Of a DNA stretch of 64,000 nt, positions 1 through 64,000 are shown in pieces (the stretch's first letter is position 1; the number at the start of each line of letters is the position of its first letter). This stretch comes from Armatimonadota bacterium (GTDB lineage Bacteria; Armatimonadota; HRBIN16), in NCBI GenBank assembly GCA_963677485.1, contig OY781964.1, positions 192,001 through 256,000 on the forward strand, in the 5' to 3' direction. The notes beneath the pieces are model-generated. The model was not told the DNA's origin, ran no database searches, and worked only from the letters and a program-made list of their open reading frames with translations. The translations under genes were made by a program, and so were the position numbers.

Positions 1-313
1 CACTCATCAGCTTCCGAAGCTCCATCAGCTTGCGTATCCATGTAAAGAAGTGAGGGCATTCAATCATATCGGCGAAGGCAGTATATTCCAAGTGAGTGTG
101 GGCGTTGACGAAGCCCGGGAGCAGCATGGCATTGCCCAGCTCCACCACTCTGTCACCAAGGGAGGCCTGTTGCGGACGAACTGCCACGATCATGCCATTG
201 TGGATCACAAGCTCGTAGTTCATTCGCAGGCCCATGTGCGGAGAATACATCCACTCAGACCGAAGAATGAGAACCTCAGAACCTTTTGGTAGCCTGTCTG
301 AACGGAAACGCAT
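1..313 (-). CDS. Amidohydrolase family protein (SAH/aminofutalosine deaminase-like), N-terminal part, runs off the window
   Basis: Manual translation from ATG at 313 gives MRFRSD...LGNAMLLPGFVNAHTHLEY..., containing the PGxxxxHxH metal-binding motif. Not in the ORF track because there is no stop inside the window. Confidence 0.8.
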   Translation of the reverse strand, partial: MRFRSDRLPKGSEVLILRSEWMYSPHMGLRMNYELVIHNGMIVAVRPQQASLGDRVVELGNAMLLPGFVNAHTHLEYTAFADMIECPHFFTWIRKLMELRKLMS

Positions 314-416
314 GTATATGCAGCCTGCCTAATTTCGCGATTGTGCTCGATTCGGGTTATGATGTAAATACATTTTACCGAGATTCTTTCATAACTACCT
401 CACAGGAGAACTGAAT

Positions 417-1052
417 ATGAATTCATGGATTGACCTGACTATACCCGTGCATGACGAAATGTTGATCTTCCCTGGTGATCCAGTTTATCGTTGGCAGCAG
501 GTGTTATTCAAAAGTAAAGGCGATGTCTGCAACCTCAGCCGTATGGAGCTAGGTTGTCACACTGGCACCCACCTCGACTCACCTCGTCACATGATAGCCG
601 ATGGTGCGGTGATAGAAGACTTCGATATCAACCAACTCTGCGGCACTGCATATGTCGCCCAGATTGAGGGCGGAGGCGACATCACCGCCGACTCACTTGA
701 ACATGCCAACATACCCGCAGGGGTTGAACGGCTGCTACTCCGCACAGAGAACACAACGCGCGATCTTTTGAACCCGCCATTCCAGGCCGATTTCTGCGCT
801 TTCGACCTCTCTGCGGCTCAGTGGCTCGTGAGCAAGGGAATTCGCGTCATTGGATTGGATTTCCTGACCATCGAACACAGTCCTGACCAAAGCTTCCCTG
901 TTCACAAATGCATGTTGGGCTCTGGCATGGCGGTGATTGAAGGCGTAGCCACGAAAGACGCACCCCTGGGTATGGTTGAGCTGGTTTGCGCGCCTATGCG
1001 CCTACTCGTCGCCGAAGGGGCCCCATGCCGTGTGCTCGTACGCCCAATCTAA
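417..1052 (+). CDS. Cyclase family protein (kynurenine formamidase-like metal hydrolase)
   Basis: HTGTHLDSPRH motif, GLDFLTIE, C-terminal EGAPCRV; AGGAG RBS. Confidence 0.88.
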   Translation: MNSWIDLTIPVHDEMLIFPGDPVYRWQQVLFKSKGDVCNLSRMELGCHTGTHLDSPRHMIADGAVIEDFDINQLCGTAYVAQIEGGGDITADSLEHANIPAGVERLLLRTENTTRDLLNPPFQADFCAFDLSAAQWLVSKGIRVIGLDFLTIEHSPDQSFPVHKCMLGSGMAVIEGVATKDAPLGMVELVCAPMRLLVAEGAPCRVLVRPI

Positions 1053-1064
1053 CGAGGCACCTTC

Positions 1065-1700
1065 ATGCTCATTACTCCGATTACAGAACTCCACCCACTC
1101 TGGCCGCAGTGGGTGGGTCTCTATCTTGACAGCTTTCCGGTCTACGAACGCATGCGGCTCTCAGCGATCAAGGACGGCCTTGATGAGCCAGACAAAGGTC
1201 GATATGCCTTAGCCTTCACCGACAGCCACGCAGATACGACGTTGTGTGGTTTGGCTTATCTTATCATTCGCACCAATGAGCCAGTCGCCTATCTGGTGTA
1301 TTTTGCGGTAAACACCCAGATGCGTAACCGCGGATTGGGTGTGCAACTCTATGAAGCCATCTGCAGCTATTGCCGTGAGAAGGGGTGCAATAGCCTGTTC
1401 TTTGAAGTGGAGCACCCGGATGACCCGCATATGGACACACAGATGGCCAATCGGCGTATCGGCTGGTATCTGAGGCACGGCGCAGAGCTGATCACCGGCA
1501 TCGACTTATGGCAAAGAGTATCTGACGAGTTGCCCAGCATTCACTACTACATCGTGGCGCATCGGCTGGGCGATGTGGACGATGCAACCCTCACATCAAC
1601 TGCCATGAGCCTGTTTCATGGAGCGGAACAGATATCAGAACTACGCTTGTGCCGCCAATGGCCGCCCGCAGATGAGGACAGATGCCCCCGCTTACAGTAA
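1065..1700 (+). CDS. GNAT family N-acetyltransferase
   Basis: YFAVNTQMRNRGLG acetyl-CoA motif A; FEVE...RRIGWYLRHG. Confidence 0.8.
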   Translation: MLITPITELHPLWPQWVGLYLDSFPVYERMRLSAIKDGLDEPDKGRYALAFTDSHADTTLCGLAYLIIRTNEPVAYLVYFAVNTQMRNRGLGVQLYEAICSYCREKGCNSLFFEVEHPDDPHMDTQMANRRIGWYLRHGAELITGIDLWQRVSDELPSIHYYIVAHRLGDVDDATLTSTAMSLFHGAEQISELRLCRQWPPADEDRCPRLQ

Positions 1701-1736
1701 AATAGAGTGTAGTCACATAATAATTGGGGGTTTCGA

Positions 1737-2942
1737 ATGATCTGGAAACAGTCTATACGTAAGCGCATGCTTATTGGTTTTTTAATTATCGTAGCATGCA
1801 TTGGTATGTGGACCGTCATCAATGGCGTATTAAACCCCGTAGCACTTAAAGATCGTAATGTCAACACAAAGGACTGGATCGCTTTCGTCCACAGTGATGA
1901 TTCAAGTAATGAAGACATCTACATGATGCAGGCCGACGGTACCGGCCTACGCCCGATTGTGGCTGAGCCCCTGCGACAATTCGAACCCGCCTGGTCGCCG
2001 TCTGGCAACCGCATTGTATTCATGGGTGAAACCACGAGCAATGAGACCAATGACAACCGTGTATACCCCCAACTGTTTATCTCCGACCCCACCGGACAGC
2101 CTCGTAAGCCGATGACTTACTCACAGGGGGCAAAGTCCTCCCCCATGTTTGTCCCATCGGGGAAGGATGTCCTCTATGTCAACCAGGGGATGATACTGTC
2201 CGTCAACCTCACTGACGGCCGTTCAGAGCAGATACTACCCCCCATCAGCCTAAAGCAAGTCTGGAGCAATCTGCTGCCGGGCGGAAAAGTTCAGTTCTCA
2301 CAGCCATATCATAACAGTGTGTCGTCAGACATCTATGCGGTTCAGGATATGGACAACTCCCAAGCGCTGGTTATATACACTCCGTCACAAGGCTCAACTG
2401 GCCGCACGACACATGACAGTGGTTCGTCGGATGAGGCAGTGCCTGGGAAATCTTTATCCGGCAACCTGCCAAAACCGCTGATGGGTGGAGAGACATTGCA
2501 TTTGGCTCCCACAGCGGACGGTACACGCTTGGCTTTCAGTGTGCTAAGTGCGGACCACAAACAGGCGGGTATTCTGAAGCGGGAGTTGATGACCGGCGAG
2601 ATGGAACTACTGTGGAAGGGTAATTCCTCATCGATACCCGGAAAACTGGTTTGGAGCAACGATGGCAGCACCCTGGCGATAGAGATATGGCGTGAGGGAA
2701 AAGATGGCGACCTAGTCAGACAAGGCATCGGAATCCTGCAACTCGGTTCTCAGAATCTGCTCATGCCGGTGAAAGGCGAAGCCAGCAGCCCCACCCTCTC
2801 ACCCGATGGAAATCGCCTGGCCTATGTGGTATACCGTAATGGCGGTCGGGATATCTGGTGCTGCAATATCGACGGCACAAACTCCAAAAACCTCACGAAA
2901 GGCAAGGGCGATTGTTATGATCCAAAATGGTCTCCACAATAG
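1737..2942 (+). CDS. TolB-like beta-propeller (PD40 repeat) membrane-anchored protein
   Basis: N-terminal TM helix; repeats EPAWSPSG, SPTLSPDG, DPKWSP. Confidence 0.8.
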   Translation: MIWKQSIRKRMLIGFLIIVACIGMWTVINGVLNPVALKDRNVNTKDWIAFVHSDDSSNEDIYMMQADGTGLRPIVAEPLRQFEPAWSPSGNRIVFMGETTSNETNDNRVYPQLFISDPTGQPRKPMTYSQGAKSSPMFVPSGKDVLYVNQGMILSVNLTDGRSEQILPPISLKQVWSNLLPGGKVQFSQPYHNSVSSDIYAVQDMDNSQALVIYTPSQGSTGRTTHDSGSSDEAVPGKSLSGNLPKPLMGGETLHLAPTADGTRLAFSVLSADHKQAGILKRELMTGEMELLWKGNSSSIPGKLVWSNDGSTLAIEIWREGKDGDLVRQGIGILQLGSQNLLMPVKGEASSPTLSPDGNRLAYVVYRNGGRDIWCCNIDGTNSKNLTKGKGDCYDPKWSPQ

Positions 2943-2998
2943 AATAGTGCTCTGCCAGCGCAAGGTTTTTGCCCAAAAACCGCTCATAGGAGGCACAG

Positions 2999-4243
2999 AT
3001 GCGATCGAAGCGTCGGAAGAGCCTCCTAGTATGGTTCGCTGTACTTGGCCCCGGACTAATTGCAGGTACAGCCGATAACGACCCGAGCGGGATCACCGGC
3101 TATTCAATGGCTGGTGCGCACTACGGCTACAGCATGCTTTGGATGCTGCTGCCCATCATGCTGGCCCTCATCATCAGTCAAGAGATGTGTGCCCGGATGG
3201 CGGCGGTCACAGGCAAAGGTTTAGCCGACCTCATCCGCGAAAACTTCGGCGTCAAAGTCACACTATTAGCCATGAGCACGCTGCTCGTTGCGAATGTGGC
3301 CACGTGCGTCTCTGAGTTCGCGGGAGTTGTAAGTGCATCCCACCTGATGTTCGGCCCCTGGTCACACTATATCGTGGTACCATTGGTCGCGTTAGGTTGC
3401 TGGTGGCTGGTCTCGAAGGGTGATTATCGGAAGATAGAAAAAGTGCTCCTCTACGGAGCCAGCGTCTACCTGCTTTACATCGTCTCCGCGGTGATGGCGA
3501 AGCCGGAGTGGGGCGCGGTGTTCAACAGCTTCCTACCCAAAGCGCCTGTCAAAGGGTATACGCAGGACTATGTGTGGCAAATCATCCAGATCATCGGCAC
3601 TACCATCACGCCTTGGGGACTGTTTTACATCCAAAGCGCCATGCGTGACCGCGGTGCTAAGAAGTCAGACCTGACTGATGTGCGGGTCGATGTCGGTATC
3701 GGCAGCTTCTATACCGTGTTTATCGCGTTCTTTATTGTGGTCGCCTGTGCTGCCACTCTCTACACGCATGGTATACGCATCCAAGATGCGGCCCAGGCGG
3801 CGGAGGGCTTACGTCCGGCAGCAGGTGCGCTAGCCATGGGGATATTCGCCGTGGGGCTGTTCAACGCGGGATGGTATGGGGCGCTGACGGTGCCGTTAAG
3901 CACAGCCTACGCCATCACCGAATCACTGGGGTGGGAAAGCGGCTTGGGCAGACGCGTGAAGGAAAGCCCGCTCTTTCTGGCAGTGTTCGGCTGGCAGATA
4001 CTGTTCGCTGCGGTGGTGAGCATAATCCCTCACATCAACCTGCTATTCTTAATCGTATTGCCTAATATCGTGGGCGGCGTGTTGCTGCCAATTATTTTAA
4101 TTATGATTCTACGACTGGCTAACAACCGAGATCTGATGGGAGAGCACGTCAACAGCAAGGCATTCAATGTCATTGCCTATGCGATGACCGGTGTGCTGCT
4201 TGTGCTGAGCGTGGGCCTCATCGGCCTGACCATCAAGGGCTAG
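2999..4243 (+). CDS. NRAMP family divalent metal transporter (MntH-like)
   Basis: GPGLIAGTADNDPSGITGYSMAGA and GTTITPW motifs; about 11 hydrophobic segments. Confidence 0.9.
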   Translation: MRSKRRKSLLVWFAVLGPGLIAGTADNDPSGITGYSMAGAHYGYSMLWMLLPIMLALIISQEMCARMAAVTGKGLADLIRENFGVKVTLLAMSTLLVANVATCVSEFAGVVSASHLMFGPWSHYIVVPLVALGCWWLVSKGDYRKIEKVLLYGASVYLLYIVSAVMAKPEWGAVFNSFLPKAPVKGYTQDYVWQIIQIIGTTITPWGLFYIQSAMRDRGAKKSDLTDVRVDVGIGSFYTVFIAFFIVVACAATLYTHGIRIQDAAQAAEGLRPAAGALAMGIFAVGLFNAGWYGALTVPLSTAYAITESLGWESGLGRRVKESPLFLAVFGWQILFAAVVSIIPHINLLFLIVLPNIVGGVLLPIILIMILRLANNRDLMGEHVNSKAFNVIAYAMTGVLLVLSVGLIGLTIKG

Positions 4244-4257
4244 AGTAGAATATAGAT

Positions 4258-4620
4258 GTGTCTGCATGATGGGTAGACGGCTGCCGGTTCTTCGGAACGG
4301 GAGGAAAGTCGGGGCTCCACAGAGCGCGATGCCGGATAACGTCCGGGAGGGGAAACCCTATGGAAAGTGCCACAGAAAACAAACCGCCGGTCTCGGTCGG
4401 TAAGGATGAAACGGCGGGGTAAGAGCCCACCGCGGCTGCAGTAATGTAGCTGGCATGGTAAACCCCATCGGGAGCAAGACCCAATAGGGAGGCGCTAAGG
4501 TTGCTCGCCAAGTCTCCGGGTGTGGTCGCTAAAGCTTGATAGCAATATCAAGCGTAGATAGATAGCCGTCACCCTGGCAACAGGGTACAGAACCCCGCTT
4601 ATCGCCCTTCTTGCAGACAC
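4258..4620 (+). ncRNA. rnpB: RNase P RNA, bacterial type A
   Basis: GAGGAAAGTCGGGGCTC, GGAAAGTGCCACAGAAAA, GGTAAACCCC and ACAGAACCCCGCTTAT conserved regions; P1 pairing GTGTCTGCA...TGCAGACAC. Confidence 0.96.
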
Positions 4621-4679
4621 TTGACCTTTGCTGCCAGTCGCCCGACTGGCAGCTTATTTTAGTAACTGTGAGCGCCTAC

Positions 4680-4767
4680 CAAGTCCTACTCGTCCTACGT
4701 ATCTTACATGTCATATGAACCAGCTTTGTCATAGGACGGCTAGGATGAGTAAGACGAGTATGACTTG
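4680..4767. repeat. Imperfect inverted repeat built from 9-bp periodic units (GTCCTACTC-like)
   Basis: Left arm CAAGTCCTACTCGTCCTACGTATCTTACATGTCATATG versus right arm CATAGGACGGCTAGGATGAGTAAGACGAGTATGACTTG. Confidence 0.6.
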
Positions 4768-4817
4768 CTGGCTACCCGCCCCTCCTGCTCTCCTCTGCTC
4801 CTGTCTCCTGCCTCCCT

Positions 4818-4860
4818 AAAAAGCAAACACCCCCCGCAACGGATGCTGCGGGGGGTGTGA
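4818..4860 (-). terminator. Intrinsic terminator of the rRNA operon
   Basis: ACACCCCCCGCA-loop-TGCGGGGGGTGT hairpin just downstream of 5S, followed on the minus strand by TTTGCTTTT. Confidence 0.75.
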
Positions 4861-4868
4861 AAGAAAAC

Positions 4869-4986
4869 CCCTGGCGATGTCCTATCCTCCCGGAGGCTTG
4901 CGCCCCAAGTACTTTCGGCGCTGGAGGGCTTAACGGTCGTGTTCGGTATGGGAACGAGTGTATCCCCTCCGCCGTGATCACCAGGA
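4869..4986 (-). rRNA. rrf: 5S rRNA
   Basis: Minus strand reads TCCTGGTGATCACGGCGGAGGGGATACACTCGTTCCCATACCGAACACGACCGTTAAG...CGCCAGGG. Confidence 0.96.
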
Positions 4987-5079
4987 GAGCCTTGACGCGA
5001 TTAGATCGCATCGGGTAGACATGGCCGCATTTCACACAACTTATCTATAGGCGGTGTGCGCCCTTAAAGTATCGGGCTC

Positions 5080-8014
<2,935 letters not shown>

Positions 8015-8312
8015 GAGCTTCGATACCTTAGAGGCGCAACACACTACATTACTGCAATGTGCCACCATCTATAGAATTCATTACAGAAGTTTCCTTCTGT
8101 GACTGTCTTGTTTGTTTTGTGAAATGTGTAGCTTCAAGTAATTAGCTTTGATTTTTGGATTATTCATCCTAAACCATAGCTTCTTAACTTAAAGATGCCA
8201 TGTCTACCCTATGCGATTTTCAATGTGCGTCTCGCCACTTTCGTGACAACTTTGCCGGATTGCAACCCGGCATTTCTTCTTACCTGCCACCCACCTACCA
8301 AAACCTAAATCT

Positions 8313-8388
8313 TGGTGGAGGATAGCGGGCTCGAACCGCTGACCCCCTGCTTGCAAAGCAGGTGCTCTCCCAACTGAGCTAATCCCCC
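8313..8388 (-). tRNA. tRNA-Ala(TGC)
   Basis: GGGGGATTAGCTCAGTTGGGAGAGCACCTGCTTTGCAAGCAGGGGGTCAGCGGTTCGAGCCCGCTATCCTCCACCA; G3-U70 pair. Confidence 0.97.
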
Positions 8389-8397
8389 AAACTTGGG

Positions 8398-8474
<77 letters not shown>

Positions 8475-8582
8475 ACGCCGCGAGACCGCGGAGACTAGGT
8501 GAAACTTGTTAAACCAAAACTAAAGAATAATAACTCGGACGACCTGAGAGATGCTCACCACTCCGAAGAGTGGGGCGCTTCC

Positions 8583-10133
<1,551 letters not shown>

Positions 10134-10249
10134 AATATCCTTTAACCCCTTACGAGGTCAAGTTCCAACTTTAGTGGATCGATTAGCTTCAAAACCGAAT
10201 TACCATTCTTGTCAGTCTTTCAACTGACGTTTGGTTCGCTGCTTCACCT

Positions 10250-10264
10250 AGTTTTCAAGGTCCC
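10250..10264 (-). promoter_or_regulatory. boxA-like antitermination element in the rrn leader
   Basis: Minus strand GGGACCTTGAAAACT; a similar GCACATTGAAAAAT lies in the spacer upstream of 23S (about 8215-8229). Confidence 0.55.
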
Positions 10265-10307
10265 AACCGGCTCGAGGGGCTTACCCCGTTTCGCTCCGGC
10301 AAAGATA

Positions 10308-10336
10308 ATCATACCATGTAGAAATGCCCGTGTCAA
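10308..10336 (-). promoter_or_regulatory. Sigma70 promoter of the rRNA operon
   Basis: TTGACA-17 bp-TATGAT with extended -10 TG. Confidence 0.85.
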
Positions 10337-10471
10337 GCCCCACTTTATGCGAATTTTGGAAATTGGGCGAAATTGGGGTCAAAAGCCCCCATTCCAAGGG
10401 CAATGATGCACCTGGAATGTGGGCATTTCGTGCTCAAATCGGCTATTTTGAGCCAATATGAACCCAGTTTC

Positions 10472-11395
10472 CTATTTCTGTGAAATTGGCTTCTTGGCGG
10501 TGACAAAAGCACTGATAAAGCTAGACATCAACTGCGTCAGCTCCTCGGAGCTCAACTCTACGATTACCTCCGCAGGGACCAGACCATCGGCGTTCTCCGA
10601 CGTATACCTGCGGGCCACTGTCACCTGAGCGTCGGCAAACCCTGATGCGGCCAACATATCGAGGTAATCTGCCTTGACGATGGCCCCGGAGATGCAGCTG
10701 CACCACATAGAAAGATTCCGCTTGGCGATGTCCGTCAGCGGATTCTCCAGAACTACATCAGCAACCGCGAACCGGCCGCCCGGCTTCAGCACCCTGCATG
10801 CCTCACGAAGCACCTGAGCTTTGTCTGGCGACAGATTGATCACGCAGTTGCTGATGATCACATCGATGGAGTTATCGGGCAGAGGGACGTTCTCGATCTC
10901 CCCCTTCAGGAACTCCACATTAGTGGCCCCCGCCTTGGCCTGATTGCTGCGCGCCAGCTCCAGCATCTCATCGGTCATGTCTAGCCCGTATGCTTTTCCC
11001 GTGGGCCCAACCCGTTTTGCCGACAGCAGCACGTCGATACCGCCTCCGCTGCCCAGGTCCAGCACGACCTCACCCGGCATGAGTACTGCTAGTGCGTGGG
11101 GGTTGGCGCAGCCCAGTGAGGCAAGCAACGCTTCGTCGGGGATACCCTCTGCCTCCAACTCTGTGTAGATGTTGCTGGTGATCGCATCTTTGAGCGATCC
11201 GCCATCACAGCAACTTGCCTTCTGTTTGCCTGAAGCTGCTACTGCTGCCGAGGCGTACCGCTGCTTCACCGCCAGCTTGATGGTGGCACTGCCCGGCTCT
11301 CCAGACCCACAGCACGAGCTGGTACCGCTGCAGCATGAAGCGTTCTTTGCCGAGTTCACTTCGGCTTGAGTCGATTTACGTTCTTCGTCCATCAT
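10472..11395 (-). CDS. arsM: Arsenite methyltransferase
   Basis: ASLGCANP, VLDLGSGGGIDV, DVIISNCVINL, WCSCISGA; Cys-pair-rich N-terminus. Start moved to ATG 11395, which follows an AGGTGG RBS. Confidence 0.9.
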   Translation of the reverse strand: MMDEERKSTQAEVNSAKNASCCSGTSSCCGSGEPGSATIKLAVKQRYASAAVAASGKQKASCCDGGSLKDAITSNIYTELEAEGIPDEALLASLGCANPHALAVLMPGEVVLDLGSGGGIDVLLSAKRVGPTGKAYGLDMTDEMLELARSNQAKAGATNVEFLKGEIENVPLPDNSIDVIISNCVINLSPDKAQVLREACRVLKPGGRFAVADVVLENPLTDIAKRNLSMWCSCISGAIVKADYLDMLAASGFADAQVTVARRYTSENADGLVPAEVIVELSSEELTQLMSSFISAFVTAKKPISQK

Positions 11396-11495
11396 ATCCA
11401 CCTGCCTTAGTTCGTAAGAATTGGCCTTATTACTTGGCATTATAGCAAAATACTATGGTCTGTGCGAGTAATATTGTGCGCGCAACTTCATGCTA

Positions 11496-11533
11496 AAATC
11501 CCTCACTGTGAAGGTTGAACACAGTGAGGGATT
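11496..11533 (-). terminator. Intrinsic terminator
   Basis: AAATCCCTCACTGTG-loop-CACAGTGAGGGATTT downstream of the DUF4091 gene. Confidence 0.75.
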
Positions 11534-11560
11534 TGGGATGGATTTTAGGAGCTAAAAGGC

Positions 11561-13165
11561 TTACATCGAACGCTCAATGATCTTGCACCGAGTCTTGGCA
11601 ATCCATTTTTCACTAAACGGAAACTCCGCGTAGCCCTTTATTTCATCGAACATGGGGTCATCGAGCTGCACACCTGCCGTCTCAAGCAAGGCATAGTCCC
11701 GTAGTGACTCGCCAAACACTTCCCAGCGGATGGAATCGATCGGGCCAGCCTCCCCTGGGTAGACCACAAATGGGTCGCCATATGACCAGCCCGGCCAGTT
11801 GTTGGCGGAAGCATCTACAAAGGGGTCCAGTAGCTTCTGAGAGCCTGCAGCATACCAATAGTTGTAGCCCCAGTGCAAGAAGCCCAGTGCACCCAGCTTG
11901 CGGAACAGCCAGCCATGCATACGTATCTTGGTTAGAGGAGTGTCCATAAACCGGTTGAGATACTTCCCGCGGGGGCCGCAGCAGTAGTAAACCCAGGATG
12001 GGATACCCGCCTTGGCGTACTCATGCGCCACGCCGATGGATGGCACAGGCATATCGGTGATCTTCTGCTTGCCATACTCCACTTCGCTGAGGGCATCCAT
12101 CACTTTCATCCAGGGGGCCAGCTCCAGCAGCATCTGCCTCGCCGCCTTGTAGTTACCCATGTGCTCTTCGCCGTGCGGCTCGTCGGATACATGGAAGAAC
12201 GAGCACTCCGTGATCCCCTTGCGGTCAAGGAACTGCTTGAACACAGGAAAGAGCTGCGACAGGAAGTTGCGATAGGTGTCGGAGGTGGCCGATGTCTCAT
12301 GCGGCCAGAGCAGCGACTCACGGTCGGCATTCGAACGGTAAACCCTCAACGCCCACTTCACGCCCCACTGCCAAAACCAGTGCGTCCACTCAAAATACTG
12401 CGAGCCCTGGCTCAAGCCGATGTCCACCCACTTTTCCACATCGGTGAAGTCGAACTCATACTGTCCCTCCGATGTCTCCGTCACCTTCAGAAGCTGGTGA
12501 GGCCGTTTGATGCCATCGGTGGGCGGTGTGATGATCGGCACATACAGACTGCTGCAGCCGTGCTGCACCAGATCACGCACGTAGGCCTCCAGGATCGGCC
12601 AGAACCGCTTTTCATACGGCTTTAAATGATACCAGTCACAAAGCGCATCGGCGTAGAACCACTGGATCACGGGGAATTTGGTGGGTTTGACCACCAGCGG
12701 CCGTGTATCGACGACCACCGCTAGTTGTGTGCAGACCTTACCCTCTGTGACGAACTGCACCTTCAGATTTCGGACGCCGGGTTCGATCCCCGCCGGTATG
12801 GATACGGTGACCCAAAACGCCTGTGTCTCATGGGAACCCACGAGCAGCTCAGAGCCCGGGTAGAGCGGGTCCGGTACCAAACCGGGTAGATGCTTCAGCC
12901 CTTCGATGTGCCTGCTCGGCACATCCGGCGTGAAATGAGGCAGGGGCACATAACCGACCCTGCGGATCAGCGTGCCAAGGCCATCTGCACCTTGTATCTC
13001 AAGGGATAATTTTAACGGCTGGTCACCGTTATTTCTCACGCAGGCTTGGAATGATATCTGCTCATTTCGTGCGGTGATATAGCTTATCTCGTCGCTCTTT
13101 TGCGCTTTTGAACCCGGATAAACCCGCTTGATCGAACTCTGAAGCCAGTATTTGGCGTTGCTCAT
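11561..13165 (-). CDS. DUF4091-domain protein (GH123-like putative glycoside hydrolase)
   Basis: FHVSDEP, WVYYCCGP, GFLHWGYNYW, GDPFVVYPG, SIRWE motifs; start at MSNAK after GGGGGA. Confidence 0.82.
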   Translation of the reverse strand: MSNAKYWLQSSIKRVYPGSKAQKSDEISYITARNEQISFQACVRNNGDQPLKLSLEIQGADGLGTLIRRVGYVPLPHFTPDVPSRHIEGLKHLPGLVPDPLYPGSELLVGSHETQAFWVTVSIPAGIEPGVRNLKVQFVTEGKVCTQLAVVVDTRPLVVKPTKFPVIQWFYADALCDWYHLKPYEKRFWPILEAYVRDLVQHGCSSLYVPIITPPTDGIKRPHQLLKVTETSEGQYEFDFTDVEKWVDIGLSQGSQYFEWTHWFWQWGVKWALRVYRSNADRESLLWPHETSATSDTYRNFLSQLFPVFKQFLDRKGITECSFFHVSDEPHGEEHMGNYKAARQMLLELAPWMKVMDALSEVEYGKQKITDMPVPSIGVAHEYAKAGIPSWVYYCCGPRGKYLNRFMDTPLTKIRMHGWLFRKLGALGFLHWGYNYWYAAGSQKLLDPFVDASANNWPGWSYGDPFVVYPGEAGPIDSIRWEVFGESLRDYALLETAGVQLDDPMFDEIKGYAEFPFSEKWIAKTRCKIIERSM

Positions 13166-13413
13166 GTCATAATCCCCCAATGGACACGTTGATATATGGA
13201 AACTGCCGTTTTGCAGCAGTTATTGACTAAACCACCACACCATTTCGTCGTTGATGATGATAATCCCTGCTCGCAAACTAGCAAGTCATGTTGACTATTA
13301 CCATCGGCTGTGTCAAACTGATCACATAACGAAAGAACTGTCCGAGGGGGCATCGTCCCTGAGGCACATATGAGACCATACAAAACACCTATTTCCACTG
13401 ACAGGAGAGGCAT

Positions 13414-14274
13414 ATGTTTACCAAAGGAATCTGTTATTGGTCATTCCCCGGCGGGCTTGACGGCTCCAAACCGGTTATTGAGGCGATGGCGGAGGCGAAA
13501 GAAGCCGGATTTGAGTCGATCGAGCTCTGTCTGGCCGACACGGGCGATGTCAGCTTGAAAACTACCGAAGCGCACGCACGCAAGATCGTGAAGGAAGCCG
13601 CCAACTGCGGCATCCAGATCAGCTCGGTGGCAACCGGCCTTCTTTGGGGCAAGTCACTGACCGCCAACAGTCCAGTGGTGCGTCAGGAAGCCATTGATAT
13701 CTGCAAACAGTTGATCGATGTGGCGGCCTGGCTGGATGCCGGTGCTGTTCTGGTGATCCCCGGTGCTGTGGATGTATTTTTCGACCCCAGTGCCGAGGTG
13801 AGCGGCTTTGACACCGTGTGGTCACGCGCCACGGAGGCCATTACAGCCCTACAAGGCCACGCAGAGGCCGCCAAGGTGGCCATCGGGCTGGAGAACGTGT
13901 GGAACAAGTTCCTGACCGGTCCTGCCGAATTCTGCCAGTTCATCGACCAGTTCCACTCCGAGTATGTGGGTGCCTATTTTGATGTGGGTAACTGCATGGC
14001 ATACGGCTACCCTGAGCACTGGATACAGACCCTGGGCAAGCGTATCAAGAGGGTTCACCTGAAGGACTTCCGCCGTGGTGTGGGCACCGGCGAGGGTTTT
14101 GTGGATCTGCTGGCGGGTGATGTTAACTGGCCGGCGGTGCTCAAGGCGTTTGAGGGAGCTGGATATGATGGATATCTGACCGCGGAGATGATGCCAGGAT
14201 ACGGCTACACGCGTTACCCGCAGGTGCTGATTGACAACACCTCCCGCGCCATGGACGCAATCCTGGGGCGATAG
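13414..14274 (+). CDS. Sugar phosphate isomerase/epimerase (xylose isomerase-like TIM barrel)
   Basis: IGLENVWNKFL, YFDVGN, VHLKDF, YLTAEM metal-ligand motifs. Confidence 0.88.
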   Translation: MFTKGICYWSFPGGLDGSKPVIEAMAEAKEAGFESIELCLADTGDVSLKTTEAHARKIVKEAANCGIQISSVATGLLWGKSLTANSPVVRQEAIDICKQLIDVAAWLDAGAVLVIPGAVDVFFDPSAEVSGFDTVWSRATEAITALQGHAEAAKVAIGLENVWNKFLTGPAEFCQFIDQFHSEYVGAYFDVGNCMAYGYPEHWIQTLGKRIKRVHLKDFRRGVGTGEGFVDLLAGDVNWPAVLKAFEGAGYDGYLTAEMMPGYGYTRYPQVLIDNTSRAMDAILGR

Positions 14275-14336
14275 AACTGGGGAATGGCGAGCTCCCGATA
14301 GGTGTTCTCGCCTTCCATCCTCGGTTCTATGAGATT

Positions 14337-14420
14337 TGGGGCAGCCACAGGGGGCTGCCCCTACGGCTCGCTTGTTGCAGCCGTCCGCCAGGCAGGGGCA
14401 CCGCACGCGATGCCCCTACG
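14337..14420. repeat. Two REP-like palindromes ending in GCCCCTAC
   Basis: GGGGCAGCCACAGGGGGCTGCCCCTAC and AGGGGCACCGCACGCGATGCCCCTAC between convergent genes. Confidence 0.6.
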
Positions 14421-14477
14421 TTCACCCTCAGCGTCTTCGCGTGACGCACCTTTCCCTCGCGCCTTTGCACCCCTGCG

Positions 14478-16358
14478 TCATTGCGTTGAAGTGGATCCCA
14501 CACCGGTACGGATGGTGTTGGATTCCACGGTGGCATCGGTCAGCGTATCGGTATTGATCGACTGGCTGGAGCCGCTGATCATATTGCCCGTCACTAGCAG
14601 CCCGCGCGAATTTTTCAGCGACAATCCCGTTGGGCACATCGCAAGGTTGTTGTTCGAAAACACGATATCCTCGCAGTCGTCTATGCCAACCCCCAGTTTA
14701 TACCGACGGAGTATGTTGCCTGTCAGAGACGCCGTTTTGCACTTCAACAGGTTGATGCCCTGAACGCCCATTTCGGCCATTCCGGTGAACTGATTGGCAC
14801 TCATTGTGATGTCTTCGCATCGGTTCATGAGCACGGAAGAGCTGTTGGTCGGCGCGAAGCGGTTGCCGCTCACGTTGATGCGCCGCACACGGTTCAGCGT
14901 CACGCCCATCGCTTGATTCTTCTCGATCAGCTTGATGTAGGTTGTCAGGTTGCCGGTGATGTTCACACCCTCCACAAACGAGCTATCCGCATCCCCGCCA
15001 ATGACTATCGGGTATGCGAAGTCCTGTATGGTGTTATTGAGTATGGAGATATCCCGCACCGCCACATCGGTGTCGAAGAACGGCTCAGTTGCTCGGATGT
15101 AAATAGCCCGCTTGCCCCCACCCGACTCTATGCTATTCCCCTGGATAGTCAGATCTCTGACATTACCCTCTACATAGAAGAAAGCCCCATCAGCCGGTGT
15201 TTTGCCAAGGCAGGTGTTGTTGGTGAACAGAATGCGGCGGCTGTGTAGCTGCGTGCCAAAACCAGGGTCGATGCCGCCCGGCTTCGGGGGCAGGTTCAGA
15301 TAAATTCCCGACCACTTCGCATCGCCCGACGGGCAAGACTGCCACAAACTGTTGATATAGCAGTGGTCGACGATCATGTTGTAAACAGGCGTCGTGGTGG
15401 GTTGTTTCGATCCACCCTCATCCACCATCTGTTTTGTGCCGTCCATGGAGATAAACTGCGAGCCGATGTAGGTGCAGTGGATCAGCTCCACCTGCTCCAT
15501 GAAGTTCCCCTCGCTCTTGAAGAAAACATTCCAAACCTTCGGCTTCGGCTCCTCAGAGTTCGGCGCGGCGGCATAGGTGTTCACATCGATGAACTTGGCC
15601 GGTCCGCCACAGGCCCTTCCCTGGTTGATATAGATAGCGTTATGCACGTGCAGGATGAACATCGTGTGGACATAGATATTCAGCCACGGCCCACGGATTT
15701 CAATTCCGATCTTGAAGGGTCGGTAATACCCATCCACGATGATGTTATTGCCCGTAGCATTGATGTTCACATTCTTGATCTGCGGGTCGGTATACCAGGG
15801 TGAAGCCGCATCCAGCACGATCGCCGACTGGTGCGGGTGCTCCTCCCAGTCCGGGTTGAGCTTGGTTTGCCTGTCGACGGACATGACTGACAGGTTCTCG
15901 ATGGTACCGTTACTGTGCCCCACCATGATGGTGGCCGGTACCGTCAAACTTTTTTGAATGATGCGGGTCGCGTTGATGCCGTCGCCGGTGATGGATTGGT
16001 TTTTCGCTGTGGTCTGGATGCTGGCCTCCCATCCGGGAGCAGCGCCATTGAAGTAATATGAGCCGGCTGGAAAGTGTATGCGACAGTATTCACCGATCTC
16101 TTTCGTGCTCATGATGACCTTCATGCGCGCCGAATTCAAGGCAGCAATCTTCGCATCATAGCTATTCGTGCTGATGATGGGCTGCTTCACGAAATGGCCG
16201 TCTGCCCGGCTCACATCAATGAACGAAGATGAATTCATACTGGGAGATGGGGTTTGTGTAGGGTCCTTCGGCTCCGCGGCGGCCAAGGTCAGAGCGGGTG
16301 TGAATGCGAGTAAGTTAACGAACAACATCGCCAACATTATCAGTGTGTAACCTCTCAT
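14478..16358 (-). CDS. Secreted right-handed parallel beta-helix protein (pectin lyase-like)
   Basis: Signal peptide; IHFPAGSYYF and ITGDG motifs; many ITGN/ISNN beta-helix turns. Confidence 0.8.
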   Translation of the reverse strand: MRGYTLIMLAMLFVNLLAFTPALTLAAAEPKDPTQTPSPSMNSSSFIDVSRADGHFVKQPIISTNSYDAKIAALNSARMKVIMSTKEIGEYCRIHFPAGSYYFNGAAPGWEASIQTTAKNQSITGDGINATRIIQKSLTVPATIMVGHSNGTIENLSVMSVDRQTKLNPDWEEHPHQSAIVLDAASPWYTDPQIKNVNINATGNNIIVDGYYRPFKIGIEIRGPWLNIYVHTMFILHVHNAIYINQGRACGGPAKFIDVNTYAAAPNSEEPKPKVWNVFFKSEGNFMEQVELIHCTYIGSQFISMDGTKQMVDEGGSKQPTTTPVYNMIVDHCYINSLWQSCPSGDAKWSGIYLNLPPKPGGIDPGFGTQLHSRRILFTNNTCLGKTPADGAFFYVEGNVRDLTIQGNSIESGGGKRAIYIRATEPFFDTDVAVRDISILNNTIQDFAYPIVIGGDADSSFVEGVNITGNLTTYIKLIEKNQAMGVTLNRVRRINVSGNRFAPTNSSSVLMNRCEDITMSANQFTGMAEMGVQGINLLKCKTASLTGNILRRYKLGVGIDDCEDIVFSNNNLAMCPTGLSLKNSRGLLVTGNMISGSSQSINTDTLTDATVESNTIRTGVGSTSTQ

Positions 16359-16389
16359 ACTATTTCTGTAAGTCTCCTTGAAAGTAACA

Positions 16390-16480
16390 GGTCGTAGGGG
16401 CGTCCCTTGTGGGCGCCCTAATCAATTATACTATCGTAAGAGCAACGATTCGGGCGCCCACAAGGGACGCCCCTACGACC
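16390..16480. repeat. Inverted GTAG-type REP doublet (REPIN-like)
   Basis: GGTCGTAGGGGCGTCCCTTGTGGGCGCCC (16390-16418) and its perfect reverse complement (16452-16480), with a 33-bp spacer. Confidence 0.8.
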
Positions 16481-16563
16481 GCATCAGTTACAGCCTAGGC
16501 TGCCATGAGCTCATGAGTGGATGCTGTCTATTTTGAAGCAAGCTCAACCAAAGCCGCAAGCTG

Positions 16564-17589
16564 TCATTCCGTTTTGGCGCAACGAAAGCCGCGGTATATG
16601 CTACGAAACGTCGGGTCGTCGGTGTAGCGAGAGGCGCATTGAAAGTAGTTAATGAAGTTTCTGTAGAAACACGAGCCCCCGCGGTATACACGAGTGGTGC
16701 CGGTCCCTGGACCTCTTGGGTTTGCAGGCGGAGCCTTTGCGTAGTAGTCCTTTTGGTACCTGTCCGCGCACCATTCCCATACGTTGGCTGTCATATCAAG
16801 GCAGCCATATGGGCTCGCACCGGAAGGGATACTGCCCACCGGTGCAGTAGTATCACGCTCGCTGCCATCGGAAGAGAGACACTTGCCACGATCGAACTTG
16901 TACCCCCACGGGTAGGTGCGTCCATCGGTGCCGCGAGCCGCCTTTTCCCACTGCGCTTCAGTCGGTAGTGCTACACCCGCCCAGTCGCAGTAACTTCTAG
17001 CATCTTCCCAGGATACATTCACTATCGGGTGGTCTGCTTTCCATCCCAATTCCGGCGCATCAGGCATTTGCATCCCAACAGTTTCGCAGTACCGCCGGTA
17101 TTGAGCCACAGTGACCTCAGTTTTGTATATCCAGTATGCGTCCAAGCTCACATTCCAAGCTTTGCCTGGTTCACATGGGCCCATGATAAACTTGCCCGCA
17201 GGCACATACACCATCTCGGCACCGTCTACAGGGTTCTTCCACTTATCGCCCAGTTTCGCCTTGGCCGGTGGATTTACAGTCACGACCACCAATACTGCCG
17301 CCGCAGGCAGATACCAGAATGTCTTCTTGTCTTTGTTGTACACTGCGATTTGGCCTTTCGGGTTGACGTCCTTTACCTCACATCTGCGGCCTATGAGAGG
17401 CCTCATGCCCTCCGTCCAATCTGTACCGCAAATTGCCTTAGCATCACCCCGAACGAAGACAGTATCGCCAGCTTTCACGGCCTTATCCCCAGCCATGAAC
17501 TGAGGCCCGACTTGGGCCTGCGTTACGCAAACCGCACTCAATAGAAACATCAGCCCGAAGCTCAAAAGAACCCATTTGTATCGGCGCAT
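16564..17589 (-). CDS. Secreted SUMF1/FGE-sulfatase-domain protein with an N-terminal SH3-like module
   Basis: TEVTVAQY, PIVNVSWEDA, LPTEAQWEKAARG, NVWEWC, GFRC motifs; signal peptide from MRRYKW after AGGAGAG. Confidence 0.88.
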   Translation of the reverse strand: MRRYKWVLLSFGLMFLLSAVCVTQAQVGPQFMAGDKAVKAGDTVFVRGDAKAICGTDWTEGMRPLIGRRCEVKDVNPKGQIAVYNKDKKTFWYLPAAAVLVVVTVNPPAKAKLGDKWKNPVDGAEMVYVPAGKFIMGPCEPGKAWNVSLDAYWIYKTEVTVAQYRRYCETVGMQMPDAPELGWKADHPIVNVSWEDARSYCDWAGVALPTEAQWEKAARGTDGRTYPWGYKFDRGKCLSSDGSERDTTAPVGSIPSGASPYGCLDMTANVWEWCADRYQKDYYAKAPPANPRGPGTGTTRVYRGGSCFYRNFINYFQCASRYTDDPTFRSIYRGFRCAKTE

Positions 17590-17745
17590 TTGACTCTCCT
17601 TGGCAGTCACTGTATCGTATTCATGCGATCGCTTTACATGCACTCTTCCTCGGTAAATGACGAGCTCTTGTTACTGCGCCGTCACCCGGGGTGATTCGCG
17701 AATCGCCCACTACCCGCGGTTCTCGTGGCTGGGCAGTGACCCGAT

Positions 17746-18396
17746 TTATATATCGCCATCCGTCATTCGAACACCTAGCTCGAATGCCTTTTCGCAATCC
17801 TGCGGGAATACTGTCTGGCGGCGTTCCAGCCTCTCCGCCGGATCGAAATAGTCAAAGACAACCTTACTGTAGTCCGCAAACTGCAGTGTTTCAAAGGCGC
17901 AAAGCGTCTCTGACTGCCCAAATAGGAAGGTCATCACTTTGTCATTCATTCCTATATGAACATCATATTGCGACTCTTTCATCGCACTCTCTGGAATGTT
18001 CATCGTATAGATACATGCCGTTTTGATCTTCCGGCCGAACAGTGATCCATTTGCCCGCGAATAGACCAGGTAAGGGAACCACAGCCGTTCCATAAAAGAA
18101 CGCATCTCACCCGTCACCGTGCCAAAATAGATGGGTGAACCTAGTATGATGGCGTCCGCTGTAGCTATACTTTCAAGCAATGGCGTCAATTCGTCACGCA
18201 TAGAACACTTACCGTAACTCTTTCCGTCTTTTAACTTACACGAGAAGCAACTGGTGCATCCTTTGAAACTCAGGTCGTAGAGATGCACGAGTTCGGTCTC
18301 CGCACCGGTTGATGCCGCGCCTTCCAGCGCCTTTTCCAGCATCATCGCGGTATTCCATTTCTTTCTCGGGCTGCCGTTGATCGCGATCACTTTCAT
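17746..18396 (-). CDS. Flavodoxin family / iron-sulfur flavoprotein (NADPH-dependent FMN reductase-like)
   Basis: INGSPRKKWNT, CTSCFSC...C cluster motif, GSPIYFG; start MKVIA after GGAGGGAG. Confidence 0.88.
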   Translation of the reverse strand: MKVIAINGSPRKKWNTAMMLEKALEGAASTGAETELVHLYDLSFKGCTSCFSCKLKDGKSYGKCSMRDELTPLLESIATADAIILGSPIYFGTVTGEMRSFMERLWFPYLVYSRANGSLFGRKIKTACIYTMNIPESAMKESQYDVHIGMNDKVMTFLFGQSETLCAFETLQFADYSKVVFDYFDPAERLERRQTVFPQDCEKAFELGVRMTDGDI

Positions 18397-18581
18397 TTGA
18401 TCTCCCTCCATTTCGCAAGGATGATATCTGCCCACTCCACCCATAATATGAAAGGAAGAGTCGGGCTTCGGATGAACACACTTATACTCTACAAGAACAC
18501 TCTCGATAAGGCATTCACGTATCATGATATGTACTGGTCATGCCTGTGATTAGCCGGTGAAATATCTCACCCGCATCTTGG

Positions 18582-21500
18582 TTATTCGGCCAGGAATATG
18601 ACAGTTGAGCGCGCGTTCATGTTGTAGCAGATGGTGCCGTTGCGCAGCGCAACCTTTCGGCCAGACACCAGCTCGGTCACCCATCCAGATTGTTTTATGA
18701 AGTGGAACTGCCTTGCCCCGCCGTCCAAAGTATGCACGACCAACAGCTTGCCGCTGCTGTAGGTGATATCACCATCGGTTGGGTTGGCTATCACCACACC
18801 GGCCGACTCGGCGATCCCTCTAAGCAGTGCCGCTGGCAGCACCGGAGCCGTTGAGAAGACGGATGTCCAGCTCGGATACCTCTTGACCGCGAGCCCTGTG
18901 CGTTCAGGCATCACATCCAGTGAGCCCAGGGGCACTCCATCGGTGGGCGTGAATACGGGCCCATAACTCTCGCCGGAGCCGTAGGAGATGCTGTAAGGCA
19001 GGTATTTGTAGACTGCATCGCCTGAAGGATTCAACTTCACCCGAAGCGGTAACTCCTTGTCCAGCATATCCATGTTCATGCCTGTGATTTCAGACACCCG
19101 CGAGGCCGTGAGCATATCACCGTCGGTGATGCCAGGCGCATACACGAAAATGAGCGTCTTGCCTGCCCTCTTCAATCTTTGCTCAATCACCACCTGCTGC
19201 TCACGGGTAATTCGGAAGGTGTTGAGGAACAGGTAGCATTTGTGCTCCGGTAACTTGGCGATGTCATCCAGCAGATACATGTCAAAGCCGATGCCGGTGC
19301 GGCTGAGTTCGCGATACTGGTTTACCACCACATCCTGGTGGATGTTGCTGGCCATGCTTGTATAATAGGTCGACTTTTCATTTACGATCACCGCCAGGGA
19401 GTTGCTCTTATCTTCCGCCGTGCGGTTAGTCTTGGCCACCAGCTCATCGATCTGACGCAGCTTACCGGCTAGCTGCATCAGCCGCTTGTCGCCAGATGTC
19501 CAGCCGACACTGAAATCATAGATCTGCTCTGATGCGGCGTTCACCAGTGCGTTGGCATAGTTGCGTATCATGCCAGCTTTCGAGTCGGCCAGGCTGTTGA
19601 AATGCCCTACCCATGTGGAGTTGTGGCTACGCAGATCGGCCTGATCCACCCACACCTTGCCGTTCAGCTTCACTGAGCCGACCGGGCCCATCAATCCAGA
19701 GCCTCCCCCAATCTGGCGGTCGCTGTAGTCGGAGGGTGACATCAAAAAGTCGATATCAGGCGATTGCAGCACTTTATGCACCGCCGAATGGCCGATAAGC
19801 TGATATCGATACGGCCCCAGCACATGGGTGACATAGCCGTAGAACACCCCCACAAACTTGCTGCCTGAAGTCGCACTCTTCACAACCTTGGCGATATGGG
19901 TGATGTCATCAGCCAGTTGTTCCGCGTAATACTGGCGGTAGTCAACCTCATGGCGACTCTTTTGCGGGTCGAGGAAGGTCATCACATCAGTCTTGAGCCG
20001 TTCCTCTTTAGTTGGTATCTGGATGGCATCGAAGCTCATCAGTGCCGTATTCCAAGCTCGGTTCAGAGCGTTGACGTTCTGGTATTTGGTGCGAAGCCAG
20101 TCGATAAAAGCCTGCCTGGCCGATTCAGAATAGTCCACAAAGACCGCAGGTATGGCCACGGATGCCCACTGCTGCCATTCATATGTCACACCATTTGATG
20201 GTATGTAGCCGATCACCCTGTCGGCATACTGGCTGGATTCTACATGGGTGATCAGCTGGTTGACCAGCGAATCGGCCATCGCCAGCCAGCTCCTGGATGC
20301 CATCGACGGTGCATGGCTGGGAGCTCCGCTATAAGACGGTAAATTCACAGAACCAGTGGAGTCGCGCACCATCTGGTCAGGATGGCTCTCCAACCATGCG
20401 TTCAGCCCGGGGTTGCAGATGTTGTCCAGCGGCACAATCGGCACGATGTAGGCATCTGGGTCCTGGGTGAGAACTGAGGCGATCGCCTCATCCATCCTGG
20501 CAAAGCTGAATTTACCCGACGGCTGCCACTGCGTGCTCAGGATGTTCAGCCAGTAGACATGGATACCCGCGGCGCTCACATTCGCAATCTGCCCCGCGGC
20601 GTTGGTGTCATCGATCCAATAGTTCATCGCGGTGCGCGGTTTCCCACCAATGACAAACCGCGGGCTGCCGTTGATCATCATCAATGCACTGGGCAGGCTC
20701 TTTACGGTGGTGGTTCCAGGTTTCACAGTCAGGGGCAGCACCGCATATCCGTCTTTCACTTTGGCATCCCTGAAACCCGAGACAATCGGTATGGAATTGG
20801 TCAGGCTGATCCGCAGACTGTATTTTCCCGGGATCACCATCCTCGGTAATATGGTGCTGCCGATGGCCATGTATTTGGACAATCCGCTGACGTTAGCTCT
20901 CAACACAGCGGTTGTTGAGACGGCTCCGTCCCGCACCAAATCCACATACAACACAGAGCCCGGCGCAAACTTGCGCTCGGTCGAAACAGTAAACCGACAC
21001 TTCAGCTCCGCTCCTGGTTGAATGGACGCTGGGCAAGAGACATTACCCACAGTATATGAAACACTCTGACCAAGATAGACATAGGGAACCTGATCAGTCC
21101 AGGTGCCGGTCGGCGGTTTCGCTATCGAGATGGCGTCCTGCCAGTTTTCGGTTCCGCTCCGGCGGGCTTTCCAACTCGAATCTGTTTTCAGGAACAACAC
21201 TCTGCCGTTCCGCAGATGGATTCCCGCCTCCAGCATCATGCCAGCCGGCCCGTTGTGGTTGATAGCACTGACAGTCAGCGTGTTCCCGCCGGTCTTGAGA
21301 TACGGCTTGATATCATAGATATCGGCCTGTCGCAAGATGTTGTAATAGCGAGCAGGAGGCAGCTTTCGTCCATTGACGGCGATCGTGCATTCCTTATCGG
21401 CAGTCACGATCACCCTGGCGGTGACCACCTGACGGGCATCAGCCAGATCGAATCTCTTTTCAAACAAGACAGGAGTGGTGTCTTCTTCTTTGCTGTTAGG

Positions 21501-22544
21501 AATCCATATCCATTCACCGCTCCACGAGAAGGCCTTGCCAGCCAAAAGACTTACGATGCGTGTGTTGTTTGTGGGGTCCAACACAAGCCGGATATCATCC
21601 AGACCAATGGAGCCTTTGCCAGAGGGCGAGACGAATGATATCTCCAGCAAGCCGGTGGCTGCCAACTCAGGAACGATGAGCTGCTTACTCAGTGATGACC
21701 ATTGGCCGGCTTGAGCTAAAGCTAGCTGCCATTCCGACCGCTGCTTGATAGGGTTACCGAGAATGTCTTGGTAGATGATGCGGCAAACGGCTTTGTCTCC
21801 TTTGGCCAAGCTGATCAGCTTGTATCTCAGAGTCAACAAATAGTTGCCCGTAGTATCAAACGCAAGCGGCTGTTTGAGCGTCACCGGATTGCCAGAAAGA
21901 CACTTTATAACCGCCGATTCGTTCTGTATGGTGATGCAGCCAGCGTTGAGGGCCGGTGACACCTCCCAGCCGTCCGGCTTGTCTGGAGAATAACTCGCGA
22001 AGTCGCTGTTCCGAACCAGGTTCAACTTATCAATAGATGATGTGCCGTTCGACCGTTTGAAGGCTATTTTCGAGATATCAACATCGGTGTTCGCGACATA
22101 GATTGGATCTACACGAAGCTCATCAATGATGCCTTTCCACTCTGCGTTGGTCGAAAAGTCGATGTCATAAGTGTGATACCGGCCATCACCGATCACTTGA
22201 ATCCCTACCGATTTGCTGTCAGACAAGCCCTCACCCGCATGCTTGAAATACACACTTCCTGAGCCCGAACAGTTGGCCTTCATGGTCACCGCCAGCACAC
22301 TATATGACTGCGTATTGATGATCAAAGCTGGCGAATGCAGAAATGGGAACTTGCTGGTAGTGGCTTTGATAGCACCGCCAGCGACCTCTATCTTCATAAA
22401 ACCATCGGCAGTCCAGCCGTGCATATCAGCATCGGTGTCGAACGTCCATGAAGTCGGAGGCGCTGGGACAGCATCTGCACAATAGGCTGTTGCCACCAGC
22501 AACCCTAGAATGAATATCGAAAATAGTGTCTTGAGAGCGTTCAT
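18582..22544 (-). CDS. Large secreted glycoside hydrolase (GH42-like beta-galactosidase) with CBM-like N-terminal domains
   Basis: Signal peptide MNALKTLF...; NLVRNSDF CBM4/9-like segment; WIW...ITAD..VNG jelly-roll; WLRTKYQNVNALNRAWNT GH42-like segment. The longer track ORF (to 22616) extends into the mobile element. Confidence 0.75.
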   Translation of the reverse strand: MNALKTLFSIFILGLLVATAYCADAVPAPPTSWTFDTDADMHGWTADGFMKIEVAGGAIKATTSKFPFLHSPALIINTQSYSVLAVTMKANCSGSGSVYFKHAGEGLSDSKSVGIQVIGDGRYHTYDIDFSTNAEWKGIIDELRVDPIYVANTDVDISKIAFKRSNGTSSIDKLNLVRNSDFASYSPDKPDGWEVSPALNAGCITIQNESAVIKCLSGNPVTLKQPLAFDTTGNYLLTLRYKLISLAKGDKAVCRIIYQDILGNPIKQRSEWQLALAQAGQWSSLSKQLIVPELAATGLLEISFVSPSGKGSIGLDDIRLVLDPTNNTRIVSLLAGKAFSWSGEWIWIPNSKEEDTTPVLFEKRFDLADARQVVTARVIVTADKECTIAVNGRKLPPARYYNILRQADIYDIKPYLKTGGNTLTVSAINHNGPAGMMLEAGIHLRNGRVLFLKTDSSWKARRSGTENWQDAISIAKPPTGTWTDQVPYVYLGQSVSYTVGNVSCPASIQPGAELKCRFTVSTERKFAPGSVLYVDLVRDGAVSTTAVLRANVSGLSKYMAIGSTILPRMVIPGKYSLRISLTNSIPIVSGFRDAKVKDGYAVLPLTVKPGTTTVKSLPSALMMINGSPRFVIGGKPRTAMNYWIDDTNAAGQIANVSAAGIHVYWLNILSTQWQPSGKFSFARMDEAIASVLTQDPDAYIVPIVPLDNICNPGLNAWLESHPDQMVRDSTGSVNLPSYSGAPSHAPSMASRSWLAMADSLVNQLITHVESSQYADRVIGYIPSNGVTYEWQQWASVAIPAVFVDYSESARQAFIDWLRTKYQNVNALNRAWNTALMSFDAIQIPTKEERLKTDVMTFLDPQKSRHEVDYRQYYAEQLADDITHIAKVVKSATSGSKFVGVFYGYVTHVLGPYRYQLIGHSAVHKVLQSPDIDFLMSPSDYSDRQIGGGSGLMGPVGSVKLNGKVWVDQADLRSHNSTWVGHFNSLADSKAGMIRNYANALVNAASEQIYDFSVGWTSGDKRLMQLAGKLRQIDELVAKTNRTAEDKSNSLAVIVNEKSTYYTSMASNIHQDVVVNQYRELSRTGIGFDMYLLDDIAKLPEHKCYLFLNTFRITREQQVVIEQRLKRAGKTLIFVYAPGITDGDMLTASRVSEITGMNMDMLDKELPLRVKLNPSGDAVYKYLPYSISYGSGESYGPVFTPTDGVPLGSLDVMPERTGLAVKRYPSWTSVFSTAPVLPAALLRGIAESAGVVIANPTDGDITYSSGKLLVVHTLDGGARQFHFIKQSGWVTELVSGRKVALRNGTICYNMNARSTVIFLAE

Positions 22545-22557
22545 TGCTGCATGTCTC

Positions 22558-24217
22558 CTAAGGCGGCTTAGCCGCAACCAAAAAAGGAATGATTGCATTC
22601 GCCACGTAATATACATTCAAACACCCTTTCGTGAGGTTGCCCAGAATGACATCACTTCAAGAACGCTATGCAAAGCAGATAGCTGGGGTATATTCATGCT
22701 TCGACCGCATAGTTATCACCGGTACAATCCCAGGCTGGTGTCATAGCGACGGAATGGGCATCTATCTTCATCAACGCAACATCAGGCTATTTGACTTTCC
22801 TAAGGAATTTGCCGAACCTCTACGAGATGAGATCAAAGCCAATGCGGAACGCCTTGCCGTTACCAACAGCATTGAAATTGAGTATATACGCCGTGCCTCT
22901 TCATTTCGAAAAGAAGACCGCATCAAAGAGATCATTAGTAGTCGAGGGTGTCACCCCGGTCTCGTCCACATATTCTCAGTGTTGGAAAAATGTCCTGCAT
23001 ACACCCCGTGGCACGACAAGATTACCCACAAAACCCGGCTGAATATCAAGGAGACCAAGTGTCTTCATTACTACTTCTATTTCATCGATGCAGAGTTTGG
23101 ACTGTGCTATCTACGAGTTCCGACCTGGGTGCCCTTCCGTCTGCAATTCTATTGTAATGGACACAATTATCTCGCGCATTGCCTTCAATCCGAGGGAGTA
23201 GTTTTCACTCCACTGGACAACGCCTTTGTAAAAATCGACGACTTTAGCTGTGCTCAGAGGCTGGCAGACGCTTTTCCTGCTGATAAGCTGCACCATGCGC
23301 TGGATGCATTTGCCAGAATGTATTGCCCCGTGATACGGCTTGCTGACAATTCATATCATTGGTCGCTAATGCAGGTGGAATATGCTACAGACATCGTGTT
23401 CAAACGCGCCGAAGACCTCAAAGCCATCTACGATAATCTAGTCAAAACAGCGATACATACGGTAACGCCAGAGTCTATCGCGATGTTTCTTGGTAAGAAA
23501 CTTGATGGGCGAACACTCGCTGAGATCGGCACTGACTACAAGTTCGATCGCCGCATACAAGGCACGCGCATCAAACACTACATGGGATGGGCTTCTATCA
23601 AAATGTATGACAAGCAAGGGATAATCTTGCGTATCGAGACGACTGTGAATGACGTCTCTGAATTTAAACACTACCGTGAGGTAGAACATCATGATGGGAC
23701 GACTGAGATTAAATACGCCCCTATGCAAAAGACCATCTACAGCCTTCCTCCATTGAGGGAACTGTTATTATCTGCAAACAACAGATATCTTGACTTTCTT
23801 TCCGCCCTTGATGACAACAGCGATGGTGAACATCAGATCATCAAAATCGCGACCTCGACCACCCGTGATCATCGCTCGTATCGAGGATTCAACCTTTTCC
23901 TCAAGAAGGATTTGGAATGTCTCATTGCACTTGCTCGCGGAGAGGGATGCATCAGCGGGATCACAAACCGTATGCTTCAAAAAGCCTTACCGCAGATGTC
24001 CAGCTCTCAGATATCATACTTCATCAAGCGATGCCGAGTATTCCGGCTCGTTAAAAAATGCGGTAAACGCTACAAATACTACCTCACTGCACTTGGCAAG
24101 CGTATCATCATGGCAGCACTTGCTATTCGCCAGATCGTTGTGCCTAACGCTTTGTGTGGTGCGTAATATCAGAATATTCTATACACCGTGTTCAAAATAT
24201 GGTTGGTAAGATACTAA
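22558..24217 (+). mobile_element. IS-like element, copy 1 (1,656 bp plus shared CTAA; no terminal inverted repeats)
   Basis: Matches 49265-50924 at a constant offset of 26,707; CTAA at both boundaries; flanks diverge outside TCCTAA...CTAAT. Confidence 0.95.
22646..24166 (+). CDS. Putative transposase with Rep_trans-like catalytic motifs and a C-terminal winged helix
   Basis: Only long ORF in the repeated element; QVEYATD, IKMYDKQG and LRIETTV motifs; probable start ATG 22646 after GAGG (track start GTG 22631). Confidence 0.8.
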   Translation: MTSLQERYAKQIAGVYSCFDRIVITGTIPGWCHSDGMGIYLHQRNIRLFDFPKEFAEPLRDEIKANAERLAVTNSIEIEYIRRASSFRKEDRIKEIISSRGCHPGLVHIFSVLEKCPAYTPWHDKITHKTRLNIKETKCLHYYFYFIDAEFGLCYLRVPTWVPFRLQFYCNGHNYLAHCLQSEGVVFTPLDNAFVKIDDFSCAQRLADAFPADKLHHALDAFARMYCPVIRLADNSYHWSLMQVEYATDIVFKRAEDLKAIYDNLVKTAIHTVTPESIAMFLGKKLDGRTLAEIGTDYKFDRRIQGTRIKHYMGWASIKMYDKQGIILRIETTVNDVSEFKHYREVEHHDGTTEIKYAPMQKTIYSLPPLRELLLSANNRYLDFLSALDDNSDGEHQIIKIATSTTRDHRSYRGFNLFLKKDLECLIALARGEGCISGITNRMLQKALPQMSSSQISYFIKRCRVFRLVKKCGKRYKYYLTALGKRIIMAALAIRQIVVPNALCGA

Positions 24218-24426
24218 TCAGCTACCGGCTTCATACTAATCCGTGTTATCTCGGCTCGCTATAGTTGGAGTTTACACGAAGATTGTACCCTTATCCATTA
24301 GCTAAAGATCATCAAGTAGCTCCGTTGAACAGACAGACTGAGCTGCACTTGACGGGGTATGTAAAGCTATGCTACAGTGACGTATCACAACACACCGCAA
24401 TATGGTTAAATATGAGGAATCGTTCG

Positions 24427-25557
24427 ATGAAAACAGCGTCAAGTATCCTGTTGGTATTAGCCTGTGTACTCCACGCGCCTTCGGTTTACCCGCAGTCGCA
24501 GCCAGTCACCTCGCAGCCAGGTAAAGTGGTTGTGCCCACGGTCTACGATGAAGTCTATGATATCAATGATGGTATAGCACTGGTGGAACGTAATAAGCTT
24601 TGGGGCTATGTGGACAAAACCGGGCTTGAAGCGATCCCATGCAAATACGAAAGCTATTTCCCTACCGAAGGCATTGCCGAAGGGTTGGCCTGTCTGGCTG
24701 AAGACACCTGGTTTGGCTTCTTGAATAAGTCAGGGCAGCAGGTCATCCCGTTTAAATATGATGAAGCCTGGCCTTTCAAAGACGGATATGCGATGGTAAA
24801 ACTCGATGACAAATGCGGGTTTATCAACAAGCAAGGCCGCGTCGTCGTTCCACTGAAGTATGAGCTGGTTTTCCCATTTTCTGCTGGCATGGCCGCCGTC
24901 ATGGCGAACAAACAGTGGGGCTTTGTGGGCACAAATGGCAGTGAGATCATCCCATTGAAATATGAAGAGGCCGATTCGTTCTGCGAAGGTCTAGCAGCGG
25001 TCAAGCTGAACAAGCTCTGGGGTTTCATTGATCTCAAGGCGCGTGAAGTCATCCCGTGTCAATATGACCTGGTGGAGTCGTTCAAAGAGGGTATGGCCGG
25101 TGTGGAGACCAACGGGAAGCTGGGGTTTGTGAACCCCTCTGGAGCGGTGGTCGTTCCGATGAAATACACCTATACATACCCATGTGGGCGCTTCTCGGAA
25201 GGCATGGCGGTCGTCTGCCTCGACAAGAAATGGGGATTCGTCGACAAAAAGGGGCGAGAACTGGTTCCGTTGAAATACACTGGTGCTGATGACTATCATG
25301 AGGGTTTGGCGAAAGTGCAGCTTGCGGGCAAATGGGGATTTATCAACAAAGCCGGAGCCCCAGTGATTCCGCTGCGGTATGACAAAGCAAACTCCTTCAG
25401 CGAAGGGCTGGCCGGCATCAAGCGCGACGGCAAATGGGGTTACATCGACAAAACCGGCCGTGAAGTCATCCCACCCACCTACGATGAAGCACTCGGCTTC
25501 CACGGCGGCTTGGCCGGTGTGAAGTTGAACGGTAAGTGGGGATTTATCAGCAAGTAA
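24427..25557 (+). CDS. WG-repeat (KWG) secreted protein
   Basis: About 9 repeats of FxEGLAxVKxxxKWGFIDKxGxxVIPxxY; signal peptide from MKTAS after GAGGA. Confidence 0.9.
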   Translation: MKTASSILLVLACVLHAPSVYPQSQPVTSQPGKVVVPTVYDEVYDINDGIALVERNKLWGYVDKTGLEAIPCKYESYFPTEGIAEGLACLAEDTWFGFLNKSGQQVIPFKYDEAWPFKDGYAMVKLDDKCGFINKQGRVVVPLKYELVFPFSAGMAAVMANKQWGFVGTNGSEIIPLKYEEADSFCEGLAAVKLNKLWGFIDLKAREVIPCQYDLVESFKEGMAGVETNGKLGFVNPSGAVVVPMKYTYTYPCGRFSEGMAVVCLDKKWGFVDKKGRELVPLKYTGADDYHEGLAKVQLAGKWGFINKAGAPVIPLRYDKANSFSEGLAGIKRDGKWGYIDKTGREVIPPTYDEALGFHGGLAGVKLNGKWGFISK

Positions 25558-25571
25558 CCGATGGTATCACC

Positions 25572-25599
25572 TGGCACGGCAGCTCAGGCTCCGTGCCAG
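25572..25599. terminator. Hairpin between convergent genes
   Basis: CTGGCACGG-loop-CCGTGCCAG. Confidence 0.55.
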
Positions 25600-25629
25600 A
25601 TTTAGACCATATGTAGCCGCTCACTGAGA

Positions 25630-26838
25630 TTAAGGCTTCATCCCTATGCAACACGACATATCAATACCGCGAAGGCCAGTGTCGACCAGTATACGCGACG
25701 CCTGTGCTGCATCGAGCGGTTGAAGCCAACACTTTTGCCATTCGGTATCAAACCCCTGCGATGTGCAGCTTTGGCTTTCAATAAGTAGGGCAGGTTGACC
25801 AGGCACCCAACCGAAGAGTGAATGCGTGTTGTCTTCGCCTGGCGAATTACCGAGTGTGGTTTCCCATTTTGTGACGAACCTGGTTGCAGCCGTCTGTGCA
25901 TCTGTCACCCAGAGTTTTTCAACTACCTCGGCATAGACACCACTCGATGTGGTCGTGTACAACACTGCAAGCCGGCGGCCATCGGCCGAAAAGGTCATCT
26001 CCCCAGAGGGCAGCCCCTCGGCAACCGGAATCGCCAGTTGGTGCAAGATACGCCCTGTAGAATTCACAATACAAAACCCGCGCTTGTCCCCGATGGCTAT
26101 CTGCTTTCCATTCGGGCATATCGCCGCTGTGAAGACATAGCCAGGGTGCGTAAACGAGTTTTTGGCTTTGCCGTTCAATGATAGTATTGTGAGACGAGAG
26201 GTTGAATCTTTGGGCTGATTCACCACAAGAATGCCGGTGGAGTCCATACACCATCGGGCTAGTGTGAAATTTGGGATACTAGATATCTTACGTATTTTAC
26301 CGGTTGCTGCGTCATATACTTTTATAGACGTATTTCCCGTATCATAATTCGCGACGCACAGAAGCAACAACCTTCCTCTCGGTGACCATGCCGTCGAGTC
26401 GATGCTTTCATGCTCGGTTGCGGAGTATATCTTCTTTAAAGACCCGTCTGCCCGTGTCCATAACCAGTAGCCACCTTTGAATTGGTCTGTGACATTCTCA
26501 TCATTAATCGTCGTATAACCACTGCCCAGTTCGATATGAGTGGCTCCGGTTTTGGCGTCTTCGATAGTGACGCCATCGCTTTCCTGCAAAAGCAATAGAT
26601 TCCCGTCTGCGGAAGGCAGCACGTGCTCTATTCGCCCTCCGAAACCCTTCGGAAGTATGGTATGGGATATCAGCAGCTTCGCTTCACCGCCAGACAGCTT
26701 CTGTTCAAAAACATCAGCAGGGGTATCAGTGGAATCTCCACACACCTTTACATAAAACACGCTGCCTGGTATGTTCGCGGCAGAAACCCCGTTCGCAGCG
26801 AACAAAGAGAGCAACATCAGACACAGTAAACGGCGCAT
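25630..26838 (-). CDS. Secreted beta-propeller (TolB/WD40-like) protein
   Basis: Signal peptide; AWSPRGR, ICPNGKQIA, FSADGRRLA blade motifs. Confidence 0.7.
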   Translation of the reverse strand: MRRLLCLMLLSLFAANGVSAANIPGSVFYVKVCGDSTDTPADVFEQKLSGGEAKLLISHTILPKGFGGRIEHVLPSADGNLLLLQESDGVTIEDAKTGATHIELGSGYTTINDENVTDQFKGGYWLWTRADGSLKKIYSATEHESIDSTAWSPRGRLLLLCVANYDTGNTSIKVYDAATGKIRKISSIPNFTLARWCMDSTGILVVNQPKDSTSRLTILSLNGKAKNSFTHPGYVFTAAICPNGKQIAIGDKRGFCIVNSTGRILHQLAIPVAEGLPSGEMTFSADGRRLAVLYTTTSSGVYAEVVEKLWVTDAQTAATRFVTKWETTLGNSPGEDNTHSLFGWVPGQPALLIESQSCTSQGFDTEWQKCWLQPLDAAQASRILVDTGLRGIDMSCCIGMKP

Positions 26839-27044
26839 CGTGACACCTCGTTATTGGGTTATTGGCGGAATTCTTCGTTATGATCGTTCAATCTTGCCTG
26901 ATTTAAGAGTATCCAAGATGCCATCAAGAATCGAGCCACACCGTGATCTGATCGAAAATCGGACATGGTGGGTATGATGAACTGTCTGAAGACTGAGTTT
27001 GAAGTCCCGATGATATCACCATGCTCGATGCGCCACACTCTGAC

Positions 27045-30000
27045 CTATTCTACCATCACCTGGTAATAGACATTCCCTTGACCACCGGAGTTCAATGCTC
27101 CCGAGAACTGCCACTGTATAGCACCTGTATCACCAACGGGAGGGGCAACTATAATACAACCGGACAGCGACAATGGCAGCGGGTCATATGATGCGGAATA
27201 GTAGCTGGTATAGTTCGGTGTATAGTCATTGATTAACAGATTGGAAAGACTAGTCAAACTCGTATTATTATACTTGATGGTATACGTGATGATATCACCT
27301 GATGCAGCGCTTATACGATCCACGCTCTTCAGTAGCGATAACCCACTATCTTTGGCCACGGTCGTCGTGTCTGTATGTGTATATCTCACCTGTAAAGATG
27401 GGTCCGCATTAACATATGTAAATGAGGCTAGTACTGTAAGCTGGTGTTGTGCATTCATAGGCGCATTAGCAGGCACATACACCCGTATGAGTATCGGCAC
27501 CACCTGTTCACCGCCTGTAAGCGTCAAAGCACCCGTGATTAGTGGGTCGCCTGTATCGATCACTCCGTTATTGTTTAAATCAAGGTAAATCGCTTCACTC
27601 CATTGAATAGACGCCGGTATAGCCGTGTGGTTAAGTGTGAATGTTAAGTAACCAGCCGTGTAAGCAACATATGTGTGACTATATGTGACTACACTTCCGG
27701 GCATTGTGGTCTGCGATCCATCCGTTGTGAATAAGTTGGTACCGACATCCCCGAAATTCAAGTTTGTATATTGAATCAGAGGGTTATTCGTGAAGGTGAG
27801 AGAATCTGTTGTCCGATCATAGCTGCCGCATGAGTTTCCAACATATCCACCTGTTGAAATGAACCCACTCAAGTTTTTCTCTGTGATAATCAACTGGGTC
27901 TGGCCAACTGTATATGGTACCCACAGTATGTAGCGCCCATCACTGGCGGTCACGTAAGTGTCCAGAACCGCTCCTCCCGAATCTCCCACTTTCACCGTAA
28001 TGCTAGATAAGCCGGTCTCACCACCATTCATCATGCCATCATTCGCAACACCCCCACCGGTCCCGTTATCGGTAAACACATATCCTGTCACTGTGTTGCC
28101 ATGGAACATCCCAAAGTTCTGGTTGACGACATTTTGCCCGGACATTGTGACGCCTGTCCGTATCTGGTTTGCCGTCTCAGTGCCTATCCATCCTGACGGT
28201 AGATAAGGGATCGTATCTGTAATAGTAGTATTATCATCGGTGATGATAGAGTAAACCCCAGTGGCTACTCCTGTGAATTTGAACCCGCCTGTTGCCGGAT
28301 CCACACTAACGGCATCAACAACAGTGCCTGATGATGATATTAGTTTGGCTTTCAGTGTTGAAACCGCAGTTCCCGTTTCATTTGAATCTTTATACGAATT
28401 ATGATTCACATCCTGGTAGACGAATCCAGAAATATCACTACCGGCTGTACCAATAGTATCTGTATCAATGGCAGTGTTGTTTTCCAAATCTGGGTCCGTA
28501 ATACCGTTTATAGCAGTCACAGTAACAGAATTGACCAAACTGCCGCTGGCGGCCAGGTCAACAGTTCCAGTGATCGTAAGAGTCACTGTTTGACCGGCAA
28601 GAAGGACCAAGCCGTTCCACGTACCGTTGCTTTCGTTGTATACACCGTTGGATGGTTTATACGTAGTGACCAGAAGGGACTTCGGAAAAGTCTCGACCAC
28701 AGTCAGACTGTTTACTGCACTCGAACCCAGGTTTTTGACACTGATGACATATATGATGGTGTCGCCTGGCATTGCTGAGGTTCTACCGTCCGTCTTTGTC
28801 ACTTCTAAATCAGCTTGGGGAACCAGGGTATCCGTATCAGATGACGTATTGTTATTAGCATTTGTATCTTGAATACCAGGGGACGGACTAACAACCGCCG
28901 ACACGGTCACAGGGTTGATTTCGGAGGCTCCAATGACACCATTTATCGTCAGGATGATGCTTTGACCTGAACTCAAGAGCAATCCGGTCCAGTTGCCTGT
29001 GGCAGCATCATAAGTACCGCTGCTGGCACTATATGTGACACTAGTAAATGATGAAGGTATGGTTGGTGACACAATGCAGCTGATCACTGCATCAGGTCCA
29101 TTATTGGTCACCGTGACAGTGTAGCTGTTCGCTGCTCCAGGAATGGCCGTGGTCTTCCCGTCAGTAATACCAATAGTCAAGTCTGCTTGAACTGGAGGGT
29201 TAGTGACGATGGCGTTAATCGACGGGGCTGGGCTGCCGCTGCCATCAGGGTCAACCACTGCTGTGTTTGTGATAATCAATGGCGGATTTGCACCAATAAG
29301 GACATTGAACGTCACAACGGCTTGCTCACCTATATTAATCTGGCCAGCCGCCCTGCCTGTGCTATAAACCTTAGTCTCAATGGTATAAGGCATCTTTCCA
29401 CTAACATCGGCAACAGCAACACCATTAAGTTTCGTACTTCCAGCAACATAACTGGTTCCGGTGGGAATCTGATCAATAACCGTGGTTCCGGCACTGTTCA
29501 CCGTTCCTGTGTTCTGAACGGTTATGGTGTATGTGACCACACTACCTGAAGTCACCCTACTTGGAGGGTTGGCTGTTTTCTGCGCCTGTATCCTCGGTGT
29601 ACCCGTCACTACTGCGTTTGTTGTGACAGAGCCACTGTTGAGAGGTAACTGTGGACAGCTCTGATAGCTATATGTCCACGTTCCGCTGTTGCTATACTGA
29701 GCGGTTGATGGCTGCACCGGAATTGAGTTTACGCGGAGTTTGAGCGTCACCGTCACCAGTGAACCTGCGGCGACCGTGCCAATCGGAACTCCTACTGTGG
29801 GATCTGCAGATGGTTGAGCTACACCGTTGATGGTAAATGATCCCGCGATAAATGAAGTGCCTGTTGGTGGAGCATCTGTAAACACCACACTGGTGGCGTC
29901 AGCCGTACCTAAGGTATTGTCCAGCTTAATCGTGTAGGTCAGCGTATCACCGATATAGGTCGAAGTTTTATCTACTGTTGTGACGGTTGCCGGGAATGCA

Positions 30001-31100
30001 GGGGCTCCGACGTCAATCTGCAGCCCTACAGAATTTATAATGTAACGATCACCCGTAGTAGTTCCTTTAGCATATGCTGTACTCATTCCGTTCAACATCC
30101 GCGCCGAAACATCTACGTTCGTGATATCCCAGCCTTGACGACCACCACTGGTGGCACCTCCGGGAGTATGGTTGGTGGTGCCAAATGATCCTGTTGTATC
30201 GCGCGTGCCATCGTCCTTGTTAATCTGAGAACAAAAAAAGTTAGTCAACGGGTTATTGGGTCCTGATACTGCCCCCGTCGTGGTAGCTGTTGGCCCAAAC
30301 TGCATTTGGTCACCAGTGATATTACTATCACCCTCTAGTGCACTTACCATCATCCGAGCATGTATGGCACCAACTTGGGGCGTACAGAAACCGGTCACTG
30401 ACGAAGTCGGACTTGCCGATGAGTTCGTCAACTCGCCTCCTACGAATACAGTCATGTTACGCGCAGGCAGTGTTGAGTTTCCATACACTACCGCTAGAGT
30501 CCATCCTCCAGCATTCGCACTATTTTCAGACGAAATTGTTGTAGCAGGCACTTTTCCAGTAACATAGACTCCAGCTCCTGCACTCTTCACCAAGTTAGTT
30601 ACGTCTGCCGAACGTACATAATAGTAGTCGCCAGTTAACGTGGTCGCACTCGCTGGATCAGGGCTGACGGTATATGTACCAAGTGGTGTTATGAACGAGA
30701 TTGCATTATTTATGCTTGTAGTGAGGTTTTGCGTGCCATACCGGTAACTGCCTCCCCAGATAAGTTCCGCATACAAAACAGTGCTATTGGCCGGAATGAC
30801 AAGGCTGGCCTTTGAAAAGTCTTTAGTCCAGTCTAGTGTTGTGCCTACAGGATAGGTTCCAACCTTAAGTGTTGTATCGGTTGTAATCAAAGCACCAATA
30901 GATCCATTGGTGCCTGGGTTGTTGGAACCGGTTGCCTTCGCTAATCCCAGGGTATTGCCAGTAAATGTCATGGCACCATTAGCGATTGTAGTAAAGCGCT
31001 TGATATAGACAGCATGTACTGGAATAATGACCACAAGCAGCCATGATAACACCAACGCCAGGTATAACCCAGGCCGGAATTGTCGATTGCGAGTGTTCAT
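27045..31100 (-). CDS. DUF11-repeat secreted protein (putative tip adhesin)
   Basis: Signal peptide; N-terminal AELIWGG/GGWTLAVVY globular domain; several DUF11 domains (KT...PG..ITYTI...N.G...D..P); SdrD-B-like SGFVYQDVNHN; C-terminal DUF11 domain ends at YQVMVE. Confidence 0.82.
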   Translation of the reverse strand: MNTRNRQFRPGLYLALVLSWLLVVIIPVHAVYIKRFTTIANGAMTFTGNTLGLAKATGSNNPGTNGSIGALITTDTTLKVGTYPVGTTLDWTKDFSKASLVIPANSTVLYAELIWGGSYRYGTQNLTTSINNAISFITPLGTYTVSPDPASATTLTGDYYYVRSADVTNLVKSAGAGVYVTGKVPATTISSENSANAGGWTLAVVYGNSTLPARNMTVFVGGELTNSSASPTSSVTGFCTPQVGAIHARMMVSALEGDSNITGDQMQFGPTATTTGAVSGPNNPLTNFFCSQINKDDGTRDTTGSFGTTNHTPGGATSGGRQGWDITNVDVSARMLNGMSTAYAKGTTTGDRYIINSVGLQIDVGAPAFPATVTTVDKTSTYIGDTLTYTIKLDNTLGTADATSVVFTDAPPTGTSFIAGSFTINGVAQPSADPTVGVPIGTVAAGSLVTVTLKLRVNSIPVQPSTAQYSNSGTWTYSYQSCPQLPLNSGSVTTNAVVTGTPRIQAQKTANPPSRVTSGSVVTYTITVQNTGTVNSAGTTVIDQIPTGTSYVAGSTKLNGVAVADVSGKMPYTIETKVYSTGRAAGQINIGEQAVVTFNVLIGANPPLIITNTAVVDPDGSGSPAPSINAIVTNPPVQADLTIGITDGKTTAIPGAANSYTVTVTNNGPDAVISCIVSPTIPSSFTSVTYSASSGTYDAATGNWTGLLLSSGQSIILTINGVIGASEINPVTVSAVVSPSPGIQDTNANNNTSSDTDTLVPQADLEVTKTDGRTSAMPGDTIIYVISVKNLGSSAVNSLTVVETFPKSLLVTTYKPSNGVYNESNGTWNGLVLLAGQTVTLTITGTVDLAASGSLVNSVTVTAINGITDPDLENNTAIDTDTIGTAGSDISGFVYQDVNHNSYKDSNETGTAVSTLKAKLISSSGTVVDAVSVDPATGGFKFTGVATGVYSIITDDNTTITDTIPYLPSGWIGTETANQIRTGVTMSGQNVVNQNFGMFHGNTVTGYVFTDNGTGGGVANDGMMNGGETGLSSITVKVGDSGGAVLDTYVTASDGRYILWVPYTVGQTQLIITEKNLSGFISTGGYVGNSCGSYDRTTDSLTFTNNPLIQYTNLNFGDVGTNLFTTDGSQTTMPGSVVTYSHTYVAYTAGYLTFTLNHTAIPASIQWSEAIYLDLNNNGVIDTGDPLITGALTLTGGEQVVPILIRVYVPANAPMNAQHQLTVLASFTYVNADPSLQVRYTHTDTTTVAKDSGLSLLKSVDRISAASGDIITYTIKYNNTSLTSLSNLLINDYTPNYTSYYSASYDPLPLSLSGCIIVAPPVGDTGAIQWQFSGALNSGGQGNVYYQVMVE

Positions 31101-31172
31101 TGTTGTGCAGTTCCTTCAGTCGTCTGTATGGTCAGGTGTTCAGATATCCTTACATATTGATAAGGTTCAGTA

Positions 31173-34100
31173 TCAGTGCGCCGCGGGTGTTTCAACACTC
31201 GAACCAGCCTTCGCAGGTGTCTGCACCCCCATGATCGACTCATCGAATTTGAACCTCAGGCGCACATACGGACCCTTGCCTGTGTAGTTCCCATCAACCA
31301 GCAGATCATCGTCAAAGCCCGAAAAGTTATAACCTGCACTCAGCCAAAGATTGCGGTGCAGCATGAAACCACCTTCAATCCCGATGGAGTTCATATCGCC
31401 ACCAAGCGAATCGTTCCAGTAGTTACTCGAGATGAATGACAGCTGAGTGCGAGGCGTCAGGTTGAGACTAAACCGCTGCTGCAGCAGCATCGCCTTGGTT
31501 GTTGTGCTTAACGGTCCAAGTGTATTGTCCGAAATCCTCATCGCGAGATGCGTACCGCTCTCGATACATCGCGAGGGTTGGTAGTTGATATCCGTAGAGA
31601 TGATGTGGGATCGTTCAGTCCCACCATCTGGTCTGTCAGGGGCACTATCATAGCGCAATTCGTATTTTGCTAACCCATTCCATCGATCACGGCTAGACTC
31701 ACGGTAAGCCACACCCATCATCAACCGAGCTTGTGTCTGGGTGTCTACGTCCGACTTCGATATCTGAAGAATCGCTTTATCTAGTGCGGTCCAATCTTCC
31801 GATATCTTGACCGCAGTTCCTAAAGTGGTCAGCCAGCTTGTGTTCCCCGAATTGATCCGGTATTCAACACGGGCCGAACCCTTCCATTTCTCAGAGCCAG
31901 TGTACTCCACCGCACTCGTCACTGCAGTCGAAGAGCTCGTAGTCTTGCCGTCCACAGGCTCTATACGCTCTAAACTAGCGTTTATCCGCAATCCACGGTT
32001 GATCTCCCATTGGTTGCGCAAACCTATCGCAGCCTCGGTCTCTCGCCCTGAGAAAGCATCACGAGAGCGATATTCGCTAAATACGTGCGCACTGCCCAGG
32101 TAGTCAGTATCAATGCCGATCACTGAAGTCTGTTGAGATTGGTTGGCATTTAACAGGTATCTTCCCGACAGTGTGGAGTTGAACTCCTGCCGTGCATACA
32201 GACGGCCACGGTTCGCGAATAGATATTCGCCACCTACTGCCAGCACATGTTTGGTAGCATCACTGATGTCCTGTTCATATTCTGAGTAGAAGGTGGCCGA
32301 AGCCCATTTCGGTACCAGCTTAGTGATCTTCGCTCTAAAACTTGTGAAATTCACAGGAGGATCAGTCGTACCGCCTGTCGGTAACAGGGCTCTAGTCTCT
32401 TCGGCATGACGAAAACCAAATTCCAGCCGAAGTTCAGGCGAAATCGACTGTTCTACGCTGGCGGAGATTCCTGTACGGTTCGTGCCCATGCTTCGGTCTT
32501 CAGACTGGATAGCCTCGGTCATGAACCGCGTATTTTGATTGTGCAGGTATGAGATTTTCGACGATATCTCTACGCGCCCCTTACCGATTGAAGCAGCAGT
32601 ATTTTCAAACGACATATCTGTGCTGGCAGCCATGATACGCGCCTGTAACTTACCGGTTTCATGCGAATATTCAACACGCTGCCCTGTGCCCTTACCGAGA
32701 AGATCGCTAGACGTTTGAGCCAGTTCACCGGTCAGTTTCGTATTCGCGTTGATCATCCATTCTGCAGACAAACCGGACATAGACCACGGATTACCGGGGA
32801 CATCTGCACTGACATATGTGCCTCTGAGTATGAGGTTCTTTTTGAGGTTCAGTCGCCCGTCTACTCCAGCAGTGACGTATTTGGGACCTCCAGAGTCTAC
32901 CTCATAGCTGACACGTACTGAAACAGGGTTCATATTTTCATCGAAACTCGGCACCGGCGATTTGAACAGTATTGTCGCGTTATTCAGGTCGACTGTATAT
33001 TGAAAATACCTGGTCATAGGTGTCGTCTTCAAGATTACAGAAGGTTGATTGCGATCACGGACCAGGATTTCGACTCTCTCGGTATTGTCTACCATCAAGC
33101 CCGGGCCAAGACTGTATGGGCCCGACGTTCCGTTCGCCAACACCTCAACGATGTTCTGACGCATACTATCATAACTAGCGAAGAGATTGACTGCACTTGT
33201 GCCCGTCTCATGATGTGTCATCAAGCCTGTCAAGCTTCGGTTATAATTGCTTAGGTGCCGTCCTTCATCGGAAGTGCTCGTTGAGAAGTCACCGTACATC
33301 ATAAAGGACTGGCGTTTCTCAAGGCGAATATATGTTTTTTGGGATGTCTGACCGTCAAATCCTTTGATCGAGGAATCGCCATATACAGGGTAAAATTCGT
33401 CGGGCTGGATGTCTCTGAAGAGTCTACCAAGTTTGTCTTTGTTGGACTGGTATGCTAAAGTCAACAACGTGTCGTCGTTGATACGCCCTTTCATAAACAC
33501 GGAGGCTTGGCTGTGGCTCAGAACCGTCGATTCGTTCTGTGCCAATCCAAGATCAACTACACCAACCGCCAGCATAGGACGCAGATTGGGAACAAACTCC
33601 AATTTGACCTTGCTGGACATCAAGCCGCTGGAAACCCTCAAGTTGGTCACACAAGCCTCGCGCGGTGGCAACAGCTCATACTTACCTTCGCCTCCGTCCA
33701 AAAACACCTGAACCCCTTGCTCAAGTGGATTCAAGTCTGTGACATTCCATTCGGCTCCGTCATTTTCTAGCGTGATCGGTGTGCGTGTTTGCACCAAAAT
33801 CCCGTTCGAGTCCACTAATCTGATGATGATAGGTAAAGGTGCTTTTGTGTCTGCGACATGCTTTCCCTCAGGAACGACGATGTCGATCTTGCTTAAGGCG
33901 CCGGAGGTGACGACGTTGATTTTGGCCTCACCACGGTCGTTACCTAAGCCGTCACGTTGGGTGACGGTGACGACATTGGTTCCGGGCTTGAACTCAACGC
34001 CGATATACTCCCAAACCTCGATATTTTTAATGAAGTAAGTGTGCTTAGCACCGACTTGGTCATCAGATATCACCTTGCCATTCACCCGCAGGATAAATGT

Positions 34101-37016
34101 ACTTCCGATGCGTCCCTTCACGATCAGATTCCAGATTGGTATAGGCAGCACATCACCTGAGTTAATATCTACAAAACCCAGATCATTAGTAAAACTGGGT
34201 ATCCTGTCCACCAACGGAGCCGTCTGTGCAGCACGGACTGGTGCAGACGGTAAAGAGCTGTTGCCTTGCCCTGCAGAACTGCCTGGCAGGGGCAGGTTGT
34301 TAACTATCGACTCGTTGTTCCCGGACGTGTATCCACTGGCTAATGTAGATCGGGTTTCGCTGATATCTACAGGATTGGGCGTCACAGGTAGAGTAGTCGC
34401 TAATGCAATGGTGGTCTCGCCTTGGATCTTGGCCAGCGCCTTCTTGCGCAGAGCAGCCTCTTCTTTGATTTTGGGGTCACTGTTTTTGATGGCGAAATTC
34501 ACTTTCCGCATCTCGCCAAGCCGAATCTCCGCAAACGAGCTGCCCGGATCACCCACGCTCTCATGGCCTGCTTGTGAGAGCACCGCATTAGCCGGGAGTG
34601 ATAACAGGTCAACCTTGAGTACATGGGTTCCAGCAGATAAGGCATACAGACTGTATTTACCTTCGCCATCCGTAATCACAAAGGAGCCATCGTCTAGACA
34701 GATGCGGACCCCAGGCATCCCCTGCTCGGTGGGATCCACTATGCCGTTGCCATTGTCGTCAATAAACACCCTACCGATCACTACACCCTGATCTGTGAAA
34801 ACGCCCATCCGCAGTCGAACTTCAGACACGCCAACGTTCGATGATATCGGTCCATAACTAGAATTCGCTGCTGCCTTAGCCGTGTTCCTTAACACGCTCT
34901 CACGTGTTCCTGACTTTATACCAACACGATAAGAGACCACAACCGAACTACCGGGTTTCATCTCGTCGATCGTGAAGGACATGTTCGCTCCGTTCGCCAC
35001 AACGGGATCGTCCGCCTTTATCTTGTTGACATAGGTGGTACCAGGCATGTAGACCTCCCCGGTGGGCAGGGTGTCTGTGATGGCAACATCAGTTAAAGTG
35101 GTGCCTGTATCATTCTTAAGGCGCAAGGTGTAGTCGATCATCTCGCCCACTTCAACGGTCTGCTTTGACGAGCTCTTTTCCATGATGAACCCACTGCCCG
35201 CATTGAAATCTAATGGGATATCCAACGATATGGCCGATGACGCTACGGTAGTCATGAACTGCCCACCGTAGGAGGCCACAGGATCAACAGACCGACCGAC
35301 GGGTAATGATGAAGCAGGCAGTGTTGAAGGAAATACATAGTTACCTGGAGGTGTGACGATGATTTTATACGAACCGGGCACGACATATGGAAACCGGAAC
35401 ACACCATCGCTTCCTGTGGTCAATGGGTTGTTAACCGGTGTCACCCCATCCATTGCCAGCACCTTAGCTAGGCCACCGGCATCGCCGCCATTACTCACAC
35501 CCGTGACATCAACCAATGTGACCTGGGCGTTGGCAACTGGTGTGTTAGTGCGACTATCGAACACGACACAAAACGGGTCAACCGTAACGAAGTCGGTTAC
35601 GGTCTGTCCATACTGGTCGGTAAAGGTCGCAGTCAACTTGTCGTTTGGCCTGGTTTCTAGTATCCCATTCCCTGGTATCGCGGTAGATTGCGAAGCATCA
35701 GCCGTTACGATGGCCTGGTCTATGCGGAAGATACCTGTGTTAGGGCCAGTTTCAGTAGCCGTCACAGTTTCGCTGTCGCCTGTTAAGGCCGATGTAATGG
35801 TGATGTGGATAGTTTCTGCCATGCCAGGATCAAGGTTACACTCTGCAGCCATGATCTCCAAGAACAAGTGGTTACCTATGGCCTCCAGATCAGTCGGGCG
35901 AGCATAACCACTATCCCAATAGAATGAAATCTGAGGAGCTTTGCTTTCAACGGCTACCACTACCGCATTTGAGGTAGCCAGCAGATCGCCTGCCGTCGCC
36001 GGATCGACGCAGCGCAACCGAGCGGTGTTCCTGATATCGATATTAATGGTGTTGTGCAGCTTCACGCGTAACACACACTCGAATCGTTCCCCTGCATTCA
36101 AATGCCGGAGGCCATATGCCACACGGTCCACCGATGTGATATCTGAAGGAGCGGTACTGAAATATGAGTTTTGAGGGTCACCCAATCTGTGGTACAACAC
36201 AGTTCCGCTGCCATTTCCATGTAATTCAACAAAGGATGTATTGGCAGGGATATCATCCACACACATCACATATTTCTCATCGTGGCCGTTCACTTGGATA
36301 GTGGCAGGCAGCGCATCCACAAGCCCTGCATTTGCTCCTTGTATCGAAAAGTCCACAGACTCACCAGCGCGGGCAGATGCCTGCAATGCTGATTTTGTCA
36401 ACAAGAGTTCAACGGAACTACCTATCCTGAATGTATCGCGATTACTGGCGGACACGGCACTCAACACAGTCGTAGCCTGCAGTAGGATTATACACTTATC
36501 GCCGTATGGGATACCCGCAGGAATGACATTCGCGAAGACTAGTTGAACCCGTTGGCCAGGATCAAGCTCAATCGTGCTTCCATCGGCCATGTATGGCTCC
36601 CCAGAGTTGACCACACCATCACCATTCGTATCAACATATAGCCGAATGCTTGATATGGTATAGTTGGAGTCTTTATCGCACCAATATGATAGCTTGTATG
36701 TTGACTTAATATTCCCTGTGTTCTGAATTATATGTGAGGTGTATACTGTGTCACCTGGTACGCAGGCCACTGTGTTATCCGTCGTCAACAACAAGGATTC
36801 AAGAGGTTGTACGATCACACGAACGATGTTTGTTTGAAGTGTGTATTTCGCTCCCGTTTCGGGATCTGTATAGTGGTTGGTCGCCTGGTTTTCAATGACT
36901 GTACCGGCCATCGGAGCAGCACCGTAGGTAAGTGCAGCGCACCATAATAAAAATAGTATGGTTACACCGATTATCATACGGCGGATATTATCGATCCGTT
37001 GATTGTTGCTGCTCAT
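31173..37016 (-). CDS. DUF11-domain protein with a predicted C-terminal outer-membrane beta-barrel (putative anchor/secretion pore)
   Basis: Signal peptide then AGTVIENQATNHYTD; two complete DUF11 domains; GRVFIDDNGNG SdrD-B-like domain; about 700 C-terminal residues of amphipathic strands ending GPYVRLRFKF. Start uncertain (track TTG 37121; ATG 37016 preferred). Confidence 0.78.
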   Translation of the reverse strand: MSSNNQRIDNIRRMIIGVTILFLLWCAALTYGAAPMAGTVIENQATNHYTDPETGAKYTLQTNIVRVIVQPLESLLLTTDNTVACVPGDTVYTSHIIQNTGNIKSTYKLSYWCDKDSNYTISSIRLYVDTNGDGVVNSGEPYMADGSTIELDPGQRVQLVFANVIPAGIPYGDKCIILLQATTVLSAVSASNRDTFRIGSSVELLLTKSALQASARAGESVDFSIQGANAGLVDALPATIQVNGHDEKYVMCVDDIPANTSFVELHGNGSGTVLYHRLGDPQNSYFSTAPSDITSVDRVAYGLRHLNAGERFECVLRVKLHNTINIDIRNTARLRCVDPATAGDLLATSNAVVVAVESKAPQISFYWDSGYARPTDLEAIGNHLFLEIMAAECNLDPGMAETIHITITSALTGDSETVTATETGPNTGIFRIDQAIVTADASQSTAIPGNGILETRPNDKLTATFTDQYGQTVTDFVTVDPFCVVFDSRTNTPVANAQVTLVDVTGVSNGGDAGGLAKVLAMDGVTPVNNPLTTGSDGVFRFPYVVPGSYKIIVTPPGNYVFPSTLPASSLPVGRSVDPVASYGGQFMTTVASSAISLDIPLDFNAGSGFIMEKSSSKQTVEVGEMIDYTLRLKNDTGTTLTDVAITDTLPTGEVYMPGTTYVNKIKADDPVVANGANMSFTIDEMKPGSSVVVSYRVGIKSGTRESVLRNTAKAAANSSYGPISSNVGVSEVRLRMGVFTDQGVVIGRVFIDDNGNGIVDPTEQGMPGVRICLDDGSFVITDGEGKYSLYALSAGTHVLKVDLLSLPANAVLSQAGHESVGDPGSSFAEIRLGEMRKVNFAIKNSDPKIKEEAALRKKALAKIQGETTIALATTLPVTPNPVDISETRSTLASGYTSGNNESIVNNLPLPGSSAGQGNSSLPSAPVRAAQTAPLVDRIPSFTNDLGFVDINSGDVLPIPIWNLIVKGRIGSTFILRVNGKVISDDQVGAKHTYFIKNIEVWEYIGVEFKPGTNVVTVTQRDGLGNDRGEAKINVVTSGALSKIDIVVPEGKHVADTKAPLPIIIRLVDSNGILVQTRTPITLENDGAEWNVTDLNPLEQGVQVFLDGGEGKYELLPPREACVTNLRVSSGLMSSKVKLEFVPNLRPMLAVGVVDLGLAQNESTVLSHSQASVFMKGRINDDTLLTLAYQSNKDKLGRLFRDIQPDEFYPVYGDSSIKGFDGQTSQKTYIRLEKRQSFMMYGDFSTSTSDEGRHLSNYNRSLTGLMTHHETGTSAVNLFASYDSMRQNIVEVLANGTSGPYSLGPGLMVDNTERVEILVRDRNQPSVILKTTPMTRYFQYTVDLNNATILFKSPVPSFDENMNPVSVRVSYEVDSGGPKYVTAGVDGRLNLKKNLILRGTYVSADVPGNPWSMSGLSAEWMINANTKLTGELAQTSSDLLGKGTGQRVEYSHETGKLQARIMAASTDMSFENTAASIGKGRVEISSKISYLHNQNTRFMTEAIQSEDRSMGTNRTGISASVEQSISPELRLEFGFRHAEETRALLPTGGTTDPPVNFTSFRAKITKLVPKWASATFYSEYEQDISDATKHVLAVGGEYLFANRGRLYARQEFNSTLSGRYLLNANQSQQTSVIGIDTDYLGSAHVFSEYRSRDAFSGRETEAAIGLRNQWEINRGLRINASLERIEPVDGKTTSSSTAVTSAVEYTGSEKWKGSARVEYRINSGNTSWLTTLGTAVKISEDWTALDKAILQISKSDVDTQTQARLMMGVAYRESSRDRWNGLAKYELRYDSAPDRPDGGTERSHIISTDINYQPSRCIESGTHLAMRISDNTLGPLSTTTKAMLLQQRFSLNLTPRTQLSFISSNYWNDSLGGDMNSIGIEGGFMLHRNLWLSAGYNFSGFDDDLLVDGNYTGKGPYVRLRFKFDESIMGVQTPAKAGSSVETPAAH

Positions 37017-37035
37017 CACGGTCTGTCGCCACCAA

Positions 37036-37115
37036 CTCCTGCCTGCACATGCTGTTCTATTTCTTGTCACAGCATGTGCAGGCAGGAGCAATCCTGCTGT
37101 CAGTATTGCTCCTGC
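37036..37115 (-). promoter_or_regulatory. Two overlapping intercistronic hairpins
   Basis: 20-bp perfect inverted repeat 37036-37055/37069-37088 overlapping an 11-bp inverted repeat 37082-37092/37105-37115. Confidence 0.6.
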
Positions 37116-37123
37116 TTTCAACC

Positions 37124-39782
37124 CTACTGGTTGATCTTGACTTCGAAGTAGATTACAGCGGTTTGTCCAGGTGCCAACGACAGGATCGTTGCACTAACCG
37201 TTCCGACTGAACCTGCAGATGGGACCGTAATCGCGGTGAAGCTTGAGCCGCCGTCAAACGTGATGGCTCCCACTCCAGTAGCGCTCACCGTTCCGTCGCC
37301 AGCATGATATGTTGTATACGCTGGTGTGGAGTCGGTGATTACGATGTTAGAGTTTGTCGTGGTGCCAGTATTGGTTGCTGTGATCCGATAGCGGACACAC
37401 GAACCAGGTACTGCACCGGTGGTGATATTGGTTTGCTGGTATGCCCCTTCAGGGGTACCATTCCCATCAGCATCCAGAGCCTGCTCTTTAATGATGCGAA
37501 CGTCACCGGCGATCACGGTAGATGTGTCTTTGACGATCGCAGGAGCAGGAGCTGCTGTGCTGTATGTGCCTTGGGTTGTTGTAGCGGTCAATGTGCAGAC
37601 ATCGACGATACCTGCAGATGCGCCTGATGGAGCATAGACCTTCACGAAGAGAGTGGCCGATTCGCCAGGATCGAGCCCAGCACCGGTGCTTGCACCATTA
37701 AGGCCACCCACAAGTGAATCGAGACTATTAATAATGGCGTCACCGGAGTCCAGAACGCCGTTATTGTTTTTGTCCCAGTAAATCGCTGAACTAAAGCCAG
37801 ATTGAGTATCTGCTGTAGTCAAAGAGATCAAGCTGGCGAGACCATCACCTTCATGAACGTTACCGTTGTTGGCGATGGTATGGGTATAAACAACAGAACC
37901 ACCAGGGAATACCTGACCACTGTTGTTTGGCACTGTAGAGATATTCCGCATCATGTTGATGGTGACAGCATCGTGCTTGATGTCGAAGGCACCGGTTGTT
38001 GGCGACGTCACACGATAGTAAATGTTGTAGGTGCCAGCGGGTGCATTGGGAGCCGTATAGATATCGGAATGGACATGCATACTACCACCTGGTGCAATCA
38101 TACCTGTTTCAGATATGATTGTTTCGGTATCATTTTCATTTAGTATGCTCCAGCCGATTGGCAGCACGATAGTCGCAAATGTGGGGTCTGTACTGGCCTG
38201 TATGATATACGAGTCAGGAACTGAGCTCGTGTTGTTGACATACAGATCCATATCAACATGATATGCTGGCGGCACGGACTTGATGGTCACAGGCGAGCCT
38301 TCAGGACCTGTGCCCAGACCATCGGCTGCTGTCGCTCCATTGGCGATCGATCTGTTGTTGGTTAAGTCTACAGTACTGCGAGTGATCACGCTGACTGTAT
38401 CTGTGGTAGTCGCGAACTTCGTTGCATCTACTGAGGAAGTAGCAGTTTTGTCAACAGAGTAACCCTTATTGCCCCATGCATCAGCAGGCAGTTTTACCTT
38501 GACAACTACGTTATAGGTCGCACCAGGATCTAGAGGTCCTGTATCTGGTATGCTGTCTCCGTTGGTATCAAGCAATGGTGTCACGCCATCGCTGCGATAC
38601 AGAACGATAGTTGATCCTATAGGAAAGACATTGTTCGACAGAGTGATATCGAAGGTGTCGATACTGTTACCATTGTTTGTCACGACGTTGGTGAACGTCA
38701 CGGTGGCCCCTTGAGAAGAACTGGGCAGAGTCTGTCCAATAATAGCGACAGCGACAGTCGGGTCAACATAGAAGTCCGTTGTATTGGTACTTCCTGCGAT
38801 GATTGCGCCTGTTCCATCGTTGTATTCGTAGGTGGCCCTGTTGTAGATATCACCCGACATAGCATTGCTGTCGATTGAAACCTGGAAGCTAATTGATCCC
38901 GAGTTTGTCTTAGCCAATGTCGATATCTTTGCGGTGATGGTTCGGGTTCCAGCCGAGTAGCTGTAGTCGATACCTGCAGGGTCGCCACCAACCGCATCAG
39001 TAACCGGGGCTCCACTCCATTTTGCGCTACCGAGGATATAGGTCATTCCTACAGGAATCACATCGGTAATGACGAAATTAGTGGCATCCTGGTTGCCTGG
39101 GTTGGAGTAGGTGAATGTAAAAGTGACTGGCGATGTGCCCGTAAAGCCGTGGTAAATATCTTCAGCCTTGCTGATGACTATCACAGCGTTATTAGTCACA
39201 GTCACATTATCGGTATTCGAAGCTGTCTTCGTACCGTCAAACTGGCTGGTGGCCGTTACTGTCAGAACAGCCGTGCCACTTATCACGTTTGGAATCGTGC
39301 CCACGATCACAAACTTAAAGTTGCCGCCGGCAGGCACGGCACCTGTGGAGGTAATAGCCGCAGCACCTGGGTCTGCGATTCCATCTCCATTCGCATCTGG
39401 ATAAATCAGCACGCCAGTCAAGTCAAAACTGTCGCCTCCAGACTGCAAGATAGATAGATTGAAAGTGTCCGTCCCATTCCCTGTGTTATTAAGGGTGTGA
39501 GGGAAACTTACCAAACCAGACGGAGGTGCATACTTCACATTGTCCGAAGTTAATGTGAGGCTGGCTACCTGCTGAACTATGTTATTTATTAACAGCGTTC
39601 GATGTGACGTTGTGCACAGTTCCACTGGCATCAGTGTAGGTTGCAGATGCCTGGTTGCCGATGGAAGTGCCTGCTTCTGGAACCGCTGCCATCACCGGTG
39701 CCTGTGTATACAGGCCCATAGTTAACGCAATGAAACAGAGTTTCATTGCGTTAGCACCGAGTCGGAGCAAGGAGTTTTTCAT
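37124..39782 (-). pseudogene. DUF11-domain secreted protein (putative major filament subunit), frameshifted at about 39583-39590
   Basis: The 66-aa ORF with signal peptide (39582-39782) and the 835-aa ORF join into an 884-aa protein when one TATT of TATTTATT is removed (…TSNAVNNIVQQVASLTL…). Confidence 0.85.
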
Positions 39783-39871
39783 CTGTTAATTCCTTTCTAG
39801 TTTTGTTATTACTGTTGCTACCATTACAGGTACCGCATGTCCAATACCGTTGTATGGAAGTGCGTAGTCGA

Positions 39872-40399
39872 TCAGCGGATTTTGGCTTTGTTAGTTTTCA
39901 CACCTGGTTGGGCAGAAAGCAGTTTGACCCGTGCTATCACGACCAGGTTCTTACCGTTTTCTTGTTTGCCCACCTTCCATTTGATAAACCTGTATGACTC
40001 CATAGGAAGCTTTATGGTCTTTTCCTTACCATTTGAGTCCTTAATCAGCTTCACTAATGGAATAGTAGAGAAATGTGATCCATCGGTACTAGCTTCAGCC
40101 TTGGAAGGCTTACAGCTGTCCTCAATGTAGACAGAACCTGCAGGAATGGGTAAGACTGGCTGTATAGCAGTAATCGTCTTCCCTGTTTGGTTCGTGAGTG
40201 TAAGTTGATATTCAATGATATCACCTGGGGTCGCTCGAGCAGCAGACACTAGTTGCTCTTTACCGTTTGAGCGAGAGACCTTGAAAGCAGCAAGGACGCT
40301 TGATACACCGGTTTTATCGGCTGCATGCGAAACAGCGAAGCCGGTAAGCAGGCAAAGCACTGAAATCGCTATGCCAGAAGCAGCGGAGACGAGTTTCAT
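39872..40399 (-). CDS. Small secreted DUF11-like protein, first gene of the operon
   Basis: Signal peptide ending SHA; ATPGDIIEYQLTLTNQTG, LPIPAGSVYI, IKWKV; AGAGGT RBS. Confidence 0.8.
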   Translation of the reverse strand: MKLVSAASGIAISVLCLLTGFAVSHAADKTGVSSVLAAFKVSRSNGKEQLVSAARATPGDIIEYQLTLTNQTGKTITAIQPVLPIPAGSVYIEDSCKPSKAEASTDGSHFSTIPLVKLIKDSNGKEKTIKLPMESYRFIKWKVGKQENGKNLVVIARVKLLSAQPGVKTNKAKIR

Positions 40400-41233
40400 T
40401 TAGACAACCTCTCTGTTGGTTACTATCAGGTCGGCCTGCTCTATGATAGATAGCCACAGGCTTCTCAACGCATACTACACCGGTTTCATGAAGCGTATTC
40501 ATTGGCTGTCAGTATGCGTAAGCTGGATTGGATACGACACAGCGGGGTGCCGTAGAATTCCATACATCCGTTTGAATGGACTGTGTCTGATACCCCATAC
40601 CAAAACATTCAGGAGAACCTTGGGTATGGGCTTAAGGAGGTTCAGCATATATACGATGAAGTATCACACGCAGTTTATCCAAGCTCCATTACACAGACGG
40701 CCGGATGATATACAACGAGTATACCTTAGGCTTCACCATAAACATGCGATTTACATCAAAATAGTAAACTAGTAGCAAAATCGCATAGCATTATGGTTGA
40801 AGTCTCATCGTCATCCACTTCCGTGAAGTCAGCGTCATGATCCTTCAACCCCCACTTCCCATTGCTGATTGTTTGTTCACTAGTATATGCAGGGTGTGCA
40901 ATGAGATGGTGGTGGTGGCGTGACGCAAAGAGAGTCCATAGTCAGTGGGTGATCGGCGGGGTCGATAAATACGGTCGGCCGACGAATGCTTACAATGGAG
41001 GGTTCACGACAGTTGCTGTCTATGATCGGCAACTTCGAGGCATGGGTGATGAAGTGATCCAGTTCCTGAGGAAAGCTTACGAACCGCCGACTCTGTTCGC
41101 CCGGTCCGGCACGTTAAGACCATTAGTTGAGGACAACCATATATACGATGGAGCAAGGAACTGATGCAGAGAAGAAGAGATTTTAATGCCTGGGTAGACA
41201 AGATCGAGTTTGAATTGAAAGTAATGCCGCGGT

Positions 41234-41264
41234 AAAAAAAAGCCTCAACCTTTCGGTTGAGGCT
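41234..41264 (-). terminator. Intrinsic terminator of tRNA-fMet copy 1
   Basis: AGCCTCAACC-GAAA-GGTTGAGGCT followed by a U tract on the minus strand. Confidence 0.85.
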
Positions 41265-41268
41265 AACA

Positions 41269-41344
41269 TGGGTGCGGGGGAAAGATTCGAACTTACGACC
41301 TCCGGGTTATGAGCCCGGCGAGCTGACCACTGCTCCACCCCGCA
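41269..41344 (-). tRNA. Initiator tRNA-fMet(CAT), copy 1
   Basis: TGCGGGGTGGAGCAGTGGTCAGCTCGCCGGGCTCATAACCCGGAGGTCGTAAGTTCGAATCTTTCCCCCGCACCCA; three consecutive G-C pairs in the anticodon stem; A11-U24. Confidence 0.93.
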
Positions 41345-44300
41345 TAGATAGTATACCAATTCCCCCAGGAAATAGCCCGTCAGGAAAAAAGCCTTCCGGG
41401 CTATCACCTACACGCCGTTAAACAGGCACAGCCTGCCCCATCTCAACCGTCACCTGGTGAACATGCCCGTCATCATGCCGCGTGATCTGCCTGTCAGGAA
41501 CCGCCTCACCATCCAGCATCACAGTCACCACTCCGCTGTTTACTCCGTTTGGGTTCGTGACATGAATTTCGTAGCTGGCACTGAAGTAGCGATATGTCAT
41601 CCGATACTCCTTCCAATCCACTGGGATGCACGGAGTGATCGTGAAGGCATCACCATGAAGCGTTAGCCCCAGCAGCGCCTCTACCGAGACACGGTACATC
41701 CAGGCAGACGAACCTGTGTACCAGCTCCATCCACCGCGTCCGGCATGCGGGTCTACGCTATACACATCGGCGGCCATCACATACGGCTCTACCTTGTATG
41801 TTGCTACATCACGTTCATTCGATGTGTGGTTAATGGGGTTCAACCAGTGCAGCAGCATAGCCGCCAGGTCACCTTGCCCTAGACGAGCCGCAGCTAACGC
41901 TACCCAGACGGCTGCGTGAGTATATTGCCCGCCATTTTCGCGAACACCCGGTAGATACCCCTTGATATATCCAGGCTCCAGTGCCGACCGGTCAAACGGT
42001 GGTGTCAATAATAGTACCAACTGCTTTTCAGGCCGCAGCAGATACTCACCCAACGAGGCCATGGCTTCCCTGGCCCGAGATAGTGGTGCGGTGCCTGATA
42101 TGGCCGACCAAGACTGCGCAAGCGAGTCGATTTGGCACTCTTCATTCAGCGCAGAGCCAAGAGCCTGACCATCATCCATATACGCACGTCGGTACCACCG
42201 ACCGTCCCAACCACTCGTCTCAATCGCGGTGGCCAGCTTTGAGCTCGCTTCATGGTATAGTTGCGAACGGTGATCATCCCCACGCGAGAGGCATATCTCG
42301 GCGAAGCGTGGGAGCACGGTTGTCAGGAACCAGCCAAGCCAGATGCTCTCGCCCTTGCCTTCGCGACCAACCAGACTCATGCCATCGTTCCAGTCGCAAG
42401 AACCGATTAGGGGCAGACCATGTTCACCCAGCAGCTTGATGCTGCGGTCGAGAGAACGGATGCAGTGGTCATAGAGAGTTCCGTGTGACTCAGCCACAGC
42501 CGGGATGTTATAACGGTCATCTTCATGTGCTTCTAGAGGAAGATCAGTCAGATACTGAGCGGACTCATCTAGAATCCCTGTATCACCTATCGTCGAAACA
42601 TAGTCAGCCACCACGTAAGGCAGCCACAGGTAGTCATCGGAACACCTGCTGCGAATGCCTGCACCCAACGGTGGATGCCACCAGTGCTGCACATCACCTT
42701 CCTCATACTGCCGGGCGGCGGCTCGCAATATCTGCTCACGAGTCATATCCGGGTCCGTATAAACTAGCGCCATCACATCCTGTAGCTGATCGCGGAAGCC
42801 ATACGCCCCTCCCGATTGGTAGAAACCCGACCGGGCCCAGAGACGACTGCTGATCGTCTGGTAGAGCAACCATCTGTTGAGCTGTATATCAAGTGAGTGG
42901 TCAGGAGTCTCCACTTGTATGGTGTTGAGCTGGTCATCCCAGTAGTGGCAGACATGCTCCAGGGCCTCTTGAGCCGCTCCCGGTCGCCGGAACCGGTAGA
43001 CCAAGTCACGAACCTGAGTGAGGTCGTCGCCCTCGCCCAGCACGAACAGAACCTCCTTCTCAACCTTTGGGTAAAGAGTGAACTTAATCTGTGATGCTGC
43101 GCACGGATCATACCCCGCTCCGATACGGCCCGACAACGAAACCCGCGACAGGGCAGCCGGTGAACTCATGGAACCATTCCGCCCTATGAACTCAGTCCGG
43201 TCACCGGTCAGCGTGCGATGAGGTTCACCTACCACATCCCAATAGGCGATGCGTGAGGCGTATGTTTCATCCTGGTAGGCATTGCGCGCCGTCATGACGC
43301 CTGTCTCAACATCCACATCGGTCACCATATAAGGTGCGGTGAACTGCCGATCAGTGCCCAGCACCCACTCCACATAACCGGTAGCCGAAAGCGACCGAGC
43401 TCTTACCGTGTCGTTACGCAGCTTCAGCCGGAATATCTTCGCGCGGCAGTCCACCGGCACAAACACGGTCAGCTCCTGCCAGCAGCCGTGACTGTGGTGT
43501 TCAAAAACTGTATACCCCTGGCCGTGACGGATTTGATACGGGCTGTCATCTCTGACTGGTGAAGGGCATGGCGACCAAAACTGACCCGTGTCTTCGTCAC
43601 GAAGGTATATCGCCTCACCCACCGGATCGCTCACTGGGTCGTTTGACCACGGTGAAAGCCGATGGTCATGACTGTTGTCTGTCCAGCTATACCCCGCTCC
43701 AGATTCAGACACCACACTACCAAACCTCGGATTGGCCAATACATTGACCCATGGTGCAGGTGTGGTCTCACCGGCAGCAAGCGTGATGATATACTCGTGT
43801 CCATCACGTGTAAACCCGCCCAAACCATTCGCGAAACTGATTTCGGGATTGGCAAGCGCAACCTCAGGATACACGCGCTTCACAAATGAAGCGCGAAGCT
43901 GCTTCGGCAATGGATAGTCCAGAAGCTGCAGCTCCAGTTGCCTCTGCATCGTGCCTGCTCCTCCGCTGAGGATCACCCGAGCCGCAGCCGACAATGTTAA
44001 GGCCTCTTCATCCCCTAGAACCTCCCGTTGCTTCATAAACACACCACCAGGCCGGTTCTCCATATCGCGGTCATGGCTCTCAACGAACAACTCCCTAATG
44101 CGATCACGCAGAGGCTGTAGATACCCCCCCTGCTGTTCGTTCACAATCACCAGATCGCTGCCCATACCTTTGTATCGCAGATATGCGTGTGCCTGCAGTG
44201 CGTCGCGCACCAGCTCCACTTCATCATCTCGGCTGATCCGCACCAGCATGATGGGCAGATCCCCCGATATCCCCTCCGCCCACAGCCCGGACTGACCACG

Positions 44301-47300
44301 GCGGTTGCGTGCGATGATATTTCCTTGAGTACGCCGGCGTGGACTTGGATACAATAACCGACTGGCAAGGCGTTGTGCCAGATGCGCCTTTTCGGCCGTC
44401 ATCTGCAGGAAGCGCAGCTCAATCTGGCTGTGTGTCCAAGCTAAGGCGAAGGTATGATCGGCATTTGATGTCTGCTCGTAGAACTCCACCAGTTCCATCG
44501 CCTGTTCACGGTCTGTCGCCATGGCTGTGGTGAAGTACACGCTGACCGTTTCGCCGGGTTCGATCCGAATCCGCCGACGTATTGAAAGAATCGGGTCAAG
44601 AACGGCACCCTCGCCGTTGCTGAGCTGGTGATGCCGCTCCATGGCAGCAGGATCGTGAGCATCGCGTCCTCGCCCGATGAATCCCTCACGGCTGGTCTCG
44701 TAGTTCACATAACCGTATGTCTTGCCAGCGAATGCGAAAACATGCACGAGGCATGGAGTGACTTCATTGGGTGTCCGCGGGCGTCTTTTGCATAGTAGCG
44801 CATCTTTTTCCGGTATCTTTTCGGTCTGCACGAATAGTTTGCTAAATGCGGGATGAGCGAGATCCGCCATGAACGGTGCCAGGACGACCTCGCAATAACT
44901 CGTCAGCTCTAGTCGACGCGTCTGGCTGCCGTGATTCGTGAGCGATACTCGCCGCACTTCTGCATTGTGCTCCGGGCTCACGGTCACATCCATATGAGTT
45001 TCAATACCGCCATCGTGACGTATGTACTCCACTCGGTCTGCCGAAAATGTGACGGAGTAGTCTTCAGGCTGCATGACATGCTCAGCCCGATTCTGCCCCA
45101 ACGGTTTACTTGCCGCTGACCAGATTTTGTCATTCTCCAAGTCGCGGATATAGCAGTAGCTACCCCACGAATCGCGTGTCGGGTCAGCACGCCAGCGCGT
45201 CACGGAGACACCATCGCAACTGCTGTATCCCCCTCCGGCTGCGGTGAGCAGCACCGAATAGTGACCGTTTGACAGGAAGTGCCCTTCTGGCTCCGGGGTG
45301 TCAGGAGTTGTGTAACGGCGGGTGATCGGTGCTTCTATCGGACTGCTGATTCGGCAGGCCACATCGTCAGACTGCGGGTCCTCCGTCAGAACCACGTACC
45401 GAGGCAGCCGCTCCTGCAGCAGCAGCTCCGTCGCACGCACCATGGGTTCGGAATGGAATCTTCGCTGCATGATATTGCGCTGCAGCGCATTGGTTATCGA
45501 CAGTAAGGACATCCCCTGGTGATGAGCCATCTCGCTGCGGATGATAACCGACTTGGTGCCAGACGGCAGCCGCTCAGACGTATAATCAAGCGCTTCATAT
45601 AGTCCATACAGGTTTTCCATCCCTTTTGTAATCAGCCTGCGGATGTTGCGCATGGCGACCCCTGGGTCTACAGCCAGAGCCAGCATAGTGGCGTATGGCG
45701 CCACGACATAGTCAGAAGACAGACCTCGCTTCACACCAAGCCCTGGTGTGCCAAACGCCATATAGCTATAGTTCATATGTATATCGCGGGCGTTGAACCC
45801 TGATTCGGAAACGCCCCAGGGAAGGCCTAACTCAGAACCATAGGCCTGTTGCCGCTTCACAACCGCCACATACGTTTCGTCCAGCAGGCAGCCAGGGTAG
45901 TTTCGCATCAGCAACAGCGGCATCAAGTATTCGAACATCGTGCCGCTCCAGGATAACAATGCCCGCATGTTCCCGACCTGAATAAACTTGCGTCCCAGTA
46001 AAAACCAGTGCTTCTCGGGCACATCGCCCTTGGCAATCGCCACAAAACTGGCCATACGCGCTTCAGAGGCTAGCAGGTCATAATAGGCCGCATCGACCTT
46101 CGTATTATCGACCTGGTATCCTATGTGGAACAGGTTGCGTTTGGGATTGTAGAGCAGCGAAAAGTCCATCTCCTCAACACGCCTGGTCAGCCATTCGGTC
46201 AGCGTTTGACAGCGTTCTCGTATATGAATGACTTCATCATGAAGTGAAGGAGCATCAGGAGCCAGCCCCAGCACCAATGCGAGTGTGGTTTCCGGCACAT
46301 GAAGTATCTCCAGAATGCCTTGCTTCAGTGCGATCAGACTGCCTGCCAGGTTGCCGCTATCCACCGTTGAGATATATCGAGGCTCTAGAACGGCCAAGGT
46401 CTGTGTATCATACCAGTTATACCAGTGACCTGAAATACACGGCAGCTTCTGCATGGTATCCACGGTCCGGCAGATTCTATCCAGCATATCCCTCAAGCTG
46501 AGGAAGCCAAGGTCGTAAGCAGCCAACGCTGACAGTAGATACATGCCCATATTGGTAGGTGAAGTCCTATGGGCAACAGTGCCTTCAAGATGAGAGCTGG
46601 CGGTATCGACATGCTCCTGGTAGTTATCAGGCGGAAGGTCGTTGTCATCAGTCCCCACCATATCCGCAAAAAACTGCCAGGTCTTGCGTGCCAGATCGGT
46701 TAATGACTGGCGGTCCCGCTCACTAAGGGTGATGGACCTTGAAACACTCGGGCGGCTTACCAGCCAGGCTATGACGGGCGAAAACAGCCATAACAGCAGC
46801 AATGGCGCCAGCCATGCGAAAGAGGCTGTGTGATATGCCAGTACAGCCACGATAATCAACCCAGCAGACACCGGGGCCGCCCACATCGAGTATATGTAGT
46901 CCCCTACCCCTTTTCGCAGCCGCTGCTCAGCGCTGGCGGCGGTCTCCCACTCCAATAGTTGCCGTTGCGATGTCAACAGCCGCGCGAGCGTGCTTATTAC
47001 AGCGTTGAGCATCACATACGCCTGATGCGGCAGCAACGTGATGGACAGCATCAGTTGACGAAGCATCACACCAAGGTGCGGGAACAGGCGCCGAAAGGCA
47101 CCATTCATGAAGATAGACCAGTTTGTGCGCAGATCATCCGTCACATATATCATGATAGGAAAGGCCAAGGCTAATAACGCGAAACCCAGCCACAGGCCAT
47201 AGCCACCAGGTAAAACAGTCATACCAGCCGTCAGCATGATAAAAGTAGCAGGGGCGACCAGGCTGCGGCGTAGATTGTCCAGTATTTTCCATCGCGAGAT

Positions 47301-49264
47301 GAGCGTGAGTGGGTTGGCAATACGCTCCCCTGCCGCATTCCGCGGAGAAGTCAATAACCATGGCAGGAGCTGCCAGTCGCCGCGGACCCATCGATGAATT
47401 CGCGAAACAGATGCCAGATAGTGCGCAGGATAACTGTCCACCATCTCGATGTCGGTCACCATACCGGCGCGTACATGGGTACCTTCCAGCAGGTCATGGC
47501 TAAGCACGCTGTTTTCGGGCAGTGTACTGTCCAATATAGTGATAAAGGTATCTACATCGTAGATGCCCTTACCCATGTAGATGCCCTCTTGAAACAGGTC
47601 CTGGTAGATATCCGAGACAGCGGTGGGATAAGGATCGACGCCTGTTTGACCGGCATAGATAGAAGCAAACAGTGACCGGCTGGCGCTCGTGACCCCAATG
47701 GTCACCCGCGGCTGCAGCACACCATATCCTTCGATTACCCGTGTATGCGCTTCGTTCATGATCGCCTGGTTCAACGGATGAGCTAATGTGCCAATCAACC
47801 TCTTCGCAGCATCCCTGGGTAGTTGGGTATCTTCATCTAATGTGATGACGAATCGGGTGCCCTGGATGACCGTCAAGTCACCGACGACAGGAATAAAACT
47901 GGTGTCAGTATTGCCCCTTAACAGGCGATTGAACTCCTCAAGCTTGCCGCGCTTGCGCTCCCAGCCCATCCATGTGCCGGCCACAGGGTTCCAGGTGCGT
48001 TTGCGTTGGAACAGGTAAAACACAGTTTCATCACCCGGATACTTCTCATTCAATGCCCGCACGGCCCGCTGTGCATATTCAAGGTGTTCATTCTCATGCG
48101 GTAAACGCTGCTCTGTGGCGTCGGGGAAGTCACTTAGCAAGGCAAAATGCAGATGGCTCTCCATGTTGGCCAGGTAATACACTTCCATCTGGTTCACTAA
48201 TGACTGCGTACGACGGTCATCTATGAGCATGGTATGTATCACCACCACGCTGCGCAGATCCTGCGGGATGCCTTCTTTTAACTCCAGCTTAGGCAAGCGG
48301 CACGGTGGAACTGACCTCATGACAGACCACCCGATCACGTTGATGGCCAAGTCACTGGCTGGTAGGATCATCAACACAAGAGCCCACCACCAGCCTACCG
48401 GATTAGTAGGAGCAGCTAGATACATCATTAACGCTACGATCACGCCAGTGAAGAGGATGATGGCTGCTGGATACAGTGGCGGAGCGATGTGGTCTACCAT
48501 ACGGCCAACATGGTAGAAAACACCAGATGCACGGCCACGCAGACGCACATTCAACTCTTCACGCCCGCGGTCGATTAAGTAAAATCCGATGTGCTGGCGC
48601 TTAATGGGTAAGTCGCCGCGTGTCATCGCCTCCGTGGCAAGCGTGACTACACAATGAGCCACGTCCATCTCGACATTATGTGTTGCTTTAGCAATCGCCT
48701 CAACAGCATGACGGTACCGGTCTCGCGTGGGGAAGTCCATCTGAACATAGGTGCCACAGGGGTCTTCGCGCAGTATCGCATCCATCCGGCTGACACGTTC
48801 GAAGAAGTCTGTCCAGTCGTATTCGGCGATGAACCGAAGGCTGGTGATACAGTTGCTCACAGATGCCAGGTTCGCAGCCTCATCGCTGTGGGTGATTTGC
48901 TTGATGTCGTCAAAGCTCATGTTTTGAAGAGCTAGCCGTTCGTCCAGCCACTTCCAGAGCGGGGTAGCTTGCGGGCCTTGATCCAGGAACCGCTGCAGCA
49001 AATACACCGAAAACACGGGATCGAGCGTGCCCAACAGACTGTCATGTTCGGCGATGATGGCATCAAGTCGGGTCGGGTCGACACTCGCTTCAGCGAATAG
49101 ATGGTCTGCCCACTCATCGGCCATCGCCCGCCGCTGTTGGCCATACACAATCTGTTGGGTGAGGCGCTGAAGGTTCTGCACCAAAGCGATCTGCATCATT
49201 GTCGGCAAAGCCCAGAGTTCGCCGCTAGAGAGGGTCACTTCCGTCTGGTATCCATTGGTAAATC

Positions 49265-50924
49265 CTAAGGCGGCTTAGCCGCAACCAAAAAAGGAATGAT
49301 TGCATTCGCCACGTAATATACATTCAAACACCCTTTCGTGAGGTTGCCCAGAATGACATCACTTCAAGAACGCTATGCAAAGCAGATAGCTGGGGTATAT
49401 TCATGCTTCGACCGCATAGTTATCACCGGTACAATCCCAGGCTGGTGTCATAGCGACGGAATGGGCATCTATCTTCATCAACGCAACATCAGGCTATTTG
49501 ACTTTCCTAAGGAATTTGCCGAACCTCTACGAGATGAGATCAAAGCCAATGCGGAACGCCTTGCCGTTACCAACAGCATTGAAATTGAGTATATACGCCG
49601 TGCCTCTTCATTTCGAAAAGAAGACCGCATCAAAGAGATCATTAGTAGTCGAGGGTGTCACCCCGGTCTCGTCCACATATTCTCAGTGTTGGAAAAATGT
49701 CCTGCATACACCCCGTGGCACGACAAGATTACCCACAAAACCCGGCTGAATATCAAGGAGACCAAGTGTCTTCATTACTACTTCTATTTCATCGATGCAG
49801 AGTTTGGACTGTGCTATCTACGAGTTCCGACCTGGGTGCCCTTCCGTCTGCAATTCTATTGTAATGGACACAATTATCTCGCGCATTGCCTTCAATCCGA
49901 GGGAGTAGTTTTCACTCCACTGGACAACGCCTTTGTAAAAATCGACGACTTTAGCTGTGCTCAGAGGCTGGCAGACGCTTTTCCTGCTGATAAGCTGCAC
50001 CATGCGCTGGATGCATTTGCCAGAATGTATTGCCCCGTGATACGGCTTGCTGACAATTCATATCATTGGTCGCTAATGCAGGTGGAATATGCTACAGACA
50101 TCGTGTTCAAACGCGCCGAAGACCTCAAAGCCATCTACGATAATCTAGTCAAAACAGCGATACATACGGTAACGCCAGAGTCTATCGCGATGTTTCTTGG
50201 TAAGAAACTTGATGGGCGAACACTCGCTGAGATCGGCACTGACTACAAGTTCGATCGCCGCATACAAGGCACGCGCATCAAACACTACATGGGATGGGCT
50301 TCTATCAAAATGTATGACAAGCAAGGGATAATCTTGCGTATCGAGACGACTGTGAATGACGTCTCTGAATTTAAACACTACCGTGAGGTAGAACATCATG
50401 ATGGGACGACTGAGATTAAATACGCCCCTATGCAAAAGACCATCTACAGCCTTCCTCCATTGAGGGAACTGTTATTATCTGCAAACAACAGATATCTTGA
50501 CTTTCTTTCCGCCCTTGATGACAACAGCGATGGTGAACATCAGATCATCAAAATCGCGACCTCGACCACCCGTGATCATCGCTCGTATCGAGGATTCAAC
50601 CTTTTCCTCAAGAAGGATTTGGAATGTCTCATTGCACTTGCTCGCGGAGAGGGATGCATCAGCGGGATCACAAACCGTATGCTTCAAAAAGCCTTACCGC
50701 AGATGTCCAGCTCTCAGATATCATACTTCATCAAGCGATGCCGAGTATTCCGGCTCGTTAAAAAATGCGGTAAACGCTACAAATACTACCTCACTGCACT
50801 TGGCAAGCGTATCATCATGGCAGCACTTGCTATTCGCCAGATCGTTGTGCCTAACGCTTTGTGTGGTGCGTAATATCAGAATATTCTATACACCGTGTTC
50901 AAAATATGGTTGGTAAGATACTAA
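49265..50924 (+). mobile_element. IS-like element, copy 2
   Basis: Same sequence and same CTAA boundaries as copy 1; the empty site AAATCCTAATAATGCC restores the host reading frame. Confidence 0.96.
49353..50873 (+). CDS. Putative transposase with Rep_trans-like motifs (identical to copy 1)
   Basis: Translation identical to 22631-24166. Confidence 0.8.
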   Translation: MTSLQERYAKQIAGVYSCFDRIVITGTIPGWCHSDGMGIYLHQRNIRLFDFPKEFAEPLRDEIKANAERLAVTNSIEIEYIRRASSFRKEDRIKEIISSRGCHPGLVHIFSVLEKCPAYTPWHDKITHKTRLNIKETKCLHYYFYFIDAEFGLCYLRVPTWVPFRLQFYCNGHNYLAHCLQSEGVVFTPLDNAFVKIDDFSCAQRLADAFPADKLHHALDAFARMYCPVIRLADNSYHWSLMQVEYATDIVFKRAEDLKAIYDNLVKTAIHTVTPESIAMFLGKKLDGRTLAEIGTDYKFDRRIQGTRIKHYMGWASIKMYDKQGIILRIETTVNDVSEFKHYREVEHHDGTTEIKYAPMQKTIYSLPPLRELLLSANNRYLDFLSALDDNSDGEHQIIKIATSTTRDHRSYRGFNLFLKKDLECLIALARGEGCISGITNRMLQKALPQMSSSQISYFIKRCRVFRLVKKCGKRYKYYLTALGKRIIMAALAIRQIVVPNALCGA

Positions 50925-51605
50925 TAATGCCTCTTCGGAGAGCAGACCGTCTGTATGGGCAACCAACTCATACGCGATACCATATATCCGTGGATACCCG
51001 CTTAATGATGTGGTAACGAGCTGAGGGAGTTCCTTATAGAACCCGGAAGGCATATTTTTACGAATATCGCGAACTTGCCCGTGTATGATGTACGCATTAT
51101 CAAGCAGCCATTCCACAGACCGGCTAAGGGGTACACGGTCTCTCACCCAGCTAGTAATGATCTTCTGAGAGGCGTTCAACGCACGGTAGTCGGCTTCAAG
51201 GCGCGCCAGCAATCGGTGCGAGCGACGAGTATGCTTGGTGACGGAATGTGTACGGGCCAACGTTTGAGCGTATGCTTCAAGCTGATTTGGTGGCAGCAGA
51301 ACGTCGCGGATTGGTGTCGATACTGGTTCGATCGCGATTCCGGTACGCAACCAGGCAACATGAGAAGGCTTCATAAATTGTTCATCATAGTCATACTTTC
51401 TGTGAGGCAGTTCGCTTACACACTAAGGGTACCCGTTCCTGCCCTGCTGATATCGTGAAAAAGCTGTCAGTTAGATAATTCATACAGAAATGGTGATGAA
51501 ATACTTACAGAGCGGCTCCATTGAATATTTGCAACCTTTGTATTTGGCTGATACTGACATATTTACTAGTGCTTAGGGTTTGTGTGGGGCAGGATGGAGA
51601 AAATG

Positions 51606-51633
51606 AAAAAACCTCAACCTTTCGGTTGAGGTT
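51606..51633 (-). terminator. Intrinsic terminator of tRNA-fMet copy 2
   Basis: AACCTCAACC-GAAA-GGTTGAGGTT plus U tract. Confidence 0.85.
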
Positions 51634-51637
51634 AACA

Positions 51638-51713
51638 TGGGTGCGGGGGAAAGATTCGAACTTACGACCTCCGGGTTATGAGCCCGGCGAGCTGACCACT
51701 GCTCCACCCCGCA
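51638..51713 (-). tRNA. Initiator tRNA-fMet(CAT), copy 2
   Basis: Identical 76 nt to 41269-41344. Confidence 0.93.
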
Positions 51714-51894
51714 AAGATAGTATATCAATTCCAACTACACATTGCAAGTGTGCCAATTTGGATGCTCGCATCATGGCTGATTGCTGTGATTTCGCTCCTT
51801 GACAAGGCAGTCACACATATATATGTATGTAAGGAGAAAACCTAATCGCCAGTATGAGGCATCACGATGCTAACCAGTGCTCACATAAAACGAG

Positions 51895-51925
51895 GGGCCA
51901 TCGCAGCGCGAAGCTGCGATGGCCC
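51895..51925 (-). terminator. Hairpin downstream of the sugar kinase operon
   Basis: GGGCCATCGCAGC-loop-GCTGCGATGGCCC. Confidence 0.65.
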
Positions 51926-51948
51926 TGTAATGCACGGTGATCCGTAGC

Positions 51949-53430
51949 CTAAGCCTGCGGTATCAACGCCTTCGTCAGATGCCGGTATTTCGCGGCGCGC
52001 TGCTGATAGATGCCGTGACGGCGCGTATCGGGATCAAACACCCGCCCCCTCTTCACCCACTGAGCGGCCAACGCCGCAGGGTCGGTAAAAACCCCGCTGC
52101 CCAGACCGGCCAGCATGGCTGCTCCCAGCGTGCCCGCTTCGGTGTTCTGAAGCCGCACAAAGGGGATGCCCATGATGTCAGCCTTCAACTGCATCCACAC
52201 GTCGTTGTTGGCCCCACCGCCGTTTGCTACGAACTCGGTGGTGTCCATGCCAGTGTCAAACAGCGGCTGCATGCGTTCGGCAAACCAGAAGGTCTCCCCT
52301 TCCATCACCGCTTTCATGATCTCCTCACGCGTGGAGTTCATCTTCAGTCCGACGATGGCCCCCTCGGCGTCCGGCACGAAATGCGGATATGGCGTGGTAT
52401 CAAAATACGGCAGCACGGTGAGCTCTGTCGGCTCTTCCGGCACCAGTTTGCCAAGCTCAGTGAATACATCCACCCCCTGGGCCGCCAGTTCCGGTGCGAA
52501 GGTATCACGGAACCAGCGCATCAATGCCCCACCCTGGTTATAGATGAATGACACATACAACCCCGGCAGTGTGTGGTGCTCGATGTTCAGCCCAAGCTTC
52601 ATCATCTGACCCATGTCAGGGATGCCCTGATAAGTAGGCGTGATGCACTCGTAGGTGCCGATGCCGGTCACGGAACGTCCGCCAGAGGTGATCCCGGCGC
52701 CCAGGCTGCAGCAGCACTGATCATGTCCGCCCACAACCACCTTCACGCCATGCGGCAGACCCAGTTTGTCCGCCATCTGATCGCTGACCACACCCGCCAC
52801 CGCTCCGCCAGGAAGCGGCTTCGGCAGCAGCTCGCGGGCGATCCCGCTGGCGGACAGCAGCTCATCGCTCCAGTCCTGCTTCACGATGTCAAACAGCAGC
52901 GTGCGGTTGGCGTGGGAATAGCTGGTGGTCGGTTCGCAGCCCAGCATGAACATCACCAGGTCGCCCATCAGCAGGAACTTGTCGGTCTGCTGATACACCT
53001 CAGGGTTGTTATCCTGAAGCCAGCGCATCTTGGGCATCGAATAGTTACTGCCCGGGAAGTTGGGGTTGATGCGGTAGAACGCCTCCAGCCCCATCTTCTC
53101 CACAAGCTGATTGGCATATTCCTCCCCGCGGATATCCGAGGAGAGGATGCATCGGTCGAGTATCTGACGGTCACCGCCGACAGGAGTCACCGCTTCGCCC
53201 ATCGAGCTCACGCAGAGAGCCGTGATGGGGTCTTGCTTCGACTGCGCGGCGACCTCGGAGATCACCTGCCACAGATCGGCCAAAACCACACGGCTATCCA
53301 GCTCTGCCCAGCCGGGCCTGGGAATCGCCGTGGGATACTCCCGCGACGCGGTGGCCAGGCACCGGCCTTCTAGACTGAAGGCCGATGCTTTGCAGCGTGT
53401 GGTCCCGACATCAATGCCCAGCAGGCTCAT
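51949..53430 (-). CDS. FGGY-family carbohydrate kinase (xylulokinase-like)
   Basis: LGIDVGTT, GGHDQCC, GGGAN...WMQLKAD, LGAAMLAG. Confidence 0.9.
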   Translation of the reverse strand: MSLLGIDVGTTRCKASAFSLEGRCLATASREYPTAIPRPGWAELDSRVVLADLWQVISEVAAQSKQDPITALCVSSMGEAVTPVGGDRQILDRCILSSDIRGEEYANQLVEKMGLEAFYRINPNFPGSNYSMPKMRWLQDNNPEVYQQTDKFLLMGDLVMFMLGCEPTTSYSHANRTLLFDIVKQDWSDELLSASGIARELLPKPLPGGAVAGVVSDQMADKLGLPHGVKVVVGGHDQCCCSLGAGITSGGRSVTGIGTYECITPTYQGIPDMGQMMKLGLNIEHHTLPGLYVSFIYNQGGALMRWFRDTFAPELAAQGVDVFTELGKLVPEEPTELTVLPYFDTTPYPHFVPDAEGAIVGLKMNSTREEIMKAVMEGETFWFAERMQPLFDTGMDTTEFVANGGGANNDVWMQLKADIMGIPFVRLQNTEAGTLGAAMLAGLGSGVFTDPAALAAQWVKRGRVFDPDTRRHGIYQQRAAKYRHLTKALIPQA

Positions 53431-54830
53431 ACTGTGGTCACCTCAAAACCGAGGTAGCGTGAGAGAGCCTCAAGCAACGCCACCTGCAGATGCCCCTGGG
53501 TCATGGCCACATGGTGCCGGTGCCCTTGGTATCCGATGGTGTAGAGGGTATTCTGCAGATCGGCTGTCTCCAACACGCCAGCGCATCCGAAGAAGTCCGC
53601 GGGTATCTTGTCGCCGGTAATTTTGCCTTCGCCTAGATACATTTTGACCTTGCCGTTCTCGGTCAAAAGTCCGCCATAAGTGACATCCATCGGCCTAATG
53701 CGTCCCACGTTGCATCCGTAAGAGCAGCCTGGGCCCACGGTGGTCAGCAGGATGGAGTGGTCAACCACCTCACCCTTGCTCACCATCATGCTCTGAGGAA
53801 CGGGGCCGCAATGGAACACGATGCACTTGTTCTCTTGGTCTTCGTAGTTGTTGTTCCAGTCCAACAAGGTCGCCGGTGAAGCGCTGGCTTGCTGCAGAGC
53901 GTACATCGCCACGGCGTTCGCTACGTCGGTTTCGCAGGCGGCCACGACGCCGCGGTCGTTCATTTCGCTCAACAGCACGCAGGGGCTGATACCCAGCTCC
54001 TTCTGCAGCTCGATCCAGCAGCGAACTGCGATGGCTTGCAGCTCACCTTCCGCTACGATCTGGTCAAATACGACAGCCAGACGGGCGATGTTTTCGAAGT
54101 TTTGGGCGGGCACATTCTTGAAGCCGGTGTAGTTTTTCAAAGTGGTCAGTTTCGCTGCCAGAGCGGCATCATCGGCTGCCAGTGCTTTGGTGCGGGCGAT
54201 GACTTCCGACATGTCGAAGGTCTCCACAGTCACGCCGTGGCGCTCCAATGTGAGTTCGTCGGTGCGCACCGTCTTGAATGGAGAGGTGCGGGCACCAACC
54301 ATGCCCACGCGCATCCCCTTCACGGAGCCAACCACACGGCAGACCGCTGCAAAATCGGCCAGTTGCCGCGCAAACACCTCACCCGATGGGTGCGAGGTGT
54401 GCGGCTTGAAGGTTGTAAATGCAATCTGGTGCTGGAAAAACACGTCCATGATGCTGAACTTACCGCAGAAGGAGTCACGGCGCAGCTCAGGGCTCATCTT
54501 GTCCAGTTCGTCTGGATAGGCCTGCAGCAGGATCGGCACACCGGCATTCTTCAGAGCAGCCACCGCGCCGTTCTCGTCGCCGAAGTTGGGCAGGCTGAGG
54601 ATCACGCCCTGGTACTCGCCACGGTGCGAGGCCAGCCAGGCGGCGTAGACATCGCCCTCCTGCTTGGTCTCGACAGCGCCGTAACGGGTCGCGGCTTCGT
54701 CCATGATCAGCACATTGTGCCCCTGCTTCTCCACGGCCTCGACCAGCTCCTTGCGTGCACTGGCGATCAGGCTGGCTGGAAAGAATCCACGGTTACCAAA
54801 ATACAGGGCAAAAGTCAGTTTGCGGTTCAT
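53427..54830 (-). CDS. L-fucose/L-arabinose isomerase family protein
   Basis: LPNFGDE, RRDSFCGK, ACETD, FHCGP, GHRHHV; ATGA overlap with the kinase gene. Confidence 0.85.
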   Translation of the reverse strand: MNRKLTFALYFGNRGFFPASLIASARKELVEAVEKQGHNVLIMDEAATRYGAVETKQEGDVYAAWLASHRGEYQGVILSLPNFGDENGAVAALKNAGVPILLQAYPDELDKMSPELRRDSFCGKFSIMDVFFQHQIAFTTFKPHTSHPSGEVFARQLADFAAVCRVVGSVKGMRVGMVGARTSPFKTVRTDELTLERHGVTVETFDMSEVIARTKALAADDAALAAKLTTLKNYTGFKNVPAQNFENIARLAVVFDQIVAEGELQAIAVRCWIELQKELGISPCVLLSEMNDRGVVAACETDVANAVAMYALQQASASPATLLDWNNNYEDQENKCIVFHCGPVPQSMMVSKGEVVDHSILLTTVGPGCSYGCNVGRIRPMDVTYGGLLTENGKVKMYLGEGKITGDKIPADFFGCAGVLETADLQNTLYTIGYQGHRHHVAMTQGHLQVALLEALSRYLGFEVTTV

Positions 54831-54876
54831 CGGTCATCCACCTCGTTGGGTTATAGTCGTCGGAATTCAGAGTTGT

Positions 54877-55881
54877 TCAGCGGTACCACAGGGTCAGATA
54901 GCTCTTCACTATCTTCTTCATCTCTTCGAAAACCAGTTGCTGCCGGTAGCTGGTGGTGAAGTAGCCGAGATTGGATTTACTCTGCACATCGGCATTCGCT
55001 CCCAGCAGACCTTCGGCTTGCAGGCGTTTCGCAGCTTCGGCACCCGCCACCTTGGCGGCGTTGCGGCACATATCTTCCAGCAGCGCAGGGCAGCTATCGC
55101 GCTCTAGTGCGGTCCAGATGTTCACCTTGCACACACCATCCGACATCAGGTTCGCGACTTGACTGGGTGGCACAGAGGAGCAACCGTGCAGAACCAACCG
55201 AGGACCCACTTTGCCCGAAATCTCGCGGGCCAAGTCACCGTGGTAGGTCAGCTCGGTGTTGCTGGCCCGGTGCTCGGTGCCCAGGTTCACCACCAAAAAG
55301 TCGCAGCCAGTCATCGCGTGGTAGCGTGCTGCATCTTCCGGTGAGGTCAATCGGCAGGCACCCTCGCCGCCCGCGTCAGCAACTTCATCGCAGGCGCCCT
55401 CAATCACAATCTCGTGACCATGCTGCTTTACGAACTTCGCGGTGAGTGCGGCATTTTCGTCCAGCGGCAGTGCCGAGGCATCATACATGATGGAGCTGAA
55501 CGGCACCATATCCCAGCCCAGCAGCTCGATGTCGTCATTGTATTGCACATGGTCCAGGTGCGACATCACATTCAGATGGCTGTAAGGGGAATCCTCACCC
55601 GACAGCACCTGTAGATCAGCTAGGAACAGTTTAAGCCCCATCCGCCAGTTGCGGGTGTGCGTGTAGTGCGTGGTTTGGGAGCGGTGGCTGTATAGATTCG
55701 TGATCGCCACGGTGATCGGCAGGTTGGGCTGACCAATCTCTTTTCCATACTCATCGGTTGCCGCCAGGATCGCCTCCATGGTGGTGAGATTCTCCGCACA
55801 GAATGTGGGCACGACCCAGCCTTTCGCGGCGGCATCTGCGTAGATGCCCATCACGGCATCGCGTTTGTATACTAATGGCAT
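54877..55881 (-). CDS. Class II fructose/tagatose-bisphosphate aldolase family protein
   Basis: SHLDH, IMYDAS, NLGTEH, LVLHG, KVNIWT. Confidence 0.85.
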   Translation of the reverse strand: MPLVYKRDAVMGIYADAAAKGWVVPTFCAENLTTMEAILAATDEYGKEIGQPNLPITVAITNLYSHRSQTTHYTHTRNWRMGLKLFLADLQVLSGEDSPYSHLNVMSHLDHVQYNDDIELLGWDMVPFSSIMYDASALPLDENAALTAKFVKQHGHEIVIEGACDEVADAGGEGACRLTSPEDAARYHAMTGCDFLVVNLGTEHRASNTELTYHGDLAREISGKVGPRLVLHGCSSVPPSQVANLMSDGVCKVNIWTALERDSCPALLEDMCRNAAKVAGAEAAKRLQAEGLLGANADVQSKSNLGYFTTSYRQQLVFEEMKKIVKSYLTLWYR

Positions 55882-55971
55882 ATTTCACCTCAGATTTTTT
55901 GCTTTATACCCATACTATTGCACGAATCGCTCTCAATTCGCACATCTTATTACGCAATGTGCGTGGACTTT

Positions 55972-56001
55972 CTTGCAATGCCAGTGGGGCATTGACCATA
56001 A
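55972..56001 (+). promoter_or_regulatory. Putative sigma70 promoter of the regulator
   Basis: TTGCAA-18 bp-CATAAT; the same hexamers occur upstream of the paralogue at about 62503-62531. Confidence 0.55.
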
Positions 56002-56020
56002 TGTAATACGGAGGATGCTC

Positions 56021-56878
56021 ATGTCATACCAACTGCGCGTGATCTTGGGGCCGGAGGTTCAGCGGGTATTTGATCACTTCAGTGCCTGCTTTAATATCCG
56101 CATCCTTTTCTTTGATGCAAATGGTCAGATGCTGAGCGTCGGGCAGAACCGGCCGGACTCGGTCTACTGCCGTTTGATGCGCCGGCACCTCTACGGTAAA
56201 CAGACCTGCTTCGCGCAGGATGAAGCGAAACGGCAGGAATCCGCCTCCACGCACAGTCTGGTCTGCTACCAGTGTCACGCAGGGCTCATGGAGGCGATCA
56301 TCCCGATCTACCATCAGCAGCAGTTACTCGGCACCGTGTTCATCGGCCAGTTTCGAAGCAGTGAGCAGATATCGCCGTGGGTAAAACGCGATGCCTGTGC
56401 CAGCGATGTGCTGAGCTCCGTAGAAGCCGCTTTCCATGAGCTGCCCTACGTGCCGCAAGAGCGTATCGACCACATTCTGGGTCTGTTCAACATCCTCGTG
56501 GAGTACATCATTGCTCAACGCATGATCAGCATGGGGCCAGACAACCTGGTGGGCAAGTTGGTGGCACTGATGGAGCAGCGGATATCGGGCTCTTTTACGC
56601 TGCAGCAAGCCGCCTCGGCCGTGGGAAAAAGCCCCTCCAGCGTCTCCCATCTGTTTAAAAAACACTTCGGTCAGTCCTTCAAGCAGGCTTTTTTGGAGAT
56701 GAAGTTGGCCCACGCGGACGAGATGCTGCACGGCCAGCATATGACCTCCATCACTCAGGTGGCGGAAGCGATAGGATACGATGACCCCCAATACTTCAGC
56801 CGGTTATACAAAAAGCACCGCGGCACCACGCCCAGCATGTCCAGACCAGCCGCTAAGGACGCAGAGTCGGTAGCTTAA
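56021..56878 (+). CDS. PocR ligand-binding domain AraC-family transcriptional regulator
   Basis: YCRL, YQCHAGL, IGQFR PocR motifs; [22 protein letters not shown]; GGAGG RBS. Confidence 0.9.
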   Translation: MSYQLRVILGPEVQRVFDHFSACFNIRILFFDANGQMLSVGQNRPDSVYCRLMRRHLYGKQTCFAQDEAKRQESASTHSLVCYQCHAGLMEAIIPIYHQQQLLGTVFIGQFRSSEQISPWVKRDACASDVLSSVEAAFHELPYVPQERIDHILGLFNILVEYIIAQRMISMGPDNLVGKLVALMEQRISGSFTLQQAASAVGKSPSSVSHLFKKHFGQSFKQAFLEMKLAHADEMLHGQHMTSITQVAEAIGYDDPQYFSRLYKKHRGTTPSMSRPAAKDAESVA

Positions 56879-57067
56879 TCGCCCGACGGAACGGTCCAAT
56901 CCGTCGCATCTGTCGGATTCTTCCCAGTCAAACGATCGGAGTAGGCACCCGCCCCGGACATTGGCAACACTGGCTTGCAGATCACAGACCACAAATGTAA
57001 GGTGCACCTATTTATCCAGAATACCTTTACAAATCCACAGGTCTGTGATATATCTCTATAAACCAAC

Positions 57068-57100
57068 AAAGAGCCTTCCGTCACTGACGGAAGGCTCTTT
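57068..57100. terminator. Bidirectional intrinsic terminator
   Basis: AAAGAGCCTTCCGTCA-C-TGACGGAAGGCTCTTT between convergent genes. Confidence 0.8.
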
Positions 57101-57117
57101 GCGTAGGATCAGCTTGC

Positions 57118-58350
57118 TTAGTTCAGCCTATGGTCCGAAGACCCAACCCCCACGATCGTCCACTTGCCCTTTTTGGGGACCATTGTGTAGGTGACATATG
57201 CCACCTTGTAATGTTGGTCAGCATCATAAAACTGCTGCTTGGCATATGCGGTGTAAGCCCCATCCGACCTTTTGGCTACTTTATATGGCGCAAACATGAT
57301 CGTACCTGTGTTCCGCATCGCATCTGCAGTCATATCGCGGTAGTCATTACCGGGCATCGAATAAGCATATTTGCCGTCGATGTAGACCGCCACTCTTTCT
57401 GTTGGGGTGATATGCCGCGTAATCGGGATGCCGTTGTCATTTAGCCACGAGCTAAATATGTCGGTTAGCGCTGAGTTAAGGCTCGAATATTGGTCGTTGC
57501 GTTGGTAGCTGCTGTCATAGTATCTGTAGTCGGGTACCGGATAGTATACATAAACTGGCTGCCTCACGATGACAACCCGTTCCGCATTGATGAACAGCAG
57601 CCCATGTGTGTAGTATGGCGCGTTGAAGTGTCGGTACTTCGGCTTGCCGAATGCCCAGCCTCCGTATTTGAACCCTTTTTTGTTACCATAGCCGTCATAG
57701 TAATAATAACCAGTCTGGTAGCGTGGTTTGTGCCACTTCGTGACATACACGGGATTGACCTGTGCTCTCGTGCCCCAGCCCTGCAGAGATTCGCCACGCT
57801 TTGCGCGCTGGTAAGCGGCCATTCCAGACTTGCTGGTAGGTCGTGATTGCTTGCCTGGTCGACTGAGCACGGCATTACCAGTAGCCTTCATGTCCGGGCG
57901 GCCTTGCTGATGAACGCTGGTCTTACCAGACGGCTTCGCAATATTCGTTCGGCCCTTCTGCTGGACACTAGTCTTGCCAGACGACTTCGCAGTATTCTTG
58001 CGGCCTTGTTGGATGCTCGTCTTGCTGGACGATTTCGCAGTATTCCTGCGGCCTTGTTGGACGCTCGTCTTGCCAGACGACTTCGCGGTACTCCGGCGGT
58101 CTTGCTGGACACTCGTCTTGCCAGATGACTTCGCAGTATTCCTGCGGCCTTGCTGGACACTCGTCTTGCCAGATGATTTCGCGGTATTCCGGCGGTCTTG
58201 CTGGACGCTGGTTTTGCCAGACGACTTCGCATCGTCTCCGCCCGATTTGTCTCCACGAGCCATACCCGTCGCTACAACGAACAACACACACATAGAAACT
58301 GCGAACGCAGTCACTAGCAGTGATATCTTCGATTTCATTGTCTTAGGCAT
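57118..58350 (-). CDS. Secreted hypothetical protein with basic 16-aa tandem repeats, a Tyr-rich linker and a C-terminal NTF2-like domain
   Basis: Signal peptide; AKSSGKTSVQQxRRNT repeats; C-terminal YTMVPKKGKWTIVGV (the fold is inferred). Confidence 0.72.
   Translation of the reverse strand: MPKTMKSKISLLVTAFAVSMCVLFVVATGMARGDKSGGDDAKSSGKTSVQQDRRNTAKSSGKTSVQQGRRNTAKSSGKTSVQQDRRSTAKSSGKTSVQQGRRNTAKSSSKTSIQQGRKNTAKSSGKTSVQQKGRTNIAKPSGKTSVHQQGRPDMKATGNAVLSRPGKQSRPTSKSGMAAYQRAKRGESLQGWGTRAQVNPVYVTKWHKPRYQTGYYYYDGYGNKKGFKYGGWAFGKPKYRHFNAPYYTHGLLFINAERVVIVRQPVYVYYPVPDYRYYDSSYQRNDQYSSLNSALTDIFSSWLNDNGIPITRHITPTERVAVYIDGKYAYSMPGNDYRDMTADAMRNTGTIMFAPYKVAKRSDGAYTAYAKQQFYDADQHYKVAYVTYTMVPKKGKWTIVGVGSSDHRLN
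57900..58229 (-). repeat. 48-bp coding tandem repeat, about 7 units
   Basis: GA(C/T)TTCGC recurs with a 48-bp period and encodes AKSSGKTSVQQ(D/G)RRNT. Confidence 0.9.
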
Positions 58351-59255
58351 TGATTACACCTCGTTCTCCCGTCTCCATATGCTGGATTCGGTGTTGCATG
58401 ATACCGCTGGTAATATAAGACGCTGCTGTATGTAGCGTTTCCGAGCTTCAAGCGGAGTAATATAGCCCGTCTTCCTCATTTGCTATGAACGTTTCCGATG
58501 GTATCTCAGATCAAGCACAGCATCACATAGTCCAGCATGGGATATGAAAGACGTGCCCAAAACCGACTTTCAATCTGAACGTTCTTTTGAACATTCGACA
58601 GTCTCATCGGTATGGAACTCTAGCGCGACCCCGAAGACACTTCACCTCACGTCTATATGACTGACTCATTTTGCTAAGATGCTGTCTCGCCCATTTGACC
58701 GCTTCTATCAACCCCCATGATGTTTGGTTCGGACACCACGGCATTGACATAGATTCAAAAGGGTGCAACTTCAAAAACTGCAGGTCAGGATTGGGGCCGC
58801 TTGTCGCGGCAGTATCACGAAGGCTGTACCGATAGTGGATTCATCTTCGCCAGTGTGACCTGACCGAACCGTCTGTCTACAGCCAACCTATTTCGTGTGT
58901 GACCAAAGTATACCCTTTTAACTAAGTGATAATGTTGATATATATTGTCGTAATACCTGTATATACCACCTGTTTTGGGATTTAGGTGCTGTCAATAGAG
59001 GGGGGTTCTTGTCATGATCAGGAATGTATCGACCGATTCAGCCGCCAAACAGTATCATGAGGTTGCTGTTCATCTTTAAACTCACCGCGGTTTCGAGCGT
59101 GTGATTTAGAGGAGATATAAGGGTCTGGCGGGGGCAGTTGAAACAGTGATCACGTGGAGTTCGCCATTTCGCAGATCTTTTTCCATTAATCACCACGCTG
59201 TATGATCTCAAGGATGATCCTGCGGGTACTATCGTGCAATGAATAAAGGCATATG

Positions 59256-59284
59256 AAAACGGCCCGGATAACCGGACCGTTTTG
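59256..59284 (-). terminator. Intrinsic terminator after the glycyl radical enzyme gene
   Basis: AAAACGG.CCGG-ATAA-CCGG.CCGTTTT hairpin. Confidence 0.7.
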
Positions 59285-59327
59285 TATCGAATCGAATGAA
59301 CGAATACCATCAACCGAACGAGGCTCT

Positions 59328-61538
59328 CTAAACCACCTGTTGGGTACGGTTGATGATCATGTCCTGCCACTGTTTATTCAACGTGGCAAAGCGTGCGCTC
59401 CATCCAGCAACACGCACGGACAGGTTGGGATACTTCTCAGGATGCTTTTGGGCGTCCATCAACACCACGGAGTCGACCACATCGATATGCAGGAAACAAC
59501 CACCCATCTTCATGAAGCCCTTTAACAAGCCGACCATGGTTTGGATGCCCTTGTCGCCTTTCACCGAAGATGGCATGACCTTCAGCTCAAACGCACCGAT
59601 ACCGGGCAGGTTCGTGAAGTCCATCTTGCAATAGCTGCACAACGCCGCCGTGGGGCCGTATTTGTCGCTGCCAGGAGACGGCGAGAAGTTGGTTGCCAAA
59701 ATGTCGCCAGCATGGTGACCATCGGCAGTGGCCTTGCGGACAGGGCTCCACTCCAGTTCACGACCAAAAGTGCTGATACCCGCTGGACGGAACACACCTT
59801 TACGGAATTTCGTTTCAGCCACCAACGTGGTAAAGCTGTTGTAAACACGCTCTGCCATGGCGTCAGCCTGGTCGTTGTCATTCCCGTAGGTAGGCACTCG
59901 GCTGGCCAGCAGCCGTCTGAGGCTCTCGTTATCTCGCCAGTCGCTGCGGATGGCCGTTACCAAGTCGTCCCAGCTCACCAGTTTGGTGTCGAAAACCGCC
60001 TGTTTGATCGCCATCAGGCTGTTGGCGGTATCCGCCATTCCGCCGGCATGGCAGGCTAACTGGTAGTATTTCGCCCCGCGGTCGTTATAGTCGGCTGCGT
60101 TCTCGATACAACCTTCCACGAACAGCGAAGGAACCGTAGCGGGACCGCCTCCCACCATCCAGCCATCTGCGATCTCGTGATACCATTTCACGTGGGTGGC
60201 CAGACGCTGTTCAAACGCGGTATATAGTTGATCGAAGTCAGCATATTTCGGTATGGGGTTGGAAGCACTCTGCACGCCCATCACCTCTTGGAGTAGCTGC
60301 AAGGTGTCAAACGGCATATAGGTAAACGCCGTTTTACCAGGAACCAGCACTTCCCAGCATCCGTCATTGGTGAAGTTGCGCGCCTCTTCCAAGGGATATC
60401 CCAACTTCGTCATCGCCTCAATGACCACAGGCTCATTGTAGGTGGCGATAATACCTCCACCCAGCCGCTGAACCTCTGCGATGCGCTTCAGCAACAGCTC
60501 GGGTGATTTTGGGCTCAGACGCACTGCAATTGGGAAGTCACTCATGCGAAGCTCTTCCACCACATCCAGCACGAGGTATGTGACTGGATTGGTGACCTCA
60601 ACACCCTTCTCGTCGATCCCGCCGAGTATGATGTTCTGGTAGAACTGCGCATCGCCGCTGCCAGGCCCCACTGGTTTTGTCCACTCCGCGCCCATTAGCC
60701 AGAAGTGCGCCACCAGCTCGCGGGCCTCGTTCAGGCTGATCTTGCCTGCAGCGAGGTCTTTGGCAAGCAGCGGTCCCAGCATCTTGTCGATGCGTCCGAT
60801 ACCGCTCCAGTTGCCGCACAGCCGGGTCCACGCCCAGGTCAGATGCAATGCCAGCACGCCCTCAAAGAAGGTGGTGGGTGCATGTTCCGGCACCCGCTTC
60901 ATGGCTTCCGCGATCTGGGTGGCCCCTTTGGATGCTGCCAACTCCATATTGCGTTTGTGCCATGCACCATATGCATCGAGACAGATGCGCATTGACTCTA
61001 AATAGTCGCGTTGTTTTGTGCTAAGATTGGTATCTTTGAGGCGCGACATGAGTTTCGCTCGTACGCCGCCCATGCCAGTCCGTAGTGCCTGTTCGTAACC
61101 GAATGTCGTATGGCTCACACTCGACTGGTTGTATAGCGGAACTTGATGCCCGGCAGCTTCGATCACGGTGGCACTGCCGATGAGTCTCATACCCGGTTCA
61201 AATCGCAGCGGAGCATTCTCTGAGATCAGCCGTACGCTCTGGGCATACTTCATATACTCGCTCATGCCCGTGACATCGACTTTGTCTTCCAGCTTAAAGG
61301 GAAGCGATACCATCTCACGCCCCCACTCACCCATCACCGCTTTGGTGGCGAGGCAGATGGTGGCATCACACAGGCGCATCTTGTGGGGTAGAGTGCAGAC
61401 TTGGTTGTTGTTATCAGCCAGACTTGGTGGTGTTATTTTGGCCGTAGAGCTCTCTTTAGCTGAAGTCATTTGTGCGGCACCGATCATACCAGCTCCGATA
61501 GCGGTTGCACCAGATAATAGAAACTTGCGTCGATCCAT
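59328..61538 (-). CDS. Glycyl radical enzyme (pyruvate formate-lyase family) with a Tat-like signal peptide
   Basis: GRIDKML, NDGCWE Cys loop, HPEKYPNLSVRVAGWS Gly loop; N-terminus MDRRKFLLSG; GGGAGG RBS. Confidence 0.9.
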   Translation of the reverse strand: MDRRKFLLSGATAIGAGMIGAAQMTSAKESSTAKITPPSLADNNNQVCTLPHKMRLCDATICLATKAVMGEWGREMVSLPFKLEDKVDVTGMSEYMKYAQSVRLISENAPLRFEPGMRLIGSATVIEAAGHQVPLYNQSSVSHTTFGYEQALRTGMGGVRAKLMSRLKDTNLSTKQRDYLESMRICLDAYGAWHKRNMELAASKGATQIAEAMKRVPEHAPTTFFEGVLALHLTWAWTRLCGNWSGIGRIDKMLGPLLAKDLAAGKISLNEARELVAHFWLMGAEWTKPVGPGSGDAQFYQNIILGGIDEKGVEVTNPVTYLVLDVVEELRMSDFPIAVRLSPKSPELLLKRIAEVQRLGGGIIATYNEPVVIEAMTKLGYPLEEARNFTNDGCWEVLVPGKTAFTYMPFDTLQLLQEVMGVQSASNPIPKYADFDQLYTAFEQRLATHVKWYHEIADGWMVGGGPATVPSLFVEGCIENAADYNDRGAKYYQLACHAGGMADTANSLMAIKQAVFDTKLVSWDDLVTAIRSDWRDNESLRRLLASRVPTYGNDNDQADAMAERVYNSFTTLVAETKFRKGVFRPAGISTFGRELEWSPVRKATADGHHAGDILATNFSPSPGSDKYGPTAALCSYCKMDFTNLPGIGAFELKVMPSSVKGDKGIQTMVGLLKGFMKMGGCFLHIDVVDSVVLMDAQKHPEKYPNLSVRVAGWSARFATLNKQWQDMIINRTQQVV

Positions 61539-61619
61539 ATAAGCCTCCCATCATTGAATAGTAAGGGTGTAGTATCACTGGCTCCACATGGGCATACCAT
61601 GTGGAGCCATGTGAACAGG

Positions 61620-62396
61620 CTAGTTGGTGCAGCCTGGCATCACCCAGCCGTCTGGTCGTGCTCCGAAATTCCAAGCTTCCCAGTTACAGGTCAGTGCAGA
61701 CATCTTCTTGTGCCCTGCATGGCCATCGATGTATGAGATGTTGATACCCTCAGTGTGGCGATAGCTCACAATTCCGTTATTCAATCCAATCAGGGTCAGC
61801 TTACCGTCTGTTTTGGAGACAGCATTCCAGCCGTCCCAAGTGCTGCAAAAGTGTGTGTAGAATGTGTCGCTACCTTCAAGCACAGCGATTGTTTGAGTGG
61901 GACTATCAGCGTCATTCTCGCTGACAGGATAGCTGTATTTGCCATTGTATGATGCGTTGGTGCCCTCAGGCCAATGCCAGCCTGGGGTTTCATTCATGGC
62001 GTATGTGGTAGTCATCAAGGAGCCAGGGTAACCGCCAAGATTGGCGATGTACCAATCCACTATCCATTGGGTTTTCGATCTGTCTCTCACTGACGGACAA
62101 ACAAAGATCGATCGTGATTTGGTGTATGGCAGTATTTTGTTACCCCAACTCACGTTATCAATCTTGCCGTCACCTGTGACATCCTGTGACCAATCGTACA
62201 CGCTGACGCAGCTGCCATCGCAATCATCGGCGTAAAGTTTCATAGCCAAACCAATCTGTTTCATGTTGCTTAAACATGCACTCTGTTTGGCCTTCTCACG
62301 TGCTTGAGCGAATACAGGGAATAAGATGGCGGCCAAGATCGCGATGATCGCGATCACCACCAGCAGTTCAATTAGTGTGAACCCGTTGCGCTTCAT
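61620..62396 (-). CDS. Prepilin-type N-terminal cleavage/methylation protein (DUF1559, H-X9-DG)
   Basis: [36 protein letters not shown]...CLSNMKQIG; [14 protein letters not shown]; CAGGAG RBS. Confidence 0.93.
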
Positions 62397-62553
62397 TGAT
62401 ATCTCCTGTTGCCGGTATATAGGAAGTAGACCAGCGTATATAATACATTTGCCCCATATAAAGACAAATTGACATAAACAAACTGTGCTAACCATGGAGT
62501 TTCTTGCAAGGATGCAAGGTATTACGCATAATATAAAGCAGGAGATTTCACAA

Positions 62554-63402
62554 ATGCCATATAATTTGCGAGTCATTCTGGGGCCTGAGGTTCAAAGTAT
62601 CTTTGACAATTTCAGTGCCTGCTTTAACATCCGAATCCAGTTTTTCGATTACACTGGGCAGATTCTCAGCGTCGGCCAGAACCGTCCTGAAGAGGTTTAT
62701 TGCCGACTAGTACAGCGGCAACTCTACGGCAAACAGGCATGCACTGATCAAGTGCATACAGCATGTGCCAAAGCCATCAACACGCGCTCGCTTGTCTGTT
62801 ACAAATGCCACGCCGGGTTGGCAGAGGCGATCATCCCGATTTTTCACAACGACCAGTTACTAGGTAAAGTGTTTATCGGTCAGTTCCGCAGTATCGAAAA
62901 GATTCCCGCCAAGGTGCTTGCTGATGCGGAAGAGCGTGGTCTGGGTAGTTCGTTACAGGTCGCTTTTGACGAGTTGCCATATGTACCGCAAGAACGCATG
63001 GACCACATTCTTGGAATACTCAGTACTCTCGTGGGTTACATCATCACACAGCGCATGGTCAGTTTTGAACTCGACAGCGTCGTGCAACAGCTGGTCAACC
63101 TGTTGGATGAGAACATTGCTAGCTCACTGACTCTTCAAGATGCCGCCGAAGCGGTGGGCAAAAGCCCCTCCAGCGTATCTCATCTGTTCCGCAAGCAGTT
63201 TGGGCAGTCGTTCAAGCAGGCGTTCCTGAGCTTCAAGTTGGCCCATGCCGATGTGTTGTTAAAGACCCAATCTGAGATGACGATTAAGCAAATTGCCGAA
63301 GCAGTTGGCTACGATGACCCACTGTATTTCAGTCGGTTGTATAAGAAATACCGCGGGATCACCCCCAGTGCCATTCGGACAGAGGAAGCACCCATCCTTT
63401 AA
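62554..63402 (+). CDS. PocR ligand-binding domain AraC-family transcriptional regulator (paralogue)
   Basis: Same motifs as 56021-56878; start MPYNLRV after AGGAG. Confidence 0.9.
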
Positions 63403-63484
63403 GCTAAATATACAGGTACTATAATAGGTAACGCAGTGCGATCAACATCAATGTCGCCTGCAGACAGCCAAAGAGGTGCCTGTA

Positions 63485-64000
63485 ATGCTGCTCTCATCAT
63501 TAATGGTCGCGGTCGTGATGACGCTGATCGCCGTGCTCTTCCTGCCCAGGAAGGCCATGGCCGCCATGAACAACCTGGTATCCAACCCCGGATTTGAACA
63601 GCTTGACGCCAATAACAAGCCGGACGGATGGAGCAGCTTCAACGATCGTGACGCGGCACGCTTTGAGGTGACCAGCGACGAGGTGTTTGCCGGCCGATAC
63701 GCAATGCACCTCAGCACCCCTGAGGTGACTGTTTGGTCACCTTACTTCTCAAAAATGTTGACACTCACCCCCGGTGCCGAATACACCCTGGCAGGATTCT
63801 GCAAGACCCAGCTTAAGGGTGCGGACATGCTGTTCTCACTTCGCGAGGTCAGCTCCGCCGGTCAGAGCGTAGTCTTCCGGGAGGTAGCGGTCCCAGCGGA
63901 GACCGACTGGAAGTTTTTTTCAGCGACATTCAAAGTAGGTGCTGACACCACCTCCGGACAGGTGTTCCTGCTGCTTCGCAACGGTCTGGGCGATGCCTGG
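63485..64000 (+). CDS. Secreted protein with an N-terminal CBM4/9-like domain, runs off the window
   Basis: Manual translation MLLSSLMVAVV...AMAAMNNLVSNPGFEQ...PDGW...LTPGAEYTL...DWKFFSATF; open to the window end. Confidence 0.8.
   Translation, partial: MLLSSLMVAVVMTLIAVLFLPRKAMAAMNNLVSNPGFEQLDANNKPDGWSSFNDRDAARFEVTSDEVFAGRYAMHLSTPEVTVWSPYFSKMLTLTPGAEYTLAGFCKTQLKGADMLFSLREVSSAGQSVVFREVAVPAETDWKFFSATFKVGADTTSGQVFLLLRNGLGDAW

What the first reader, a model, noticed from the sequence alone, without database searches (positions are those of the whole stretch)
27045..40399. Four-gene DUF11 operon with tip/shaft/anchor logic: candidate donor-strand, isopeptide-crosslinked filament
Seen: complete internal DUF11 domains start with a Lys strand, contain D-x-x-P and finish with an 'I/L-x-N-x-A...S/T-N' segment (for example ISKAED...DVIP...SFQVSI...GDIYNRATYEYND...STNTTDFYV). 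The last domains of the 884-aa protein (IIKEQ...DSTP...YFEVKINQ*) and the 1,351-aa protein (LLKSV...DYTP...YQVMVE*) stop before that Asn segment. That same segment appears free at the mature N-terminus of the 884-aa protein (GTSIGNQASATYTD...TSNAV) and of the barrel protein (GTVIENQATNHYTD...QTNIV). The 1,351-aa protein therefore has an acceptor only (tip), the 884-aa protein has donor and acceptor (polymerising shaft), and the largest has a donor plus a predicted outer-membrane barrel (anchor/pore). No sortase motif or PapD/PapC-type gene is evident. Known: Lys-Asn isopeptide bonds catalysed by an acidic residue form in Cna-type Ig domains, and donor-strand complementation builds chaperone-usher pili. 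Inference: a sortase-independent, covalently self-ligating pilus in a diderm bacterium, resembling a natural tag/catcher pair.
Basis: partly seen in the sequence, partly recalled or inferred. Interest (0 to 1): 0.85.

Follow-up and report, generated by a model that had tools for sequence, protein, structure and literature searches.

The report
Split-domain self-ligating surface fibre operon
This widespread but uncharacterised operon of outer-membrane bacteria encodes surface proteins whose ends look like two halves of one cross-linking domain, so they probably snap together into a covalent fibre without any enzyme; in this genome the middle (shaft) gene is broken.

Summary
Shaft and tip proteins end in a DUF11 (CLIPPER) domain that keeps the isopeptide Lys and catalytic Asp but stops before the Asn strand. 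Shaft and barrel proteins begin, right after their signal peptides, with that Asn strand. In 51 shaft orthologues N43, K764 and D816 are invariant.

A complex model docks the N-terminal strand of one shaft onto the C-terminal domain of another (score 0.79, best control 0.26). Natural fusions give separate support. In tandem shaft-shaft and shaft-barrel proteins, all 23 non-terminal acceptor-type domains are followed at once by the Asn (or Asp) strand.

The C-terminal ~700 residues of the largest protein model as a very large outer-membrane beta-barrel. The genome has no sortase, usher or PapD.

Corrections and additions:
- The "884-aa protein" is not one ORF here. Four surplus bases put a stop just after the donor strand, and contigs of four public runs agree.
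- The 175-aa protein is an acceptor-like paralogue without the catalytic Asp, possibly a chaperone.

Covalent bonding, polymer length, and cis versus trans pairing remain untested. Six literature searches found no description of this system.

The parts
39872..40399 (-). 175-aa Sec-exported single DUF11-like domain. It is a paralogue of the terminal acceptor domains, it also ends before the Asn strand, and it has Leu where the catalytic Asp should be. Proposed non-ligating chaperone or cap for donor strands (hypothesis).
   Evidence: DUF11 profile 8-74 of 114. (59-sequence alignment). (hhalign against the tip acceptor: 97.3%, E 1.9e-11; against the shaft acceptor: 87%, E 4e-6). (0 of 59 have Asp at the catalytic position, 48 have Leu; Lys in 43 and Arg in 10 of 59).
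39582..39782 (-). 5' fragment of the shaft gene: signal peptide plus donor (Asn) strand ...AGTSIGNQASATYTDASGTVHNVTSNAVNK, then a stop.
   Evidence: (donor profile E 1.4e-18).
39581..39590 (-). Frameshift site: 10 nt here where congeners G001 and G002 have 6 nt, giving an in-frame TAA.
   Evidence: DNA comparison. (contigs of 4 of 4 runs from 2 studies cover it with 0 differences; two of the runs may be the assembly's own source).
37124..39691 (-). Remainder of the shaft gene in the other frame (855 codons stop-to-stop, 835 from the first ATG at 39631). It has no signal peptide of its own and is a string of Ig-like domains that includes one complete DUF11 domain.
   Evidence: (the intact orthologue models at mean pLDDT 88, all-beta). 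(Foldseek returns only generic tandem-Ig proteins).
38741..39151 (-). Internal complete DUF11 domain of the shaft (ISKAED ... ITDVIP ... IYNRATYEY ... STNTT) with its own Lys, Asp and Asn.
   Evidence: (DUF11 18-99 of 114, E 1.6e-8). (the equivalent K204 is invariant; D239 and N313 are at least 90% conserved in 51 orthologues).
37127..37531 (-). Shaft C-terminal acceptor domain (RIIKEQ ... VITDSTP ... IYFEVKINQ*): Lys and Asp present, Asn strand absent.
   Evidence: DUF11 11-84 of 114; the domain ends 2 residues before the stop. (K764 and D816 invariant in 51 of 51). (interface).
31173..37121 (-). Anchor protein (1982 codons from the listed TTG; the likely start is the ATG near 37016). Order of parts: signal peptide, donor strand, about 1100 aa of Ig-like stalk (CarboxypepD_reg, one complete DUF11, SdrD_B), then a C-terminal beta-barrel.
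36807..36908 (-). Donor (Asn) strand at the mature N-terminus of the anchor protein: AGTVIENQATNHYTDPETGAKYTLQTNIVRVIVQ.
   Evidence: a profile built from shaft donors only hits it at E 3.3e-7. (54 of 64 barrel orthologues match the motif; 8 of the 10 misses show an Asn variant by eye).
31176..33725 (-). C-terminal 850 aa of the anchor protein: predicted very large outer-membrane beta-barrel, with roughly 32 long strands between model residues 267 and 825 and more strands before that.
   Evidence: AF2 with 72 sequences, mean pLDDT 72.5. (Foldseek top hits LptD, SprA, SlpA, FimD/PapC, MtrB; E 4e-8 to 1e-5; TM only 0.18-0.28). (all 50 listed rows are membrane beta-barrels, Z 14.8-9.7).
27045..31100 (-). 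Tip protein (1351 aa): signal peptide, head domain, four DUF11-type domains, SdrD_B-type domains, then a C-terminal acceptor domain. It has no conserved N-terminal donor strand.
   Evidence: (only 5 of 37 tip-like proteins match the donor pattern). (the TIANGAM Asn is replaced in G020 and in L024).
29976..31010 (-). Head domain of the tip (residues 31-375) with no Pfam family. Its nearest Atlas clusters are 'cell surface protein' clusters.
   Evidence: no family. (no PDB sequence relative). (Atlas scores 0.97 and 0.96; DUF3344 in 15-16% of two weaker clusters, a lead only).
27048..27392 (-). Tip C-terminal acceptor domain (SLLKSVD ... LINDYTP ... VYYQVMVE*): Lys and Asp present, Asn strand absent.
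   Evidence: DUF11 2-52 of 114, 23.8 bits, just under the cut-off.. (Asp in 37 of 37, Lys in 32 of 37 tip-like proteins). (33 of 33 tip-type acceptor domains are terminal).

Best explanation
The operon encodes the parts of a surface fibre or adhesin of a diderm bacterium that assembles through a naturally split CLIPPER (DUF11, CnaA-like) isopeptide domain.

**Shown**
- The tip and the shaft end in a 'catcher' half: strands carrying the Lys and the catalytic Asp, with no Asn strand.
- The shaft and the barrel protein start, right after signal-peptide cleavage, with the 'tag' half: I-x-N-x-A...S/T-N, two strands.

**Supported by a model and by natural fusions**
- The tag of one protein inserts into the catcher of the protein distal to it and completes the Ig fold, as in donor-strand complementation.

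**Inferred**
- Lys and Asn then form an autocatalytic isopeptide bond. This rests on the invariant triad and on homology to the solved CLIPPER domain 9IFR.
- The presence and absence of halves gives the order tip, then shaft (n >= 0), then barrel protein. The barrel protein ends the chain and anchors it in the outer membrane.
- The barrel's very large lumen may also be the export channel, like an usher.

**Hypothesis**
- The 175-aa protein is a catcher paralogue without the catalytic Asp. It may be a periplasmic chaperone that holds tags reversibly and prevents premature or self (cis) ligation.

**In this genome**
- The shaft gene is cut by a frameshift just after its tag. At most a tip-barrel conjugate could form here, plus possibly a free secreted 34-residue tag peptide.
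For: 1. **Anatomy in the window.**

2. **Conservation.**
   - The operon order small, shaft, barrel holds in 54 of 80 loci from many phyla. Another 3 of 80 have small followed by a fused shaft-barrel gene, and 5 of 80 have a shaft cut by the contig end. In 16 of 80 there is no upstream sequence, and in 2 of 80 neither gene was found.
   - The donor motif follows a signal peptide in 49 of 50 shafts, and the one miss has it by eye. It is present in 54 of 64 barrel proteins.
   - N43, K764 and D816 are invariant in 51 of 51 shafts.
   - Among tip-like proteins, Asp is present in 37 of 37 and Lys in 32 of 37.
   - Keeping Lys and Asp in a domain that has no Asn of its own makes sense only if the Asn comes from elsewhere.

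3. **Complex model.**
   - Shaft residues 750-884 were modelled with shaft residues 33-200. The score was 0.79 (three runs: 0.79, 0.79, 0.82) against a best control of 0.26. That mark was reached by 58 of 80 solved complexes and 2 of 110 mismatched pairs.
   - The runs agree in at least 92% of contacts, and the partner's pLDDT is at least 91.
   - The interface joins donor residues 41-52 and 59-71 to acceptor residues 758-766, 781-791, 807-817 and 882-884.
   - K764 and D816 both touch A45, which lies on the same strand face as N43.
   - The donor went to the other chain even though its own first Ig domain was present in the model.

4. **Natural fusions (Rosetta-stone argument).**
   - Among 115 strong acceptor-type domains, 92 are terminal.
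   - All 23 non-terminal ones are followed within a few residues by the donor segment: 11 by profile, 10 by Asn motif, and 2 variants (LND, VTD).
   - These include tandem shaft-shaft proteins P0121-P0124, where 12 of 12 junctions fit, and shaft-barrel fusions (L036, L039, P0125-P0132) that lack the intervening signal peptide.
   - Across the fused junction the DUF11 profile runs 10-114 and 11-113 of 114, against 11-84 in the split shaft.

5. **The barrel protein has a donor but no Asn-less domain, and the tip has an acceptor but no conserved donor.** At least these two must pair in trans if they pair at all.

6. **Barrel fold.** Omp85 is present in the genome.

7. **Known machineries.** No sortase, usher, PapD or LPXTG.

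8. **DUF11 chemistry.** DUF11 is an experimentally shown intramolecular isopeptide domain with K715, D748 and N806 in 9IFR (PMC12617251, passages read).
Against: - There is no experiment and no expression data. The bond itself is inferred.
- The complex model splits what is homologous to a known single domain, so its pass may reflect memory of the intact fold. It cannot separate cis from trans.
- An N43-K764 contact is not among the 25 best-defined pairs. Residue 43 only lies within the listed interface range.
- The AF2 monomer of an intact shaft gives the donor segment (residues 40-67) as beta-strands at pLDDT 83-92. So it is docked somewhere in cis in that model. I could not see coordinates.
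- The acceptor chain keeps a pLDDT of 73-86 when paired with unrelated partners. It is therefore not predicted to be unfolded when alone.
- The terminal domains score at or just under Pfam's cut-off (24.6 and 23.8 bits). The fused junctions score 24.0 and 21.6 bits.
- The donor profile matches internal Asn strands only non-significantly (E 0.26-1.1).
- A gene ending in a tip-type acceptor was found in only 33 of 80 loci. By whole-protein profile it lies downstream in 43 of 80. In 29 of 80 downstream DNA is held and no hit was found.
- The barrel model is of moderate quality (mean pLDDT 72.5, TM 0.18-0.28 to any solved barrel). The strand number and any translocon role are open.
- In this genome the shaft gene is broken.
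Confidence: 0.65

Rival explanations
1. Cis closure or a fixed 1:1(:1) complex, not a polymer. The shaft's own N-terminal strand completes its own C-terminal domain, giving a cyclised monomer. Alternatively, exactly one shaft bridges tip and barrel. Either way the product is a two- or three-piece covalent adhesin rather than a pilus of many subunits.
For: - The AF2 monomer keeps the donor segment ordered (pLDDT 83-92).
- Nested CnaA-like domains built from distant chain segments exist, for example GBS104-like 3TXA with residues 137-211 plus 587-717 (listed in PMC12617251).
- Shaft donors and tip acceptors are both highly conserved, while barrel donors are more variable. That fits fixed cognate pairs.
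- No test of pairing specificity was possible.
Against: - The donor docked onto the other chain with its own first domain present.
- Tandem shaft-shaft fusions with 2 to about 5 units in one chain show that the linear head-to-tail joint is a natural geometry.
- Tip and barrel cannot be satisfied in cis.
- A cyclised shaft would have no link to the cell.
Confidence: 0.17
2. Strand complementation without a covalent bond. The halves pair as in chaperone-usher pili, but the Lys/Asp/Asn triad is a relic or only stabilises packing.
For: - Some DUF11 domains lack the isopeptide signature (PMC12617251, passage).
- The bond geometry could not be checked.
- 5 of 37 tip-like proteins lack Lys in the aligned column.
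Against: - N43, K764 and D816 are invariant across 51 shafts from many phyla, while neighbouring positions vary.
- Asp is present in 37 of 37 tips.
- The one paralogue that lost the Asp (the small protein, 0 of 59) is the one with no place in the finished fibre.
Confidence: 0.1
3. Independent adhesins. The N-terminal motif is a sorting or export signal, and the truncated last domains are just degenerate repeats. The four proteins do not join.
For: - The motif sits directly after the signal peptide, where sorting signals often lie.
- Databases name these proteins only as repeat or DUF11 proteins.
Against: - In fusions the motif occurs internally, exactly after acceptor-type domains and without any signal peptide.
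- The DUF11 profile runs through the junction.
- The complex model passed against its controls.
- Both halves co-occur strictly within one operon.
Confidence: 0.05

Closest known systems
Chaperone-usher pili (type 1, P pili)
   Same: An N-terminal extension of one subunit completes the incomplete Ig fold of the next. There is a tip adhesin, a repeating subunit and a terminating subunit. A large outer-membrane barrel is encoded in the operon, and the FimD translocation domain is among the best fold matches (Z 14.0, rmsd 6.3 over 322 residues, tied with many other barrels). A small Ig-like periplasmic protein is encoded alongside.
   Different: No usher or PapD family member is found in the proteins or in the genome. 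Subunits are 900-2000 aa multi-domain rods rather than single pilin domains. The barrel is fused to a stalk that itself carries a donor strand. The groove carries the Lys and Asp of an isopeptide triad. The small protein would accept a strand rather than donate one.
Sortase-assembled pili of Gram-positive bacteria (Spa, RrgA/B/C, GBS pili)
   Same: CnaA/CnaB-type Ig domains with Lys-Asn isopeptide bonds. Covalent subunit-to-subunit linkage. Tip, shaft and basal-anchor logic.
   Different: No sortase in the genome and no LPXTG in the four proteins. The link would be made by the domain's own triad after strand insertion, not by transpeptidation to a pilin-motif Lys. The anchor is an outer-membrane barrel, not peptidoglycan.
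CLIPPER (DUF11) fibrillar adhesins; structure 9IFR (PMC12617251, passages read)
   Same: Same domain family (PF01345) and the same Lys/Asp/Asn triad order. The internal domains here are ordinary complete CLIPPER domains.
   Different: That work describes intramolecular bonds within one chain. In the passages found by searching the paper for 'intermolecular' and 'split', no split or intermolecular CLIPPER is mentioned. Here the terminal domains are split between gene products.
SpyTag/SpyCatcher, DogTag/DogCatcher (engineered split isopeptide domains; recalled, plus the DogCatcher abstract start in the listing)
   Same: One partner carries the Lys and the catalytic acid. The other is a short strand carrying the Asn or Asp. 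The bond forms spontaneously after docking.
   Different: Those pairs were made by cutting Gram-positive adhesin domains in the laboratory. Here the cut appears to be natural, is conserved across phyla, and is used to build a structure.
Archaeal thread filament (Saci_0406; PMC9715654, passages read) and C. perfringens BsaA (bioRxiv 10.1101/2024.11.04.621531, listing and abstract start only)
   Same: Natural filaments that combine donor-strand complementation with intermolecular isopeptide bonds and have no dedicated sortase.
   Different: The folds are unrelated. In threads the bond joins Asn57 to the N-terminal amine of subunit n+2, not Lys to Asn through a CnaA-type triad. The cells are an archaeon and a monoderm, with no outer-membrane barrel.
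Autotransporters (type V secretion)
   Same: An N-terminal passenger and a C-terminal barrel lie in one polypeptide. The passenger is presumably displayed outside.
   Different: No autotransporter family matched. The barrel is several times larger, with about 32 or more predicted strands. The passenger would in addition be ligated to other proteins.

Membership tests
DUF11 / CLIPPER (PF01345) | Match to the family profile above the curated cut-off | tested here: met
   tip 200.2 bits (5 stretches), shaft 42.8, barrel protein 37.2, against a cut-off of 24.6. The small protein scores 21.3, below the cut-off. TIGR01451 matches all four.
DUF11 / CLIPPER (PF01345) | Lys (first strand), Asp (D-x-x-P) and Asn (I-x-N-x-A) within one domain | tested here: met
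   Internal domains only. Shaft K204 is invariant, and D239 and N313 are at least 90% conserved in 51 orthologues.
DUF11 / CLIPPER (PF01345) | Complete domain, including the Asn strand, in the terminal domains of shaft and tip | tested here: not met
   Profile coverage is 11-84 and 2-52 of 114, and the chain ends 2 residues after the last matched strand. 92 of 115 acceptor-type domains are terminal.
DUF11 / CLIPPER (PF01345) | An isopeptide bond actually present | not testable with these tools
   This needs mass spectrometry or a structure.
Chaperone-usher pilus system | Usher (PF00577) | tested here: not met
   0 matches in the genome (the control rang in E. coli). No match in the four proteins. 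Fold likeness to the FimD barrel is only as good as to many other barrels.
Chaperone-usher pilus system | PapD-like chaperone (PF00345) | tested here: not met
   0 matches in the genome.
Chaperone-usher pilus system | The N-terminal strand of one subunit completes the fold of the next | tested here: inconclusive
   A model supports it (0.79 against 0.26) and so do natural fusions. Trans pairing has not been shown.
Sortase-assembled pili | Sortase (PF04203) and an LPXTG sorting signal | tested here: not met
   0 matches in the genome. 0 LPXTG-like motifs in the 4 proteins.
Outer-membrane beta-barrel proteins | Closed antiparallel barrel of long strands | tested here: inconclusive
   The AF2 model is all-beta with about 32 long hairpin strands. 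All listed structural matches are membrane barrels. However, pLDDT is 72.5, TM is 0.18-0.28, and I could not inspect barrel closure.
Outer-membrane beta-barrel proteins | The host has an outer membrane and a BAM machinery | tested here: met
   Omp85 (PF01103) matches at 141 bits in the genome. LptD (PF04453) was not found, but that control rang in only 2 of 14 genomes.
Split isopeptide tag/catcher pairs | Lys and the catalytic acid on one partner, Asn or Asp on a short strand of the other | tested here: met
   By sequence and conservation only.
Autotransporter (type V) | Autotransporter beta-domain family | tested here: not met
   No such family among the Pfam matches of the barrel protein. 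No PDB sequence relative of the barrel profile.

The most novel reading that the evidence does not exclude
This is an undescribed and widespread way for diderm bacteria to build surface fibres. At least 1994 barrel-protein clusters carry it, across Proteobacteria, Verrucomicrobiota, Acidobacteriota, Nitrospirota, Armatimonadota and others. Giant multi-domain subunits polymerise head-to-tail through a naturally split CLIPPER domain that locks itself with an autocatalytic Lys-Asn bond. The chain is ended and anchored by a protein that is both its last subunit and its own usher-sized outer-membrane pore. A catalytically dead catcher paralogue acts as the periplasmic chaperone. It would be nature's own tag/catcher system, found long after the engineered ones.
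Probability: 0.5. Interest if true: 0.9.

Novelty: new variant of a known kind. Interest (0 to 1): 0.82.

Why it matters
If the bond forms in trans, this adds a pilus or adhesin assembly route to the textbook list (chaperone-usher, type IV, type V, curli, sortase). The new route needs no enzyme, no ATP and no known machinery. It is present in many environmental phyla whose surfaces are hardly studied.

It would also provide a large natural library of orthogonal tag/catcher pairs (shaft, barrel and tip variants) together with a natural non-ligating catcher. These would be useful for protein ligation technology.

It makes a clear prediction that two small recombinant pieces can test in a day.

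For genome annotation, it gives a rule for reading thousands of 'DUF11 repeat proteins'. A terminal Asn-less domain marks an acceptor. An Asn strand right after the signal peptide marks a donor.

Tried and rejected
- **PDB sequence searches.** The tip head gave only chance-level hits (best E 0.052). The barrel profile gave none.
- **NCBIfam** has no specific model for any of the four proteins.
- **Promoter and terminator scan** of 26600-41450 was at chance: 19 promoter-like sites against 19.3 expected, and 13 terminator-like sites against 11.0. The only strong terminator (41264-41241) closes the upstream glucan-synthase gene.
- **Donor profile against internal Asn strands** was not significant (E 0.26-1.1). 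The likeness of the free segment to internal strands therefore rests on the motif, the model and the fusions.
- **AF2 monomer of the intact shaft** was meant to test whether the donor is left free. It is ordered instead. The tool gives no coordinates and /data holds none, so I could not see whether it sits on the C-terminal domain. The test is undecided.
- **Foldseek of the shaft model** returned only generic tandem-Ig proteins.
- **Atlas searches** returned only 'cell surface protein' clusters or the proteins' own families.
- **A paper found under 'DUF11'** (PMC11821415, tat-fimbriae) concerns DUF1102 and not DUF11. It is only an analogy for tip/adapter/shaft/anchor logic.
- **Tip N-terminus (TIANGAMTF) as a donor** was considered and rejected. 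The Asn is not conserved (G020, L024), and only 5 of 37 tip-like proteins fit the pattern.
- **Sequencing error as the cause of the frameshift** was considered and rejected. The caveat is that two of the four runs may be the assembly's own source.
- **Programmed frameshifting** was considered and not pursued, because the site is absent from all 5 relatives.
- **Pairing specificity** (which donor goes with which acceptor) and the pairing of the small protein with a donor could not be tested.
- **Literature.** Searches found no description of this operon. The library lacks most subscription journals. Only the first 300,000 characters of the 2026 review PMC13721041 are held. Supplements were not seen.

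Full report
**What is in the window**

On the minus strand, 27045-40399 holds four co-directional genes separated by short gaps:
- a 175-aa protein (39872-40399);
- the 'shaft' (37124 to about 39782);
- a 1982-codon protein (31173-37121, with a likely ATG near 37016);
- a 1351-aa 'tip' (27045-31100).

All four have Sec-type signal peptides by eye and all match DUF11/PF01345. The 8 DUF11 matches of the whole 5.22-Mb single-contig genome all lie in this operon. A strong terminator-like hairpin at 41264-41241 closes the preceding gene. The scan was otherwise at chance level.

The quoted motifs are present.
- The shaft ends ...IYFEVKINQ* and the tip ends ...VYYQVMVE*.
- Each of these last domains has the first-strand Lys (RIIKEQ, SLLKSVD) and the D-x-x-P Asp (VITDSTP, LINDYTP).
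- Pfam's DUF11 profile covers only positions 11-84 of 114 at the shaft end and stops 2 residues before the stop codon. It covers 2-52 of 114 at the tip end. An internal complete domain covers 18-99.
- In the solved CLIPPER domain 9IFR the triad is K715, D748 and N806 within Pfam range 712-812. The Asn therefore lies near profile position 95, beyond where these domains end (PMC12617251, passages read).
- The barrel protein's mature N-terminus carries AGTVIENQATNHYTD...QTNIV.

The '884-aa protein' is not one open frame.
- Signal peptide plus ...AGTSIGNQASATYTDASGTVHNVTSNAVNK is followed by TAA (39782-39582). The rest of the gene runs on in another frame.
- The window has 10 nt (39590-39581) where two congeners have 6.
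- Logan contigs of 4 of 4 public runs from 2 studies cover the site with no difference. Two of those runs may be the assembly's own source.
- Five relatives have intact shafts, with open frames of 885-918 aa.
- The disruption therefore looks real and strain-specific.

**The operon is a widespread conserved unit**

- The barrel region finds relatives in 10 of 41 related genomes.
- It finds at least 552 stretches in the species-representative genome collection. The holders are labelled Burkholderiales, Gammaproteobacteria, Geobacteraceae, Verrucomicrobiota, Acidobacteriota, Nitrospiraceae, Armatimonadia, Entotheonella and others.
- It finds at least 1994 protein clusters. The names I saw in the listed rows are generic: DUF11 domain-containing, TIGR01451 repeat protein, large repetitive protein, SdrD B-like or carboxypeptidase-regulatory-like domain protein, hypothetical.

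Gene order in the best 80 loci:

| Arrangement | Loci (of 80) |
|---|---|
| small, shaft, barrel | 54 |
| small, fused shaft-barrel | 3 |
| shaft cut by contig end, barrel | 5 |
| no upstream sequence held | 16 |
| upstream held, neither gene found | 2 |

The tip is less constant. A tip-like gene lies downstream in 43 of 80 loci. An ORF ending in a tip-type acceptor domain was found in 33 of 80. In 29 of 80, downstream DNA is held and no hit was found.

**Both halves are conserved**

- The donor motif (A-x-P-x-A-G-T-x-I-G-N-Q-A-x-A-T-Y-x-D...T-S-N-x-V) follows a hydrophobic signal stretch in 49 of 50 shafts. The one miss has it by eye.
- It is present in 54 of 64 barrel proteins. By eye, 8 of the 10 misses carry an Asn variant and one carries Ser.
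- Only 5 of 37 tip-like proteins match it.
- In 51 aligned shafts the invariant columns include N43, K764 and D816.
- In 37 tip-like C-termini, Asp is present in 37 and Lys in 32.
- All shaft and tip-like proteins end 2-4 residues after the same strand.
- A profile built from shaft donors alone finds the barrel protein's N-terminus at E 3.3e-7. It matches internal Asn strands only non-significantly.

**Do the halves fit?**

The one complex job paired shaft residues 750-884 with shaft residues 33-200 of the intact G002 orthologue. Both chains were given as alignments.
- Score 0.79 (runs 0.79, 0.79, 0.82); best of 3 controls 0.26.
- That mark was reached by 58 of 80 solved complexes and 2 of 110 mismatched pairs.
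- Contact agreement between runs is at least 92%, and the partner's pLDDT is at least 91.
- Donor residues 41-52 pair with the strand carrying D816 (807-817). Donor residues 59-71 pair with the strand carrying K764 (758-766) and with 781-791. The extreme C-terminus (882-884) touches the donor's first residues (33-35).
- K764 and D816 both touch A45, which lies two residues from N43 on the same strand face.

This shows that the model is confident, not that binding occurs. Because the pair is homologous to one known domain cut in two, the pass may come from memory of the intact fold.

**Natural fusions**

A search for longer relatives of the shaft returned two kinds of fused protein.
- Proteins of 2023-4139 aa contain two to about five shaft units in tandem (P0121-P0124).
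- Proteins of about 3100-3400 aa fuse shaft and barrel protein (P0125-P0132, also L036 and L039).

In the four tandem proteins, 12 of 12 shaft-type terminal domains are followed 4-10 residues later by a donor-profile match, with no signal peptide between them. An example junction reads ...TFGVQI-AAGTPAGSASVDNQTSATYTD.

I then scanned all 143 fetched proteins and all ORFs of the 80 loci.
- Of the 115 strong acceptor-type domains found, 92 are terminal (59 shaft-type, 33 tip-type).
- All 23 non-terminal ones are followed by the donor segment: 11 by profile, 10 by Asn motif, 2 by variants (LND, VTD).
- Across the fused junction the DUF11 profile runs 10-114 and 11-113 of 114, although at marginal scores of 24.0 and 21.6 bits.

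So the free N-terminal segment and the truncated C-terminal domain are two halves of one domain. Both a shaft-to-shaft joint and a shaft-to-barrel joint exist in nature as continuous chains.

**The anchor**

- The last 850 residues of the largest protein, folded with 72 sequences, are all-beta with about 32 long hairpin strands between residues 267 and 825 (mean pLDDT 72.5).
- Foldseek's best hits are LptD, SprA, SlpA, FimD/PapC and MtrB, at E 4e-8 to 1e-5 but TM only 0.18-0.28.
- In an exhaustive alignment against 48,161 chains, all 50 listed rows are membrane beta-barrels (Z 14.8-9.7). The FimD translocation domain scores Z 14.0.
- No sequence relative is solved.
- The genome encodes an Omp85 protein.
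- The protein's only DUF11 domain is complete, so its donor has no partner in cis.

**The fourth gene**

The 175-aa protein family (59 sequences) is a single DUF11-like domain.
- It aligns to the tip acceptor domain through to its last strand (hhalign 97.3%, E 1.9e-11) and more weakly to the shaft acceptor (87%, E 4e-6).
- It also ends before any Asn strand.
- It has Leu, and never Asp (0 of 59), at the catalytic position. Lys is kept in 43 of 59 and Arg in 10.

A catcher that cannot ligate has no place in a finished chain. I propose that it holds donor strands in the periplasm. This is a hypothesis and was not tested.

**Known machineries are absent**

Sortase, usher and PapD families give 0 matches in the genome (97% complete by marker genes), and their controls rang in the expected model genomes. 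There is no LPXTG in the four proteins.

**What stays open**

- The AF2 monomer of the intact shaft (mean pLDDT 88) shows the donor segment as confident strands (pLDDT 83-92). In that model it is docked in cis somewhere, and I could not see where. Self-closure of the shaft is therefore not excluded.
- Monomer predictions of donor-strand pilins often self-complement. This statement is from my own knowledge, not from a call.
- The argument for trans pairing rests on the tip (acceptor only), the barrel protein (donor only) and the linear tandem fusions.
- The covalent bond, the number of shaft units, the export route and the function of the tip head are inferred. The head has no family. Its nearest Atlas clusters are 'cell surface protein', with DUF3344 as a weak lead.

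**Comparison with what is known**

The principle resembles chaperone-usher donor-strand complementation combined with the isopeptide chemistry of Gram-positive pilins. The closest natural analogies are:
- archaeal threads, which combine donor-strand complementation with an Asn-to-N-terminus bond between subunits n and n+2 (PMC9715654, passages read);
- C. perfringens BsaA (listing and abstract start only).

The closest mechanistic analogy is the engineered tag/catcher pairs (recalled, plus the listing). The system fails the membership tests for all the known bacterial pilus machineries.

Six full-text searches found no description of a split or intermolecular DUF11 system. A 2026 review of bacterial surfaces lists only chaperone-usher, type IV, sortase and curli routes in the passages I saw (only the first 300,000 characters are held).

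**Verdict**

- Confidence in the split-domain, trans-ligating fibre reading: 0.65.
- Novelty: a new variant of donor-strand-built, isopeptide-locked filaments.
- Interest: 0.82.

Noticed in passing
window 22556-24218 and 49263-50925 (+): Two identical 1,663-bp direct copies, each with a 511-aa ORF that matches no Pfam or NCBIfam family. The genome holds 22 near-identical copies, so this looks like an active insertion sequence with an unclassified transposase. The two copies bracket a 25-kb segment (24219-49262) that contains the whole DUF11 operon, a WG-repeat protein, a beta-propeller protein and the GH94 gene. The arrangement resembles a composite transposon.
   Followed up: partly
window 41418-49238 (-): A 2606-aa protein with GH94 supersandwich and catalytic domains plus a glucoamylase-like domain. 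By my recollection of that family, it looks like a cyclic beta-1,2-glucan synthase. It lies directly upstream of the operon and is closed by a strong hairpin terminator at 41264-41241.
   Followed up: no
window 41237-41363 and 51606-51732: A 127-nt direct repeat (97% identical) that includes the terminator hairpin. It may be a small repeated intergenic element.
   Followed up: no
window about 33370-33425 (-), residues about 102-119 of the 850-aa barrel piece: The most conserved stretch of the barrel protein (LFRDIQPDEFYPVYGDSS, nearly invariant in 72 sequences) is predicted with very low confidence (pLDDT 30-38). It lies just before the barrel. It could be a plug, a latch or a partner-binding motif.
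   Followed up: no
proteins P0121-P0124: Relatives with 2 to about 5 shaft units fused in tandem still begin with a free donor strand. They end in further repeats and a dockerin-like D-x-N-x-D-G motif pair instead of pairing with a barrel protein. The same module may therefore be used with a different anchor in another lineage.
   Followed up: partly
proteins P0078 and P0126: In two shaft-barrel fusions the Asn position of the junction strand reads V-T-D or L-N-D. An Asp could still form a Lys-Asp isopeptide, as in CnaB2-type domains (recalled).
   Followed up: no
window 39582-39782 (-): Because of the frameshift, the strain may secrete a free 34-residue donor ('tag') peptide. That peptide could occupy the tip's acceptor and compete with the barrel protein's donor. 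This is speculative.
   Followed up: no
shaft C-terminal domains in L017-L096: Many orthologues carry two conserved Cys (DANC ... PGAC) in the acceptor domain, suggesting a disulfide. The window's copy and its congeners have only the second Cys.
   Followed up: no

What the first reader, a model, noticed from the sequence alone, without database searches (positions are those of the whole stretch)
59328..61538. Glycyl radical enzyme with a twin-arginine signal peptide and no neighbouring activase
Seen: MDRRKFLLSGATAIGAGMIGAAQMTSA directly follows a GGGAGG RBS, and the Cys loop (DGCWE) and Gly loop (RVAGWS) are intact. There is no radical-SAM gene in the window. It is co-oriented with a DUF1559 prepilin-like gene, under a divergent PocR-AraC regulator. 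Known: characterised glycyl radical enzymes are cytoplasmic or microcompartment-bound, oxygen-sensitive and need a radical-SAM activase; Tat exports folded proteins. The single-Cys GCxE loop is eliminase-like rather than PFL's Cys-Cys. Inference: a pre-activated enzyme exported for periplasmic radical chemistry, perhaps on sugars.
Basis: partly seen in the sequence, partly recalled or inferred. Interest (0 to 1): 0.7.

Follow-up and report, generated by a model that had tools for sequence, protein, structure and literature searches.

The report
Glycyl radical enzyme with export signal
This gene encodes an oxygen-sensitive radical enzyme of a kind known only from inside the cell, yet it and many relatives in several bacterial phyla carry a conserved signal for export in the folded state, so it probably does radical chemistry in the periplasm.

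Summary
Window 59328-61538 (minus strand) is a 736-aa glycyl radical enzyme (GRE). It has a GGGAGG ribosome site, the leader MDRRKFLLSGATAIGAGMIGAAQMTSA, an intact DGCWE Cys loop and an RVAGWS Gly loop.

It belongs to a large uncharacterised eliminase-like GRE subfamily.
- **Leader:** 79 of the 120 best homologues, and 38 of 77 genomic loci, carry an RRxFLK-type leader or its Bacteroidales SR[KASG][DE]FLK variant. On the tree, all leader-bearing loci fall in one well-supported clade.
- **Catalytic residues:** the catalytic Cys, Glu and Gly are kept in 80 of 80 rows.
- **Activases:** the window has no activase, but the genome has one. In relatives, a leaderless activase lies in the same locus in 25 of 38 leader-bearing cases, mostly directly beside the gene.
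- **Sole GRE:** all 37 genomes examined have an activase hit. In 15 of them the leader-bearing enzyme is the only GRE.
- **Export machinery:** TatA and TatC are present, and there are no microcompartment shell genes.

Best reading (about 0.6): the enzyme is activated in the cytoplasm, exported folded by Tat, and acts on a small sugar-derived substrate in the periplasm.

Export itself is predicted, not shown, and the substrate is unknown. My paper searches found no report of an exported GRE. This scan noted the same theme earlier on other DNA (e1-1248295, e1-1179196, e1-2967753).

The parts
59328..61538 (-). Glycyl radical enzyme gene, 736 aa including the leader
   Evidence: ORF. Pfam PFL-like plus Gly_radical. 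AF2 model with mean pLDDT 88.3. Foldseek TM 0.83 to 1r8w.
61544..61549 (-). GGGAGG ribosome-binding site, 5 nt before the ATG
   Evidence: Read directly from the sequence.
61458..61538 (-). Predicted Tat signal peptide, residues 1-27: the n-region MDRRKF, a Gly/Ala/Thr-rich h-region, and T-S-A before the likely cleavage point
   Evidence: Sequence. The same leader occurs in paralogue C1:2851688 and in L021-L023. RRxFLK leaders occur in 79 of 120 homologues. Residues 1-49 are disordered in the model. The cleavage site is my own reading, since no SignalP was available.
60351..60365 (-). Cys loop D392-G-C394-W-E396, holding the thiyl-radical Cys and the general-base Glu of eliminase-type GREs
   Evidence: Invariant in alignment A1 and in 80 of 80 family rows. 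It aligns with the GCVE loop of HypD 6vxc.
59397..59414 (-). Glycyl radical loop R709-V-A-G712-W-S
   Evidence: Pfam Gly_radical. R709 and G712 are kept in 80 of 80 rows.
59260..59274 (-). Terminator-like hairpin followed by a T run, about 54 nt after the stop codon
   Evidence: Consensus scan, which found no more such sites than shuffled sequence gives, so this is weak evidence.
61620..62396 (-). Co-oriented prepilin-like DUF1559 gene, 81 nt upstream of the GRE. The likely start is [12 protein letters not shown]; the longest ORF runs to 62576.
   Evidence: Pfam N_methyl plus SBP_bac_10/DUF1559. A DUF1559 gene also neighbours the GRE in 5 of 80 related loci. The genome has 12 DUF1559 matches.
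62485..63402 (+). Divergent PocR-sensor / AraC-HTH regulator
   Evidence: Pfam PocR at 2.4e-27 and HTH_AraC/HTH_18. An AraC-type regulator lies near the GRE in 19 of 80 related loci, mostly divergent upstream.

Best explanation
The gene encodes a true glycyl radical enzyme of an uncharacterised eliminase-type subfamily that is sent to the periplasm by the Tat pathway.

Proposed order of events:
1. The protein folds in the cytoplasm.
2. The genome's single leaderless GRE activase (C1:5192198-5193010) uses SAM and a reduced iron-sulfur cluster to make the radical on Gly712.
3. The folded, radical-bearing enzyme is recognised through its DRRKFLL leader and moved across the membrane by TatA/TatC.
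4. The leader is cut after T-S-A (residue 27).
5. In the anoxic periplasm, Cys394 takes the radical and abstracts a hydrogen next to a hydroxyl group. Glu396 acts as base and a neighbouring leaving group is eliminated. The radical then returns to Gly712, so one activation serves many turnovers.

The substrate is probably a small hydroxylated molecule released from glycans, such as a sugar, deoxy-sugar or sulfated sugar.

Shown here: GRE identity and fold, intact catalytic residues, conservation of the leader, presence of Tat genes, leaderless activases, and co-occurrence of activases with leader-bearing GREs.

Inferred: export itself, activation before export, the cleavage site, the chemistry and the substrate class.
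For: **Identity.** Pfam finds PFL-like and Gly_radical. The AF2 model has pLDDT 88.3 and only residues 1-49 are disordered. The best folds are glycerol, propanediol and hydroxyproline dehydratases at TM 0.82-0.83. DGCWE and RxxG are kept in 80 of 80 family rows, whatever the leader class.

**Leader.**
- The leader is identical in type in paralogue C1:2851688.
- 79 of 120 best homologues pass my Tat rule.
- Of 77 loci, 27 have RR, 11 have SR[KASG][DE]FLK and 39 have none.
- One clade with 99% support holds all 40 leader-bearing rows.
- Two of 8 homologues tested pass Pfam TAT_signal's cut-off.
- NCBI names some homologues 'twin-arginine translocation signal domain-containing protein'.

**Machinery.** The genome has 1 TatC match and 2 TatA/B matches. 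TatC is also present in 4 of 5 Bacteroidales genomes that carry the variant leaders.

**Other canonical leaders in this genome.** Eight further ORFs carry them: an alpha-galactosidase-like protein, a CBM4_9 protein, a GH63-like protein, an amidohydrolase, two sulfatases, a 4Fe-4S ferredoxin and one protein with no Pfam family.

**Activase.**
- An activase lies in the locus of 15 of 27 RR forms and 10 of 11 variant-leader forms, against 5 of 39 leaderless forms.
- None of the 31 adjacent activase ORFs has a leader.
- An activase hit occurs in 37 of 37 genomes with a leader-bearing GRE, and in 36 it is over the family cut-off.
- In 15 of those 37 genomes the leader-bearing enzyme is the only PFL-like gene. 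The two unlinked activases I read are leaderless.
Against: - No experiment or dedicated signal predictor was available.
- The window's own leader has L where the consensus has K. It matches neither Pfam TAT_signal nor any NCBIfam model, and gives only a weak hit to the Rieske Tat-signal family at E 0.11.
- The same genome has a leaderless paralogue (C1:2372187, protein cluster P0006/P0007 at 69-71% identity), and 39 of 77 loci are leaderless. The enzyme can therefore clearly work in the cytoplasm.
- Once exported, a quenched radical could not be renewed by a cytoplasmic activase.
- From my own knowledge, no Tat-exported glycyl radical protein is known.
- One activase would have to serve nine GRE paralogues here.
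- Gene neighbourhoods give no consistent substrate clue.
- The MAGs are incomplete, so 'only GRE' means only within the assembled DNA.
Confidence: 0.6

Rival explanations
1. The leader is not used for export, or only for a minor fraction. The enzyme works in the cytoplasm like other GREs, and the N-terminal extension is a relic or serves membrane association or regulation.
For: - The window's leader misses the Pfam and NCBIfam Tat models.
- A leaderless paralogue in the same genome and 39 of 77 leaderless loci show that the family works without a leader.
- The leader was lost several times inside the leader-bearing clade: 9 leaderless rows among 49, and at least 6 changes on the tree.
- A cytoplasmic activase fits a cytoplasmic enzyme most simply.
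Against: The RR pair, the uncharged h-region and small residues before the likely cut site are kept while the rest of the leader diverges, across homologues of about 50% identity from several phyla. A useless extension would not be kept in this way. The other proteins with such leaders in this genome are typical exported enzymes, and Tat genes are present.
Confidence: 0.2
2. The protein is exported but not pre-activated. Either it is activated outside by an exported or co-exported ('hitchhiking') activase, or it has a radical-independent role there.
For: Earlier notes of this scan (e1-1200731, e1-1205386) report Tat-type leaders on GRE activases in Kiritimatiellae. I did not check these. Hitchhiking of leaderless partners through Tat is known for other enzymes (PMC4273604, seen only as an abstract in the listing).
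Against: None of the 31 activases next to members of this family has a leader. From established knowledge, activation needs SAM and a low-potential reductant, neither of which is expected in the periplasm. Gly712 and Cys394 are invariant in all 40 leader-bearing rows, which argues against a radical-free role.
Confidence: 0.1
3. Export goes through Sec, or as a lipoprotein, rather than through Tat. The enzyme would then cross the membrane unfolded and fold outside.
For: Bacteroidales relatives have SR[KASG][DE]FLK with only one Arg, and some have a Cys inside the h-region.
Against: - The window protein and 27 loci keep the RR pair, followed by F/L and a weakly hydrophobic h-region.
- The variant leaders keep the rest of the Tat consensus, and 4 of 5 such genomes have TatC.
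- An unfolded passage could not carry a pre-formed radical, yet these genomes keep leaderless activases beside the gene: 10 of 11 variant-leader loci.
Confidence: 0.05
4. The start codon is wrongly placed and the leader is untranslated, or the N-terminus is a microcompartment-targeting peptide.
For: In-frame ATGs exist at residues 18, 24 and 54. Some homologues start just before the conserved RLSD motif.
Against: The first ATG has GGGAGG at 5 nt, whereas the ATG at residue 54 has no such site. The leader is conserved in frame in paralogues and across phyla. The 97%-complete, single-contig genome has no BMC shell gene.
Confidence: 0.03

Closest known systems
B12-independent glycerol dehydratase (C. 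butyricum, PDB 1r8w) and 1,2-propanediol dehydratase (R. inulinivorans 5i2g; 9rco/9rcp)
   Same: Same ten-stranded barrel fold, with TM 0.81-0.83. It has a single-Cys G-C-x-E loop, an RVxG glycine loop at the C-terminus, and depends on a TIGR02494-type activase.
   Different: Only 24% identity. About 145 N-terminal positions of the Pfam PFL-like profile are missing. It carries a Tat-type leader and has Trp after both the Cys and the Gly (DGCWE, RVAGWS). From my own knowledge, the known enzymes are cytoplasmic or microcompartment-bound.
trans-4-hydroxy-L-proline dehydratase HypD (C. difficile, 6vxc)
   Same: It is the best sequence match among solved structures, at E 1.7e-67. The Cys loop and Gly loop align.
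   Different: The NCBIfam HypD equivalog scores 299.9 bits against a cut-off of 1100, so the window protein is not a HypD. HypD has no leader.
YbiW / PflD, 1,5-anhydroglucitol-6-phosphate and 1,5-anhydromannitol-6-phosphate dehydratases (8id7, 8id0)
   Same: These are GREs of the same class that act on sugar-derived substrates. The folds match at TM 0.82-0.83.
   Different: Identity is 21%. Their substrates are phosphorylated, and so cytoplasmic, as the PDB titles show. They have no leader.
Tat-exported cofactor enzymes, and exported sulfatases matured by the cytoplasmic radical-SAM enzyme anSME (both recalled, not tested here)
   Same: The logic is the same: a modification that can only be made in the cytoplasm is installed first, and the protein is then exported.
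   Different: Here the cargo would carry a protein radical rather than a metal cofactor or a formylglycine. No signal-binding chaperone gene was found beside the gene.

Membership tests
Glycyl radical enzyme superfamily | PFL-like barrel domain plus a C-terminal glycine radical domain | tested here: met
   PF02901 at E 1.1e-91 and PF01228 at E 3.8e-21. The AF2 model matches 1r8w at TM 0.83.
Glycyl radical enzyme superfamily | RVxG[FWY] radical glycine motif | tested here: met
   RVAGWS at residues 709-714. R709 and G712 are kept in 80 of 80 family rows.
Glycyl radical enzyme superfamily | Catalytic Cys at the tip of the Cys loop | tested here: met
   C394 is invariant and aligns with the HypD Cys loop.
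Glycyl radical enzyme superfamily | Cognate radical-SAM activase (TIGR02494 type) | tested here: met
   The genome has one full activase, at C1:5192198-5193010, scoring 353 bits against a cut-off of 174. It lies far from the window. In relatives, an activase lies in the locus in 30 of 77 cases.
Eliminase/dehydratase class of GREs (G-C-x-E) | A single Cys followed two residues later by a general-base Glu, in place of the Cys-Cys of PFL | tested here: met
   G393-C394-W395-E396 is invariant in 80 of 80 rows. The best sequence and fold matches are all dehydratases or lyases of this class.
Any characterised GRE equivalog (HypD, CutC, sulfopropanediol dehydratase, PFL, indoleacetate or HPA decarboxylase) | Score above the NCBIfam equivalog cut-off | tested here: not met
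   The best equivalog is HypD at 299.9 bits against 1100. The subfamily model TIGR01774 scores 309.3 against 678.2.
Tat substrates | Twin-arginine consensus S/T-R-R-x-F-L-K at the N-terminus (consensus as quoted in the abstract of PMC3383694, seen in the listing) | tested here: met
   The leader reads D-R-R-K-F-L-L: RR, F and L match, while the first and last positions differ. Homologues mostly read [SND]RR[DE]F[LIV]K.
Tat substrates | Recognition by curated Tat-signal profiles (Pfam PF10518, NCBIfam TIGR01409) | tested here: not met
   The window leader gives no hit apart from PF10399 at E 0.11. Of 8 homologues tested, 2 are over the PF10518 cut-off and 2 are below it.
Tat substrates | Weakly hydrophobic h-region and small residues at -3/-1 of a cleavage site | tested here: inconclusive
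   The h-region reads LLSGATAIGAGMIGAA and is followed by T-S-A. Close relatives have S-M-A, A-V-A and A-Q-A at this point. This was read by eye, with no SignalP or TatP available.
Tat substrates | Tat translocase encoded in the genome | tested here: met
   1 TatC match and 2 TatA/B matches.
Tat substrates | Tat-dependent export shown experimentally | not testable with these tools
   This needs cell fractionation, an RR-to-KK mutant and a tat mutant.
Microcompartment-associated GREs | BMC shell genes present and an amphipathic encapsulation peptide | tested here: not met
   No PF00936 match in the 97%-complete, single-contig genome.

The most novel reading that the evidence does not exclude
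A protein-based glycyl radical is made in the cytoplasm and carried intact through the Tat translocase. Anaerobic glycan degraders in at least four phyla would then run radical C-O (or C-S) elimination on sugar-derived substrates outside the cytoplasm. This would be an oxygen-free counterpart to secreted oxidative enzymes. Each exported molecule would work only until its radical is lost. Forms carrying an inserted lectin-like (Laminin_G_3) domain would dock on polysaccharide.
Probability: 0.4. Interest if true: 0.9.

Novelty: new variant of a known kind. Interest (0 to 1): 0.78.

Why it matters
Glycyl radical enzymes are treated as strictly intracellular. Their radical is destroyed by oxygen, and it is installed by an activase that needs SAM and a low-potential reductant.

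A conserved, Tat-type export signal on a widespread GRE clade would mean three things:
- A protein radical can survive membrane transport.
- The Tat pathway has a new class of cargo.
- Anaerobes have an unrecognised kind of extracytoplasmic chemistry for breaking down sugars or glycans.

The clade spans Armatimonadota, Planctomycetota, Hydrogenedentota and Bacteroidota, including the cultured gut species Alistipes hominis. A cultured host and two-gene units of GRE plus activase make the question directly testable.

Tried and rejected
- **Curated Tat profiles.** The NCBIfam scan of the 60-residue N-terminus found nothing. Pfam TAT_signal does not match the window leader.
- **RNA evidence.** No RNA holder was listed for the stretch, so no reads were laid.
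- **Conserved neighbours as a substrate clue.** I clustered 636 neighbouring ORFs from 80 loci. Only three kinds of neighbour recurred beyond the activase and AraC-type regulators: sulfatases (6 loci), DUF1559 (5 loci) and beta-lactamase-fold proteins (5 loci). Pfam on 56 neighbours from 10 loci showed mixed contexts: GH97, amylase/SusE, rhamnosidase, Fe-ADH, IclR, and one hybrid two-component regulator. No shared transporter or PUL emerged.
- **Paralogue contexts in this genome.** The contexts of the two close paralogues are not conserved.
- **Microcompartment targeting.** Rejected, because the genome has no BMC shell gene.
- **Downstream start codon.** Rejected.
- **Literature.** Six full-text searches found no paper on an exported or Tat-signal GRE. 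I judged the hits by their titles and abstract starts, and by one passage look-up in PMC9324843, which mentions GREs only in its reference list.
- One coordinate gave a translation with stop codons. I dropped that item and repeated the scan.
- **Not attempted.** Active-site pocket analysis, because model coordinates are not returned by the tools. SignalP and TatP are not available here.
Full report
**Observation.** The ORF at window 59328..61538 lies on the minus strand and encodes 736 residues. Its ATG is preceded by GGGAGG with a 5-nt spacer, and an in-frame stop lies four codons upstream, so the reading frame cannot start earlier. The next in-frame ATGs (residues 18, 24, 54) have no comparable ribosome site. 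The protein begins MDRRKFLLSGATAIGAGMIGAAQMTSA, contains DGCWE at 392-396 and RVAGWS at 709-714, and matches Pfam PFL-like (E 1.1e-91) and Gly_radical (E 3.8e-21).

The window holds no radical-SAM gene. None of the genome's 27 PF04055 matches or 11 TIGR02494 matches falls within C1:192001-256000. The gene 81 nt upstream on the same strand carries the prepilin N-methylation motif and DUF1559. The divergent gene is a PocR-sensor/AraC regulator.

**What the protein is.** It scores far below the cut-off of every NCBIfam GRE equivalog; the best is HypD at 300 bits against 1100. Its best solved relatives are hydroxyproline, propanediol and glycerol dehydratases, at E 1e-67 to 1e-65. An AlphaFold2 model built on a 29-sequence alignment has mean pLDDT 88.3. 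Only residues 1-49, the leader and a linker, are disordered. Foldseek places the model on glycerol, propanediol and hydroxyproline dehydratases and choline lyase at TM 0.82-0.83 and 21-24% identity. The Pfam match starts at profile position 147, so the usual N-terminal part of GREs is shortened.

The family is large.
- 1707 proteins scored E <= 1e-20 among the 8000 candidates examined.
- 576 of 598 candidate stretches in species-representative genomes encode a relative.
- A group of roughly twenty 50%-identity representatives aligns full-length at 490 bits or more. Apart from shorter fragments, scores then drop to about 330 bits and 35% identity.

The close relative P0270 is named as coming from an Armatimonadota MAG.

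**The leader is conserved.** The genome has nine PFL-like genes. One close paralogue (C1:2851688, 85% identity) has the same MDRRKFLLSGATAIG leader. Another (C1:2372187, 719 aa) has none.

Among the 120 best database homologues (47-94% identity), 79 pass my rule: RR, then x, then a hydrophobic pair, then at least 12 uncharged residues. The other 41 do not. By eye, two of the 41 (P0010, P0080) have the motif but with a charge interrupting the h-region. Four (P0065, P0075, P0085, P0106) seem to start inside an h-region, and P0005 is truncated.

Of the 80 best genomic loci, I dropped three whose GRE ORF was under 650 aa (L036, L058, L077). Of the remaining 77, 27 have RR leaders, 11 (all Bacteroidota) have SR[K/A/S/G][D/E]FLK, and 39 have none.

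I built a FastTree of these rows with the leader columns removed, rooted on four distant paralogues of the same genome. One clade with 99% local support contains all 40 leader-bearing rows and 9 leaderless ones. The basal groups (Phycisphaerae, Victivallales, Chloroflexota, Kiritimatiellia) are leaderless, and at least 6 changes of state are needed. This fits one gain followed by several losses, but the root rests on long branches. The window protein groups with four other RR rows, and the genome's own leaderless paralogue is their sister at 100% support.

The rule is selective. It hits 40 of 3519 greedily called ORFs in this genome, many of which look Sec-like to my eye.

On the other side, the window's own leader reaches neither Pfam TAT_signal nor any NCBIfam model. 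Of 8 homologues tested, two pass the Pfam cut-off and two fall below it. NCBI names some homologues 'twin-arginine translocation signal domain-containing protein'.

**The enzyme is kept as a radical enzyme and has a cytoplasmic activase.** DGCWE and the R and G of the glycine loop are present in 80 of 80 family rows: 29 RR, 11 variant leader and 40 leaderless.

The genome has one full GRE activase, next to a canonical 792-aa GRE about 4.9 Mb away, plus a fragment interrupted by a TGA. In relatives, an activase (phmmer E < 1e-20 with the genome's own activase) lies in the locus as follows:

| Leader class | Loci with an activase |
|---|---|
| RR | 15 of 27 |
| Variant leader | 10 of 11 |
| Leaderless | 5 of 39 |

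The activase is mostly directly downstream on the same strand. All 31 such activase ORFs begin at the conserved G-x-I-F-D-I-Q-R-F motif region, and none passes the leader rule.

I examined 37 genomes that hold a leader-bearing family member. All 37 have an activase match at E <= 1e-20, and in 36 it is over the family cut-off. In 15 of them the leader-bearing enzyme is the only PFL-like match, which holds only for the assembled part of these MAGs. In one of the 15 (G027) the activase hit is only a fragment at a contig end. The two unlinked activases I read, in Alistipes hominis and in a Hydrogenedentota MAG, have no signal peptide. In those genomes the activase therefore has no other client than an enzyme bearing an export signal.

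**Export machinery and company.** The genome encodes TatC (1 match) and TatA/B (2 matches). TatC is also present in 4 of 5 Bacteroidales genomes with the one-arginine variants; the fifth is a 1.7-Mb MAG.

Eight other ORFs in this genome have canonical-looking leaders: an alpha-galactosidase-like protein (NPCBM + Melibiase), a CBM4_9 protein, a GH63-like hydrolase, an amidohydrolase, two sulfatases, a 4Fe-4S ferredoxin and one protein without a Pfam family. These are typical exported glycan-degrading or cofactor proteins. Two of them have leaders very like the GRE's. No microcompartment shell gene exists in this 97%-complete, single-contig genome.

**Context and substrate.** The window is rich in carbohydrate genes.
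- Hydrolases and related proteins: GH123, a GH42-like protein, a 2606-aa GH94-domain protein and a CBM4_9 protein.
- A sugar operon: a kinase, a fucose-isomerase-like protein and a class II aldolase, under a second PocR-AraC regulator.

Across the 80 loci, few neighbours recur. The activase recurs in 31 loci, AraC-type regulators in 19, sulfatases in 6, DUF1559 genes in 5 and beta-lactamase-fold proteins in 5. Wider Pfam surveys show varied surroundings without a shared transporter or PUL.

A subset of about 950-980 aa, mostly from Hydrogenedentota, carries an inserted Laminin_G_3 (concanavalin-like lectin/glucanase) domain. These facts point to carbohydrate-related chemistry but do not name the substrate. 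From general knowledge, GRE active sites are buried and take small molecules, so I favour a small glycan-derived molecule over a polymer.

**Mechanism proposed.** The enzyme folds in the cytoplasm. The leaderless activase forms the radical on Gly712, and Tat exports the folded, radical-bearing enzyme. The leader is cut after T-S-A. In the periplasm, Cys394 and Glu396 carry out a radical 1,2-elimination next to a hydroxyl group.

- Shown here: identity, fold, conserved residues, conserved leader, Tat genes, leaderless and co-occurring activases.
- Inferred: export, the order of activation and export, cleavage, chemistry and substrate.

I give this reading about 0.6.

**Rivals.**
- The leader is unused and the enzyme is cytoplasmic: 0.2.
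- The enzyme is exported without prior activation, is activated outside, or acts without a radical: 0.1.
- Export is by Sec or as a lipoprotein: 0.05.
- The start is wrong, or the leader is a microcompartment tag: 0.03.

The leaderless paralogue, the many leaderless relatives and the missing profile hit for the window's own leader are the main points against my reading.

**Comparison with what is known.** The protein works like the eliminase-type GREs and meets the defining features of the superfamily, but it belongs to no characterised equivalog. The new element is the export signal.

Six full-text searches found no paper describing an exported or Tat-signal GRE. The search terms were:
- 'glycyl radical' with 'twin-arginine';
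- 'glycyl radical enzyme' with 'periplasmic' and 'signal peptide';
- 'glycyl radical enzyme' with 'sulfatase' and 'polysaccharide';
- 'glycyl radical' with 'Tat signal';
- 'glycyl radical enzyme' with phylum names;
- 'glycyl radical enzyme' with Tat-pathway terms.

I saw only listings and abstract starts, plus one passage look-up in PMC9324843, where GREs occur only in the reference list. Subscription journals are not covered.

This scan's earlier notes describe the same theme on other DNA (e1-1248295, e1-1179196, e1-2967753). They also describe Tat-type leaders on activases in Kiritimatiellae (e1-1200731, e1-1205386). I did not see the latter in this family (0 of 31 activases).

**Verdict.** This is a real feature and a new variant of a known kind. 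Interest is high because a specialist would not expect a GRE outside the cytoplasm, and because the cultured carrier and the two-gene units make it testable.

Noticed in passing
G000:C1 (whole genome); C1:5189897-5196750: The genome has nine PFL-like GRE genes but only one intact GRE activase. A second activase-like fragment (profile positions 150-240) is interrupted by a TGA at C1:5196478-5196750. A DUF1559 gene (C1:5195699-5196061) sits beside this canonical GRE-activase cluster too, so 2 of the genome's 12 DUF1559 matches lie next to GRE genes.
   Followed up: partly
G000:C1:2372187-2373557 (locus L112 7735-9894, minus): A leaderless 719-aa paralogue is sister to the Tat-leader clade of the same genome. 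It lies beside MBOAT- and AlgX-like polysaccharide O-acetyltransferase genes. The organism therefore keeps both a predicted cytoplasmic and predicted exported versions of one enzyme.
   Followed up: partly
L062, L064, L071, L072, L076, L078, L079, L084, L086, L087, L098 (GRE N-termini): Bacteroidota relatives replace the second arginine (SRKEFLK, SRADFLK, SRSEFLK, SRGEFLK) while keeping the rest of the Tat consensus. Some have a Cys inside the h-region that could be a lipobox. TatC is present in 4 of the 5 such genomes checked.
   Followed up: partly
P0069, P0070, P0082, L083, L089, L091, L092, L095, L096, L100: Forms of about 950-1050 aa, mostly from Hydrogenedentota, carry a Laminin_G_3 (concanavalin-like lectin/glucanase) domain inserted after about residue 176 of the window protein. 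Lentisphaerota forms of about 870 aa (L060, L066, L067) have a different insert of about 150 aa near the N-terminus with no Pfam match.
   Followed up: partly
window 51949-56878: A second PocR-AraC regulator (55844-56878, plus strand) lies divergent from an operon on the minus strand. The operon holds a class II aldolase (54877-55881), a protein with a fucose-isomerase C-terminal domain (53427-54830) and an FGGY sugar kinase (51949-53430). It is a paralogous regulatory unit next to the GRE unit.
   Followed up: no
window 57118-58350 (minus): A 410-aa ORF has an N-terminal hydrophobic segment and about eight tandem copies of a roughly 18-residue repeat (AKSSGKTSVQQ.RRNT). It has no Pfam family.
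   Followed up: no
window 27045-49238 (minus): A run of very large genes: a 2606-aa protein with GH94 supersandwich, GH94 catalytic and glucoamylase-like domains, and three DUF11/SdrD-B repeat proteins of 835, 1982 and 1351 aa.
   Followed up: no
window 61620-62576 (minus): The longest ORF of the DUF1559 gene starts 60 codons before the prepilin motif and overlaps the regulator's ORF on the other strand. The likely true start is the [12 protein letters not shown] methionine at 62396. A pseudopilin-like gene directly upstream of a predicted Tat cargo raises the untested idea of onward type II secretion.
   Followed up: no
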